DNA of 64,000 nucleotides, from positions 744,001 to 808,000 of the forward strand of contig JAPETS010000005.1 in assembly GCA_026023565.1 (NCBI GenBank). Reading direction: 5' to 3'. This DNA is from Cirrosporium novae-zelandiae. Its lineage: Eukaryota. Below the pieces are notes generated by a model. The model saw nothing but the letters and a program-made list of their open reading frames with translations, was not told where the DNA came from and did not search any database. The position numbers and the translations under genes are program-made. How positions within the stretch are numbered: the first letter of the stretch is position 1; each line of letters begins with the position of its first letter. Shown piece after piece: positions 1 to 64,000 of this stretch.

Positions 1-878
1 AATTTTTGTCCATCGTAGATGTTTGTGATCAGTTATATAATGATGTTGGTTGAATGTGCTTATACATTACACGGATTCCTATAGCTACGAAGATTTAATG
101 GAAAATTATTGCCAAGTAATAGCTATACTCTACGTACCTAGGTAGATAATAATGTATTGGAGAAATAATTATATAGGTTTGGCTAATGAATGATAATGAT
201 AAAGTGTTAACCAAAGAGAGCGCCCGACTTCTTCCGAATTGACCTCGGTGAAGAGAGTGAAGCGGGTAGGGTTTTGAGAGAATATCTTAAATAGACTGTA
301 CTTCCCCAAGTTTTGACTCCCAACTCACTCACCTTTCTGACTTATCTCGAATAACCAGTTGAGGATCTCGCATGTTTTTTCTTCTTTTTTTTCGAGATTT
401 TATCCTCCCTATTAATGAGTTTTTATCACAACCATGATTCGAAACAGAACCAAAGCAATTCGCCCCTTTAGTGGGGGAAGTAATGAGAGCCAAGAAAATG
501 CCAAGACTTGTTTTTGCTGTACAGAGCTACGCCTGACTCAGCCATCCCTGTGGCAATGGCACTGCCGAAATTCAAGGCAGCCTTTCGGGCCTTTGGGCCT
601 TTGGGCACTGACATCCAAGTTCTGAGTTACTGTCTGAACACCTAATCGCCTTCATCCTTCATCATCCTTCATCGACCGTGCCGCACAATGAATGGCAAAT
701 AACCAAAGATTTTCACAGCTCTCTTCTAAATCTATTATAAAATAGATTCTCTTTATTTTTACATTTCCATTCATTCAGCAAACAGCTACTTAATCTACTG
801 TCAGTAGCGGTGAAATCTCAGCACACATAGAAATCATTTCCCTTTACCCGACCAGAGATCAGGAATCTCCATTTTGCC

Positions 879-2340
879 ATGGGTCCAAGAATCAACTCTA
901 GCGACAGCATCTCCCTTAGGGATTTCGCCGCAAGCATTCCTCAGACTACCGCTACCCCACAATATCCGAATAGTACCGCCTACGAATCAGTGACCCTTCC
1001 TCGAGAAGAAAACGACCCCTTACCGCGACGTCCAATTACTCGCAACTCTGACCCTGAAAGTCAGCTGCCTCCTCAATATACCGTCGAAAATGATCCTTAT
1101 CAACTCGCATCAAAGTTGAAAACCGACGAGGAGATTAAACTGATGCGCGCCAATGTTTCTCGCAAGCGTGATGGTTGTACGCCGGCTATCCTTCGCAAAG
1201 AGGATGCGAGGGCAAAGAAACTGCAAGAATTCTACACAAAGCAGAACGGGAACATTCAAAGGATGCTGAGACCAGTGGATGAACACGTGCAAAACGCAAA
1301 GGACGCCAATACTGAGAACCAGCTCAAGGTTAAGATTGCTGTCATGGGAAGTTTTGCCGCCAACATTTTACTTTGTATACTGCAGTTGTACGGTGCTATA
1401 TCGTCTGGTTCTTTGTCTCTCTTCACCACCATGGCTGATGCAATCTTCGATCCCATGTCCAACATCACCCTCATCATTTGCAATCGGGCCGTGAACCGTG
1501 TCGATTCCCATAAGTTTCCTTCTGGAAAAGCAAGGATTGAGACGACAGGAAACATTGTTTTTTCCTTCCTGATGACATCCGTATCTTTCATTCTTATTGT
1601 TATATCGGCTCGAGATCTGGCCGCCGGCAGCACCGATGAGACCACAGACTTTCATCTGCCTTCAGTTGTAGCTGTGTCTATTGCCTTCCTTGTCAAGCTG
1701 CTCTTATTTTTCTATTGCTGGTCATTACGTAACACCTATTCTCAAATACGCATTTTATGGGAAGATCATCGCAACGATCTATTCATTAATGGATTTGGTA
1801 TCTTAACCTCCGTTGGTGGTAGTAAACTGAGATGGTGGATCGATCCCGCGGGAGCTATTGTCCTCTCTTGCTTGATTTCCACATTGTGGTTGACTACAGC
1901 GTATAAAGAATTTCAACTGCTCATCGGAGTATCAGCGGATACTGAGGAATTGCAAATGTTTACTTATATCGGTCAGTTCTTTCAATCAATCCCTTAAAGG
2001 TGTTTGCTAACTATGCCCGAAATAAAGCAATGACACACGATCCAATGATTTCACAAGTTGATACAGTTCGCGCTTATCACAGTGGACCAAGGCTGCTAGT
2101 TGAAGTGGACATTGTGATGGATCGCAATGCAACTCTACAGGCTACTCATGACGTCGCAGAAGCTTTGCAAATTAAACTCGAGAGTTTACCCGATGTCGAA
2201 CGAGCTTATGTACATGTCGAGTAAGTTCAAACTTCAATTCGCTTAACATGACTTCGGGGAATGATTCCGGACTGACTTATCTGTGCGCTAGCTACGAAAC
2301 ATCTCATAAGCCCGAACATTTTTTGAAGAAGGAGTTGTAA
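879..2340 (+). CDS. Cation diffusion facilitator (CDF/MTP-like, probably Mn/Fe-type) metal transporter
   Basis: Exons 879-1971, 2028-2220, 2292-2340 joined by GT-AG introns. Multiple TM helices with DAIFD and DHRND metal sites; C-terminal dimerisation domain ending ERAYVHVDYETSHKPEH. Confidence 0.92.
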
Positions 2341-3192
2341 GGACAATGACCTTAGCAAAGCTTAGGCCCCTACTGTGTTGTATCTGGTTTTCATTCTGCT
2401 TGGGACAAACGCCTTGTTGGGATCGGCTTTCATAGATTCGCATCTTGTTTGCTGATTGTCAAGTTCGATCCCCCCTGACAACATCATTATCACTGCCCTG
2501 TTGACTACCTACTGGTAGAATATTGATATTATCGGGCGCTTTCATTCATGCTCCTTGGCACATACTGAAGTAACTGTCCATAAAACCGGTTCATTCCCAG
2601 ATGATTTTGCTTGTATAACGTCAAGCCCATGCCATTAAAATCCCCTTGTGTAGCCTGATGTTATCGGAATAATCGCCCCATATGCTGCAAATACGAGGTT
2701 TAGTTGCTTTCACTATGCGATTCACATATTTCCCAACTCCAAACTTGATCTGTTTGTATAACCCTTCTCTAGATGAGTCAATCTACTCTCGCCGCCCTAC
2801 CCTCTGTAGCCAGCACACGCTCTCTTTAGGTTCACATGCGTTTCACTATGCCGAAGACTATAAATTAGAGGCTCCTTGCGCTTTGCTAACCCTTTCATTA
2901 TTGGAAATCTGGCGGTTCGAAGACGGTTGCTCCTAGCTACTAAATATCTGACTCCACTTGAATATCAGTCATCTAATTCCCCGAGCAAGCTAGTTATTTC
3001 TATAATCTTGTCAAGGTTTTATTGTCACCTATCCAATCATAAACTCCCTTGATACCTGGCTCGGTCAACTATCGCCTATTAATTGCCATCTCAAGTACTC
3101 ATAATACTACTATCTGGACAAAAATTTCTCGGTTTACTGGAACCTGACTCGCACGGCATCTATCTCGCGTCTGGGTTCTAAACGGGCCCAAA

Positions 3193-3525
3193 ATGTGCTA
3201 CGAGACGTTTATCGAATATCCGTGTGGTCATTATGTTCCCACTCCCTTTCGCCGTATCATATGCCACAAGGGACCATGCCATGAGTCGAAATGGGATCGT
3301 CCGCGATGTGTTCGCGAAACTAAAACGAGCTGTTGTGATAACTGTTATGTCGAGCGAAAACGACGGCGAGAGGAAAGGAAAAAACAAGAGGCCGAGAATA
3401 GGAGAATACTACGTAGGATATTGGAAAAGGAAATCAGCGCCCAGAAAAAAAAGGATAGGAGGGGATTGTGGGAGAAGACGCTGGATAGGAGATATGGTAG
3501 GGAGCACGGGTTCAGATTCTATTGA
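3193..3525 (+). CDS. Small Cys-rich hypothetical protein (MC...CGH...CxxC, basic C-terminus)
   Basis: Single 110-aa ORF with ATG start, a CGH and CCDNC pattern and an Arg/Lys/Glu-rich tail. No family assignable. Confidence 0.55.
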   Translation: MCYETFIEYPCGHYVPTPFRRIICHKGPCHESKWDRPRCVRETKTSCCDNCYVERKRRREERKKQEAENRRILRRILEKEISAQKKKDRRGLWEKTLDRRYGREHGFRFY

Positions 3526-5280
3526 CCGATAGACTCTAAATATCTGATGGAATTTTGATATGGAGGTGGTGACGTTGGTCACATGCTATATTTCCAAACT
3601 ACAACCCTATTTTATGAAGCTGTGAGGGCATATCTTTTAAACTTGGAATACGCATGGACTACCTAGTTTGACATAGAATGATATCGCCCACCAGCGAACC
3701 AGATACAAGTTGGAATTCAACGTACTAATATCTTTTGTATTTGGATAGAATGCTAGAACCCATTTCACCATGTGCCATAGTTTATAATTATTACAATCAT
3801 ATCATTTGTTGGGATTAACAGCCCGAAATAATAGATCGCTTTAGGAGTTTATCAGCGGTTAGCGGCAGGATTCCGTTCCAGAGCTACAGCGGTTAATTTC
3901 TGTCAACGTTAATCATCAACATCCAGACATAATATTCATCTAGATTTGAGAAGAAGACTGTAGCGTAGAAAGGCACACTGATTCAAGGAAATCGTAGGAA
4001 ATCGTCAGGGCAGAATGTTCAACAGTACTCTAGCAAGGAAACCTGCATCCAGGATCTGCGTGGGCGCAACTTTTACTGCTTAATCCAAGCAATTTCAGCC
4101 ACATTCCATGATTGTGGACCATGGGTATTCTTCAAGATCTTGTCCGTGCACCCGCAAGCATTTATTCGGGCATGCGATAGAAGCCGTTGCCCTGATTGGC
4201 CTCATTCGCCCTGTTATAATCTTCTACGGGGCAAACAACCTGTTAAGCGCCCTACAACTCAGAATGGACAGATGGCTCGCGCCCCTCAGCTCAACCGAGG
4301 TACGAGAAACAAAAGTTATTGGATTTAATGCACCATGGTAGTCGGTGGCTGAGGCTCTTGGGGATCCCGTTTGTCACTAGTGGCTAGATGGGGCAATCTT
4401 GTTTGGTTGTTCGGGTCCACGAGATTCTGTTGGGGGATTGAAATATATCTACCTAGGTACCTAGGTAGCTATATCTAGATAAAATGCATAATCAGAAACC
4501 GTTCCCCCCATATCGCTAAATGATTGGATGACTAGGCTACTTCGAATATATTTTATAAAGGCCACTAGAAAATAGATCCTGAGCTGACGTGATGCCCTAT
4601 GTGTTGTCGTGCTCTTCCAAGCAACGCTTCGGCAGGGGTTGATTTATGGAACGATCTGCATGGCGTGCATGAACATGTTTCAGGATCCACACGTGAACGT
4701 TTCCCATTATCCCGTCAGTTGGGAAGGGTTGAACATTTATATATTTCCTTTCCCAACAAAGACAACTTCATTCACAGTAGTCGTATATCCATTTGAGCAC
4801 CTGCACCCATATGCCAGGGAATCACCGCTTGATCTTGTTTTCTTTGCATTCCCCTCGAGAGGATATTAGGTAGACGCTAGGTTTAATGCTATATGAGCAT
4901 AGCTCATTCTCCAATGTGAGGGCTTGTGTCATAGTCCCTGAAAGTATTCCTCCTTCTATGGTACGAAGTCACAAAGGATAAAACTGGTGAGGTTGGGTCA
5001 AGCTCGTCGTCGGTCCCCGGTTTAAGTTCCAACGCCGAGACACTAATGATTAGATCTGCAGTTTATACATGGCCCGTGCATAAACGTCACTTCTTCCAAT
5101 TTCACAAGATGAAGACACACAACCAATCCCAACCTGCGACAAAATATATCCAATCGCCTACTCCACTCTCCCACCAGCTTCTTTATAATCGCCAATCGAG
5201 TCGATAGCTTGTCCGCGCATGCCATTCCTCTCAACCTTCTGGAAAATGACAAGGCCTTGAAAAACGTTGGCCGTGACACA

Positions 5281-8200
5281 ATGGGCTATTTGAGTGACAA
5301 GGCTAAAGAGATTTACTCCGACGAAAAGAAACCTCACCGTGATACGGGTAAAGCTAGAGACGAAGTTGACGAATCTTTGCATAGTGACCACGGCGTTGAC
5401 GCAACAGGTGCTTCATCCTCTGGGGCTAATAATCCCGAAGGGCTTCAAAATCTGGTCCTTCCAAGGCCCCAACGGGTCAATTGGGGTCGCATTATCGATG
5501 ATGACCAGGCTGCTGGTCCAAGCCAACCAAGATTTGCTAGTCGAGATGCAGTTCTGACGCCCCCTCCTGAACTTCCAGATGTGCTTCAAATTGCCGATCG
5601 CAAAGAAACCAACTATGTTAGCCTCTTCGGAGGCGGTGAATCAAAAGAGAAAGAGGACTCTGGGAATGAACAAGCGTATAAGGCAGATGTTGTAGGGAGT
5701 AATTACTTCCAACCATCTAATAGATCGTACAGCCCTAAAGAGGGTAAAAAACCTATCAAAAGGGTATCTGAAGATCTGCAGGATGAACAGAAGCCAAACA
5801 ATATTGAAAAAACTATAGCGGACTGGTTTAGGCCTCGAGTTCCAGTTGACTATCCGGAGGAGGCTTTTCAGAGGGTCGAAGAAGAATTGAATAGTAGTAG
5901 CGACTGTTCATCAACGTGGGAAGCTGAGTCGGATGGTAATTCAGATGGAGATTCTACCAGCAGTCAGCCGGGAATGCCGAGCTTCTTTCAGAGGCAGATG
6001 ACTGTACCGGATCAGGGTCAGAGCAAGAATGATCAACATCTCCGTGTAAAGCGTCGACGGTTGAATAGACCCGATGCTACCTCCTCAACAGAGCCCTATC
6101 ATTCTTTTAGAAAAACCTCGACCAAAGAACCTTCTCCTAGGGAAGAGGAACTTCTTTTTGATGAGGATCTATTCCGGTCAATAGAATTCCATGTTTCTGG
6201 AACTAGTACCGTCCATGAAACCCTTCCATCAGAACAAATGACTTCTGAGCAAAACCACCATTCACAAACTATTTCTCCACAACGGCCATCAAATCTACAG
6301 CTTTCTGCTGCAGGTGAGAAGAATACTACTTTTTCTTTGTCCTCTCGTGACACTGCACGCTCTCCATCACCATCACGGGTTAGCTCTACTCTGAATGATC
6401 CTGAACATCTGGAAACTTTACAAACTGACATCTCAATACCTGAGATTACTGAGGATTTCCTTCAAGGAGGTGACCCACTGGGAAACTTCATTTGGCAGCC
6501 AGCTATCGTAGGCCCAGAGACACGCCCGGGTGAACTTGGTTACGAAAATATGAACGACCTGATAATGACGCTCAGAGATATACTACCTGACTGTCTTGCC
6601 AGTGAGTTCACTTTACTCTTGAGACATGGGCTGCAAACTGACTATTTCTCTTAGATCGGTTAGAGTCCGCTGGGATTTTCAAACGAGTTTTAGAGATATT
6701 AAAGGATAAATTAGGACATGGGCCCAAAGGCTTTGTTCACTACCATTCTTACTACCCTATTCCATGGGCTGTTTTTGAAAAGGCAATTAAGAAGAAACTC
6801 AAAGTTACTACTATCAATGCAGTTGCGGACCTTGCATGTGGGTTCCCAATCATGCAAGATGACAATGACAGAGGAAACATACGTCCTCTGCCAGACTACT
6901 GGTACCCATACATCTACCGCATCGCAATTACGTTGGCTCAGGTCAGTGATGCTATTCCACATGCGTTTGTGTACGGCTGGACCGAATACCGTGAATGGAC
7001 TTCTACATGGCCTGCAGGAGCAGTGCCTCTAGAGTTATTCCACACTATTGGGAAATATCTCACGATCCAGGAAATCAAAAGGCTTCGCCTTGTAAACCGA
7101 GAGTTCGATTCTAAAATTTCCCCTCTCCTCTTCCGATCGGTGGTTTTGCCCTTTAGACCAGAAACATATGATATCTACAAGGATCACGGCAATGGCAACT
7201 CGAAACCTGTAGATCACTCTCGGGATCTGTTAAGATCATTCCAAACTTGGGGCTCTCATATAAGAAACTTTGGGATGAGTTTCGATCTCCATGATGGTAA
7301 GTCTATCTAGTATAAATTTGCAGGATCGCTTTCTCATTCTCGCAGCAACTCTTAGTAGCCTTCCAGAGAAAATCGAGGTCCACGAACAAAGAGACTGGTT
7401 TGGGTCGTTTCAATGGCCTTTGGCTGCTTACCCACGTTTCTCCGAAATGGCACGCAAGGAGAAGGTAGCTGATCGAACAAAGCTCATGGCCGACGCATTT
7501 TCCTGTATCGATAACGTGACTTCCCTTGGCCTAACGATTGACAATGGTCTGGGCTGGTTGAGTGGCCTGGATAAATCCGACCGATCGCGAATATTTGATG
7601 AATCTTCGAAAGTTTTTGGCAGATCTTTTGAAAACGAAGATGCGGTATATAGACGTGTCCTGGACTACATGATCCATAGAATCCGCGCCACCTCGTTTTC
7701 AATTAACGAATGCATATTTTACTACGATGCTCCGAACCACACTGTTTGGCAACTCGATGACACCAAACGCTTGGTGAAGAAAAAATATTTTGACAACTAT
7801 CACTATGAAGATCGTCTTGATAAGAACGGACGTCCGGTCACAGTACTGTTCGAAAACAAGCCCAATAGTACACTAGAAGGACCTATAGAACATGTGCCAC
7901 TAATCTTCGATGGGAGGGGAATGGAAAGCCCCGTTGGGTGGCATAAGTCAAACCATCCAGCGTTAACCAACAGCCGCCGTGAAGGACGCTTGGAGAAAAG
8001 AAAGGTAGACTATTTTTCTTCTGCAGACCTGATTCCTTCGAAACTCACAAAAGCTCAGCAAGAGTATCTGATCGAGACTGGATGGGCTCAAAGTGCCTTC
8101 TTAACTTCATACGCATTAGCAATTCTTGATAACCGCAGGTGCTTTGAGAATGTACATACCTTTACTATCGCGAAGATCCCACAAAGCTATCTCCAGATCT

Positions 8201-9483
8201 TCGACCGTACAGACTTTTGGGATGCTCTCCCGGGATTATCAACACTGACAATATGCATACTTCCGGAATGGCGAAAGCTTCCCAAAGATATTTGGGAACT
8301 CCAGAATCAGGTTGATGGGGTCCGGCGATTTGACGAAGTCACCCCATCCTACGCTACTAGGCGACTACATCACTTTGTCAAGGATAATATTGCACGCCTC
8401 ACCAACGTCAAGACTCTAAACCTCGGCTATTTTGGCGGTGGTGAACATGCGCCTGGAATGGGCGCACGAAACAAACATGTGTTGCCAGCCCCCTTGAGCA
8501 GGGATTATCCAATTCATTTACTGAAACGCTTTCCGGGAACAATGTTGATGGCCGGTGATCATATGAAGAACATTCTTAGACTACCCCATGTTCAAAACCT
8601 AACACTCCAAAATTGTTGGATTAGCCCTCCCGTATTGGAAACGTTTATGGGATTTGCCACAGATACTAAACTCAAGATGTTGACATTAGATTCTGTATCT
8701 TTAACGTCCGTGGAGGTAAATTATAAGTCTCCGAATGCCACCCCACAAGAGTTTGCGGATCAAAAATGGCTGGTAACTCAGTACAATACTGGAAGTTGGC
8801 CTGATATTGTGGATCGTATTACGCCAGGCCCAAAGTTATACGACATCCGATATGGTTCATCCGACACGTACATACCACTGCAGCGTCCTCGCACTAATCT
8901 AGAACGCATCGCCTTCAAATCATGTGGATATGTGAGACTCGACGAGCTTAATAACGCTGACTTTGACCAGTCCAAGGTTACTCCTCACCCCAATGCTCTC
9001 CTAGCCGCCCAAGCTTTTCTTCAGGGTCAGATACAGGCAAATTTTATTCCTGCCCAAGTTGACCAGCAGGCTCAAAATCCCCAGGCACCTCAGGCTATGC
9101 AACCTGGCCAGAATCCACAACATATTCTACTCGGGGCAAATCATAATCCATTCGCAGCTTGGGGTGGACAGGCGGCAAATATAAACGCCAATGGACATAG
9201 ATGGCCACAAACACCCCATCACCCAAACGACTTCACTCTCGACTGGCGCCGCGGGATACTAAAGCCCCAAATGCTTATATCCAAAGACCAGAATCTCGGT
9301 TCCATCGTCACATTCATGCCCGAAGAAGATGAGAAATATCTGCAGTTCGCGTTTGGCATGCAGATTGGGTGGGGTGACGATCCAAGACAATATGAGAATC
9401 TGGAGGATGGTCATGTTCGCGGGGGTGAAGGGCGCTTCTCCGGGGAAGTGTCTAGGTTCGACGTACCTCCAAGTTTTGAATGA
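5281..9483 (+). CDS. Large F-box-domain protein with disordered N-terminus and LRR-like C-terminal region
   Basis: ORFs 5209-6654, 6852-7310 and 7291-9483 join in frame via introns 6602-6654 and 7297-7345. F-box-like PLELFHTIGKYLTIQEIKRLRLVNREF; LxxLxL repeats later. First ATG at 5281; the true start is uncertain. Confidence 0.8.
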
Positions 9484-11419
9484 AGGGGCCGGTTGTGTAA
9501 CCAGTGCGCTTCGAACGGTAGCTCTCTAGGGTGGGGCCTATAGAGCCTGATTACATAGAGTTATTTTCTTGTTTGTTTTACTAGGTAGAAATTTCCATGG
9601 CTGCCGTGGCTTGATGACGGAACTCAGGACATGATCTGGCAGGCCTGAGGGATATACCCCCCCGGAGGCGTTCAGCTAAACCTCCTCTGTTGTACGATAG
9701 TTAAGAGAGCCAACAATGTTACAAAAGTTAGTGGAAAGCTTTCAAGGTTCCTGTGCCTTGTAAGACAAGCTGATAATAGGATTGGAATAATGATTGGTTT
9801 CAAATGGCCATTTGTAAAGCCATGGGGTGCCTCATAAACGTTGGATGGGGTGGGACTTTGTTACATCCGTTTTTATTCACCGTTGATCTGTCACTCCTAA
9901 GCTGATGGAAAGGAGGGACAGGTCACATGACCTACTATTCTCACGCCTCAATAATTCAACATTTTGACAAAAAAAAAACTCCATTCTAAGGCCAGGTAGG
10001 TTTGTTTGGTAGGTAAGTTGGATTAATTTGTTAAGGCGAACCGAACAACTAAAAAAAGTGATCTCTCAATATGGCTTTTTATCCCCTTTTAGTGGTGGTA
10101 GTGGAATGAAGCTTTCCAAGCCTTCGAAGCTTTTCCCTCTGCTCGGGACACGGGGGGGGGGTGAAATATGTACGTCAAAGGGGTTTCGAAAAAAAAAGCA
10201 AGGCACAATAACAAGAAGATCCAGGTCGGGGGTGGAGGGATGTTGAAAAAGTGGTGAAACGTGATTAACGTGCGACGCGCATTTCCAATAAATTGAGTAC
10301 ATGATTCCTCAGGCATTTCCTGGTTCAATCGGAGCCACTGGAAGGGGGGAGCCACAGGAAGGGGGGGGGGAGCCACAGTGCCACGAAGCCTTTTTTTGGT
10401 GGTTTTTTATATAGTGAAGTACGTACTGTACAGTTGTGTTGTAGTAGTAAGAGCCTCAGGGAAGACTGTTATGTTTTTTTGGGGTTTAGTCTGCGGCGTA
10501 GAGAGAGAAAGATGATGCAAGTTTGAAATGGCGCCAATTGGGTTAAGATTTACTGGTGTTACTTTCGGGGCTTGGCATCAACAGGAGAGAAAATCATGCC
10601 GCGCCTCAGATTGGTCACGGCTGAATTGAATATCACCAACTTCTTCTGTGAATACGAAGTAAAAGGGTAGTGAAATATATCCACAAATATCAAATCTTCT
10701 TTTTTATATATCCCTTGTATTTATTACATCAGCAACATAACACATATCAACTTTCAACTTCACCTTCTAGTAATGATATTGGATTCAATTGACGCGGAGT
10801 ACAAATACCCCATCTGGTAGGTAGCTCGGCTCCCCCCCCATTAAACCCCCTCCCCAGTGAACTCCCCCCATCAACCCAGCCGCGCGTCCCCTAAGTTCCG
10901 GCTACGGCGTCATCCGTCATTGGTTCTTAAAGTTATTCCCTTGAAGGATTTGTCGTCAGCACGCAAATTAGATCAAATCCACCCATTGCTGTACCACGCC
11001 CTCCTTCAGCATCTGTGTCTGCAGATCTCCTTATCTCTACAGCGTCTTTTACAACCGTCTCGTGGACCCGTGGAGTCGTCGTCTAGCAACGCATGCGCAA
11101 TCCAAATCCCTGACCATTTCTTACCTCTCTTCAGCCTTCCTGACTGACCGTGTGTTAGTAGCCGTGTGTATTCGTACCACATAAACTACTTGTTACCAGT
11201 GCTTTTTTAGTCTGCTTTTTTTGTTTAGTCTTTTCTCGCCTTTTTCTCAACCCCATCTCTTTCAAAAAAGACGGGAATGTATCATGGCTTTTATGGCTTT
11301 TACTTTCCATTTTCATGATAGGCATTTATTACTACTTCCTTTTGCGCTTATAGAGATTGAGCCTGGCCGACGTCCTTACTTGTTGGCAAATCTTTGATCG
11401 GGCTAGACGGACGCTAATC

Positions 11420-12856
11420 ATGAATAAATTTACTGTACGGGTGTTCATCGCTGCTGGCTTGCTGATTCTGGTCTTCTTTGGTCAGCAACAATTGCGAGTT
11501 TTATGGTCGGAATGGGATGGTAACGTGCAGGTTCACGACATCGAGCTTCCGTCGACTGAAAATGGAACCGTGGCTGAAGGAGCGGGGGATTCAACGGCCG
11601 CACAGGTGAATGATGAGGGTGTAACTCAAGCCGAAGGGACGGCTGAGACGACTGAAGGAGATGGAGCGCAAGAGCAAGGAACCGTTGAATCAAGTACTGG
11701 CGACAGTGATAAGGCTGGGGAAGCCAGCAATGGGGATGCGGCCTCAGGCGGCAACGAGCAAGAGCAAGGGGATCAAAGCAGTGCTAGCGGATCAGACGCC
11801 TCCGACACAGACCATAAGAGTGGAGCAGAAAGTGCTGAAAACGATGTGATAAACGACCCCGACACCCCACCAGACGCACATGGGCATGATTTTCCAACCA
11901 CTCCGAGTGATGGGCAGCTCGAGGAAACGAATCCAAATGAGAGCGAAACTCAACACTCCAATCCAAGTGCAGACCAGAATTGGGGTGAGGGTGAGAATCA
12001 AGCGGAGGAGTGGCAACCCCCAAAGCAGGAAGATAAGATAGTAGTCATGGCGCGAATGGCGATAGAAAATGTTGACTGGGTTGAGAAATATCTTCCCGAG
12101 TATGTTCCCCTTTTCTTCTTATTTACATCGGAGCCGTAAAGCTTACCTCTCACCCCTCCTTCAGATGGCAGCGTGCCATTTATGTTGTCGATGACCCAAA
12201 TGCCGAATTCAAGGTACCCAAGAACAAAGGCCGGGAAGCTATGGCTTATCTCACCTACATTATCGATAAATATCCAATGTTCCCATCGGTAGTTGCGTTC
12301 ATCCATCCTCATCAGGTTTCCTGGCACACCGATGGTCTCATCCACTCCAACACTCGCTCACTCCAACTACTAAACGTCGATTTCGTGGAGCGCAATGGCT
12401 ATGCCAATCTCAGATGTTCCTGGACGCCTGGATGCCCTGATGAAATTCAGCCCTTTCGCCCTGACAAGTGGAAACTCAAGCAGCAAGAACGCTGGTTTCC
12501 GCAGGCGTGGGAATTCATGTTTAACGGAACTTTGGGAGACGTTCCTGGTCAAGTGGGTGTGAGCTGCTGTAGCCAGTTTGCAGTGAGCAAAAAGCAGATC
12601 TTATCAAGACCGGTTGAGGATTATGAGAGGTATAGGCAGTGGCTGTTGGATACAGTGGCAGATGACGAGACGAGCGGTAGGGTATTGGAATATCTGTGGC
12701 ATATTATTTTTGGGAAAAGTGCAGTGTAGTAAGTGTTCCCCTCTTGAGGTCTCATTAGAAATATGGTGTTCTTTCCGACTTTGAGTTCCTAACCCTTTGA
12801 TCAGTTGTCCCTCACCCCAAGTGTGCTACTGTGATGTTTACAACAAATGTTTATAA
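11420..12856 (+). CDS. DUF3431-family type II membrane protein
   Basis: Exons 11420-12099, 12165-12728, 12805-12856. N-terminal TM anchor, acidic stem, and NKGREAMAYLTYIID, CCSQFAVS and GRVLEYLWHIIFG motifs. Confidence 0.88.
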
Positions 12857-14495
12857 AAAGCGGTTAGTCGGCGTACGATTGATATTCTCTATTTAATTTA
12901 CCATTTCTGGTTTATATTGCATTGGGCGGCGCCAGGAAAGGAAAATAGGGGGTTAGGAAAGATATACTACTGTAGATATTACCGGGGTTGGATATGATTT
13001 GAGCACTGGAGCTTGGTTGGGTAAAATAGCGTATACATAGTGTTTATATAGCATCGGATACCCTGATGAGAAGAAAATGAAACTTCCATTTGAACGTGTA
13101 CTGCTTGTTGGTTGAGCTATTGTAGACTCGGATACGGCCTGTGGAAGGAGTGGTAAGATGGACTAGTCCATGTATTGTGGAACATTCACTGTGGACACAT
13201 GAGGTACAGCAAATGGGGAGCTATACCTTTGTGCTGCCTCAGGTGTCAAATGATTTGAACCCTGAACATCAAAACATCAACCACTCTCTCTATCCGAGCC
13301 AACACTGTTCGCTTCTCAACCATCTATGAGACAAAGACGATATATACAAAAATTACTCTTTGACCATTCGTTCCTAATACCTTCAATTACTCATGATGAA
13401 AAAATTCTTTTAACAATAAATATCTTAGTCCATCCATGAGCTTATGACTTTTGTTCAAAGCTCCCTACGTCAACATCCGCTATTCTATCTGTTTATAGAC
13501 CATCTATCTATACATTGATATAATAAAAGATACCAACCCACTCCTTCATAACCAGCATCAAGACTCCGATTTTTCCCTTGATGGTTTCCATACATTTCAC
13601 ATGTTTAACTGTCTCGACTCCCAAAACCCTCATTCACTCTCCATCCGTTCTAGCGGAGCACCCTCATACGAAACACTCACGTCCCCCCCTTGACCCAGTT
13701 ACTCACCCCATTTACTATGACAAGAACTAGAAAAATAGACATCCGATAAGAACACCACCATCAGCCTACCTGCCTATCTACCAATCCCCTTCACTCCCCT
13801 AACAAGAACTTCGAAGTCCGCCAATCATCCTCCTTACCCGAAGACTAGCACCCTAATCCCTCAAAAATCAATCCCAACTCGCTCCTACACGCACGCCAAA
13901 CAGCTCCTTCTCGATAGATGACGTCATTTCCTCTATATACCTACTCGCCTACAATTGAGCGCGTGCGTGAAACGGTATACTCCAGATTGCAGGTTGCGTG
14001 TATGACGACCAGGTTCGTGTTCGTATATATATGCCCAATGGCCCCGATACAAAATAGCAGGATATAGCGGTTTGGCACTGCCGGAAGCTATTATTCAATG
14101 CGAGTAGGAATGAGAGATGGTGATATTAGGTTGTGTGAAAAAAACGAGGAAATTATGTTGATTTTAGTTTAGGGAATGAATGGGTAGATAGACTGCTTTA
14201 TATTAGGTAGCTCTTCATGCTTCGTTATGTATATAAATTAGCTAGATAATTCCATCCCTCGTTCGTAAATCATGGGCTTCTAAAATCAAAACCCATCCCC
14301 CAAACCGCACATAATCAATACACTCGTTGCTCCTAGCCCCTAGCCCCATCCCTACCCCTATCCCTTAATCCCTTACTCCCACCAAAACACTCCACCCCAA
14401 CTCCAACTCCAAAGAACCCATTCCCAACCTCCCAACCCCCCCTCCCTCCTCGAGAGGCTATCTAACTAGCTAGCTAACTGTGTGGGTTTCAGCTG

Positions 14496-14532
14496 CTTCT
14501 TCTTCTTCTTCTTCTTCTTCTTCTTCTTCTTC
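14496..14532. repeat. (CTT)n microsatellite, about 12 units
   Basis: Directly visible. Confidence 0.95.
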
Positions 14533-15553
14533 AAGAAAATAGGCAAGTACTAAGGAGATAAGTAGATAAGTAGATCAAAGTGGCTAAAGAAAAGAGAAAA
14601 AAAGAATATGGATGTGGATATGGATGTGGGATGAGTATGGGTATGGGAATGTTGGAGAGGTGGGTATGGAAATAAGGGGTGGAAAAGAGAGGTAGGGAGG
14701 GAGGGGGAATATCTGAAATGTTTGATTTGATTTGGTTTTTTCTCTGGTTGTGTAAATGGATAGTTAGATGGATAAGGACAGGGTAAAAATAAAGGTGAAA
14801 TAGGAGGGGGGGAGACTCTCTCTTTCTCCTTTTTTTTTTGGTTTTTTTCGCTATATGATCCTCTGCAATGAATTTCATGTTTTACATATAAGAGCAACAC
14901 CAACAGTACCAAAGACCAACACACAAAAAGACAAAAGCAAACTTATTTATTTCCTCTTCTCTCCACAAAGGTGATGAATGATTCGATTTGACTTGACTGA
15001 CTGATAGCTAGACCCCCTCCTATCCCTCCCCTCCATTGGCACCATTTTGCATCACCCCCTTCTTAGCTATCTATCAGATACATATCGTTGCATACCATAC
15101 ATGCATGCATTGTATGACAAGAAGGAAATGGAAAGAAAATAAAAGGAAGATAAAAAGACATAATCCACATTTCTGACATGATGACGCCGTGAACGCCCCT
15201 TTGTAATAGCAGTGTGAGTGTGTGTGTGCAGATGTGACTGCACTTTCCTTTTCTTCTACGGTTCTTCTCTTAAGTAAGCAGGTAAGGGTGGCTTTTTAGG
15301 GTATCAAGCCGTTCCATCATGTATGTTAATGTAGTAGTCATCCGTAGTGGTGTCCAGGTAATGAGGTATGGTGAGGTGTGTATGTGTTGTGGTAGAGAAG
15401 TTGGCTTTGGAAAATCAGGGTCAACAGACATTTGTTGCATGTTTGATGGATTTTGTAATGTCCTGGAATCAGATGGAGACGGGGATGGAAAACCTTGAGA
15501 TTGTCGAACATGAGAAAGGCGGCTTCTGCTTTTTTTTTATTGTTGAATTTTGC

Positions 15554-16918
15554 TTATACAGTGCGGTCGTATCGACCAACTACTATACAATGATCTCTTT
15601 CAAATGGTTCTATTGAAAAGGATAGTGATTAGCATTTGGGGGGTTTCGAATTTCTAAGGAAAACATACCTAATGTCAATTGTTCAAGTGGTTTTATTCTC
15701 TCGTCCCGCATCTTCTGGACTTCGCGAGAGAAAACTGCTTCGGGTGCTGCTGTGCTGTCGATACAGTTTGCTTTGATTGAAACTACGACTCCACCACCTG
15801 TCTTGAGGAAATTGTGTGCGTTAATACCCACAATACGTGCTTGATCTGGCTGGGCAACATCGGCAAAGATCACATCAACCATTGGTACTAGCATTCGGTA
15901 CCTGAGCGGGTAACGGGCATCTTCAACGATTGGAATGACGTTTGTGCGGTGAGTTGCCATGTTGATGAGATCACGACCACTGCGGTGGGAGAATTCGACG
16001 GCTGAGATGGATTAGTCTCCAATCATACACGGGTATACAATATTTATACACACCATATACATTTCCTTCCGGTCCAACGATATCAGCAACGTGCGAGACA
16101 GATGTTCCAGAAGCAGCACCCAAATAAAGCACTTTCTTTCCTGGAGCAATAAAGATGTTATCCAGACCACCCAAAATACCTGCAGCAAGCTTGCTGCGGA
16201 AGGGATTCCAGACACGGTATTCGATTTTCGAGGCTGGAGGAGCCTCCGAGTCTCCATTCGTTTGAGGAGCGGCAGCAGTTTCAATTGAGATTCTCTTTTC
16301 GCCGTAGACCGACTCGCCTGGGCTCAAGTTCTTCGTCACCAGCAAATCTTCCTTGCCCCGAGCTACGAAAACACCACCATGGCGATGGGGTTCGACAACC
16401 ACCCTGGCACCACCTCTTGCTCCTCCCCTACCACCACCGCGTGGGGCACCGCGACCTAGTACATGTTAAATTCGGCCGTGCTCCAAGATATAGCATAATA
16501 TTACTGACCTCCACGGAAGCCACCTCTAGGGGCTCCTCGTCCACCTCGAGCACCGCCACGACCACCGCCACGAGAACCAAATCCTAGTCCTTGGTAGGGT
16601 TAGTTTTATATTCTTCTAACAATATGATTTCGTAGGAGTTTCTTATGTGCGACTGCGGGATTTTTTTTATTAAAGCCATAGCACTCGCCGTTCAAAGGGT
16701 GCTATGTGGCTAGAAAACTCTTGGCTTAAGTCGCGGAATTGGTAAATGTAAAATTCCTACCTCCTCTGCCGCCTCCTCGGGCACCACCTCTGCCTCCTCT
16801 GTCTCCTCTGTATCATGGTCAGTAATAGTCCTGACACTGGTTCGCACTAGGTAATCCGTGGTCCAGATTCGTACCTTCCACCTCCTCCACCTCTTCCACC
16901 TCTAGGTATAAATCCCAT
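15554..16918 (-). CDS. NOP1: Fibrillarin, box C/D snoRNP rRNA 2'-O-methyltransferase
   Basis: Six exons (16918-16875, 16807-16761, 16583-16509, 16455-16054, 16001-15669, 15609-15554). RGG/GAR N-terminus; [44 protein letters not shown] and LEPFERDH motifs. Confidence 0.98.
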
Positions 16919-17494
16919 TTTGATGTTTTGTTTTTTAGGTCAAAATTCTTGATTGCGCCTAGAGAATAAAAGTTAGTTAAACTCGGCTGAGAGCAATAAT
17001 TATGTCGAAATGAGAAGAAAAAATTCATACGAACCTTGTAGTTGTGAAACTCCTTTGTCAGAAAAGCTATCGACCAGCTTCGAAGCTTAGTGGTAGTAAA
17101 TAATTGTAGTGTTTGGTGGGAAACTTGCGATTGAAGATTGTTCAGTTAATGGTTGACCTTCGCTAGAAATTTTGTTTAAGGTTTTCCCACAAAGCTTGAG
17201 CTCTGTAAACACGTGACCGCCATTGTTGAAAGAAAGCTCAGAACTGGACAGTTCAAACTTCCATCAAAATACCTCAACTGTTTACCAATTATGTACAGAC
17301 CTATGAACAATTCCTTGGATTGATTGGCTATTCACATAATGAATCAATTCCCATTTACATTCTCTTCTACACTTAGTACATGTACTGTACATATGCATCA
17401 GACCAAAGCTGTATAAAGCAAAGCTAACTAACCTCCTCAATTTTATTATTGGCACTGAAACCTGACTATAGACTCTTTTTACCTTCTACTTCAT

Positions 17495-18424
17495 TTACCT
17501 AGCCATCCAGCCCCCATCTACAGCGATAACTTCGCCAGTGATATATCCGCTTCCTTGTCCAGCCAAGAACACAATAATTCCTTCGAAATCTTCTGGCTTT
17601 CCCCATCGCCCTGCCGGAATCCTCTCCATGATACCCCGGTTTCTATTCTTGTCCGCGATCAATGCTACATTCATATCTGTATCGATATAGCCAGGTGCTA
17701 TTGCGTTGACTGTGACACCCTTGCTAATCCACTCGTTGGATAGCGCTTTTGTCAGTTGGCCTACCCCTCCTTTCGACGCTGCATACGCAGGAACCGTGAT
17801 ACCACCCTGGAAGGTGAGTAATGATGCTACATTGATAATACTGCCTCGACGACGGTTGGCTGGAGAAGGCTTGGAGAGCATGTGGGCGCCAATATCGCGG
17901 CAGAGAGTGAATACAGAGGTCAGATTAACTTGAAGAACCTACGTACGGCGCACGATCAGTATCGGCTCCACATACTTCTTAGCTTCCTTGATATACTCAC
18001 CTCGCTCCAATCATCGTCTGGAAATTTCTCGCTCGGATGTCTCCTCTGAATCCCCGCACAGTTCAACAGGATATCTACCGTGTGACCATCTTTCTCGATT
18101 TTCGGTGTTATTGCCTTTACAGATTCATTCGACGATAGATCTGCGTCATATATCACTGCTTTACGGCCCAATTTCTCTATCGCTTCTTTGGTGCCCTGGT
18201 TCGAATGGTCTCGCTAGGCCTACTATTAGCACCTCCCCATAATATTTGACATGTGTTCCTGGGGATATTCATTGAGGAGATTGAAGAGGCTATACCTGAA
18301 TTAATAAGATATCTGCCCCCGCTTTCGCCAGCGCAAGGGCCATTGCCCGTCCGATACCCCTCGTTCCACCCGTCACTACGGCCGTTTGGCCTTGTAATGA
18401 GAATAATTCGTCAATAAAAGTCAT
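17495..18424 (-). CDS. Short-chain dehydrogenase, KduD / gluconate 5-dehydrogenase (5-keto-gluconate reductase)-like
   Basis: Exons 18424-18296, 18213-18001, 17938-17495. [37 protein letters not shown] and VDGGWMAR are typical of the KduD/IdnO subfamily. Confidence 0.9.
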
Positions 18425-19659
18425 TTTGACAAATATGAAGGATGTAAAAACGTAGATGAAGTTGCAATACAATAAAATGTCGTCAAACTAGGAATTCAGC
18501 CTTTACTTAGAATCTCGCTCTACGAACATTCTCCGGTCTTAAATATCGGGATATGCCCTCGGGAACAAGTTTTCCCAACATCCTAGGGCAAATGGCGAGT
18601 AGCCTCTCTCAAGCATCAACCGATATCAGTCATTTGCCGTCGACTAGACTAAGCAGTACGGATAATGAATCCACAAGAGAATTGTTCAATCCTCCCCAAA
18701 GCAGGTAATTAACGAAAAAAAATCAAACGCCGAAATCTGGTGACTTGGGCGCAAAAACATGTACTATAAGAAAAGGAAAGTGTAGCCATAACAGTGTAAA
18801 TATGCGAGCCCGAATTCTTGACATTATTAGGTATTAAATACAGATAGATACTGGCCACCACAGGCCCAAACACTTGTACACAAATAATTACAATACCTTT
18901 TAAGAATGAATGCAATTAGAAACAACACACACTCAAAAGAGAGGGCAGTTAACTTAGTTTTAGCCTCGAATAATGGCATGGCACTTCGACTTGTTTTTTT
19001 GTGCGCTGGTTGGTTTTGCTCCGATGTCCGTCGTTGTTGTTCGGGTTTTGAAAACATTCCCCACAATTTGTCTGTCCTCTCTTGGACTCGCTCTTGGGCT
19101 GACGGGGACTTGTGGGTGGGTTAATAGCCGTCATTTGCCGATAGTGTGGGGGGAGGGGGGAGGGGGGAGGGAAGGGAAGACTTTGAGAATTCGAGTTTTG
19201 GTCGGGGGACTGACTTGAGCCCTAAAAGTCAGGTAAAACTTTTGGGGTGTTTGTTTGTTTGTTTGGGGTTTAGGAAATTGATGGGAGCTCTTTAATAGAT
19301 ATCCATAAGAGTTTTTGATTTCCTCTTTGTTGGGTAAAATCAAATCAAATTCTGTTTCTTTCCTCGACGGGGTTTTTTGTGGTGTCGCTGTACATGTACA
19401 TGTACGTACGCAGTGCTACCTAGAGAAGTTATTATATAATTACAACTAGAGATGTTCTGCTTGTAATTAGAGCATACCGAACTTCAGCCGGTATATGGAA
19501 TATGAATCGAATCTTATGATTAGGTAGTTTAATTCGCTGATATCTCTACCTTTCTTTTTTTTTACTCATCTGTTAATCAGGCATGGTTCTTTTTTTCTTG
19601 TTCTAATTACTGTCTTCCTTGGGAGCTTAAGGTGTTTTTCTAGTCTCCAATCCTGCTTT

Positions 19660-20200
19660 CTAATCTGATAGCTTGACATCTTGGTTCTTCTGTATGTTTT
19701 TTCTGCATATATAGTTGGTTTTGTATTGTTGTTTGGGCAAAATTATAATCAGATCACGTTCATGGTAAGCTATAAGTTTTGCGTTCAGTGTGCCTATGCT
19801 TTTTGCCATATACGCATTCTTTAGCAGGTTGGACATTAGTTTGTTGACCCTTTTTTCTTCTTCCATTTTTGGGCGTATTGTGCTGGATCTTATCACCGCT
19901 ATCGTTGGGGGGTGTGGTGTCTGGTGTTTCACTATTGACAAGTCCCTTTGGGCCAGACTTGGTTTTAAATAGTCTCTATCGCTGTGAGTCTTATGTTGGA
20001 GTCTTGATTCTTCCTTGACCAGTATATCCTTGAGTGTGGACATGTCTAGTACTAGTTGTGGTTATTCTACCCGCTTCTGGATTCGGTCCTTTTTTGACTT
20101 TATTTATCAACATATCTGTTCGCGATAACCTCAATAGCCCTTCTTGGAAATAACAGCGACGCTGAGAGAAATAGGACAAGATTAGGTAAGTTGGTCAGCT
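19660..20200 (-). mobile_element. Possible degenerate retrotransposon gag remnant
   Basis: LKDILVKEESRL segment, followed in another frame by CVYGKKHRHTERKT (decayed CX2CX4HX4C spacing). No LTR or pol seen. Confidence 0.3.
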
Positions 20201-21480
20201 TCATCTCATTCAATAACCGTAACAATGTCAAGATTCGATGACACGGAAGATAATTCTACGTATGATATGACTAAGCCACTGAAGACAGAGCCACAGAGTC
20301 CTATTATTAGCATTCAGCCGTGGCTCTCAAAATCAGGTTGAGGGATATCTGGAACATCATGAATGTATCCTGATCTCTTGAACGGGGGTAGATTGAGGGT
20401 ACCTATACTGGAAATCTAAGCTAGTTAGTTGCCGGATGCATTGCTTGGTACGGAGCAGATGAATGGTAAGTTGGTAACGGCAGAGGATCTAGTTCCCAAC
20501 TGGGGTCGAGGGGTCACTGGGTCATTGGAAATGATGGGGTATTCTCCAGCTTATGATAGTTATAGGCATTAAGCAAGAGATACAAGATAAGCTAAAAGAG
20601 ATCCAAGAGGTGCGTACGTGCTCTTCGGAAAATTATCACGGTCATCAGGCACAATAATTCGGGTTACCCCCAGAATAGGCTATGTGGATGGTAGGTTATC
20701 GAGCAAATGCCGGCTAAATACACACTGTGTCCTGGTTCTGGGTTTGAGTTTAGGAGAAAATGTATTTAGGCCGATAGGGTCCTTCATTCCCCTATGCCAT
20801 GAGTCCACGACATCAACAAGAATAAAGTTAGTTCTACTATGGGGCTGTGGTTTTCTGGGGCATTCGGACTGGCTCCCCACTCAATGACATTCCGCAGTGA
20901 GGGTGCGGAAAGGCCTAAAATGGGGGGAGGGGATAAAGGAGGCTAGAGTGGGAAGTCAAATTAACCCCCCAAAGGCTGCTATGAAAAAGAGCACCAAACA
21001 AGTGACCAATTCCACCAATGTTAATTACTGGTTGGATTCTTTTTCCCGGTGGGAGATTTCTCCCACCCGAGAAGATGTTTCACATGTACGGATAGTTATT
21101 CCAAAAAAACAATGCTTCTCGAATATGATGAGTTGATGTCAGGTAATATGTTGATGGATTTATAAAGTGCTCGTGGGGGATACATCCCGACATTGCCGGG
21201 GTATTCCCACCCAGACTAGTAACGAATGCTGGCACTGTAATTCTGCCGATGCCGAGGTTGGTGTAACTGTTCCGAATGTCCTCCTCGCTTAGGTGGTGGA
21301 ATTGCAATGTCTAGAATATGAGCCGCGCCTGAAAGAAAGAAGCTCATCTTGGAGCACCTGAGGCTTTCGCCTCTTATTGCTCGCTGTCTTCTGGAATCTT
21401 TTGATGATGGATTTTGGATCTTCGAAACTTTCCAATTCCAACCGTTAATGACCAGCATGGTGCGGTCAATCCATGCCTAA

Positions 21481-23758
21481 ATGAAGCGTGTCTCTAGAGC
21501 TTGTCTACGATGCCGATCGAGAAAGAGTCGCTGCGACTTGTGAGTTTTGTCGCAACAACGTTGAGATGCTGTGCTAATATGTTTGGTTTTATAGAGATAG
21601 CAGCGGTAAGCCAGGCACACCTCCATGCCAAAGATGTGTCCGCGATCAAGTCGAATGCATTTTGGGGGGATCGAATCGCGGTGGAAGGAGGATTCGAAAG
21701 ACCGTTGCTGCGCCCGAAAATACACTCACGACTACATTGGTGGCGGAAAATAACTCTGCTATTGGTGTAGACGATCTCACAAGGTCAAGGTTATCGAATT
21801 TCGCTTCCAGCCCTACATATGCTTCTAACCCGGTTCGACAATCCCTACAAACCACCGTACCATCTCCCGAGAGTCATCGAACTTCAAATATCAGAGAAAT
21901 TCCAGAAGAAGAGACGGCCTCTGAAATTGATAGTGCCATTGCCTCGACCGATATTCGAAACCCATCCGATGCCTGGCAACTTCTTACCGACGTTGCAACC
22001 CGAGGCTTGCATGAGAAAACTACCGATCTACGGAAAGCATGTACAATTGCCGGATTGACTGCACAAACGCCGGAGGAGGAGCCCGCTCGAAGGGAGTATG
22101 GAGATCCTCAGCAAAATCCTCCTGCTGTAGAGATATCGATTCCTAATACATCAAGCTACCGACTTATTATGGATGGCTCTTTGACCCCTGCAATGGTCTC
22201 TGAATTGGTAACGAGGTTTGCGGAACGGTATCATCCATATCTTCCTCTAGTCCCACGGAAATTTCTAGATCCATCCAATTTAGGGATCTTTGTAGTAGAA
22301 GAGCCGCATCTTTTGACGGCGATAATCACAATTGCTTCTACAACATTAGTTGAATATCCCTACATACACCGAGCTTGCTCCAAATATATGCACGAGTTAA
22401 TTTCTGAGATTGCCGCTGGCAAGGAATGCGATGTAGAAGCCGTTGAGGCTCTGTTGTTGCTGGCCGAGTGGGAACCGCAAGGCTTACGCGTCAAGGTAGA
22501 CGATATCGGTCGCGGCGAGGAGGACAGAGCTGCATGGATGCATGTTGGTCTCGCGCTTCGGTCTGGTTACTTCCTTGGGCTTGATCAGACCAGCTTCAGA
22601 AGTGTTGATGATGAAAAAAACATAAAGCTTGGCCGACGAAGACTGGCATGGGCTAGTTGTTATGTCGCGGATCGTCTAGTGTCCGTTCGAATTGGCCGTG
22701 CTTTCTGGTCTCGAGGACCAGGACCGACTAGCGCATTCCGAAGTCAGGATTTCCCCTCACTACTTCCTATCAATGCTGGAGATGAAGACTATGCAAGCAT
22801 ATTTCAAGCAACCTTGGAGTTAACTCAGCTTTATAACAACGTGCACGATGTCCTCTACTCCGGCATGAGTACGAATAAACAAATTATGCTTGTAGGGGAC
22901 TACGTCAAATATATTGATGATTTTCGAATCTCTATCTATGGGTGGAAGCGTCTCTGGGGAAGCCTCAAATGTTCTCCGAACTTGAAGGCAACCTTGATTC
23001 TCTCTTACGAAAACCTGAGGCTATATACTACCGCTTTCGCCTTCCAGGCAACCATCACCAGAACAATGTCTTCGCGATCAGAGAGGGACCCCCAAACGGT
23101 TCGTGAACGTGTGAGGGCTGCCTTCACCGAGCCTGCTTCAATGCCTGATGCCAGATTCATATATGAATCTATGGATGCCGCCAAGCAATACCTAACCACC
23201 CTCAACAACTATGTGGATCCAGAGACGTGCTTGCGTTACCTACCAGTGAAATTTTATCTGTATACTATATACACTGCCGTTTTCCTATACAAAGCGAGAT
23301 CCCTTGGTACAATGAGTTTATCCGAGGAAGCGGACGTCCGACAACTTGTCAATGTTTCCATCGATCGACTCCGGAGGGCTAGCTTCTCATCCCAGGACCT
23401 TGGATCACGATATGCTCGGCTTCTTGAACTTCTATGGGACCAATCCAGACTCTCGAGATCAGCGACCACTAGTGTTACCCCTGATCTACAATCCGCCCGT
23501 CTCCCAGATGTCAACAGAGGTCAAGGAGTCTCGAGCTATTCTGGCTTCAACCCAATTACGAATTTTTCTTGGCTAGATATTGGAGCCGTGGGTGATTATG
23601 TTTCCAATCCTTCCTCTGCAGCTGTGACAAATACATATCCTATGAATGGGTCTAGCTTGCAGGCTACGGCCGATATCCAACAACCGTGGGGCTATCGTGA
23701 TAGACTCTCGTGGGACAACCACAACTGGGTACCGAACGAGCCAGGTTACATATTCTGA
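21481..23758 (+). CDS. Zn(II)2Cys6 transcription factor with fungal TF middle homology region
   Basis: Exon 21481-21539 (MKRVSRACLRCRSRKSRCDL) plus intron 21540-21594 joins PPCQRCVRDQVEC and the 698-aa ORF in frame. Confidence 0.93.
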
Positions 23759-24218
23759 AGCTTCGTGGAGTTATGAACCTACAGATTGTCCATTAAAGCC
23801 GTGATGTTTAATCGCCGAAATTTCTCAATAAGTTTATGGTTCATCCACAAGTTTGTCCCTGTCTCCTAGTCCCAAGCAGCACGCTCATGCACTAAACCAT
23901 CGCAAATTTGTTAACTATACTTAAAAGCATCTTCAGCGCAGCATTTTAGACATCATACTAATGCTTGTTGCTTGCTGTTACATGGAGTATGGCGTTCCAA
24001 TAGAACATTGATGCCAAGACAACTCGGTTTTGGCAAGTCGTTTCTCCCGAGCCGTCGGGGTTCAAATACCCGAAACAACTCCCGGGACAACACCCCCCGC
24101 TTCAATAGCCGACATTTCCTTATCGGCGGTTTCTTGCTTTACCGCTAAGCTATTTGGTTAAGACCACGATCTTGCAAACTGCATGTAGGCAACCTCAATC
24201 TCAGAATCTTTTTGAGAT

Positions 24219-25102
24219 ATGGATATTAAGGAACAATGCAGAATTGAAGGTCGTCTTGCCCTGATCACAGGAGCGTCTGGTGGGTAAGTCATAACTCCTC
24301 TCGATTCGATTTTCTAAGGACTCACTGACGTTTCACAGCATAGGTAGTGCCTGTGCACGACAGTTTGCGGAAGAAGGCGTGAATCTTGCTCTAACTTGTT
24401 CCTCGCACCCCGAGAAACTCGAAACCCTAGTCTCAGAGCTCAAGAAAGTGTCCAAGAAAGATTTGCGCATTTCAACTCATAAAGCTGATCTGGCGTCCGT
24501 TGAGGAAATACAGAGACTCCTCGAAGAGGTCAAGGAAGAACATGCCCAAAGCGTAGATATATTAATATCGAACGCGGGTTACGGCAAGCGGATCCGAGAT
24601 ATCTCAGACATTCCCCTCGAAGAGTTTGAATACACCATAAACGTGAACCTCTGCGCACCGTTCTTACTGGTAAAAGGCGTCGTTGACGAAATGAAAGCTC
24701 AAAAATGGGGTCGCATCATTTTCATCTCCTCAATTGCTGCCTATGGAGCTGGGATTAATGGCTGTCGTATGTTCATGTTCTCCTTTTGAATATACCCACC
24801 CCAATTAAATGTCTCTATTTTTTTTTCTAGATTACGCAGCCTCCAAAGGCGGAATCACAAGCATGATGAAAAACCTCTCCTCAAGACTCGCCTCCTACAA
24901 CATCTCCGTCAACGACGTCGCCCCCGCCATGATCGGAAACACGGGCCTGATCCCCGATGCCGAACAGGTTCCAGAAGCCCTGGAGGGCATACCGCTAGGG
25001 AGGTTGGGCACGCCTGAAGAGGTTGCGAATGTGGTTTCGATGTTTGCAAGGACGGGGTATGTGACGGGGCAGAGTTTGGTTGCTGGAGGGGGGTTGAGGT
25101 GA
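24219..25102 (+). CDS. Short-chain dehydrogenase/reductase (FabG-like)
   Basis: Exons 24219-24283, 24339-24766, 24831-25102. TGASGGIG, SNAG, ISSIAA and YAASK motifs. Confidence 0.9.
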
Positions 25103-25300
25103 TGGATGTGATGGTGGTGATGATGAGAACACCCATATTGTTTTTTAAAGCGGATATATATACATGTATACATACATACGTACCAGAAATGAGTAATTCA
25201 AAAGTGATGATGTGATGGTGATGAGGCTGGTGAAGCTGATTGATAACAACACCGATATTTTTTTTTAAAGCGGATTATATATATACGTACAGTACAATAG
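25100..25300. repeat. Imperfect tandem duplication, 120-bp period
   Basis: AACACCCATATTGTTTTTTAAAGCGGATATATA at 25128 recurs as AACACCGATATTTTTTTTTAAAGCGGATTATATA at 25248, each preceded by GATGTGATGGTG-like sequence. Confidence 0.8.
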
Positions 25301-25399
25301 AGTATAGGAAGTGAACGTCATATTTTCGCTTAATTTTCGCTTAGTTTTCAACTTCCAATATAATATTTTCTCTTTCGTTTTTTTTTCTCTTGCAAACTG

Positions 25400-26777
25400 C
25401 TAATTACTCTCTATAATGACTTTCACAACCGGCTGTCCCTGTTCGTCCTTCCCCGCCTTTGCCAACTCAAACGCCTCCCTCCCCTCCTCTAGTGACTTCC
25501 GATGCGTAACCAGCTTCTCAATCCCCGCCAACTTTCCACTCGCCATCAAACGAATGGCCGCGGGATATGTATTGGCGTAGCGGAAGACGCCGATGATGTC
25601 GACTTCCCTCAGAGCTGCGGCCCCCAGAGGGAGGGTTTGGATGGGTCGGCCCATGCCGATTAGGATTAGTTTTCCGCCGGGGGTGGAGGCGTAGATGCTG
25701 CTTTGGACGCAAGGTTCTACGCCTGTGCATTCGTAAACGGCATCGAACCCGAACTCCCTGTTGTTGCCTTTTAATAGAGTTGCTGAGTCCTGGGCGTTTT
25801 TTAGTTTCTCCTCGATGGTTGGTGATGATGGTGATGGTGGCTTCGTGGGAAGCGTAATTGTGTGGATGCCAGGAATCAGCGCTTCGGCGATTTTTAATCT
25901 TTGGCTGTCGATATCTGCGATTACGATGTCGACGATTCCGTGGACTGATAATAGCATGGCGGTTAGAAGGCCGACGGCTCCAGCGCCCATGACTAGTGCT
26001 GAGCTTCCGGATTCGGGTTTTGATCTTCGCATCGCGTGGAGGCAGACGGCGAGGGGTTCGATAAGCGCTCCTTGGTCGAATGACACTTCGTCTGGAATTC
26101 TATAGGCTGTTAGAATGCTCCGTCTTTCAGTGGGGGGGGGGGGGGGTTCAAAGAAGCACAATATACATACCTATGGCAAAGATCAGAAGGATGGTTAAGC
26201 AACTCAGTCAAAGTTCCATCTATATGTGGAAACACCTTGGCGCTGCTTCTGAATAAAAGCTTCTGGCAGAGGTTGTATCTTCCTTTTTGACATAAGTTGC
26301 AGGTTCTGCAGGGCATGCCGACTTCTAGAGCTACCCGGTCCCCCTGCTTGAGGTTTGTAACTTCAGGACCGACGGCCACAACTACGCCAGCGCTTTCGTG
26401 ACCGAGGCAGAGGGGTGCTCGGACGAGGAAATCCCCATTGCGACCTTCGCTGTAGTAATGCAGATCTGACCCACAGATACCTGTAGCCTTGATAGCGACT
26501 TGGACTTCGGTACCCTTTGGAGGTTCAACTGTTCTTGATTCCTAGAGCGAGATCAAATGGTTAATTTTTTGGGGTCCAATTGGATTTTCACTTATATATA
26601 TATAAGCAGGGGGGTTGGGACCCATACAAATCTCAAATCTTTTGTATCATGGAGCAGTAAAGATTTGGATGGCTTAGTAGCTTCGGTTTGATTGTTGTTG
26701 TTGTTGGCGAGTGACATTTTGAGTAAATTCAGCCTTGATAAAGCAGTACTAGTAGCAGCAGTGTTTTTTTTGCTCAT
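25400..26777 (-). CDS. Zn-dependent medium-chain polyol dehydrogenase (sorbitol / L-idonate 5-dehydrogenase-like, NAD+-type)
   Basis: Exons 26777-26628, 26541-26171, 26099-25400. GICGSDLHYY, LGHESAG, CxxCxxCx7C structural Zn site, GAGAVG, ADID and GVFRYANTYP. Alternative ATG at 26717. Confidence 0.92.
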
Positions 26778-27546
26778 TTGGAATTCTAAGTCTTTGAGAA
26801 ACGGAAAACCCCCTCTCTCTTATAAAGTACGTATCAAAAATAAAAAACAAGAAGTACAAATGTACAAGGGAAAAGATAATGCTGGTAAACGGCGGTTACT
26901 AAAAACCACATAACAGCAGGGTACGGGCTCTACTTTATGATAGCCGATGGATGGGCTACCAAAACAATTGAAAAAGTTGTGGTTGGGTCCGATAGGCCAT
27001 ACAAAAAGGTTTCCACAATTGGTCCTACACTACAGCCAGCCAATTGATCCGATAATTATCAGAGTACAGACAGGTAAGTCTATCCGGAGATAGTTGCCAT
27101 ATTTAATTATCTCGCTGATAGACAACAACTCTTGTGGTGACTACTTTACAAAGTACACTATCTGGTAAAGTATTTCCTCCCATTTCATTTCATTACCCCG
27201 CTAATGAATTGGACCCACAAGAGAGGGGATCATCATCATCATCCGGCGAAATATCAAAAGCCGACGGCTATTAGGCTATATAACTAAACTCTTTCAATTG
27301 CCGACCCCCCCCCCCCCCCCCCCCCATCCGATAACGCCCTTTCTGTGCATTTCCAACTCCATGGTCAGTTAATTATTTTGCCATTCATTATTTTCCGTGT
27401 GATCCTACCTTAGATGGATTTTTATGCTTTAGGATAAAATCTGTCTCTTTTTAAACCTGCCTTTCCTTTTTTTCGGTTTTTTTCTCTTCTTTTCCTTTCT
27501 CGAATAATACCTAGTTATATTTTTTTGTTAAAAAAAACTTGCGACT

Positions 27547-28863
27547 ATGACACGATCCGCAGCTCTCTTGATCGGTGAAATTACTCATGCGAGGAAGGAA
27601 TGGGCAGATTTAGCTTCGAGAGTGACTTTGAAGGTACTTGGACATCTGCATGGCTGAGCTATTGGACTAGGAGTTGAGAATGTGTTTGAATAGGAATATC
27701 CGTCAGGATCGCGGGAAGACTTCATTGAGAAATGTCAAGACGGTAGCTTTGATGATGTTTTTGTCATCTACAGGAGCAATGAATCAACAAGTGTATGTAC
27801 TTCCGGTCTAATTGATCTTTGTATATTATGTCAACGATAAGAAGTAATTAATTGACTAAATCGTTGTAGGTAACAGGACCCTTCAATGCTGAACTCGTCT
27901 CAAAGCTTCCAAAGAGCCTAAAGTACATTTGCCATAACGGTGCTGGATATGATAACATTGAAGTGTCTGCATGTACAGAGAGAGGTATATGCCTTGATTC
28001 TTCCTTTAATATAACACAATTGGCTGATTTGTGGTCAGGCATATCTATCTCATCAACCCCAGTGGCAGTCAATGATGCCACAGCTGATATTGCGATATTC
28101 CTGATGATTGGAGCTTTACGGAAAATTCATATTCCACTAACAGCTGTTAGACAAGGTATCATCTCCTCGCATGGTAACCCCATATCTTGCAATCCTTGTG
28201 GCTCACCATGTACCAGGAGCATGGAGAGGGAAAGCCTTTGGCCTCGGGCATGATCCAGAAAAGAAGACTCTGGGAATTATAGGAATGGGTGGCATTGGCA
28301 CTGTAAGCTCAATCCCACCCTGAGCTTCAACATTGGAGTAATCACTGAACATCTACCAGGAAGTAGCGAAGCGTGCGCGCGCTTTCGGTATGCGAATCAT
28401 TTACAGGAATCTAACTCAACTATCCCCAGAGAAGGAGGCTGAATACGGTGTCAAATTCGTCTCCTTTGACGAACTTCTTTCCCAATCCGACGTCATTAGT
28501 CTCAATCTCTCACTTAACAGGTCCACTCGCCATATAATCTCCACACCCGAATTTGAGAAAATGAAGGATGGCGTTGTGATAATCAATACGGCTAGAGGAG
28601 CCCTGATCGACGAGAAGGCTTTGGTGAAAGCGTTGGAAAGCGGAAAGGTTTCGTCAGTTGGGCTAGACGTTTATGAAAGTGAGCCACAGATCGAACCCGG
28701 ACTGCTGAATAATGAAAATGTGGTTCTGCTCCCACATATTGGGACAGCGACATTTGAGACGCAACGAGATATGGAGTTGTTGGTGCTAGAAAATTTGAAG
28801 AGTGCCTTAAGTAGTGGAACGTTGATCACTCAAGTACCAGAACAGAAAAAAATCAAGGTATGA
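27547..28863 (+). CDS. D-isomer-specific 2-hydroxyacid dehydrogenase (2-keto-aldonate/glyoxylate reductase-like)
   Basis: Six exons and five short introns. HNGAGYDNI, GMGGIG, NTARG, GLDVYESEP and LPHIGT motifs. Divergent from the polyol dehydrogenase. Confidence 0.92.
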
Positions 28864-29276
28864 GTATGATAGACTAGATGGGCAGGCGACTGCTTGAAGT
28901 CATAGCAACGACTATGATAATGTGAGCTGTGATCCGTTTATAGTCATTAGGTCACATCGGAATGTCCGTCATTTCGAACGACACATGGGATCCTACTTGT
29001 GTAACATCAACCTTTTACCATTCCTCAATATACCTTGATATGTGAGAAGGCCACCTACTTCTATGTCTTTGCAGATACTCTTCTATGCCATCGTCCTGTC
29101 CAAAAATTCCTGAAAATCCTACAAGGGCTTTTCCTTTTCCCCTTGCATCATTGTGTTTTGTAGCCACTGTATATCAAGATGTCCTAGCATCCTATTTTTT
29201 CTCGGGCTCGTTCATCTGTGGCACAAGTAGCTTTCTTGACATTGATAAACATAACGAAAATCCAGCCCCATTAATC

Positions 29277-29688
29277 ATGCCCCCTTCAAGAACTCTTATA
29301 TTATCCCTCCTAATCACGCTTCTCCTACCATCTCTTGTCGTCTCCGCGTCGCAAGACCTCCCAATCAACCTCATGGTAGCTCGCTCCGAAGCAGATACAG
29401 AAGCTACCAAGAAAGCCAACGAGTATAACTCAGAAAACTGGTACGTCCCCTAACCCACTCATGACCCTCTTTCCTTAATGAAGTATCTTACATAGCTCGG
29501 GCCCAATTAACTATGGCCACCATTCGACTCTTCTTCACTGCGTGACGATGGATGAGACGAGTCATAGCGTATATCTAGCGGGCGGTACGGCTCACGCATA
29601 TACAGATCAGAGCTGTGGAGCGCACGGGGGAAGCAACATCGGGGCATTGCCTCGTGGATGTGTAAACTTGGATAAATGGAGAAAGTAG
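29277..29688 (+). CDS. Small secreted protein (118 aa, 4 Cys)
   Basis: Exons 29277-29440 and 29496-29688. Hydrophobic signal peptide MPPSRTLILSLLITLLLPSLVVSA; splicing gives an open frame to TAG at 29686-29688. Confidence 0.7.
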
Positions 29689-30684
29689 AAGATTAGGAGT
29701 GTGAAATTTTGAAAGAGGGAGGGAAGGAGAAAGAGAAAGAATGGATACGCCGTGGAGAATTAATTACCAAGCAATGAAGCCTCGGGACTTAAGACACGGC
29801 AGTTGAAGAAAAGATGTTACTTAAGGCTTGGATTATGGATGTATGTATATGAATTTGACTATGCAAGGTATTTTGGCCTCTGAATGGGCAAAAAAAAAAC
29901 GTGTGTGGGAACAGAGATTCATCTCATGATATATAATGTATGCACTTGATTTGTCAAGGTTGATGACCTCCGTCGTAAGTGAGCCAATTAAATCTCATAG
30001 CCTAGCTCTATATTCTCAAATATCAGAGAACTAGCTAAGCTCGTCCACCGCTTATAGATATATCTCAGTCAGCAAGCTTGAATGTGGATCCAAATCTAAG
30101 CAAGAATTAAATGACAAGAATATGGATCGGCAGGGAAACAATTAAACTGAAGCAATGGGCATTACTGTATCAAAGGGATTATGAGTGATCAATAAATGTC
30201 TCCTCGGGAAGAATAGGGAAAGAGATAAGTAATTATTTTGGTGATGGGAGTTGTTGTGTGTGGTGTAAAAAGTCGACACCTGAATATTGGATGACAAATT
30301 GATTGTGGCCTGATACGTATGACGCCATCTTTGGCTTTTTGACTGGCCGTCGTCTTTGTCCAATTTTCTTCATCTTCTCTGCTTTGTGCATACATATCAA
30401 CGTCGTGACATAATCTCTCTCGGCGCTTTCCTAATGTGCTTTTCATCAAAATGGATTAGACTAACTAATGAATCTGCAATTGTTTTCTTTTTCGTGCTTC
30501 CATTAATAATTCAATTGAAGATGGAGGCACTATATAACTCCTGGGGACTCGTACCAAGTGTTTTTTGTTATTTTCTTTTCAGCATTCAAGACAATACCAC
30601 TTCAGCTAACCTCGATAACAATTCATCATCTCACTTGCTAGCTATAGCAGAAAACAGAAGTCTTTCCTCGGCCTCACTACCATC

Positions 30685-31806
30685 ATGTCGAATTCCAAAC
30701 TCTTCACTCCACTCTCTGTGGGTCCCTACAAGCTCTCCCACCGCATCGCCATGGCCCCTCTAACCCGCTTCCGCGCAACCTCTGAACACGTCCCCACTCC
30801 GCTCGTTGCCGAATACTACAGCCAACGAGCTGCCGTGGCCGGCACGCTCCTCGTAACTGAAGCGACCTTCGTCTCCCCCCGCGCCGCCGGCTTTGCCAAT
30901 ATCCCAGGTATCTGGACACCCGAACAAATCGAAGGCTGGAAACTCATCACCTCCGCCGTCCACAAAAAAGGCAGCTACATATTCATGCAAATCTGGGCCC
31001 TAGGCCGAGCGGCAAACCCCGCCACCTTAAAACAAGAATTCAACCTCCCCGTCATCTCCAGCAGCTCGGTCCCTATGGAAGGTGGCGCAGTCCCACGCGC
31101 TCTCACCATCCCTGAAATCCAATCCTTCATCGCAGACTTCGCGCAAGCAGCCAAAAATGCCATCGCGGCTGGTTTTGACGGCGTGGAAATCCACGGCGCC
31201 AACGGCTACCTAATCGACCAATTCATCCAAAGCGTGGCCAACAAGCGCACAGACTCCTACGGCGGCAGCATCGAAAACCGTTCCCGCTTCGCCTTCGAAG
31301 TCACCAAAGCCGTCGTCGACGCCATCGGGCCCGAACGCGTTGGCCTCAGACTCAGCCCCTTCAGCACCTTCCAGAGCATGAAAATGCCCGCCGATGAAAT
31401 CGAACCCCAGTTCTTGCATCTCATCCGCTCGCTCCGACCTTTGCATCTCGCATACCTGCACCTCGTCGAGTCGCGCGTCGCAGGAATCGCGGACGTCGAA
31501 GCCACAGAGAAAATCGACCCCTTCATCGACGCCTGGGGAAACACATCCCCCATCCTCCTCGCAGGGGGGTTCAAACCTGATTCGGCTCGCAAAGCCGTCG
31601 ATGAGGACTACAAGGACAAAAACGTGGTGGTCGTCTTCGGACGCTTCTTCATCGCGAATCCGGATCTGGTTTTCAGGCTCCGTGAGGGTCTCGCCCTGAC
31701 ACAGTATAACCGCGAGACGTTTTATAAGGTCGAGAGTCCAGAGGGGTATACCGATTATCCATTCAGCGATAAGTATCTGACGAGTAATGCGGCTGCGAAG
31801 GCTTGA
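30685..31806 (+). CDS. Old yellow enzyme / NADH:flavin oxidoreductase
   Basis: Intronless 373-aa ORF with MAPLTRFRA, AGFDGVEIHGANGYLIDQF and GRFFIANPDL motifs. Confidence 0.96.
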   Translation: MSNSKLFTPLSVGPYKLSHRIAMAPLTRFRATSEHVPTPLVAEYYSQRAAVAGTLLVTEATFVSPRAAGFANIPGIWTPEQIEGWKLITSAVHKKGSYIFMQIWALGRAANPATLKQEFNLPVISSSSVPMEGGAVPRALTIPEIQSFIADFAQAAKNAIAAGFDGVEIHGANGYLIDQFIQSVANKRTDSYGGSIENRSRFAFEVTKAVVDAIGPERVGLRLSPFSTFQSMKMPADEIEPQFLHLIRSLRPLHLAYLHLVESRVAGIADVEATEKIDPFIDAWGNTSPILLAGGFKPDSARKAVDEDYKDKNVVVVFGRFFIANPDLVFRLREGLALTQYNRETFYKVESPEGYTDYPFSDKYLTSNAAAKA

Positions 31807-32582
31807 GATAGTGATGATGCAGTTGGAATTTTTTTTTGGTTGTTTGCTTTGTATTCGTGGTAATGATGGAGTTTAAATATGATGAATTACGATGCGATAC
31901 GAAATAGGGATTATATATAGATTCTATATTTATTACGTCTCCTTGGGTCAAATTTAAAATAGAAGATTGGGATAGATTGGATAAGATTTGAAAGATTTTA
32001 TCGGTGATCTATATAGTAATCATAAAAATCATGCATGTCTAATAGATATTATTATTTTTTAAAAGAAGAAACTAATTTAAATTATTGTTAAATGTGTACG
32101 GTACGGTATTGTACTGTACCGAATTTGTTTTTACGTGGATGAGATGGGATGGGATGGGGTTTTGTGAAAAGTGAGAAGGGAAAGGGAATGGGAAAGGGAA
32201 AAGGGGACATTTATCATTATTATCATTCATTCATTTCATTTCATATCATTATCATTATCATTAGATATAGGTTATTAGCCCCTGGGATAATTAATTATAT
32301 TTTTAATTCTATACACAAAAAATATTACATAAAACCGACTCCTCCCATCCCCAATCCCCAATCCCCTTCTTCCTTCGTTCCTGCATCTCCTACCTACTTT
32401 TACTCTTCTACTCTTTTCATTTCCTTTCTTTCTCCCAAGGATAGATATCTTATATCTCATATATATCTCAATTCAATTCAATTCCCCCATTTTTATCCTC
32501 ATTCATTTGTTCATTCATCATTTCCCTTTACCCTCCCCAGGAAATCAATATATATAAAAACACCTCACCCACCCATTCCCAC

Positions 32583-34765
32583 TCACTCCCATATCCTCCT
32601 CAAATTTCTCTGATTTCCCTGGTTCTGTTGGTTCTGATCCTGATTCTGGGCCTGGGTTTGGATCTGGTAGTGGTCGGGTTGGAGTTGGATATTTGAATGG
32701 ATGAGGGTGGGTTGGGGTTGTGGGGGGGAGGGGGAGGAGAGGGGGGGCTTTCGGGCGTAGTATACGAATCTGGTTTTGGTGGGTGTTAGTGATTGTGATG
32801 GGGATAGTGAGTGAGGGGTAGTGGGTGTTGGATGATGTGTGTGAGAAAGGAGGGAGGGAGGAGGAGGAGGAGCAGGAGAAGGGGGGTGGCTTGATAGGAT
32901 GATGGATGATGGATGATGGATGATGGATGATGAATGATGAATGTGTTGTGTGTTGTGTTGTTGTGCACAGACGTGCTATTGTTTTCACCGAGCTTTGGAC
33001 TGGGCCAGCAAATGAGCCCCCCCGGGAGGGCTTTGGCGGTCAAGCAGGCAAGCAAGCAAGCAAACAACTCAGGGTCATGCCTAGTAGAGTGGATCTGATG
33101 GGGAAAAGCTCCTGGACACTCGGGCGATGGTAACAACGAAGGACCCGACAAATAATGTCTATCCATCATATGTCTCTAGAAAAAAGCAAAAAGCAAAAAA
33201 CAAAAAACAAAAAAACATGACACTTACATAGGAAGATAGCAGTGCGCCCGGGGATCCGAAACATGCTTTCTGACATCCACTAGATAATATTCCACCTGCT
33301 CCCTGCTCCACTGCAGATACCGCGTAAACAACCCCATGCACATAGCGGATGCACCGTCCATGACGTCCTTGTGGACCATTTTACCCAGCAGCTTCTCCTT
33401 CTCGCCCTTCGCCCATGGGTTGGTCGGCCATTGATAGGTTTTTCTGTGGATTTCGGTGAATCCGGCGTCACGTAATTGTTGCTCCCACAGGTGGACGGCG
33501 GAGAGGTCGCACCCGCCCATGCGCGCCGCTTGCCAGATATATCTTGTCCATTGGATTAATGGGCTCTCTGGGCCCGCGCTGCTGTCGTCGCAGGCGGCGG
33601 GGAACTCGTAGTCTTGTAGTTCGAGCCAGCCTCCGGGGTTGAGATTGCTATAACATTGATAAGTTGGACGCACTCAGTATGTATGGGGGGTTATCGGCTA
33701 GATCAGAGAGAAGGAATCTCGGGTGGTGTCATACTCGTAGGATTGTTTGAAAAATTTGGGCCAATCTCGCCAACCTATCATCACCATGCGCATATGAATG
33801 TAATCGAATTTGCGGTCGAAGCACCATTCAGACTCAGAATCGTCGATCATGAAGGCACAATTCGGAGGTACGCTTGTTATAATTAGAGTGTAATAGTGAT
33901 TGGGGATGCTAGAAATTCTCACAAATCAGGCTGTATTGGACTGGATAGGGTTTCGTTAGTTAGAGCTGGCAAATGGACGGAGGGAGGGATGCATACCTTA
34001 AATCGGTACCAATGACATTGGCTGACGGATATTGGTCTGCCTATGCGAACACTTAGCATTAACCGTTTCGAAAATATAATCTTTATGCTCATACAAAGTC
34101 TATTGCCCAAACTCCCGTCCCCGTAGCCACATCAAGGACATCTGTAATTTCTTCGCTGATTGGTGCTAAATGTAGTCTTCCTTCAAGGGTTAAAAGCCAA
34201 ATGCAATGCTGATAATCTGCGAGATATAAGTCAGTCTATTAAATGCAATAACGAGATTAAAAAGCAGTGGTTGGCATTGTACCTAGACGTTCGCCCTCAG
34301 CCTTGACGGATGAACATCAGCTTTTAGTTCATTGGATTGAGACAAGGTGATGTCAGGTCTAACCTCATCGTTGGGTAAATAATAAGCTAATATACTGATC
34401 AGATGAAGCACTTGGGGCCGGGGCATGGCAATGCATAGCAATAAAAATGCTTACCCCCATCTCTGTAGCCATGATACCGTCGACCATTTTCGTATCGAAA
34501 ATTTACAACCTCGCTGTTGATGGAATCAGTCGACCTGTCAGATCAGGTCAGAATTCACATCACGACTATGGCTACATTGGTGGCAAGATCTCACGATTTT
34601 ATGGAATTGCCAAATGCAGAGTCAGGTATGCTGGACTATGTTCCTCCACGATAGATTATCAGTGAGGATCTGGTGAAGGGGCCGAAAAAAGTATTGAACC
34701 GTATCAGAACCCACGTCAACCTCGAGAGCATGTGGAGAATGTTCGGTAAAACTAGCTTCGCCCAT
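32583..34765 (-). CDS. SAM-dependent methyltransferase, LaeA-like (Methyltransf_23 type)
   Basis: Multi-exon, including micro-exons of about 19-23 nt. YENGRRYHGY, LPNDE, VLDVATGTGVW, SPIQP, FDYIHMR and NLNPGGWLELQD motifs. The last exon (IFVYYARKP...) is reached via the 458-nt intron 33227-32770. Confidence 0.88.
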
Positions 34766-35892
34766 CTTTGACCACGAACGGGGGTGTGGAACAGGTGATG
34801 TCTAAAAAAGCAGGTGAAAGGATATGGAGAAGTGAAAGATGGACTGAGGGTTTTTTTTTCAAAATCATGGGCGTTGGAGCGAAAGATTGATTATATGCTA
34901 TGGCACATGTCGCTATCTCCAAGCACAAAAAATGACAAGAAACTAGGGATTCATGGACGGATTTGTCAAAAGTTGCTCCCTGACCGGACTGTCCGTTGCA
35001 TTGTGGCCAAGCTGCCAGGTTGAACGAGGTCGAATAGCGGAAGGGCGGGAGGATTGTTAGGGATTGATCGGTATATCCAGGACGTAAAATACTCGAACTA
35101 AGGGTTTTAACGACCCTAAAGGCGCAGGCGATGTAAACGATGCTGAGTGTGGTGGGCTGTATTCAGATCCTCGGAGTCGGCCTCCAATTATGTGGGGAAA
35201 TATCCGTTGCCTCTGCCCATGACGAATGGGATCAGGATATTTCTCCAGGGCTTTCCAACTTCAGCAAGTGGTCTAACACGCCGTTTCGAACTTATTCTGC
35301 ATTTGTTGAGGAACTGGTGATAGAGCTAGGCCATGGACTACTCGAGTCCCCCAAATCCAAGGGGGCCTTGTTTTGAGGGCCTGTTCGGATCACCTTTTGC
35401 TGGCACCGCTGGGCCTTTGACGACCAGGGTTTTGGCGGGGAAAAAAGTGTTGCAGAATCCCATGAATCCGACAACCTGTGCCAACTGTGCACCCTAAATA
35501 TTTAAACATTTCCAGAAACATGGGAATCACGGATAATAATACACACGTGCCAATGCTTCGGTTTCAACATCTACAAAGTCGGAAAATCGAAACAAGTCCC
35601 TCGCCACGAATGAAATTGATGTCCCTTTTTTATCATTTCTGGATAATTTTTTGTCGCATTAATTGCGTCTACGGAAAAGTTCATCTGCCAGAGAACATCT
35701 CCAGCGCAAAATAAATAAATAAGGGGACCCGTCATGGATAGAGTTAACTGTAACCTCGACGTTATAGGGCAGACAGCTATTATAGTCGCTTACCCACTCC
35801 AAGCATCCCTCCCCCCCTTTCTTCCACCGTCCCAGCCTCCTCACAATCATCATCCTTTATCAGGTCATCACGTCATCCACACCAAACTTCAT

Positions 35893-36862
35893 TTATGCCT
35901 CAGTAATAGCCCTCCGGATACGAGCTCCTCGTTGCCGAGAGTTCAATTTTTCTACTTCGCGGTGAACTTGAGGTCCCTTCTGGATAACTTCTTCACCTTC
36001 AGTAAGGATGAGTTCAATGTGGCATGGGTTGGACATGTATGGGTTAATCTAAAACCAAAGATATAAGCAGCTGGTTCAATTCCAATCTTGGATGTCATAG
36101 GTAGAATTTAGGTATATAAATATAGGATCACTCACTCTTCCGTGAGCACGGTATGTTCGTCTTCGTTGCTTGGGTGCTTGGTTGACCTGAATGTGCTTCA
36201 CGATCAGATTTCCAGTGTCAAGGCCCTTGGTATCCGCATTGGCCTCGGCGTTCTTGAGAAGGCCAAGGAGGAAAGTTGCCGACTTAACAGGCCAGCGAGC
36301 TTTAGAGACACCGAATTGTTTTCCTATAAAAGGATTCCATAATCAGCAATCCTATCTTTCAGGTTGACTGCCACCTAGTAGCCTCAAAGATATATCCCAT
36401 TGTATGCCTCTGTTAAACACAGTAGTACATAGTACGGTTGTATTTTCCAGACCCTAAAAACTTCAGGCCCAAGTAAATTCTTACCTTGAGCAGTTCGTCC
36501 AGTGCTACCAGCATATCTCCTGAATGGAATAGCCTCCTCCTTTGTAATGACATGGTTCAGGTAGGTTACCGCGCGCTGAAGCTTCCAGCCGTTGATGGCC
36601 TGAGCTGTTTCTCGGGTGTTCTTGAAGGATACACGGAGGTATTGACCACGAGCACGAGCGCTCTTCGCGGGTGAAATCTCGGTGGCTGCGTAGCGAACCT
36701 ATTCATCTCAGAAGTCAGCCGCGATTCCAAGGCTTGATGGACTGTGGGAATTATAGGTTGGATATATGCATTGGAGTGACGGCTCGCAGTGCGATGAGCA
36801 TCTTGAGATCCAGGAAATATTTATGCATTGAAGAAAAACACAAGATCTTCTATACATACCAT
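35893..36862 (-). CDS. RPL17: 60S ribosomal protein L17 (uL22)
   Basis: ATG micro-exon 36862-36860, then exons 36698-36485, 36323-36136, 36048-35893. [21 protein letters not shown] and [21 protein letters not shown] motifs. Confidence 0.97.
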
Positions 36863-37574
36863 CTTGTTGGATTGAGATGATGGTCGTGGTCGTTGTTGTC
36901 GATGTCTTCTTCTGGAGTCGTTCAATCTCAGAATTTCGCCAAAGTTGTGTGTGAGTGAGCCAAACCGTTTCGGTTGATACCAAAGCCCTAATATCGACGC
37001 TAGTCCTATTTTGGACAATAATCACCAACGCTCTTCCAGGCGTGCCAGGATGGACTGATTGGAATTATTTTGTCATTAATGCTCCTTGAGAATTATGAAT
37101 GAAATGAAGCCATTTACGTAACAGCATGCATTCCGCTTTCTTGATTCTTGAGATTGACGTAGTGTATCTTCCAGCACTTCTGCACGCCTTGCATCAATGA
37201 CACAGTGATTTGAACATCTACAGAAGCAATCTCATACTTTGTTACATCACTTCAACTTCTTATTGTACGTGATGTAGAGAATGTGAACAGCAAGAAAAAG
37301 AAAAAGAAAAACTGTGTACGTCATACTAGTTACATGGAAGGGAGATTCGTAAATAGTGATAAAGTGATTTCATTAAGTATTATCAATAACAGGATTTCAG
37401 ACATGGCTGAAGGAGCGTAAATAAGCCATTATCATTACATGTTCATCCCAATGCGATTTTCCCAATGCAGCATTCATTAACACCCATACCAGCATTAATA
37501 ACATTACCCATTACCAGCGCAATGCAACGCTAAATTAGTTTCAAAATAACAGCAGAAAACCTCTCAAGACGGAT

Positions 37575-38045
37575 CTAGCTAGGGCAGTAGAGGTTGACGG
37601 ACTTGGGGTAGGTCCATGTGCCATTGACTGGTGGTGGGGCAAAATCATTTCCAGTCAAAGGCCTGTTGAACAAGAAGCATCCAACCTGCTGACTCGCTGG
37701 AGCAGCAGTGGAACCCTCGTCTGGAACCATATAGCCCAAATGGACACCCTGGCAGGTGTTGGCGGTGCCGTAGCCAGCACAGTCCTCCAGGCAGTCCTCA
37801 AGTAGAATTTCCTCGGAGTATTGGAGTTGATATTCCTCGTTAAGGCGATATGAGTAGAGAAGATTGGTGTCCATGACGGTATCCTTGGGCTTATATCCAA
37901 GACCCCATCCGCTGTATGAGGGATACACACTTGTGATGTTACAATTGTCGACAGATTTTGGTTCAGGAGCACCAGCAGGTACAGGAGATGCTGCTGTGAT
38001 GGCGATAGAGGCTGCAAGAGTGAGAAGTGCAGTAATAGAGACCAT
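37575..38045 (-). CDS. Small secreted Cys-rich protein (about 156 aa, 6 Cys)
   Basis: Signal peptide MVSITALLTLAASIAITAA, a CLEDCAGYG...C...C pattern and N-glycosylation sequons. Confidence 0.75.
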   Translation of the reverse strand: MVSITALLTLAASIAITAASPVPAGAPEPKSVDNCNITSVYPSYSGWGLGYKPKDTVMDTNLLYSYRLNEEYQLQYSEEILLEDCLEDCAGYGTANTCQGVHLGYMVPDEGSTAAPASQQVGCFLFNRPLTGNDFAPPPVNGTWTYPKSVNLYCPS

Positions 38046-41009
38046 CTTGAGGAGAATCTTCAATCAAGTCAGTATATCATAGGTTGATAGTAGAGATGAC
38101 AGTCATGGGAGAAACTCACTGTTTGTTTTTGTTGGAGGTGATATACTTTTGGTTTGATATATCGAGAGTTTAAATTAGAGAAATAGTAGTGGGTAGTGAG
38201 ACTTGATTAGAATTAATTCCAATAGGCTTCCGATGATGTTGAGTGTTGATGGAGTAAGAGCAGATCAACTAGAGCAGATTGGCTTGCTCTTATAGACGAT
38301 GATAGAGGCAGGGCGTGGCAGGGCATATTAAACATCACGATGGGTAGTCCCGTAGGTAGATCGGGATGCTTTCAGTCAGGTACGATGCAAATGACATCAA
38401 GCATCAAAGCATCAAAGCTTATAGGTGGAGCCATTGATGGCAGAGCGAATTTGTGTGCGTGTGGGACAGTAAGGAGTAACTAAAGGCAGGAGGCAGGGAT
38501 TATTATGAAAGGATCAGCCCGGAAGAATACTACGCTACCCTTGTACGGTAACCCTGTACTTTGAATTCTGTAAGCATACTTTTAGTAAGTACGGTAACAA
38601 GTTGATCACTGGTCATGAGAGGTGGTTGTTGTTTGTTGTTGTTGTAGTTAGACTAAACCACGCATTGAAAGGCGTGCCCGAGTAGAAAAAGGTTCCCAAA
38701 CCCGACATGTCAAGTGGCTTTGGATGTGAGCGTGGCTTGTAACCCTTTCCCATGTGTAGAGGAATAATACGAGCACAAATGCAACTAAACCAAGGTACCT
38801 TACGCCGTACAGTACTTTCTGATCCTTCACCAGCCTTCTAAGAACCTAAGTTAATGAAGAACAATTTGGTGTAATTGTCCACAAAGAAAGAGGGCCAGGA
38901 CTCAGGGTCTACCACTCTACATTGTACACGATGCTCCAGACGCCAGGCTAATCTAATAAGCATCCAGCCTCTTTTTTTCCCTGCAGTGCCTGAGTCTAAA
39001 AGTCTTCTCAGTCAATCAAATCACGTCCCCCCCAACTGTTTCAAAGGAGCCATGAACCGAGATACGCCAAGCCCCAGTCGGAGAGATCTGTTTTGTTGAC
39101 TGGCTGCACTGTCCCCCCTATCGCCTATCGCTTTTCGAGTCTTGATAATACCGCCGTGACTGTGTACTGTACTGTACCATGTTCCTATGAAGCGGTCAGC
39201 GAATTCTTTTGGCAAATAAGACGACTAGACGCCACTTTGTGCAACTGAGACATTCGGGGAAATCAAGTGGGAAGAGGTGGAAGGAGAACACACGGATCCA
39301 AAGACGGTTGACGGCCCTTGACGTTGGCCAAGCAACAATTTGTGGGGAGGTCCGTTGAGTGTTCCATTAATAGATCAGGGTACAAGTAATTAATGATTTT
39401 CCTTAGGGTCAAAGAAAAGCAGGTGAAAATAAACCCCCTTGAAGGAGAAAGTACAGTCATCAAGAATATTCCTACGCTGCGTTACGACAAAGAACCATTT
39501 CTTTGGAAACATTAACCATCCGCTGTGATGACATTTCTGTGGAACAGAAGCCGACTACCCGAAACCTCAGCAGAATATTTCTTCTCTTCGAGGAATATCA
39601 CCTGCAAGCAACCGGTGTCAGCCACGCATTTAATCTATAATGCATATTTATATGAATAAACCATCTGGTTTGAGGAACATCAAATAGGTCCAGGTTGTCT
39701 CTGCAATAATGCCAGGACAGGCATCTACATAGGCTCTCCGATATCCGGCCTCCCATTTTTCTATGATCATAAGCAGGAGTTAGTCGAGGCGGTGTTGAAG
39801 ACAGCAGGGTCATCCGTACTTTAGAGCTATATTCTTACACGAGAAGATCCACATGATACCCGAGACATTGTTGTTGCTGAATTTACTGTGTAGTAAATAT
39901 ATTATTTTCGGAAATGAGAGTGTTATGAACGGTGGGATTTTATCTTTTGATATATGCTGGGATCTTATAATATATAGGCAACCCAAGTATGCACAACGAG
40001 AGCCGTTCCAGAAAATCATTTATATCAGGCCGCTTGTTTCCTCCCTCGAAACTCTATTGCAACGTTTAATATTTCCTATAGGCCTCATTACCCTTTGATG
40101 AGAGTGAATGGGGACCAAGATCCGAATAATGCTAGGATGTGTGTGACAGTAAGAAACCTGGAAAAGAAATATCAGAAAACCCCTTTTTTTCAATTAGTTG
40201 TTCAGTTTGATGGTGCATTTGGTTTCAATTATAGTTGATCAAAATGAGAGCAACAAGGGGGGATTCATGGGTTCCTCCTGGCTAGTATCTTTGACCTTAT
40301 GATCTTGCATTTGAAATTTTTATCTCTTTGCTTCAATTCATCCGATTTCTATTCCTCGTCTATAAGATAACTCCCAAGTCTGTCTTACTATGTATAGCTC
40401 TCTCTAGGGGTTCGGATAGCCATTGTCAAATCAAGGATTGTATGCATCTTCGGATAAATTTCCAGCCTTTCTCCTTGGTGTATGAAAAAAGTCCACATCT
40501 ACTCCTCAAATCTTAAACAGCAGTCATCTTCATTTGGGTATCAAACCCTCGCAAGGCAGGTATAGTTGAGCAGTTGAGGAATAAAGGTCTGGACAAGCCA
40601 ATAGTGGTTTCAGAAGTCGAAGGTAGCCAAAATGAAAATCATCGTTAGGTACTTGAGGAAATTTGAAACTAGGCCTGATACCCAGTAGCAATGGATTGCT
40701 ATTATGAAATGAATGGGAGAGGTGGAAGGTTGAATGGTTTAGAGGGAGGTGGATATGAAAAATGGAAAAAGTAACCGCTACTACTTGTAAGTGTTTCTGC
40801 CCCCATATCTGATCAAGTGTTTGTTTATTATTCCCCTCAAGATCATCTCACGGTGCTTCTCACCTAATCTCCACGAATGCTTACCAGCATCTGGTAATAA
40901 ACATTACCAATGATATAAAAGACAAAAAAGAATACTACAGCTCACATCATTTAATCTGTAGTATCCTAAACTCATCATCCCACTACTTTTCTACTCTATC
41001 TACGCTTGA

Positions 41010-41271
41010 TCCTTGATTCAAGGCAGTCATGGGGAGATTGGTTTTCACAGGTCAGCTGGTCCACGGTTCAAGCCCGGGTTAAAGGTACCACACAGATGTG
41101 ATTTGTGTATGGGGGTGGAAGATCTCTCGACCAACCCTCCTGTTCGGTTGAAAATGAAGAACTTGATGTAATATTTATAGGATAACTCTACCTGAGGGTC
41201 AGAGTTCAACTCCGAGAGGCAGCAAGTCAAATTTCTTTTCAGACGTATCTTGACCAACGTATACCTAGGTA
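41010..41271 (+). mobile_element. tRNA-like relic or SINE-like element (degenerate)
   Basis: A-box-like TGGGGAGATTGG (41030), B-box GGTTCAAGCC (41065) in a T-arm-like stem, and ACCA at 41087-41090. The cloverleaf does not close, so this is not a functional tRNA. The right boundary is a guess. Confidence 0.3.
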
Positions 41272-42248
41272 CTTAATCTTCGTTCTCTACTGCTTGATCA
41301 ACCAGGTGATCGGCTTAAGTCTTAGCAATCTGTCCTAAACATGGGCTTCTCTAGCTTACTGAAGGAGGATATGATTCTAAGCATATTTGCCATGAGTAAC
41401 ATGGGCAACAGAGTCTTTCATTTTAGATTAGATGGTTCTTGAATATCTTCGGATAGAGATCTTGGAAGGCGTTCAGCGATATCTACTTCTTTTTGCGGGG
41501 TGTTGGGGAATTATCTGGAGATGAATTACTTGCTTTGTAGATGAAACGTGGGATGGTTATTGTTTCATCAGCCAAGACTTTTGTCGAGATTGGTTGGATC
41601 GGAGTGGCCAGGTAGGGCCGAAATAAGCATAGACTCCCCGACTCCCCGACTCCGTGTCCAATAGATTCTATCGTTACCCAGCACTTACAGACATCAGCAT
41701 CCTGGAGGCCTTGGGGTAGCTACGTATATAGTCCGGCTTGGAGACCATTAACCATTCTCATCTTTCATCTTCGTAAAAGATCATGGTGGGGCACTTTGAC
41801 TCGAAGCAGAAGGCCATCCGTCAAGTCGGCCATTGTTGGTTGACTTAATGAAGGTAACATTTGCGACCATCTCAAACACAGCAAAGGGAGGAAGTTAGAC
41901 ATCCTGTTTCTCTTCCAGGTATTATAATCATTGGTCATGCTCTGTAAATCTAAGTGTCAGGAAATAAACAATCAGGTAAGTTAAGAATTCCCTACTACAT
42001 GTCTATTCAAGCAAAGATGGTGAATATGTTATGATGTGGTATTTGATTATTGTTTGTTTACTATCGCGATCGACAATCCAAGTTGAAAATTTGAATGAAT
42101 AAACCGGAATTGTTTCTGCTTCTGTTCATTTATCTTCACTTCCCGGAAGCCATCACATCCATCTTGGCATCTCCACCTGTCCTTTTTAATAAGAACACTG
42201 AACCAAGCGCAAGAATCTGTGCCGTTTCTCACTGACTTATTTCTCAAG

Positions 42249-43542
42249 ATGATGCTCCTCACCCCATTGCTTTTGGTTGCTGCAGCCGGTCTCTGCAGCG
42301 CCTGTAATGGCACCAAGCTTTTTGTGGCCTCCTATGCGGGCAGCGTAACTACTCTGTCTCTATCACTTACCTCCAACAATACCTACCAGCTTCAAAATGT
42401 CTCTCGGAATACGGACTGTGCGCCCAGCCCATCCTGGTTGACTCTAGACAAGAAGAATAATGTTCTCTATTGTGCTGACGAAGGACTTTCGACACCGGGC
42501 ATTGGCTCTCTAACATCTTTGTCTGTCTCGCAAAGTGGCTATTTGACCAAGTTGGATCATGCTATGAGCAACAATGGAGGTGTTAGCTCTGTTGTTTATG
42601 GAGGTCGTGGCAAGAATGGAAGCCAGGCACTTGCATTGGCACATTAGTAAGTTAATGTTTCGCCTTGCTGGACTAACTAACTTATTTTATAGCGGTGGCT
42701 CTGCTTTGACAACTTGGGAGCTTACGCCTACTGGCACACTCTCTCTTCTTCAAAACATTACCTTCAACCTCACTACTCCTGGCCCCAACTCAGCTCAAAC
42801 TGCCCCCCACCCTCACCAAGCTATTCTTGATCCGACCGGACAATATGTCCTCGTCCCTGACCTGGGGGCTGACCTTGTTCGCATTTTCTGTATCGACCCC
42901 GAGACCAACGAACTAGCTTCGCACGAACCATTGGAAGTTGAGGCTGGGAGCGGACCAAGACATGCCACATTCTGGTCCCCTCAGAATCTTACGAGCCGCA
43001 CTTTTAAGGAGAACAGTACTTTGTACTTTTACTTATTGAGCGAGCTAGCAAGTACGATAAGCTCCTACTCGGTTACCTATCCAGCGAGTGGAGGTCTCTC
43101 TTTCACCAAGCTCTATTCGTCGGCTACCTATGGCAACTCCACACCTCCCGCGGGAATTGCAGCAGCAGAGGTTCAAATCCGGCCTTCACATTCTCAATAC
43201 CTTCTTCTCTCTAATCGTAACGACTCGACATTCTCCCTTCCAAACATTGACCCTGCGAACTCCACTCATGAGGCTTCTGATAGTCTCGCTACCTTTGAGC
43301 TTAATAATGATGGAACCTTGTTGTTTAAATCACTTTGGCCCTCTGGTGGGACATTTCCGAGACAGTTCCAGATAAATGCCAAGGGAGATATGGTAGCAGT
43401 TGCTGATCAGACCAGCAACAGAATTGTGATCATGAAGAGAGATGCGGAAACCGGGGAAATGGGATATCCAATTGCATACTGGGTAGACGAGGCTGGGGAA
43501 GATGGAACAGGTCAGGTTACCTGTGTGATCTGGGATGAGTGA
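42249..43542 (+). CDS. Secreted beta-propeller lactonase (6-phosphogluconolactonase / carboxymuconate cyclase-like family)
   Basis: Exons 42249-42646 and 42693-43542. Signal peptide; PSWL, PHPHQAILDP, VPDLGAD, GSGPRH, SNR and GGTFPRQF motifs. Confidence 0.9.
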
Positions 43543-44449
43543 TAGATGATGAATGGATTAGGTTCTTGTTGCAATGCTCTAGAAGTAGACACTGGCTGAG
43601 ACTACTTCGCAATGAACTTGTGTAAATGTTTAAGGAGCATCAAGATTCATACGACCATGAAAGGCTTATAACTGAGAACTCGTGAGAGATGTGCATATGC
43701 GAATGAGACCACTAATATTTCTTGTTTTCCCGAAATGTTTTTTCCTCGACTAGACCTACCAGGTTAAGTATTAGAGGAGACCCGTCCTCTGCTCTATGAA
43801 AAATTTCCAGCCACGGGATTCTCCAAAGTTTTGGGACTATATAGCCCCTGAGCTAAAAGAATCAATCAAAACATTTTATTGTAATTTTTATATCTTTACC
43901 TAAGAGTCATCATACCAGCCACGGTAATCGCTAAGACGATCCGTCTTCAAGCTCCGGAGCACCTTCCAGTTTCCCCAAGTAAGATCTGCATCAATAGTAT
44001 CTGCACATATTCGTCCCTCGGAGCTATATCCTCCTATAGCCAATATTGTTTCCCTCGGAGCTTATTGGGATTGAACGTAATTATTGAGTTTCGCATAATC
44101 TTTGGCAAGAAAGGTAGTCTAGAAGATATACAGATTTGTTCTTCACCGCCTTCTGCCTACATATGTAGTTCCTCCAAGTTTGGAGAGAATTAATTATAAG
44201 TTCTCCAGTGTGCATATAAGAAGGTTCTCTAAATGATAATAATAACCCTTATATCTATACAAATATTTAATATGCTTTCAAACCTTTCCTTCCAAGAAGG
44301 TAGACATAGATCTTTGCATGTCTAATGTGGAACTCTTTTCTGGTCAATGCATATAAACTTCGGAGTATCAGATCATCCGACGTGTTGCCTGAGGACAAAC
44401 ACATAATTCGAATTAATTCGCACATACTTTAGCTCTTCTAACTCCAAAG

Positions 44450-45733
44450 ATGCTCTCTTCGATTGAAGTTTCAACTTCTACTACAGAACATCCCATCCCT
44501 ACCTACCTTCACATTGGCATGGAAAACACTGTAGACCTACCCATACCTCCTCCAAAACGACAGAAAAGAGATCGTCAAGGAAACCTACTTACACCCAAAC
44601 TGCCGTCCCACCGCCATTCTAGCCTCGAACAACTTCCATCCGAATTAATACAAAAAATCTTCCTACAATGCCTCAATTTTAGCCTTCCTCGATCGTCGAA
44701 TAGACTCGGTGCCATTTTAAGCGGAGATTATGTCTATAATAACCTCTGCGTCTTGGCTTTTGACCGTCACATGTGGTCAGCTAGGTCTTTCTTAGACCTC
44801 CCAGATGATGAGAATGATCCAATTTGGAGATCACGGCCTTTGATGGAAGATGATGAGCAGCGACAACTTCAACGGGATATTTTTTTGACTCCTTGGTTTT
44901 CCTTGAGGCACGTGCTATATGTGGAAAAGAGATGTACTCGGTGTTCTCGAGAATTGGCATATGGAGCGGAGATTGTTAAGAAAACAGCTGGGTTTGATCC
45001 ATTTGATGGGTCAATCATTGAATTTGGAAGGAATTGGGGGAAAACACATCATCATAGGCATTGCCAGAAGGATCCTGGGTTTCCACACCGGCTGTTGGCT
45101 GGACCTTGGTCGAAGGACGATGTGATAATGATAGAGAAACTGATGGACTGGGGAGCAGGATTGCCATCTCGAGATTCTCCATCAATGCGTATTGCTCGAC
45201 TTGGTTTGGAAAAAGCCATAGAACAAGGTCGGTCGGATGTGATCGACTTGTTTGGCCCTCTTCCAGAAGAGCCCCCGTTAGGGAAGAAGTCCTTGGATAT
45301 GAGTATTACTTGGCGTATGTTGAGGATTGCCATTGTGAATACTGAACAGCGCCAAGACTTGGTCAAGAGACTGGTGCTGTTATCTGGTTTCGATCCTCCA
45401 GCCAGTATGTCAGAAGCGGCTGACCACAAAGCTATTCGTGACAAGGCATTGAAAGGAAGAGAAGAAGGGGGAGGGAGGGAATGGTTATATTGGTTCTTTG
45501 CTACCAACGGGACTAGTCCTACGCTAGAGGGCGAGGAGCAGCAGAGTAATAGTGTACGACAGAAAGAGAAATATCCACTGGAGGTTATTGTCGGTCGAAT
45601 GTGCATGCGTGAAATCGAGGACGTATATGCACGGAAGATGACCAACGACTCGGAGCCCAATTGGTTTGATGAGAGCTATGATCTGATGGAATCTTACGAC
45701 TTTTTACGAGAGCATTACAAACGTCCACACTGA
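44450..45733 (+). CDS. Hypothetical protein with F-box-like N-terminal motif
   Basis: 427-aa intronless ORF with SSLEQLPSELIQKIFLQCLNFSLPRSS and an NLS-like PPPKRQKR. Confidence 0.7.
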   Translation: MLSSIEVSTSTTEHPIPTYLHIGMENTVDLPIPPPKRQKRDRQGNLLTPKLPSHRHSSLEQLPSELIQKIFLQCLNFSLPRSSNRLGAILSGDYVYNNLCVLAFDRHMWSARSFLDLPDDENDPIWRSRPLMEDDEQRQLQRDIFLTPWFSLRHVLYVEKRCTRCSRELAYGAEIVKKTAGFDPFDGSIIEFGRNWGKTHHHRHCQKDPGFPHRLLAGPWSKDDVIMIEKLMDWGAGLPSRDSPSMRIARLGLEKAIEQGRSDVIDLFGPLPEEPPLGKKSLDMSITWRMLRIAIVNTEQRQDLVKRLVLLSGFDPPASMSEAADHKAIRDKALKGREEGGGREWLYWFFATNGTSPTLEGEEQQSNSVRQKEKYPLEVIVGRMCMREIEDVYARKMTNDSEPNWFDESYDLMESYDFLREHYKRPH

Positions 45734-46970
45734 TAAGCTCGTTTCTGTTGAATATCACTGTAAGGACAGCAGAATTTCATCCAGAGGCGAGCCAAGACTA
45801 GGAGATTAACTAGCCTACAGAAACCATTTCTCAGGAGGTTCTCATCGATTATTTTGGTTGGTGATCTGGACAAGGAATGGCGGCTGCACTTCTCCTACGC
45901 GAATTTCCAACAAAGTTGAAAATGGACGACTGGTCTTTAACCAAAAGCTCATTGCCACCCTTAACTGAGTTATAGAGCAAGGGAGTTGGAGGCCACTCGT
46001 TGGACTGGAAGGGGCAGAAAGGTCTACAACAGACAAACGACAAGCTAGATAGGCGCCAATAGTGATGCATAATGAGCCGCTATCACCCATACAGCTTCAG
46101 CGGTATTCTCCCTGGTTCATCCCCAGGAATTATCAAGACATGAACCCCTTTTGATACCAGGCTAGCAAGTGCATCTGTTTCATAGAGGCCTCTAGGTCGG
46201 AGTACCTGGTTATATAGATTTTGACTACTCTCAGTTATAGATGGAGCTTCTAACGGGGCGATGAACAAAATGGATATAATCTAAGCTCACATTATCTAAT
46301 ATTCGTTTCCTTTTTACCAGTCCGACACTAGATATAGTCTACAGAATATCATAGTAGCATCCTGTTCTTGAGTACCTGCCAAGGCGCTACTCTAGATTAA
46401 GTAGCTACCTAGGTACATATTCTATAAACTCTAGTAACGACATCTATCTATCCTGTTTCGTGTGAATCCTCACAAACTCATTCCTATCTTTGTGGCTAGT
46501 CTATTGAATATCATATGTATACATTGATATTTGGCCTTGATTAAAATTTTACATTCTAGGAAAAAAGTTCAAAGGGACATGAGAGATTTACTACTGTATA
46601 CTGCAAAGCTTCTTCTTCATGTTAGAGATAACCAAAGTAATGCAACGTCTGTTTTTTTTTGAGAGAGAGTATTACATGCAAAACAGAATTTTTTTTATGA
46701 ATGATCTTGTCCGAAGATGATGAGGTGGTAGTTATTCTCAACTGTCAATCTTAAGCTTAGGTTTTGGAGAGTTCATCATCTAACTTATGAGGGGTGATGA
46801 ACCAAAAAGATTGATGATTTGGATTCAACCCTAGCTAATGCTTCCTTTGCTACTCGAGTAGCCTCGTTTCTACCAAATGACTCCCAGGGTAAACAAGAGG
46901 AGAAATCTCCCTAACCTCAGGGTATTTTCATGCCTGACTTCGCCCTCAATATTCACCAGAAAGGTCTGCA

Positions 46971-47513
46971 CTATCCCTCGAAGGTCAAGATGCTCCCATC
47001 GTCGACCATATCCTGCAAGACTTTGTACCAAGCGTACGTCTTGATATCTTTCTCTACCACACAGGTGACACATTAGTTTTAGCTACAAAAAAAAAGCCCA
47101 AGATTAGGATTAGATATTGGAATTCTTACCATCGGGATTCCAAGCATGGGGAGACAAATGCAACGAAATCTCCATCAACAATTGGTCATTAAGGTCTGGT
47201 TTGGTCATCACCGGGAAGTAATGTTTAACGAGATAGGCCATAGTAGCCTGGGAAACCCTGGCGTTGTTTGGTTGAATGCGGACATCGCGGAGGAAGAGGG
47301 CGAAGTCTGACATCTCGGCGGTCCATTCGATGTCCCTGGCTGGATTTCTGGTGAGCTTTGGTAACTTTGGCGGGAAACTTGGTTATATAGAGAGCTTGGC
47401 TTACCTGGCTTCATGCCAAAGGGTGCAATCACATTCATGTTACATTTTGGGTGCTTAGACTTTGGCTTGTTGGACTTTGGCTTGTTGGATCTTGGCTTGC
47501 TAGACTTTGGCAT
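46971..47513 (-). CDS. Small basic hypothetical protein (133 aa) not shown as one ORF in the track
   Basis: Exons 47513-47405, 47339-47130 and 47053-46971 total 402 nt in frame. GTAAG donors with CTCAC/CTAAT branch points; N-terminal (S/N)KP(K/R)S repeats. Confidence 0.5.
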
Positions 47514-47590
47514 GTTGACGAAGTAGTGCGAGTAATGTGAGTAGTATGAGTAATGTGAGTAGTGCGAGTAATGTAAGTAATGTGTAAGAC
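47455..47590. repeat. Adjacent 15-bp (GACTTTGGCTTGTTG-like, x4) and 9-bp (AGTARTGYG-like, about x7) tandem repeats
   Basis: Directly visible. The 15-mer encodes the KPKSN repeats; the 9-mer lies just upstream of the ATG. Confidence 0.85.
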
Positions 47591-48265
47591 GTTCAAGTTT
47601 GTGAAACTCTCGGCGAGATGTTGTTTGTAGGTGATGGAGTACGTGAGGAAGTGGGAGGAGCAAAAATCACCGGAATCGAGTGGCGAAGCTGAGTGGTGGA
47701 ACTGAGTGATGGTGTTGAGTGAATGGGACCTACCAGCATCGACACCACTAGCTTGCTATATGCACACGATGCTGAAAGATTGAGCTGAAAGCCGTTACTT
47801 GCTTCTTCACAGACTTGCTCACATTTTTTTGGGTCACGACTCTTCTTGAGATTCAATTGTTGTTTACAAGAGCCATATTCTTCAACAATATTTCCATTTC
47901 CAAGGCTCACACAACTCGATTATAGTTGGTTTCCATCCCTCCACAACTGGATTTTTGATAGCTAAACCATACTTTACGAAGAACTATTTCCTGGCCTGTA
48001 TTAACGACGTCTAGCGTTGGCATAAATTTGCATCTGCATTCATCCCTGAAGACAAAGCGAAACAATGTCACCTGAATTCAAATCAGCACTTTCTATGATG
48101 GTAAGTTGGTCGGTAGTCTAGATAATGGAAATAAGGAAAGCTTTGATTGACAGAAAGTTTTTTATATTTATAGGAGAACAGAGAAAGTTAGACTATTCTC
48201 CAGGTTACCGCTGTTTTTTCATCCACAGTCTTCCATGACACCTGTTGGCTTCTCCTACTGCCTAG

Positions 48266-48808
48266 TCAGCAACTGCAACAAGCCCAGTATCTCTTGTCCC
48301 CATATCGAACTATGTGTAATGCAAACTGACTCCAGTCCTGCACAGAGGTTTCGACGTTTCTCGCATACTCCGATTGCAGATATCTTCTCAAGCCTGACCC
48401 CTTATTGCGTTTAGGATCCATGCTAAAGACCATGCTCGTGACATTCCGACACTCTCGAAAAAAAATCTCGATATCACATTCCCATCCCTTCTCAAACGGG
48501 TTGATCTTTATTTCTAGGTGCTGGAATTGTGGTCGGATGTGCGGTGGCAGGAGCAGAAACGTCACGGAGTAATGAAGGTCAACGCCAAAGGTGTTTTTGT
48601 CGAAAAATATGGGCAGCGCCTCCCTGCGGATGGTGGAATTGACATGTAAGAGATTGATCACGCATCTATCGCAGAAATAGCTCGGTTTTAATGGAATGCA
48701 GTGCGGATGCACAAGAACAAGTTCGTAAATCATAAGTCGCACCTCCGGCGGAAGGGTCATGAAACCGGTAGGTTCTTTCACTGTAGACGGCGAGTGCGAC
48801 TCAGACAT
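48266..48808 (-). CDS. Hypothetical protein with F-box-like/2EXR-like N-terminal motif
   Basis: GFMTLPPEVRLMIYELVL...LLHVNSTIRREALPIFFDKNTF, a pattern common in fungal F-box-like proteins. Confidence 0.7.
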   Translation of the reverse strand: MSESHSPSTVKEPTGFMTLPPEVRLMIYELVLVHPHCIPLKPSYFCDRCVINLLHVNSTIRREALPIFFDKNTFGVDLHYSVTFLLLPPHIRPQFQHLEIKINPFEKGWECDIEIFFRECRNVTSMVFSMDPKRNKGSGLRRYLQSEYARNVETSVQDWSQFALHIVRYGDKRYWACCSC

Positions 48809-49420
48809 CTTGGGCCGGGTGCAATTTTCGATATTGCTCGGCTCCAGTGCTGTGGGACGATCCAAAGATACCAGGCAATGTGACATTGGAGACAATTGAT
48901 TGAAGAATTGATCTTCCGTGGGAAATTGTAGATATAAGTAACGTAGAAGAAAGTGCCCACTGCCACGATTATGTTGACATGGTCATTTTCAATGGTTTCA
49001 ATTTATTGACACATTGGTCTTTTTGCGTTTCGCTCTTTGATTTGGCCAAATGCCTATCATGCTAGCGCATAGCAAGCGGAGCCTTCCAAGTCCTCTTCGA
49101 TGGCAGCTGACCAGAGGACGTGCAAAAAGAGGGAATGGACTCAAAAAAGAGAAAAGAATGCTATGTTGCTGTGATTCTTTTTATAATGGGATTTTCTTTA
49201 ATTTATTTAGTAATACCTTGGAGCTAGATTTCCTTTGGGTCAAGGAGTATTTGGTGTTGAGCATTTCCTTTTTTTGGGGTTAAGGGATCACGTGGGGATT
49301 TCATAACGAGCATAATTTAATGAGATTCAACTAGATAAACTTCAGGGAAATTCATGATTAAGGTCAATCTACTCATCGTCGTCGTTGACCTTAAGGAGTA
49401 ATTTGCCTCTAATGTAATTA

Positions 49421-51572
49421 ATGGATCCTATTATGCCTTCTTCTGTTCAAAAGCGCTCAGTAAGAGCCTGTACAAGCTGCAAACAGTCCAAGGTGAGTGA
49501 GCTTGGAAGGCTCACCGTCAGTTGCTATCCCATTCGCTTACTGTCGATCATTCAGGTACGATGCAATGCGAAGGATTCCTTCCCCAAGCCATGTTCGAGA
49601 TGTCTCTCGAGAGGCTCCAATTGTATCATCGATGCGTCATTTAAGAGGATTCGCACCAGGCAGTTCGTCCATCGGTTAATTAGGATCTCATGGGCAAGAG
49701 GCTAATGCCTACCATGTATAGCCGACTGGAGGAGGTAGAAAGCCAATTGCTTGAGATACAACAGACTATTGGAACACATGATCACAATAACGAATTGGAT
49801 TCCGAGTCTCGCTCCCAAATAGCCGGTAATGCATCTGATAGCGCTGCAATAAGAAGCCTATTGGGCCCTCAGTCTACTGAGGCTCAACCGACCTTTGGAC
49901 TGGATAATGCTATCCTGGATGGTCCTCAGATTCAACCTGCAAGCTTGGGGGGAATAGAACTTAGCAGCGTCTCAATTACCAAGCTGTTTGACCAGTTCGT
50001 ATAGGTGTCACATCACTTAAGAGTCGCACCTAATCGATCCCAGTTTTACCAAGAACCTTCTTCCTTACTTGCAGATACTTGATACCAACATACCTATAGC
50101 CGTAATACAGAAGTCTCACTCGCTTCTTTTTTGGACTATAATACTCATTTCCAGTCGTTACCACCCTAGCGAGTCTCATATTTTCTCGGAGCTCATAACG
50201 CCGTATCAAGAACTGCTCAGCAAGTTCTTGATCAAGAGCCCACTGTCTCTGTTTTCAATCCAAGCTATTCTCTTTATTTGTACTTGGCCTCTTCCCGTTC
50301 GTTATCAAGCATGCGATCCCAGCTGGAGTTACTGCGGCTTGGCAATCAATGCTGCTCTTCAGCAAGGGTTGGATTCCGATCACAATTCAACCGAAGCTTC
50401 AAATCTATCACCACGCGACTTGAATATCCGGACGAGGACTTGGCTAGGCTGTTTCTTTGTTAGCACAATGTGAGTTCTAATCCATGAGACATTCTTTACA
50501 CATTGATAATAGGTACAGATGGAGTGTGAATATGGGCCTTCCTCCCTTATTGCGGACGCTATCCGATTTGAATAAAATTGCATCACTAGTTCGAGATCCA
50601 AGTATTCCGAACGAATTGGCTATGCAAATAGAAATCCAATACTCCGTTGCACGTTATACAACAATTCTAATAGACAGCCAAGACTTGCTTATCCGAAACC
50701 CTCTGATACAGTTGTTTGATCAAGAACTAGACGATTTACGTCACAAGTTCTCCGATACTTGGGATAAAAGAGCTGAATATAATCTACTAGCGGCGAAATT
50801 GAATCTGTATACCCTTGCTTGTGTCAGAGAAGCTCGGAGATCCGATAAGACAGCACTACAGCTAAATGGTAATTATTTTATGGAACCAACATTACAAATA
50901 ACCCGCTATTCGGGACTTGCAAGTGCTGTCCGCATAATAGCATTGTTCCCTGAATTCTTAAAGGAGTCGGATTTGCCTTCCAATAATAGTGGAAAGCCAC
51001 AAAATCTTTCCTGCCACCCAAAAAGTTTCTTTCGGTCACTTCTCTTTGCAACATTCTTCCTGTTGACTTATTTCGCATTCAATTCGACAGTTCATGAATC
51101 AGAGAAGGATCTAGCCCGAAACCACATAAGACTTGCGTACGACAGTTTAGTCAGTTGTTCAATTGACCCTCTCGATGAATCTGGAAGGGCGGCAAAAGTT
51201 ATTGAAGTGCTTGCAGGTCACCCCTCGTCGAATTGCAAGACTGTAGAACTGAAGATCAGAAGCCGTCTGGGGGCATCAATTGTCTATGATGGAATCAGAC
51301 GTGCACGGGAAATCCGCCAAAGCGCATCTAATGTAATCCGGGAAAATGATATCCAAGCTCAACCGTCTGCTAGCACACTGACCGAGGATAACATAGCCTT
51401 GACATCTGCTTTTGATAAATCAGATACCTTATTTATTCCACAGACGGCTGATACTGAAGGCATTGATATCTGGTTATCAAATGCTGGTCTTTCAGGGGGC
51501 GCATTGGATGACCTGGATATGGAATTTTTGGAATCCTTATCAGACTTTACCGCTAATGGCCCTACCTTATAG
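49421..51572 (+). CDS. Zn(II)2Cys6 transcription factor (Sef1/Leu3-like cluster)
   Basis: ACTSCKQSK|VRC...PCSRCLSRGSNC across an intron, then a coiled coil and a fungal TF domain. Four introns join ORFs 49421, 49690, 50069 and 50484. Confidence 0.88.
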
Positions 51573-51911
51573 CCATACATCTAGATCTAGGGTGTCGTTT
51601 AAGTTCTAGATCTCAGGGCTAGCTTACATAGCATTTTAGGAAATATTCTGGATCGAGTTAACCAGGTTTTAATGCATGTGGTCCATTCTTCTATCCTCTC
51701 GAAACTTTTATATCCCTCAACTGCCATTAGCCTGATAGATACCACACGAACACTATTCAAACGAAATTTCAAGGACATGTACATTTTAAACCGACAGACC
51801 CTTCAGGCCCCAAACTATGTGCAAATGAATGTGGCAAATCTACCCTCAAGAAGGTAAAACTTGGCATAGAAGTGTACCATTCGTATTTTCCCCAGTACAT
51901 AACCTTAGCCA

Positions 51912-54056
51912 TCAACTACTAGTCTCTTCGGTGATATTCTTTAGGGTTCGAATGAGCTGTTCTGGGAGAACTAGGTTTGCGAGCGGATTATACTTTTGGG
52001 ACCCATGCACATCATCTTCGAGATATCCTCCAGAAGGGACTACTTTGCCATTCCTTTTCCTAGGAATTGTTGCTTTGAAAGCCAGAGCCTTGTCGAAGAA
52101 TCCGCACCAGATGATCTCCGCTTCAGGAAGATCATAGAGCCCCGAGATCACTGCGGAATTCAAGAGAGCAGAATCTTTAACAGTGTTGTATATGCTAATG
52201 GAGGTGAACATCACGTCTAGGGTGATTTCAAATGGCCCTGCATTCTTGGAGCGAATGACAGAAGCTATATCGCGCAGTGTACTAGTCTTTGACCAGTCCA
52301 GTGGTCCGGGACTTGCATAGGGTGGTGGCTGATATTTCGGTGCCGCAAAGCTGTCTGGTGGTACTTTCCGATTAATTTGTTCCGCAGGAGGTCTCTGAGA
52401 CGCTTTGCCACTGATCAGAACTTTGTTCCAGCTGAAGAGTGGATCCTTCTTTTTCGATCCATCTGTATCGTAGGAGCCTGTTTCCGGTTGCCCAGGAATA
52501 ATTTCTGCTGCTTCTTCCTCCCCATCCTCAAGGTCCATGACGTGGTAAATGGAGAACTCTGTGCAAGGACCAGCCTCTATGTCCATCATCCCACCAATAC
52601 CGAACGCAAAATTTCCGCTGGTTGCCTTTTGACCTTTGTAAGGCCCATGCTGTGGTTATAAAACCGAATTAGGAATTTTCTTGCCTAACAATAAGGAGGT
52701 TAGAACTTACAATGCAAGCAATTCGTGCAATGGAAGCTACGCTGGCTGCTAGACTTTGCGTGGAGGCCAGAGCTTCGCCAACGAGAAAGATACTTTCTGG
52801 CATCGATTTGTCCTTTGGCTGTTGTGGCCTCGCAGATGGTTTCCCATACACATGAAAGCCAATTTCCCATTTCCCTGAGGCGTTGGCATGCTGCTGGGTA
52901 ACATATTCCTTGACACGACCAAGAAAATTGTCAATTTGACCAATAAGAATCGGGTCGGTCATAGAGCCAATGAACATGGATCGATAGCCAGTTATTTTCC
53001 CCCCTTCAAGTTTCACCGTGTATTTGGAACCATTGTCACGAGAGAATGCAAACACGCCTCCCCGGACTTGCACTGTTCTGCCATCCTGAAGCTGTTCATA
53101 GCTTGATTTTGTCAGATCAAGGTTTCCGCCTGGTCCGGGCAAGATATCTGGACGGGTCTTTTCATAGAGTGAATGCGCAGCGACGCTCAGCGGAGTGCAT
53201 CTGGCTGTCGGGTTTAATGGCTTGATATTAAAAGTTCCGTCGCTGAAGATGGTTGCCACAGCTCCAGAGCTCTTCGGTTCTGCACATACGCCTCCACACT
53301 CCATGATCTTTCCCATGTGAGTGAAACCACCAAGAGCCTTGTCGTGGCGCATCTTCGTCAGTGCATTTACGGGGCCAAATGCTGTAAAAGTAGCATAAGC
53401 CACATATGGTGCCGGATCATAGGCTCTTCCACCGATGACGATATCAAAGTCTGGGACCGCAGACATTGCACTCAAAAAGGGCTCAGGGCCCATTTGTGCC
53501 ACTATCGTTGGTGACTCCTCGATGTCTATTGCTTTTAGTGCTGGGACAGCTGGGCCACACCCCCTTATCCCGCCTGCCTTTAGTCGTTCATAGACAACTG
53601 ATTTTGAGACTTCAGAATAGATTGCGAGGAGTTTGAAATTGTATGAACTATGATATTTTATTAGACATAATGCTTGCTAAATGCCGTCATTAATTATGCT
53701 TGCCTATTTTCCGGTTCTTCAGCGATCTCCCGTACTATCTGAATTATGTTTTCCGTGTGAGCATTACTTCCATCACCACCAGCTGAACTTATTAGCAACG
53801 GGATCTTGTATTTATGAGCTGATGTAAGAAGTTTTCTTAAATCCCTCTGGAATGAAGCACGAGGTAGGCTTGAACTGCCTAGAGCTAGTTTTGATGGCCC
53901 GCCATCCGTTGAACCAGAGTCAAGAATAAGAGCAGTAGGGGCATGGTTTGGAAGAAGTTCTTCGATGGCCGCATTTGTTTCATGCTCATCTAGACCATAT
54001 CCAAGCATGCCGATTGGCGTAACGATTTGGCATACTGGTTTCATTTGTTGATCCAT
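51912..54056 (-). CDS. AtuA-like DUF1446 plus C-terminal DUF4387 protein
   Basis: Exons 54056-53704, 53647-52711, 52649-51912. TPIGMLGYG, DSGSTDGGP, AQMGPEPF, GRAYDPA, HMGKIMECGG and RSKNAGPFEITLD motifs. Confidence 0.88.
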
Positions 54057-54915
54057 GGGCCCTCGGCTGACAGTCAGAATGCGAAGGCTAGGGGTAAATA
54101 ACTTCGACTTAAAGACGAAAGGAATATGAATAAGATATAAATAAGGCAGAGATTTAGAACAAGGAACTGTTGCTATGAATGTTCCTTTGAAGTTCAAGGA
54201 CTGGGCTTTTTATAATAGATTGTGCAATATTAGGAAATGATGCAACTCGAGCGAACTTCGCTCCAATATGCGATATGCGCATTTGAACGCAATTGGCTAC
54301 GGAAAACTTGAATCAAGATCCTAATTACGACACTCGGGCTAAATAGCCAATAAGCAATTTCCTTGGACTGAGCCGCAACTATCATACGAGTCGATAAGCG
54401 GAATATTCGGTCAAGGCTACTTGGGACGTCGATGTATGGGGTCTTATCTTTCTCGTCCCAAGGCACTTATAAACTGTAATTGAACGTCCATCTACTTTAC
54501 CATCTCGATCAGATCCCTATTAAAACTTTGGATGCAACAATAACATGATAGCCAAAAAAAAAACATTGACAAGCTTCTACCAGAGGTGGGATTTCTAAAT
54601 ATTGCGGGGTCAACCATGAAGTTGAAGTTAACCCGACTGTCCGAATGACCCGAACTTCGTGGGGTTACCTTGTAAAGCTGGGTTACAATGGCGACTTTCT
54701 TTGCTCACCTCGACAACGTTCACAGTTCAACCTTTCGGATAATTGCATGCATCAGTCCATGTACCGAGATGCTGATCCTATTGTGGGAGAATGGGCTTCA
54801 ACGATGCATAATTTGGGCCGGTGTTAGTGAGGGGAAGCGTCACCTTCACTGTTATATTAAGGATCAATGGTAGTTCTCAATTGTCATTTAGCATGTCATC
54901 CTCACTGTTCTCATC

Positions 54916-57696
54916 ATGCGTTTCTCTAAATATTCTCTGAGAATATTCCTCTTGCTACCAGTATGTGCGCGTTGCCAAAACCAAACTGACTGGACAGAAT
55001 ATGTCAATCCGTTTATTGGAACTTCTGGGACAGTCCCTGGGACGTCATACAATGGCGGAAATGTATTTCCAGGAGCAACACTGCCTTTTGGCGTGACCAA
55101 GGTTGGAATAGATACTACCGTGTTCAACCTCAGTATTGATGCAAATGCGGGCTACACTCCAGATGGGAATGTGACGGCAATTTCAATGCTCCATGAAAGT
55201 ACTAATTAGCTCCCTACGTTTTCTCAAGACTATGATACTGATTTGAGTCACTCAGGTGGAACCGGTGGATCTGTAAAATATGGTGTTGTAGCGCAGATGC
55301 CTCTATCATCTCTTGCCAACGTCAACGTTCTTGATAACCTAACTTACATGCAACCTCGAACGACAAACGATTCTGCGTCCATTGGATACTACAAGACAAG
55401 CCTACTGAATGGCGTCGTGGCAGAGATGTCAGCCAGTAGACATGCAGGGATTATGCAATATTCATATCCAAGTTCTGGTGGCAAATTTGTATTGGTCGAT
55501 GTTTCTCACTATCTACCAACAAGCAGCGGAGGTGCCTACGAGCAATTTTATAGCAATGGCCAGATAAATTTGGCAAAAAATGGACAGAAGTACACTGGAT
55601 ACGGCATATGGCGAGGCGGATGGAATGGTATGTTAGACTAAATTCCACAATATTTTCACATTATCGGGCTCTGAAGAGAATGTGAACTAAGAAGGGGAAG
55701 GACATTTAGGAACTTGGGAGAAAACGGAAGCGCTTATTGACCACTTCTTACCTTGATATTAGTTTCTTTGAGGCTAACTTGAGATAGCTGGACCTGATTA
55801 CCAAGTTTACTTTTGCGGTTCATTCGATACTCCACCCTCAAATGCAGACATTTTCTACGGTCCCTACACTGATCCGTATTGGCCAAACAATACAGGTGTT
55901 ACGCCTACCCGGGTAAACGGGAGCACGACAATAACCGGGGGCGCAACCGGATATGATTATGCGAACCGAATCGGAGTTTTGTTCGAATTTCCATCCAACA
56001 GCTCGACCGTCGTCTCCAAAGTTGGCGTCTCTTGGATTTCAGTCGACAAAGCATGCAGCTTCGTCCAAGAGGAAATCCCTTCTTGGGACTTGAATGACAC
56101 AGTTGCGGCTGCGAAAAGAGAATGGAATGAAGATGTATTTAATAAAGTTGCAGTATCTGATCTCAGTAACCGGACTAGGCTGGAAATGCTTTATTCCAGT
56201 CTACGCAACTCCCACATGCTTCCCTCAGACCGCACTGGTGAGAATCCAAATTGGGTCTCCAACGAGCCGTACTACGATGACTTCTATACTCTATGGGACA
56301 CCTTCCGTTGCCTCAACAGTTTGTATCTGCTAATCGAACCAGACAGGGCAGCCGGTATCATCAGGTCTTTGATCGATATCTGGAGACACGAGCGTTTTAT
56401 GCCCGATGGAAGAAGGCAAGGACCTCTAAATCCCTTGCTGTTGGAGAGAGACCGTACCTGACATTATTTTACCCCCCAGCTCAAACTACAACGGGCGCGT
56501 GCAAGGGGGCAGCAATGCGGACAACGTCCTCGCCGACGCATTCGTAAAGAACCTCCAACTGGGGATCAACTACACGGATGCCTATGCGGCCATGGTGACA
56601 GACGCAGAAGTCATCCCATACAACACCTTTGACCAGGACGACCTCACACAAAGCACCAAGGAAGGCCGCGGAGCTCTCAGCGACTGGCTCCAATACGGTT
56701 ACATCACCCCCAACTACGGACGCAGGTGAGCCACCACACGCCATTCACTCCCTCCCTCACTAACCCATTCCCTCCCCTCTCCAAAAAAGCATATCCAAAA
56801 CCGTCGAATACTCCCTAAACGACTTCGCCCTCTCCCAAGTCGCGCGCAACATATCCCCGCAAACCTACCCCACCTACCTCGCCCGCTCCCGCAACTGGCA
56901 GAACCTCTGGTCCCCCAACACCACCTCCCTAAACTACACGGGCTTCCTCGCCCCCCGCTACCCCAACGGCACCACCGTTCCAGACTACACCCCCCTGGAC
57001 TGCGGCGAATGCGAATGGAGCGCCCTAACCTACGAAGCCCTCCCCTGGGAATACACCTGGAGCATCCCCTTCGACATGGCCACGCTAATAACCCTAATGG
57101 GCGGGCCCAACACCACCGAATCCCGCCTCGACACCATGTTCATCCCGGGTCTCCGCACCACATCCGTAGGCTCCGGCGGCTCCAACGGAATCGGCACCAC
57201 GCTCTTTAACCCGGGTAACGAGCCTTCCTTCCTAACCCCCTTCCTCTACAACTACCTCCCACGCCGCCAACATAAATCCGTCCTCCGCGCCCGCCAGACA
57301 ATAAACACGTACTACACCACCTCGCCCTCCGGCCTTCCCGGAAACTCCGACGCCGGCGCCCTCGACTCCTGGCTCCTCTGGAATTTCCTCGGCTTGTATC
57401 CCGTCGTCACGCAACCAATCTACCTGCTCCTGAGTCCCTGGTTCAGCAATATCTCCATTGCCGTGCCGGGGGGGAATAATAATCTTAACGCCTCCTCTGC
57501 GAGGCTGAGAATCACGGCTGAGGGGTTGGGAGATGAGAGCTTTTATGTTCAGAGTGTGAGTGTTAATGGTGTGGCGTGGAATCGGAGTTGGATTGAACAT
57601 GAGGATATTGCTGGGGGGGGAGAGATTCATTTTGTCCTGGGGGGGGAACCGGTGGGGTGGGATGTTGGGATGGGGCCGCCGAGTCCGGGGACATGA
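54916..57696 (+). CDS. Secreted glycoside hydrolase family 92 (putative alpha-1,2-mannosidase)
   Basis: Exons 54916-55198, 55256-55627, 55788-56415, 56480-56725, 56790-57696. YVNPFIGT, HESGTGG, TLWDTFR, QGGSNAD, NPGNEP and PGNSDAGAL motifs. Confidence 0.95.
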
Positions 57697-58162
57697 TGCT
57701 GGTGGTGGTGGTGCGAGGTAGGTTGGGGATGGAATGAGGTGGAAAGAGGAGGGGCAGGGATTATTTGGAACTCTCTGCATGGCAAGTAAAGTAAGTAAAT
57801 AAATAAGGGAAACCCACATATACCTATTCAGTTTTTTTTTTTTGCATGATATATCATCATCGCATAGACAATTGAAACCCCCCCCCCCAAAAAAGTAGCT
57901 TAGAAGGTATCTATCTATACTCGAAATCATTTGGGATATAAGGATTTTGTTGTTAGAAAGAGAGGGAGAGAGAGGGAAAAAAAGAGAGAAAAGAAGTAAA
58001 TTAAAAAAGGGGGCTGTTATATTTTTCTTTTCTTTACTATCTAAGAAAGAAAAGCTTGTTAGGTTAGAGCCTAGATAGGTAATTAGAGTAAATTATGTCA
58101 TAACACTGGGGGAGGGGGAGGGGGAGAGTAATTAAAGTCAGTTCAAGTTGATTAGGGGGATG

Positions 58163-58191
58163 TGGATGGATGGATGGATGGATGGATGGAT
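58163..58191. repeat. (TGGA)n microsatellite in a low-complexity intergenic tract
   Basis: Directly visible. Confidence 0.9.
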
Positions 58192-58950
58192 AAGCCCTTT
58201 GTTCCTTTTTTTTTTTTTTTTGGTTTGGTTTGAGCTTAACTAGGTAAGTATCGTAAGTAAGTTGAGAAGAGTGTTGTTGGGTTTGTTTACTTGTTTGTTT
58301 GTTTGCTTGCCTCCCTACCTTCTAATAGTCATTCACCTACCTACGAGAGTCAATAATTAGTTGGGATATTGAAATGGGAATGGAAATGGAAGTATCCCAT
58401 ATTATATCTACTTATACTACTAGTACGGGTATAGGAGGTATGCATGTATGTACACAACCCAAGTCATCCGAAAGAAAAAAACAGAATCACGATTCAACAA
58501 GCATTTAAAATACATTTTTATCTTTATTTTCATGTTTCTAGTCTAGTTAATTATTCCATCTATTCTTCCTTTCATTCCATCCATTCATCCATGTGTATAT
58601 GTACGCCAAGCTCATGATATATGCAACAATAGTAACGACAACAGCAACAGTATTTGGGTATAAACGCATAAGAAAATATGAGTTCACCACATGAATGCAA
58701 AAGAAATTCAGTCATTAATTAACAAACATGCTGCTATAATCAATAAATCATGAATCTATCATGAATCCATCCATCCATCCCCCCCTCCCAAAAAAAAACT
58801 CCATTAACTGCGATCCATATATGCAATGAAAAAAAAACGTTAAAGGCTATAAAACAGATACTCCCATCTCTAAGTTTTCGGGGGCGCTATTCTTAGATCT
58901 TTCTTTTTTGTGATCAACGTTATGCATGCGTGCAGTATGCTCAAAACATC

Positions 58951-61695
58951 TCACTTCTGCCGATGCCTATTGATAAAAATCAATCCGAAATATGCAACCA
59001 CTCTATATATGGTACCGAGAACAAGAAGCATCCTAAAGGTTCAAAAGTTAGCCATACTCAATACCCAATTAAATAGCCCAACGGGAATTGGCTTTACTGG
59101 CACTACTCACCACATGTCCATCCCGAACTGCCCCAACGTAAATCCAAGCCCCTTCTCAGCCAGCTCCAACACATAAAGATACTTCAATGGCAACAGGTTT
59201 TCCGTGAAATACCCCTCGGTAAACCAAGTCCCCGGGCTGGCCCGCCACAGCCATGTCATATGCCACATTTTGACCTTGGAGAGCGGGGGCGCCACGCCGC
59301 CCAAGACGCCAATGACGAGGGAGGTCATTACAGCGAGAAGGGGCCCGTTTTCTCGGCGAACAATCATGGACACACATGAAGCGAGACCGTAGATGCAGTA
59401 AAAGTAGAGGAGGTTCGCGAGGAACATCGAATTGAAGCTCATTAGCGGAGTCGCGAGGATGCCGAAAAAGACGGTGAAATGGAGGGCGCTCAGAGCAATT
59501 CGGGGAATCGTGCTCACTACCTTCCCGATATAGTAGGCGGAGCGGCTATGTCCTGATGCTGCTTCACGCCAATATACCAACTTTTCTTCACCAAAGACTT
59601 TGACACCGGGAGCGGATGCTGCAAGCCCAATTGCGAGACCACCAAGGAGACCAATCTGAGGGACGGATTGGTAGTCGACAGCAGAAGAAAGAATAGTAAA
59701 TGGTGGAAGGTAGATGCCGTGGAAAAGTTGACCACTGGCTGCGAAGGCTGATAACCCGATGACCCCACCAGCGAGACCACCGACAATGATTTCGAAGAAA
59801 AAACCTGACGGATTCCGGACCTGTTGTACAATCGCGCGTTTCAAGCAGTAATATACTTGAGTATACCACCTGGCACCTCGATTCCGAATCGAGCGCTTTA
59901 GCACCTCCTCCTGTTCTGGTGTCGATTGTATTGAAATAGGACGGGCGGATTTAATCGAGATAGCTGAGGGGGGGCGTAGGGTTGTTTGGGTGGAGGTGAC
60001 ACTTAGGGAATTGTGCTCGGCTGCATCTTGATTGTAGCAATTCCATTCCTCAATGAGGAGTTGCACACCGTTGTCTTTCCACGCTTTATTAGAGGTATAT
60101 TGCTGCCCATTTCCGGTGATGATATCCATGATGGTGTCTGCAGGGTTGCTATTTGCCGGGAATGTGAAGCCTAATCGGTCAAAATATGCTAATGCCTCCC
60201 TGGTAGGACCAGCATAGAGCTGACGACCACTGCCTAGGAGGAGCAGGTTATCGAAGCCTATGAAAATTTGTTCACGAGGTTGATGAATGATAGCTACTGT
60301 GGTCACGCCTAGCCGGGATATCGCTTTCAGAAGACGCATTATGGAAGCCGCAGAGGTGGCATCGAGACCAGAAGTGGGTTCGTCGAGGAATAGAGCCATG
60401 GGCGCAGCAGCAAGCTCAATTCCAATCGAAACGCGTTTGCGCTGGCCGCCGGAGATGACTGGGCGGTTGGCGTCACCAACGCGGGAATGCTGGACATGCG
60501 ACAGTTGAAGACAAGAGATTAGGCTATCGACATGGGCTTGGATGTCACGATCTGCCCAGTCTGAAGGAAGACGTATGCGTGCCGAATGTAGGATATTTTC
60601 TCGGACAGTAAGTTCGGGAAGGACAATATCATCTTGGGGGACGTATCCAATAACCTTCTTATATTCTGAGATATCTTTGCGCACACCATTGACGCGGACA
60701 ATTCCTCCGGTATTTTTGGTTTTACCCATGAGGACGTTGAGAAAAGTAGTTTTACCAGCACCACTGCCGCCCATGATGGCCCAAAAGGAGCCGCTGACTA
60801 TGGAACCAGTGACACCAGACAAAATCTTCTTATGACCTTTCGCTTCAAAACTGAGTTCATCGAAGTCAAACGAGAGACCAACTTCTTTGGTTTTGATACA
60901 TCTCGATAAAGACCTTATAAAGTGTTGGAAATCTGGGTTTATATAATCGTCGGCCTCTACTTCTCGTTCTTTGACCTTGCTACCGTTTTGGTCTAATTTG
61001 ATATCATCAACATCCGCAGTAGGAAGTGTGGAGTAATGTACCCTTTTCCTAGATTTCCTCCAACGTGAAATAGCAAATCCGATCAACACAATAATAGTCA
61101 TAGCAACATCGATCGTAATCATGAATCCCAGTGGCAACCGTACGATCTGGCGACTACTCTTTGGTGGACAATACGCCGCATAAGAACAATTTAATGGTTG
61201 ATAGCTACCCATGGGGCAGAAAGTACTCTCTGGGCAGGGAAGCATTTGCTTTCCTCCTAGAGGACAATAAAATCCCATTTTGCATACGATAGGCTCAAGG
61301 CGACCCTGTTCAGGGCATGTAGCTTTGGTAAGACGGGCGCCTTGGCATGACTCTGCCGGAGGGCAATATTGAGGAGGTTGATCGTTGGTGCTATTCGGGC
61401 AATAGAACCCCAAGTTGCATGTGTCATTCCGGGCGAGCGCTACTGGGATAGCACCTTTCCTATAACAGCCTGTTGTGCTTGAATTTAAAGAGTATAAGAT
61501 CTCATCGGACTCCAAGGAGGACATATTAGCGCTTAACAGGGCGTTATATAGTGTCTTCTGTTTTGCATCATTTACACCGGATGATATGGCAGAAGGCGTT
61601 GCGGCTGGCACAATTGAAGATTGTAGGATTGTTTCGGAGGCGATATTATCTAACTTGAGCGAAGGGTCGCTGTTAACTATCGAAGGAGACGCCAT
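58951..61695 (-). CDS. ABCG half-transporter with N-terminal Cys-rich domain
   Basis: 862-aa ORF plus a short last exon ending at 58951. CxxGxYCP repeats, one TM, Walker A GGSGAGKT, ISGGQRKR, FLDEPTSG, IHQP and a C-terminal TMD. Confidence 0.93.
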
Positions 61696-62575
61696 TGTGC
61701 ACCTGGTGCTTTCGTTTGTTTGTGTTTTCTACTGTCCTTCGCTATTATTAATTAGCAACGTCTGTAGAACCAAGTCTGCACATACCTTTCAAGCTCTTTC
61801 GCAGATGCTCCGTGTTCACTGGACCATACACGTAAACCGATGAAGACTCGAGGAGAGGAGAATATAGGAAACAAGGAACTTGCAGACATGAAGCTGAAGA
61901 GGAAAAAAAAGTCATGGTAGCAGCTGCTGTCATGTAGTAGTGCATAAGAATTCCGAAGTTTGCTTCGGATACGCCGCAGCAGGAGGATCAACAGCCCTAG
62001 ATACAAAACTCTTATACTTCTCCACCTGAAGACAAAGTTCATCATTCTGCCATGAGACAAATAGAGAATCAGGATTGAATAAGGCCCATAACTGGGCCTA
62101 TAGTAAAGTAATCAATAGGGCATGAGTGAAGGTTTGGAGCCGTTGGAGGCTGAACAACAAGAAAACCAAGGATGGAAGAGATTAGTTTGATCCTTCCGGA
62201 ATCCTTCGGCCGACTTTGGTAGCAGACGCAGGAACTTGTCATGATTGCCAAACATTGTGGAGGATTGACGGCTGATTCAATGGGCGATGAATAGGTGATG
62301 GAAAGAGGCTATGATTTCAATAAGTTGGATGGAGAGGTAAGGCAGATCTGGACAGGTTAACACAGCAGGACCTGATCTTAGCGTTCAGGACGGACGAAAA
62401 GGCAATCTAAGCTTCAAAGTTAATTGGAATATTAATTCTTCATTAATTATTCATACTGGCGGAAAACTGTATCTAATAGAACCTTGACATTTCTATTCTG
62501 ACTAGCTAATTATCTGTCCCATCAAAGGACACTTGACCACTGGTACAATATCTTGCAGAACGCCCACGCCAGCTC

Positions 62576-63442
62576 CTACAAGTACGAAAGGTCACATTCT
62601 TCGCAGAGATAAAGGGCCCTCAAATCATTTCTCTTTTGTAAGCAGGCACCGCATTGTTCAACGCGGCCCGTTCTGGGCCAGGGGAGATTAAGAGGGTGAC
62701 CATGGATTTGATCACAGATATCAAGAGCAAGCTGAGGTCTGCGTCTCAAAAGATCTCGGCCGTCGCTGAGCTTCAACCAAGAAGACATGAATTCTTTACT
62801 GGTGGACTTTATGACATCGCGAAGACCGCGATCCGCATGTGGTGTCGAATCGTAGACCAGTTTGATTACACTGACTATGTAATCAGAGCACGTCTTGAAA
62901 TAAGGTTGTTTCGAGGCGCTTTCGAGACTGTCTATGAATTTCTCTTTGCTAAGTTCCTTCAGACGCCAAATACGGTATTTACCCCCGAGTGCATACATGT
63001 GCGCGTCGACTAGAGGAGCTATTACCATTGACTTTTCATCGGTGGCACCTTCCATGTTAATGGATATCTCGGGTATATCCAGCTTGGATTCGTAGTTCAA
63101 AGTGTATAGGAATATGATCATCTGCTCGACAAACGGCAAAAGATCGTCGTCGAGAACTATTACTCCCTCCTCTATTGGGTTAGAGCAAGCTCCATTGAGA
63201 ATAGTAGATTGCGAGCACACAACAACTCGGTGAACCCTCCATTCAGTGCTTTTGCATCTGATGGTGGAATCACAGAAATGAGAGTCCTTGAAAAGCCTAA
63301 TTGTTGACCAGTGTTATATTAGCATTGACTATCATGATTATATTTGGGCGCATTTGAAAGCTCACTTGAAAATGCCTTTGAGGACGCTCTTATGGTGTTG
63401 GCGGACTATTGCTACCAGCTCCTTACTGATGAAAATTGGCAT
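62576..63442 (-). CDS. BTB/POZ-domain protein
   Basis: A short first exon from ATG 63442 splices to LFKDSHFCDSTIRCKSTEWRVHRVVVCSQS...FLYTLNY...MYALGGKYRI; C-terminal CxxC...CxxC. Confidence 0.85.
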
Positions 63443-63640
63443 TTTGTAACAGAGGGATAACCTTCGTCAAAAGAGCTTGAGCGTTAAGAGGATTCGATCA
63501 AGAAATAAGTGATAGTATACCTAGAGTCTTCGAAGAAAAGAAGGAAGATAAAAGAGGGAGATGCTGCGGCTATTTTTATTTGGAACATTTGAATACTAGA
63601 AGGGGCTCTGGAGAAAATCCGTTTAAGCAAGCACTTGTCT

Positions 63641-64000
63641 TTACGCTTTCCCAATCCATTCAACAACCCTCCTCCAAATCTCCACCCCATCGCTCTCCTT
63701 CTCCATCTTCTTCTTCAGTTCCTTCAATGCCCCTCCATCCATCCCCTCTGTATACTCGGACGCATTTTCTAAGATCATCTTTGCTAGCTCGGTCGTCATT
63801 TCAGGATGTCCTTGGAAGGTAAGGATCCGATTGTCGCTGCGAAGAAAGATCTGGTGATTTTCTGCGAGCGGTTGCATGTGAAGGGCGGGGACAGCAACAA
63901 TACGGCGGTGGAATTCATGCATGTTTAAGACGGGCTTGAGGCTTGAGGAGGTGGTAGTGATGGTGGTGAAGGGGAAGAAGTTTTGGCCGAGGGGAGTGAG
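63641..64000 (-). CDS. Class I glutamine amidotransferase-like protein, 3' part (5' end outside window)
   Basis: HEFH...ILTFQGHPE catalytic His-Pro-Glu motif; the frame runs to the window edge. Confidence 0.8.
   Translation of the reverse strand, partial: LTPLGQNFFPFTTITTTSSSLKPVLNMHEFHRRIVAVPALHMQPLAENHQIFLRSDNRILTFQGHPEMTTELAKMILENASEYTEGMDGGALKELKKKMEKESDGVEIWRRVVEWIGKA

What the first reader, a model, noticed from the sequence alone, without database searches (positions are those of the whole stretch)
17495..28863. Five-gene sugar-acid catabolic cluster resembling the fungal D-glucuronate/L-idonate route, with an embedded regulator
Seen: four carbonyl/hydroxyl oxidoreductases and a Zn2Cys6 TF lie consecutively with no other intact gene between them. 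Established: the Aspergillus niger D-glucuronate pathway uses a D-2-hydroxyacid-DH-type 2-keto-L-gulonate reductase (GluC/GluD), an NAD+ Zn-type L-idonate 5-dehydrogenase (GluE) and an NADPH SDR 5-keto-D-gluconate reductase (GluF), and gluD/gluE were reported as clustered. Inference: 27547-28863, 25400-26777 and 17495-18424 fill these three roles. The Asp after the MDR Rossmann strand (ADID) fits NAD+, and the Arg in the SDR (LIQRD) fits NADPH.
Basis: partly seen in the sequence, partly recalled or inferred. Interest (0 to 1): 0.75.

Follow-up and report, generated by a model that had tools for sequence, protein, structure and literature searches.

The report
Fungal sugar-acid cluster with candidate regulator
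This fungus keeps three known enzymes for breaking down rare sugar acids side by side with a transcription factor and an extra, uncharacterised enzyme, which supplies testable candidates for the pathway's unidentified regulator and possibly for its one missing step.

Summary
Five intact, spliceable genes lie consecutively: a GluF-family SDR (69% identical to A. niger GluF), a Zn2Cys6 factor, a second FabG-fold SDR, a GluE-type zinc dehydrogenase, and a GluD-type 2-hydroxyacid dehydrogenase that shares a divergent promoter with it, as in A. niger. Most likely chemistry: 2-keto-L-gulonate → L-idonate → 5-keto-D-gluconate → D-gluconate. The pathway and its gene pairs (gluD-gluE in aspergilli; gluE-gluF by gene numbers in Neurospora/Trichoderma) are published. 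I found no report of all three together, or of the TF and second SDR. The gluF-[one gene]-SDR2 order recurs in 4 of 15 other species checked, TF and SDR2 occur as merged gene models elsewhere, and an ATWGCCG motif is enriched in these promoters. Caveats: no expression or activity data; A. niger GluD/GluE sequences were tested only through proxies; the genome has a second gluE/gluF-like pair, so one-to-one orthology is unresolved; the GluD-like protein has an altered NADPH loop; Neurospora has the orthologues yet does not grow on glucuronate. Verdict: new variant of a known pathway cluster, useful mainly for its regulator and extra-enzyme candidates.

The parts
17495..18424 (-). GluF/KgrA-family SDR, predicted NADPH 5-keto-D-gluconate reductase; exons 18424-18296, 18213-18001, 17938-17495; 261 aa (= P0121)
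   Evidence: 181/261 (69%) identical to A. niger An01g12400; TGGTRGIG at 18, YAASK at 166, QR after strand B in 104 of 120 hits; one fungal clade with GluF, SH-aLRT 97
18425..21480 (.). 3,056-bp divergent intergenic region between the gluF-like gene and the TF; no gene found; ATWGCCG sites at 19124 and 21192
21481..23758 (+). Zn2Cys6 transcription factor, 740 aa; exons 21481-21539 and 21595-23758, the intron splits the zinc cluster; candidate pathway activator
   Evidence: six cysteines; PF04082; nearest relatives 48-49% identical carry PF00172; single copy in G000
23759..24218 (.). 460-bp promoter of the second SDR, with TCAATAGCCGAC at 24102-24113
24219..25102 (+). Second SDR (SDR2), FabG fold, 254 aa (= P0278); exons 24219-24283, 24339-24766, 24831-25102; intact S153-Y166-K170; family motifs NAGYGKR and GINGCHY; substrate unknown
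   Evidence: below the FabG cut-off (168.7 vs 297.75 bits); PDB fold matches only 26-33% identical; single close copy in G000
25400..26717 (-). GluE/IddA-type zinc MDR, predicted NAD+ L-idonate 5-dehydrogenase; exons 26717-26628, 26541-26171, 26099-25400; 386 aa (= P0001); alternative ATG at 26777
   Evidence: C53, H78, E79; four structural Cys; D216; clade with Aspergillus homologues, support 96-97; loop FRSSAKVFPH aligns ungapped to L-idonate 5-dehydrogenase 6dkh
26718..27546 (.). 829-bp bidirectional promoter shared by the gluE-like and gluD-like genes; ATWGCCG sites at 26940 (+), 27271 (-), 27297 (+)
   Evidence: same head-to-head layout as A. niger gluD-gluE, 455 bp (PMC5306355), and as locus L018
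27547..28863 (+). GluD/GurB-type D-2-hydroxyacid dehydrogenase, predicted 2-keto-L-gulonate reductase; 6 exons; 335 aa; catalytic R247/E276/H294; cofactor loop YRNLTQL
   Evidence: 66% over 332 aa to the gluD-type gene of L018; about 56% to the genome's other close paralogue at C36

Best explanation
An inducible catabolic module for keto-aldonic acids. The GluD-type enzyme reduces 2-keto-L-gulonate to L-idonate. The GluE-type enzyme oxidises L-idonate at C5 with NAD+ to 5-keto-D-gluconate. The GluF-type SDR reduces that with NADPH to D-gluconate, which an unlinked gluconokinase feeds into the pentose phosphate pathway. The net effect is C5 epimerisation (L-idonate to D-gluconate) by an oxidation/reduction pair. 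The substrate comes from D-glucuronate through unlinked early steps, or directly as 2-keto-L-gulonate, L-idonate or 5-ketogluconate. The embedded Zn2Cys6 protein most likely activates these genes, plausibly through ATWGCCG sites. SDR2 most likely works on a related keto-aldonate. SHOWN: gene models, family and clade membership, catalytic and cofactor residues, conserved linkage, motif enrichment. INFERRED: all activities (about 0.75), TF control (about 0.55), SDR2 in the same pathway (about 0.5), motif bound by this TF (about 0.35).
For: GluF: 69% identity, same clade. GluE-type: clade with Aspergillus MDRs; the long loop F[RK]SSAKx[FY]PH in at least 89 of the 98 listed hits that span it (of 120 hits), shared with solved L-idonate 5-dehydrogenase and absent from sorbitol/xylitol/arabinitol dehydrogenases. 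GluD-type: N-terminus matches the gluD primer; 66% to the L018 partner; divergent pairing as published. Linkage elsewhere: NCU01904/01905 and TrC1352/1351 in Table S2 of PMC13158570; consecutive gluF/gluE-type tags in two Pseudogymnoascus strains; 11 of 17 fungal-type metagenome loci have gluF-like next to gluE-like, 1 of 17 gluD-like. gluF-[one gene]-SDR2 in 4 of 15 species. TF+SDR merged models: P0651 and a 73-member Atlas cluster. Motif: 6 sites vs 0.67 expected in the window's three intergenic regions, 10 vs 1.04 in 12 clade-B promoters, 1 vs 1.35 in 10 control regions. Gluconokinase and GH115 alpha-glucuronidase are present elsewhere in G000.
Against: No activity or expression data. A. 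niger GluD, GluE and GluC sequences were not retrieved; those assignments rest on primers, proxies and layout. G000 has a second gluE-like/gluF-like pair at C39 whose SDR is 67% identical to GluF, and the tree does not resolve which SDR copy is the orthologue. The GluD-like cofactor loop reads YRNLTQL where the L018 and C36 proteins read YHNRSRL and YNNRREL, so NADPH use is not safe. The full five-gene array was seen in none of the 17 fungal-type loci (many are short contigs), and no TF-family or close SDR2 hit lay in them. gluF and SDR2 are not neighbours in 11 of 15 species. The gene between them in the four positive species was not read. Clade-B promoters carry the motif with no such TF nearby, the W position was chosen after seeing those promoters, and 9 of 256 comparable 7-mers reach 4 or more sites there. 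The other 15 genome-wide TCAATWGCCGWC sites lie mostly at unrelated genes. N. crassa has the orthologues but did not grow on D-glucuronate (PMC13158570). No transporter or uronate reductase lies in the cluster.
Confidence: 0.72

Rival explanations
1. Two modules side by side: gluD/gluE/gluF act as described, but the TF-SDR2 pair is an independent regulator-enzyme unit for another substrate (like FUR1-FDH1 for L-fucose in Trichoderma) that merely sits next to gluF.
For: TF-SDR2 is the tightest link; SDR2 is unlinked from gluF in 11 of 15 species and from the gluE-type gene in six Pseudogymnoascus strains; precedent in PMC12370193 (passages); no A. niger protein among the 120 listed of 255 SDR2 hits.
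Against: The same three-gene spacing in four Eurotiales species and in this distant lineage; the SDR2 promoter shares the motif with the gluE/gluD promoter; in Phaeomoniella the TF+SDR2 model and the gluE-type MDR list the same 194,472-bp contig length.
Confidence: 0.22
2. Paralogue split: the C39 pair does the idonate/ketogluconate work and the window's enzymes act on other substrates (L-iditol, sorbitol, L-sorbose, glyoxylate or hydroxypyruvate).
For: Two GluF-like and two GluE-like copies in G000; database names say L-iditol/sorbitol dehydrogenase; best PDB matches of the whole MDR are sorbitol/ketose enzymes; altered 2-HADH cofactor loop.
Against: The window MDR, not the C39 one, groups with the Aspergillus proteins; it has the IdnD-type loop; the genome has separate XDH/LAD-type paralogues with the short loop; a gluE deletion did not affect A. 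niger growth on galactose, galactitol or sorbitol (as cited in PMC13158570).
Confidence: 0.1
3. SDR2 is an enzyme-derived sensor or repressor of the TF, as GaaX is for GaaR (clustered activator-repressor pair, PMC6353982 passage) or, from recall, NmrA and Gal80.
For: Persistent TF-SDR2 adjacency, including merged gene models.
Against: The catalytic triad and nucleotide-binding motif are near-invariant across 50 aligned sequences. The merged models look like annotation artefacts: P0486, in the same 90% cluster as P0651, ends at its own C-terminus, and P0625 has the reverse order.
Confidence: 0.1
4. Chance juxtaposition of common oxidoreductase genes with no shared pathway.
For: SDR, MDR and Zn2Cys6 genes are numerous in fungal genomes (79 SDR matches in G000).
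Against: The three enzymes are the specific relatives of three consecutive pathway enzymes, and their pairings recur across classes.
Confidence: 0.02

Closest known systems
Aspergillus niger D-glucuronate pathway: GluD/GurB, GluE/IddA, GluF/KgrA (PMC5306355, PMC5814732, PMC4870679)
   Same: Same three enzyme families; gluD-gluE head to head on one promoter; SDR 69% identical to GluF with the same LIQRD loop.
   Different: In A. niger gluF (NRRL3_02652) is far from gluD/gluE (NRRL3_00318/00319); here all three are together with a TF and a second SDR. The GluD-type cofactor loop differs from its L018 counterpart. No GluC test was possible.
Neurospora NCU01904-01905-01906 and Trichoderma TrC1350-1352 (Table S2 of PMC13158570)
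   Same: gluF- and gluE-type genes clustered.
   Different: There the third consecutive gene is a uronate reductase and the gluD orthologue is unlinked; here gluE faces gluD and gluF faces a TF. The head-to-head gluE-gluF layout occurs instead at the genome's C39 locus.
E. coli L-idonate (GntII) system IdnD/IdnO (as described in PMC5814732 and PMC5306355)
   Same: Same predicted chemistry, L-idonate → 5-ketogluconate → D-gluconate, by an MDR plus an SDR; the MDR substrate loop aligns ungapped to 6dkh.
   Different: Only distant similarity (MDR 192 bits vs cut-off 469); intron-containing genes; Zn2Cys6 regulator; no transporter or kinase in the cluster.
Trichoderma FUR1-FDH1 and Aspergillus GaaR-GaaX regulator pairs (PMC12370193, PMC6353982; passages)
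   Same: A transcription factor kept next to an enzyme-like gene of the pathway it controls.
   Different: No sequence comparison with FUR1, FDH1 or GaaX was made; the FUR1 site CCGACGG is not enriched in the window (4 vs 3.2 expected).

Membership tests
GluF/KgrA (fungal 5-keto-D-gluconate reductase) | Classical SDR motifs and a basic residue after strand B | tested here: met
   [17 protein letters not shown] as in GluF
GluF/KgrA (fungal 5-keto-D-gluconate reductase) | High identity and one clade with A. niger GluF | tested here: met
   69% over 261 aa; fungal clade support 97; top genome match to GluF, 239.5 bits
GluF/KgrA (fungal 5-keto-D-gluconate reductase) | One-to-one orthologue of GluF | tested here: inconclusive
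   C39 copy scores 226.8 bits and 67% identity; the tree is unresolved at this node; synteny with Eurotiales favours the window copy
GluF/KgrA (fungal 5-keto-D-gluconate reductase) | NADPH-dependent reduction of 5-keto-D-gluconate | not testable with these tools
   needs an enzyme assay
GluE/IddA (fungal L-idonate 5-dehydrogenase) | Zinc MDR with NAD-type Asp after the Rossmann strand | tested here: met
   C53/H78/E79, four structural Cys, D216; D[IV][DE] found in 114 of 120 hits, pattern not matched in 6
GluE/IddA (fungal L-idonate 5-dehydrogenase) | Groups with the Aspergillus gluE lineage, apart from XDH/LAD/SDH | tested here: met
   Support 96-97 with A. affinis, A. steynii, A. californicus; these are proxies, the A. 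niger protein itself was not retrieved
GluE/IddA (fungal L-idonate 5-dehydrogenase) | Head-to-head with gluD on a shared promoter | tested here: met
   829-bp divergent region; published layout
GluE/IddA (fungal L-idonate 5-dehydrogenase) | NAD+-dependent oxidation of L-idonate | not testable with these tools
   needs an enzyme assay
GluD/GurB (NADPH 2-keto-L-gulonate reductase) | D-2-hydroxyacid dehydrogenase with Arg/Glu/His and a GluD-type N-terminus | tested here: met
   R247, E276, H294; AALLI matches primer P19; 66% to the L018 gene
GluD/GurB (NADPH 2-keto-L-gulonate reductase) | NADPH-type betaB-alphaD loop | tested here: inconclusive
   YRNLTQL vs YHNRSRL in L018; neither the NADH Asp nor the [ST]R[ST]X[RK] fingerprint of PMC6303947; the A. 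niger GluD loop itself was not seen
GluC/GurA (NADH 2-keto-L-gulonate reductase) | Orthology to NRRL3_08410 | not tested
   sequence not obtained
Sorbitol/xylitol/L-arabinitol dehydrogenases | Short substrate loop (FxAT-PP / FLST-PP type) | tested here: not met
   the window MDR has the four-residue-longer loop
FabG 3-oxoacyl-ACP reductase (for SDR2) | NCBIfam equivalog cut-off | tested here: not met
   TIGR01830 168.7 bits vs 297.75; fold only
Bacterial KduD (database name of the GluF family) | TIGR01832 cut-off | tested here: not met
   298.6 vs 338.85 bits; GluF itself scores 300
Zn2Cys6 pathway-specific activator | Six-cysteine cluster plus fungal TF middle domain | tested here: met
Zn2Cys6 pathway-specific activator | Binds and activates the cluster promoters | not testable with these tools
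   only motif enrichment

The most novel reading that the evidence does not exclude
The window preserves a near-complete ancestral Pezizomycotina cluster that other fungi keep only in pieces; the embedded Zn2Cys6 protein is the unidentified activator of fungal glucuronate/L-idonate catabolism, binding TCAATWGCCGAC; and SDR2 is one of the pathway's orphan activities, either the missing L-gulonate → 2-keto-L-gulonate dehydrogenase or the NADP-linked 5-ketogluconate/L-idonate reductase reported from Fusarium in 1962 with no gene assigned (as cited in PMC5306355).
Probability: 0.2. Interest if true: 0.68.

Novelty: new variant of a known kind. Interest (0 to 1): 0.45.

Why it matters
The fungal D-glucuronate route still lacks the gene for L-gulonate → 2-keto-L-gulonate (listed as hypothetical in a 2026 model), and my searches found no regulator for it. 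This locus names one TF and one enzyme that can be deleted or assayed in tractable Penicillium or Aspergillus species where the gluF-[gene]-SDR2 order is kept, plus a candidate DNA site. That bears on engineering fungi for glucuronate use and on 2-keto-L-gulonate (vitamin C precursor) chemistry, and it is a clear case of one pathway's genes being re-paired in different fungal classes. The core chemistry is not new.

Tried and rejected
Brute-force splice search gave no models for two genes; hand-set junctions were used. RNA runs: no RNA holder was listed, which is no evidence on expression. TF-SDR2 complex prediction: not folded, no verdict. Bacterial relatives of SDR2: best 39%, neighbourhood uninformative. 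Structure model and fold search of SDR2: generic FabG fold. Genome-wide motif search to find a regulon: 17 matches vs 6 for the reversed control, 2 in the cluster, the rest mostly beside unrelated genes; no ATWGCCG site in the stretches held around the GH115 gene or three other 2-hydroxyacid dehydrogenase paralogues; AATAGCCGAC alone is not enriched genome-wide (37 vs 39). FUR1 site not enriched. GH67 not found in G000 (the assembly may be incomplete). A real TF-SDR fusion was rejected as a probable annotation merge. Transposon or RNA gene in the 3-kb gap: none found. Literature search for the A. niger neighbours of gluF: 0 papers; not in the searchable supplement of PMC9781776. Earlier scan findings: nothing relevant. 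The careful SDR tree did not finish; the quick tree is cited. The second MDR tree left out 14 of 44 rows; L018, a 126-aa fragment, was misplaced in the first.
Full report
1. Observation. Between 17495 and 28863 lie five genes, each with an open spliced frame: an SDR (minus, 18424-17495, 261 aa), a Zn2Cys6 factor (plus, 21481-23758, 740 aa, zinc cluster split by an intron), a second SDR (plus, 24219-25102, 254 aa), a zinc MDR (minus, 26717-25400, 386 aa) and a D-2-hydroxyacid dehydrogenase (plus, 27547-28863, 335 aa). Three models equal database proteins letter for letter; the source labels them Cirrosporium novae-zelandiae with tags _007506, _007508, _007509. That genus is placed in the isolated class Xylobotryomycetes (PMC6712537, abstract). 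The 3-kb gap between the first SDR and the TF is single-copy and gave no Rfam match and no Pfam match in the 4 ORFs scanned. Its MDR start (26777) is an upstream in-frame ATG; the database model starts at 26717.

2. The three pathway enzymes. SDR 17495: A. niger An01g12400 (P0188) is 265 aa and begins and ends as the gluF primers dictate (PMC5814732, whole text), so I take it as GluF; the accession quoted in the paper was not among the four accessions shown. The window protein is 181/261 identical and lies in one fungal clade with it (support 97). MDR 25400: it groups with Aspergillus, Chaetothyriales and Pseudogymnoascus proteins (support 96-97). Its loop FRSSAKVFPH aligns without a gap to solved L-idonate 5-dehydrogenase 6dkh, whereas three of the four other top matches (whitefly ketose reductase, 5vm2, arabinitol dehydrogenase) are 3-4 residues shorter there and xylitol dehydrogenase 7y9p has a different, longer insert; the genome's own XDH/LAD-type paralogues have the short loop. 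2-HADH 27547: its N-terminus matches the gluD primer (PMC5306355, parts 1-4 of 5), it faces the MDR across 829 bp as gluD faces gluE across 455 bp, and it is 66% identical to the gene in the same position in locus L018, whose MDR fragment is 78% identical to the A. affinis protein. The A. niger GluD, GluE and GluC proteins themselves were not retrieved, so these two assignments rest on proxies. The NADPH inference does not carry over safely to the 2-HADH: its loop is YRNLTQL against YHNRSRL in L018 (loop role from PMC6303947, passages).

3. Linkage elsewhere. Published gene numbers show gluD-gluE adjacent and gluF far away in A. niger, and gluF-gluE-gar adjacent in N. crassa and T. reesei (PMC13158570, passages and supplementary file 4 part 2). 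Two Pseudogymnoascus strains have consecutive gluF- and gluE-type tags. One metagenome scan kept 80 of 577 confirmed loci; 17 of the 80 were fungal-type. Of these, 11 have a gluF-like gene head to head, 1 a gluD-like gene, and 5 neither (3 of the 5 hold under 60 bp upstream); none showed the TF family or a close SDR2. For the new part: in 4 of 15 species where I could read identifiers or contig lengths for both a gluF-type and an SDR2-type protein, the two are two numbers apart (P. cosmopolitanum, P. manginii, P. citrinum, A. nanangensis); in 11 they are not (for two aspergilli the species of the gluF accession was inferred from its series; P. waksmanii was left out because one accession was not read). 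The middle gene was not read; it is inferred to be the TF because a top TF relative, P0651, is a merged TF+SDR2 model and the Atlas holds a 73-member cluster of about 986-aa TF+SDR models. These merges are probably annotation artefacts of tandem neighbours.

4. A second copy. G000 has another gluE-like/gluF-like pair at C39:233308-235911, head to head, next to a galactonate-dehydratase-like enolase and an aldolase. Its MDR belongs to the sister clade with the metagenome gluE-gluF pairs (support 99); its SDR is 67% identical to GluF and is not separated from the window copy by the tree. So one-to-one orthology of the SDR is open; synteny favours the window copy.

5. A candidate cis-element. ATAGCCG was found by comparing the window promoters with L018. 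In 12 independent clade-B promoters it occurs 4 times against 0.43 expected (0 of 1000 shuffles), though 9 of 256 comparable 7-mers reach that count. Widened to ATWGCCG after seeing those data, it occurs 6 times in the window's three intergenic regions (0.67 expected), 10 times in 7 of the 12 clade-B promoters (1.04 expected) and once in 8.6 kb of 10 control regions (1.35 expected). Flanks give the consensus TCAATWGCCGAC (17 sites). A CCG triplet with an AT-rich flank fits a zinc-cluster site (general knowledge). It did not reveal a wider regulon, and nothing shows that this TF binds it.

6. Mechanism. Most likely 2-keto-L-gulonate → L-idonate (GluD-type) → 5-keto-D-gluconate (GluE-type, NAD+) → D-gluconate (GluF-type, NADPH) → gluconokinase (present at C58) → pentose phosphate pathway, under the embedded TF. 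The genome has a GH115 alpha-glucuronidase, so glucuronate is a plausible feed, but N. crassa has orthologues and did not grow on glucuronate, so the entry substrate may be a downstream keto-acid. SDR2 has an intact triad, a near-invariant NAGYGKR motif and no acidic residue after strand B; the last point suggests NADP(H) and a reductase (inference), which argues somewhat against it being the missing L-gulonate oxidising step and keeps open an NADP-linked 5-ketogluconate/L-idonate or diketogluconate reductase. It has no close characterised relative, and no A. niger protein was among the 120 listed of 255 hits.

7. Novelty. The pathway and the gene pairs are known. A cluster of all three, the gluF-TF-SDR2 module, a regulator for this pathway and the motif were not found in nine searches of the held library (open-licence PMC and bioRxiv only). 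The 2019 review (PMC6353982, passages) and the 2026 model still list the L-gulonate step as unknown. A 2024 thesis and a manuscript under review cited in PMC13158570, the RNA-seq tables behind PMC4870679 (passages seen; no supplement held) and subscription papers were not seen and could already name the TF or SDR2. Other papers were seen as passages only: PMC5153877, PMC6419801, PMC9781776 (plus one supplement search), PMC10744612, PMC2731777, PMC4404067, PMC12370193.

8. Verdict. A real, correctly read cluster; a new variant of a known pathway arrangement. Core assignment about 0.72. Interest 0.45: the chemistry is ordinary, but the locus makes two open questions of fungal sugar-acid metabolism directly testable.

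Noticed in passing
G000:C39:229500-236000 (L092 4505-9533; L093 1257-3914, MFS at 7483-8791): Second sugar-acid cluster: DHDPS-family aldolase, galactonate-dehydratase-like enolase (441 bits, over the NF010624 cut-off), clade-B GluE-like MDR and GluF-like SDR head to head, and an MFS transporter about 3.5 kb downstream. It suggests a non-phosphorylating exit (dehydratase plus aldolase); PMC9781776 says the fungal gene for 2-keto-3-deoxy-gluconate cleavage is unknown.
   Followed up: partly
window 19123-19138 and 24104-24119: Two promoter sites agree in 14 of 16 bases, extending the ATAGCCG core.
   Followed up: partly
G000:C1:1260007-1260876 (L097/L098): Three TCAATWGCCG copies within 870 bp upstream of another fungal transcription factor gene (PF11951); an aldo-keto reductase-like ORF and a P450-reductase-like ORF lie 5-6 kb upstream (the two family names are read from the sequence, not scanned).
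   Followed up: partly
G000:C57:299438-300780 (L116): A xylitol-dehydrogenase-type MDR has a TCAATTGCCGG site about 300 bp upstream of its open frame.
   Followed up: no
window 28408-28428: The GluD-like protein has lost the two arginines of the NRSR loop seen in L018 and has gained one two positions earlier; a possible cofactor switch.
   Followed up: partly
window 30619-31806 (+): Intronless old-yellow-enzyme family oxidoreductase (PF00724) 1.8 kb beyond the cluster; no ATWGCCG site upstream.
   Followed up: partly
window 29270-29500 (+): Short ORF with a hydrophobic, signal-peptide-like start between the cluster and the old yellow enzyme; no Pfam match.
   Followed up: partly
window 42099-43542 (+): Seven-bladed lactonase (PF10282) with a signal-like N-terminus, 13 kb from the cluster; it could be an aldonolactonase.
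   Followed up: no
window 15270-16465 (-): Fibrillarin gene flanks the cluster on the left.
   Followed up: no
G000:C35 and C47: The two contigs give identical matches at identical or near-identical coordinates, suggesting a duplicated contig in the assembly.
   Followed up: no
P0082, P0112: Calocera (basidiomycete) proteins belong to the same long-loop MDR family, so the family predates the ascomycete clades.
   Followed up: no
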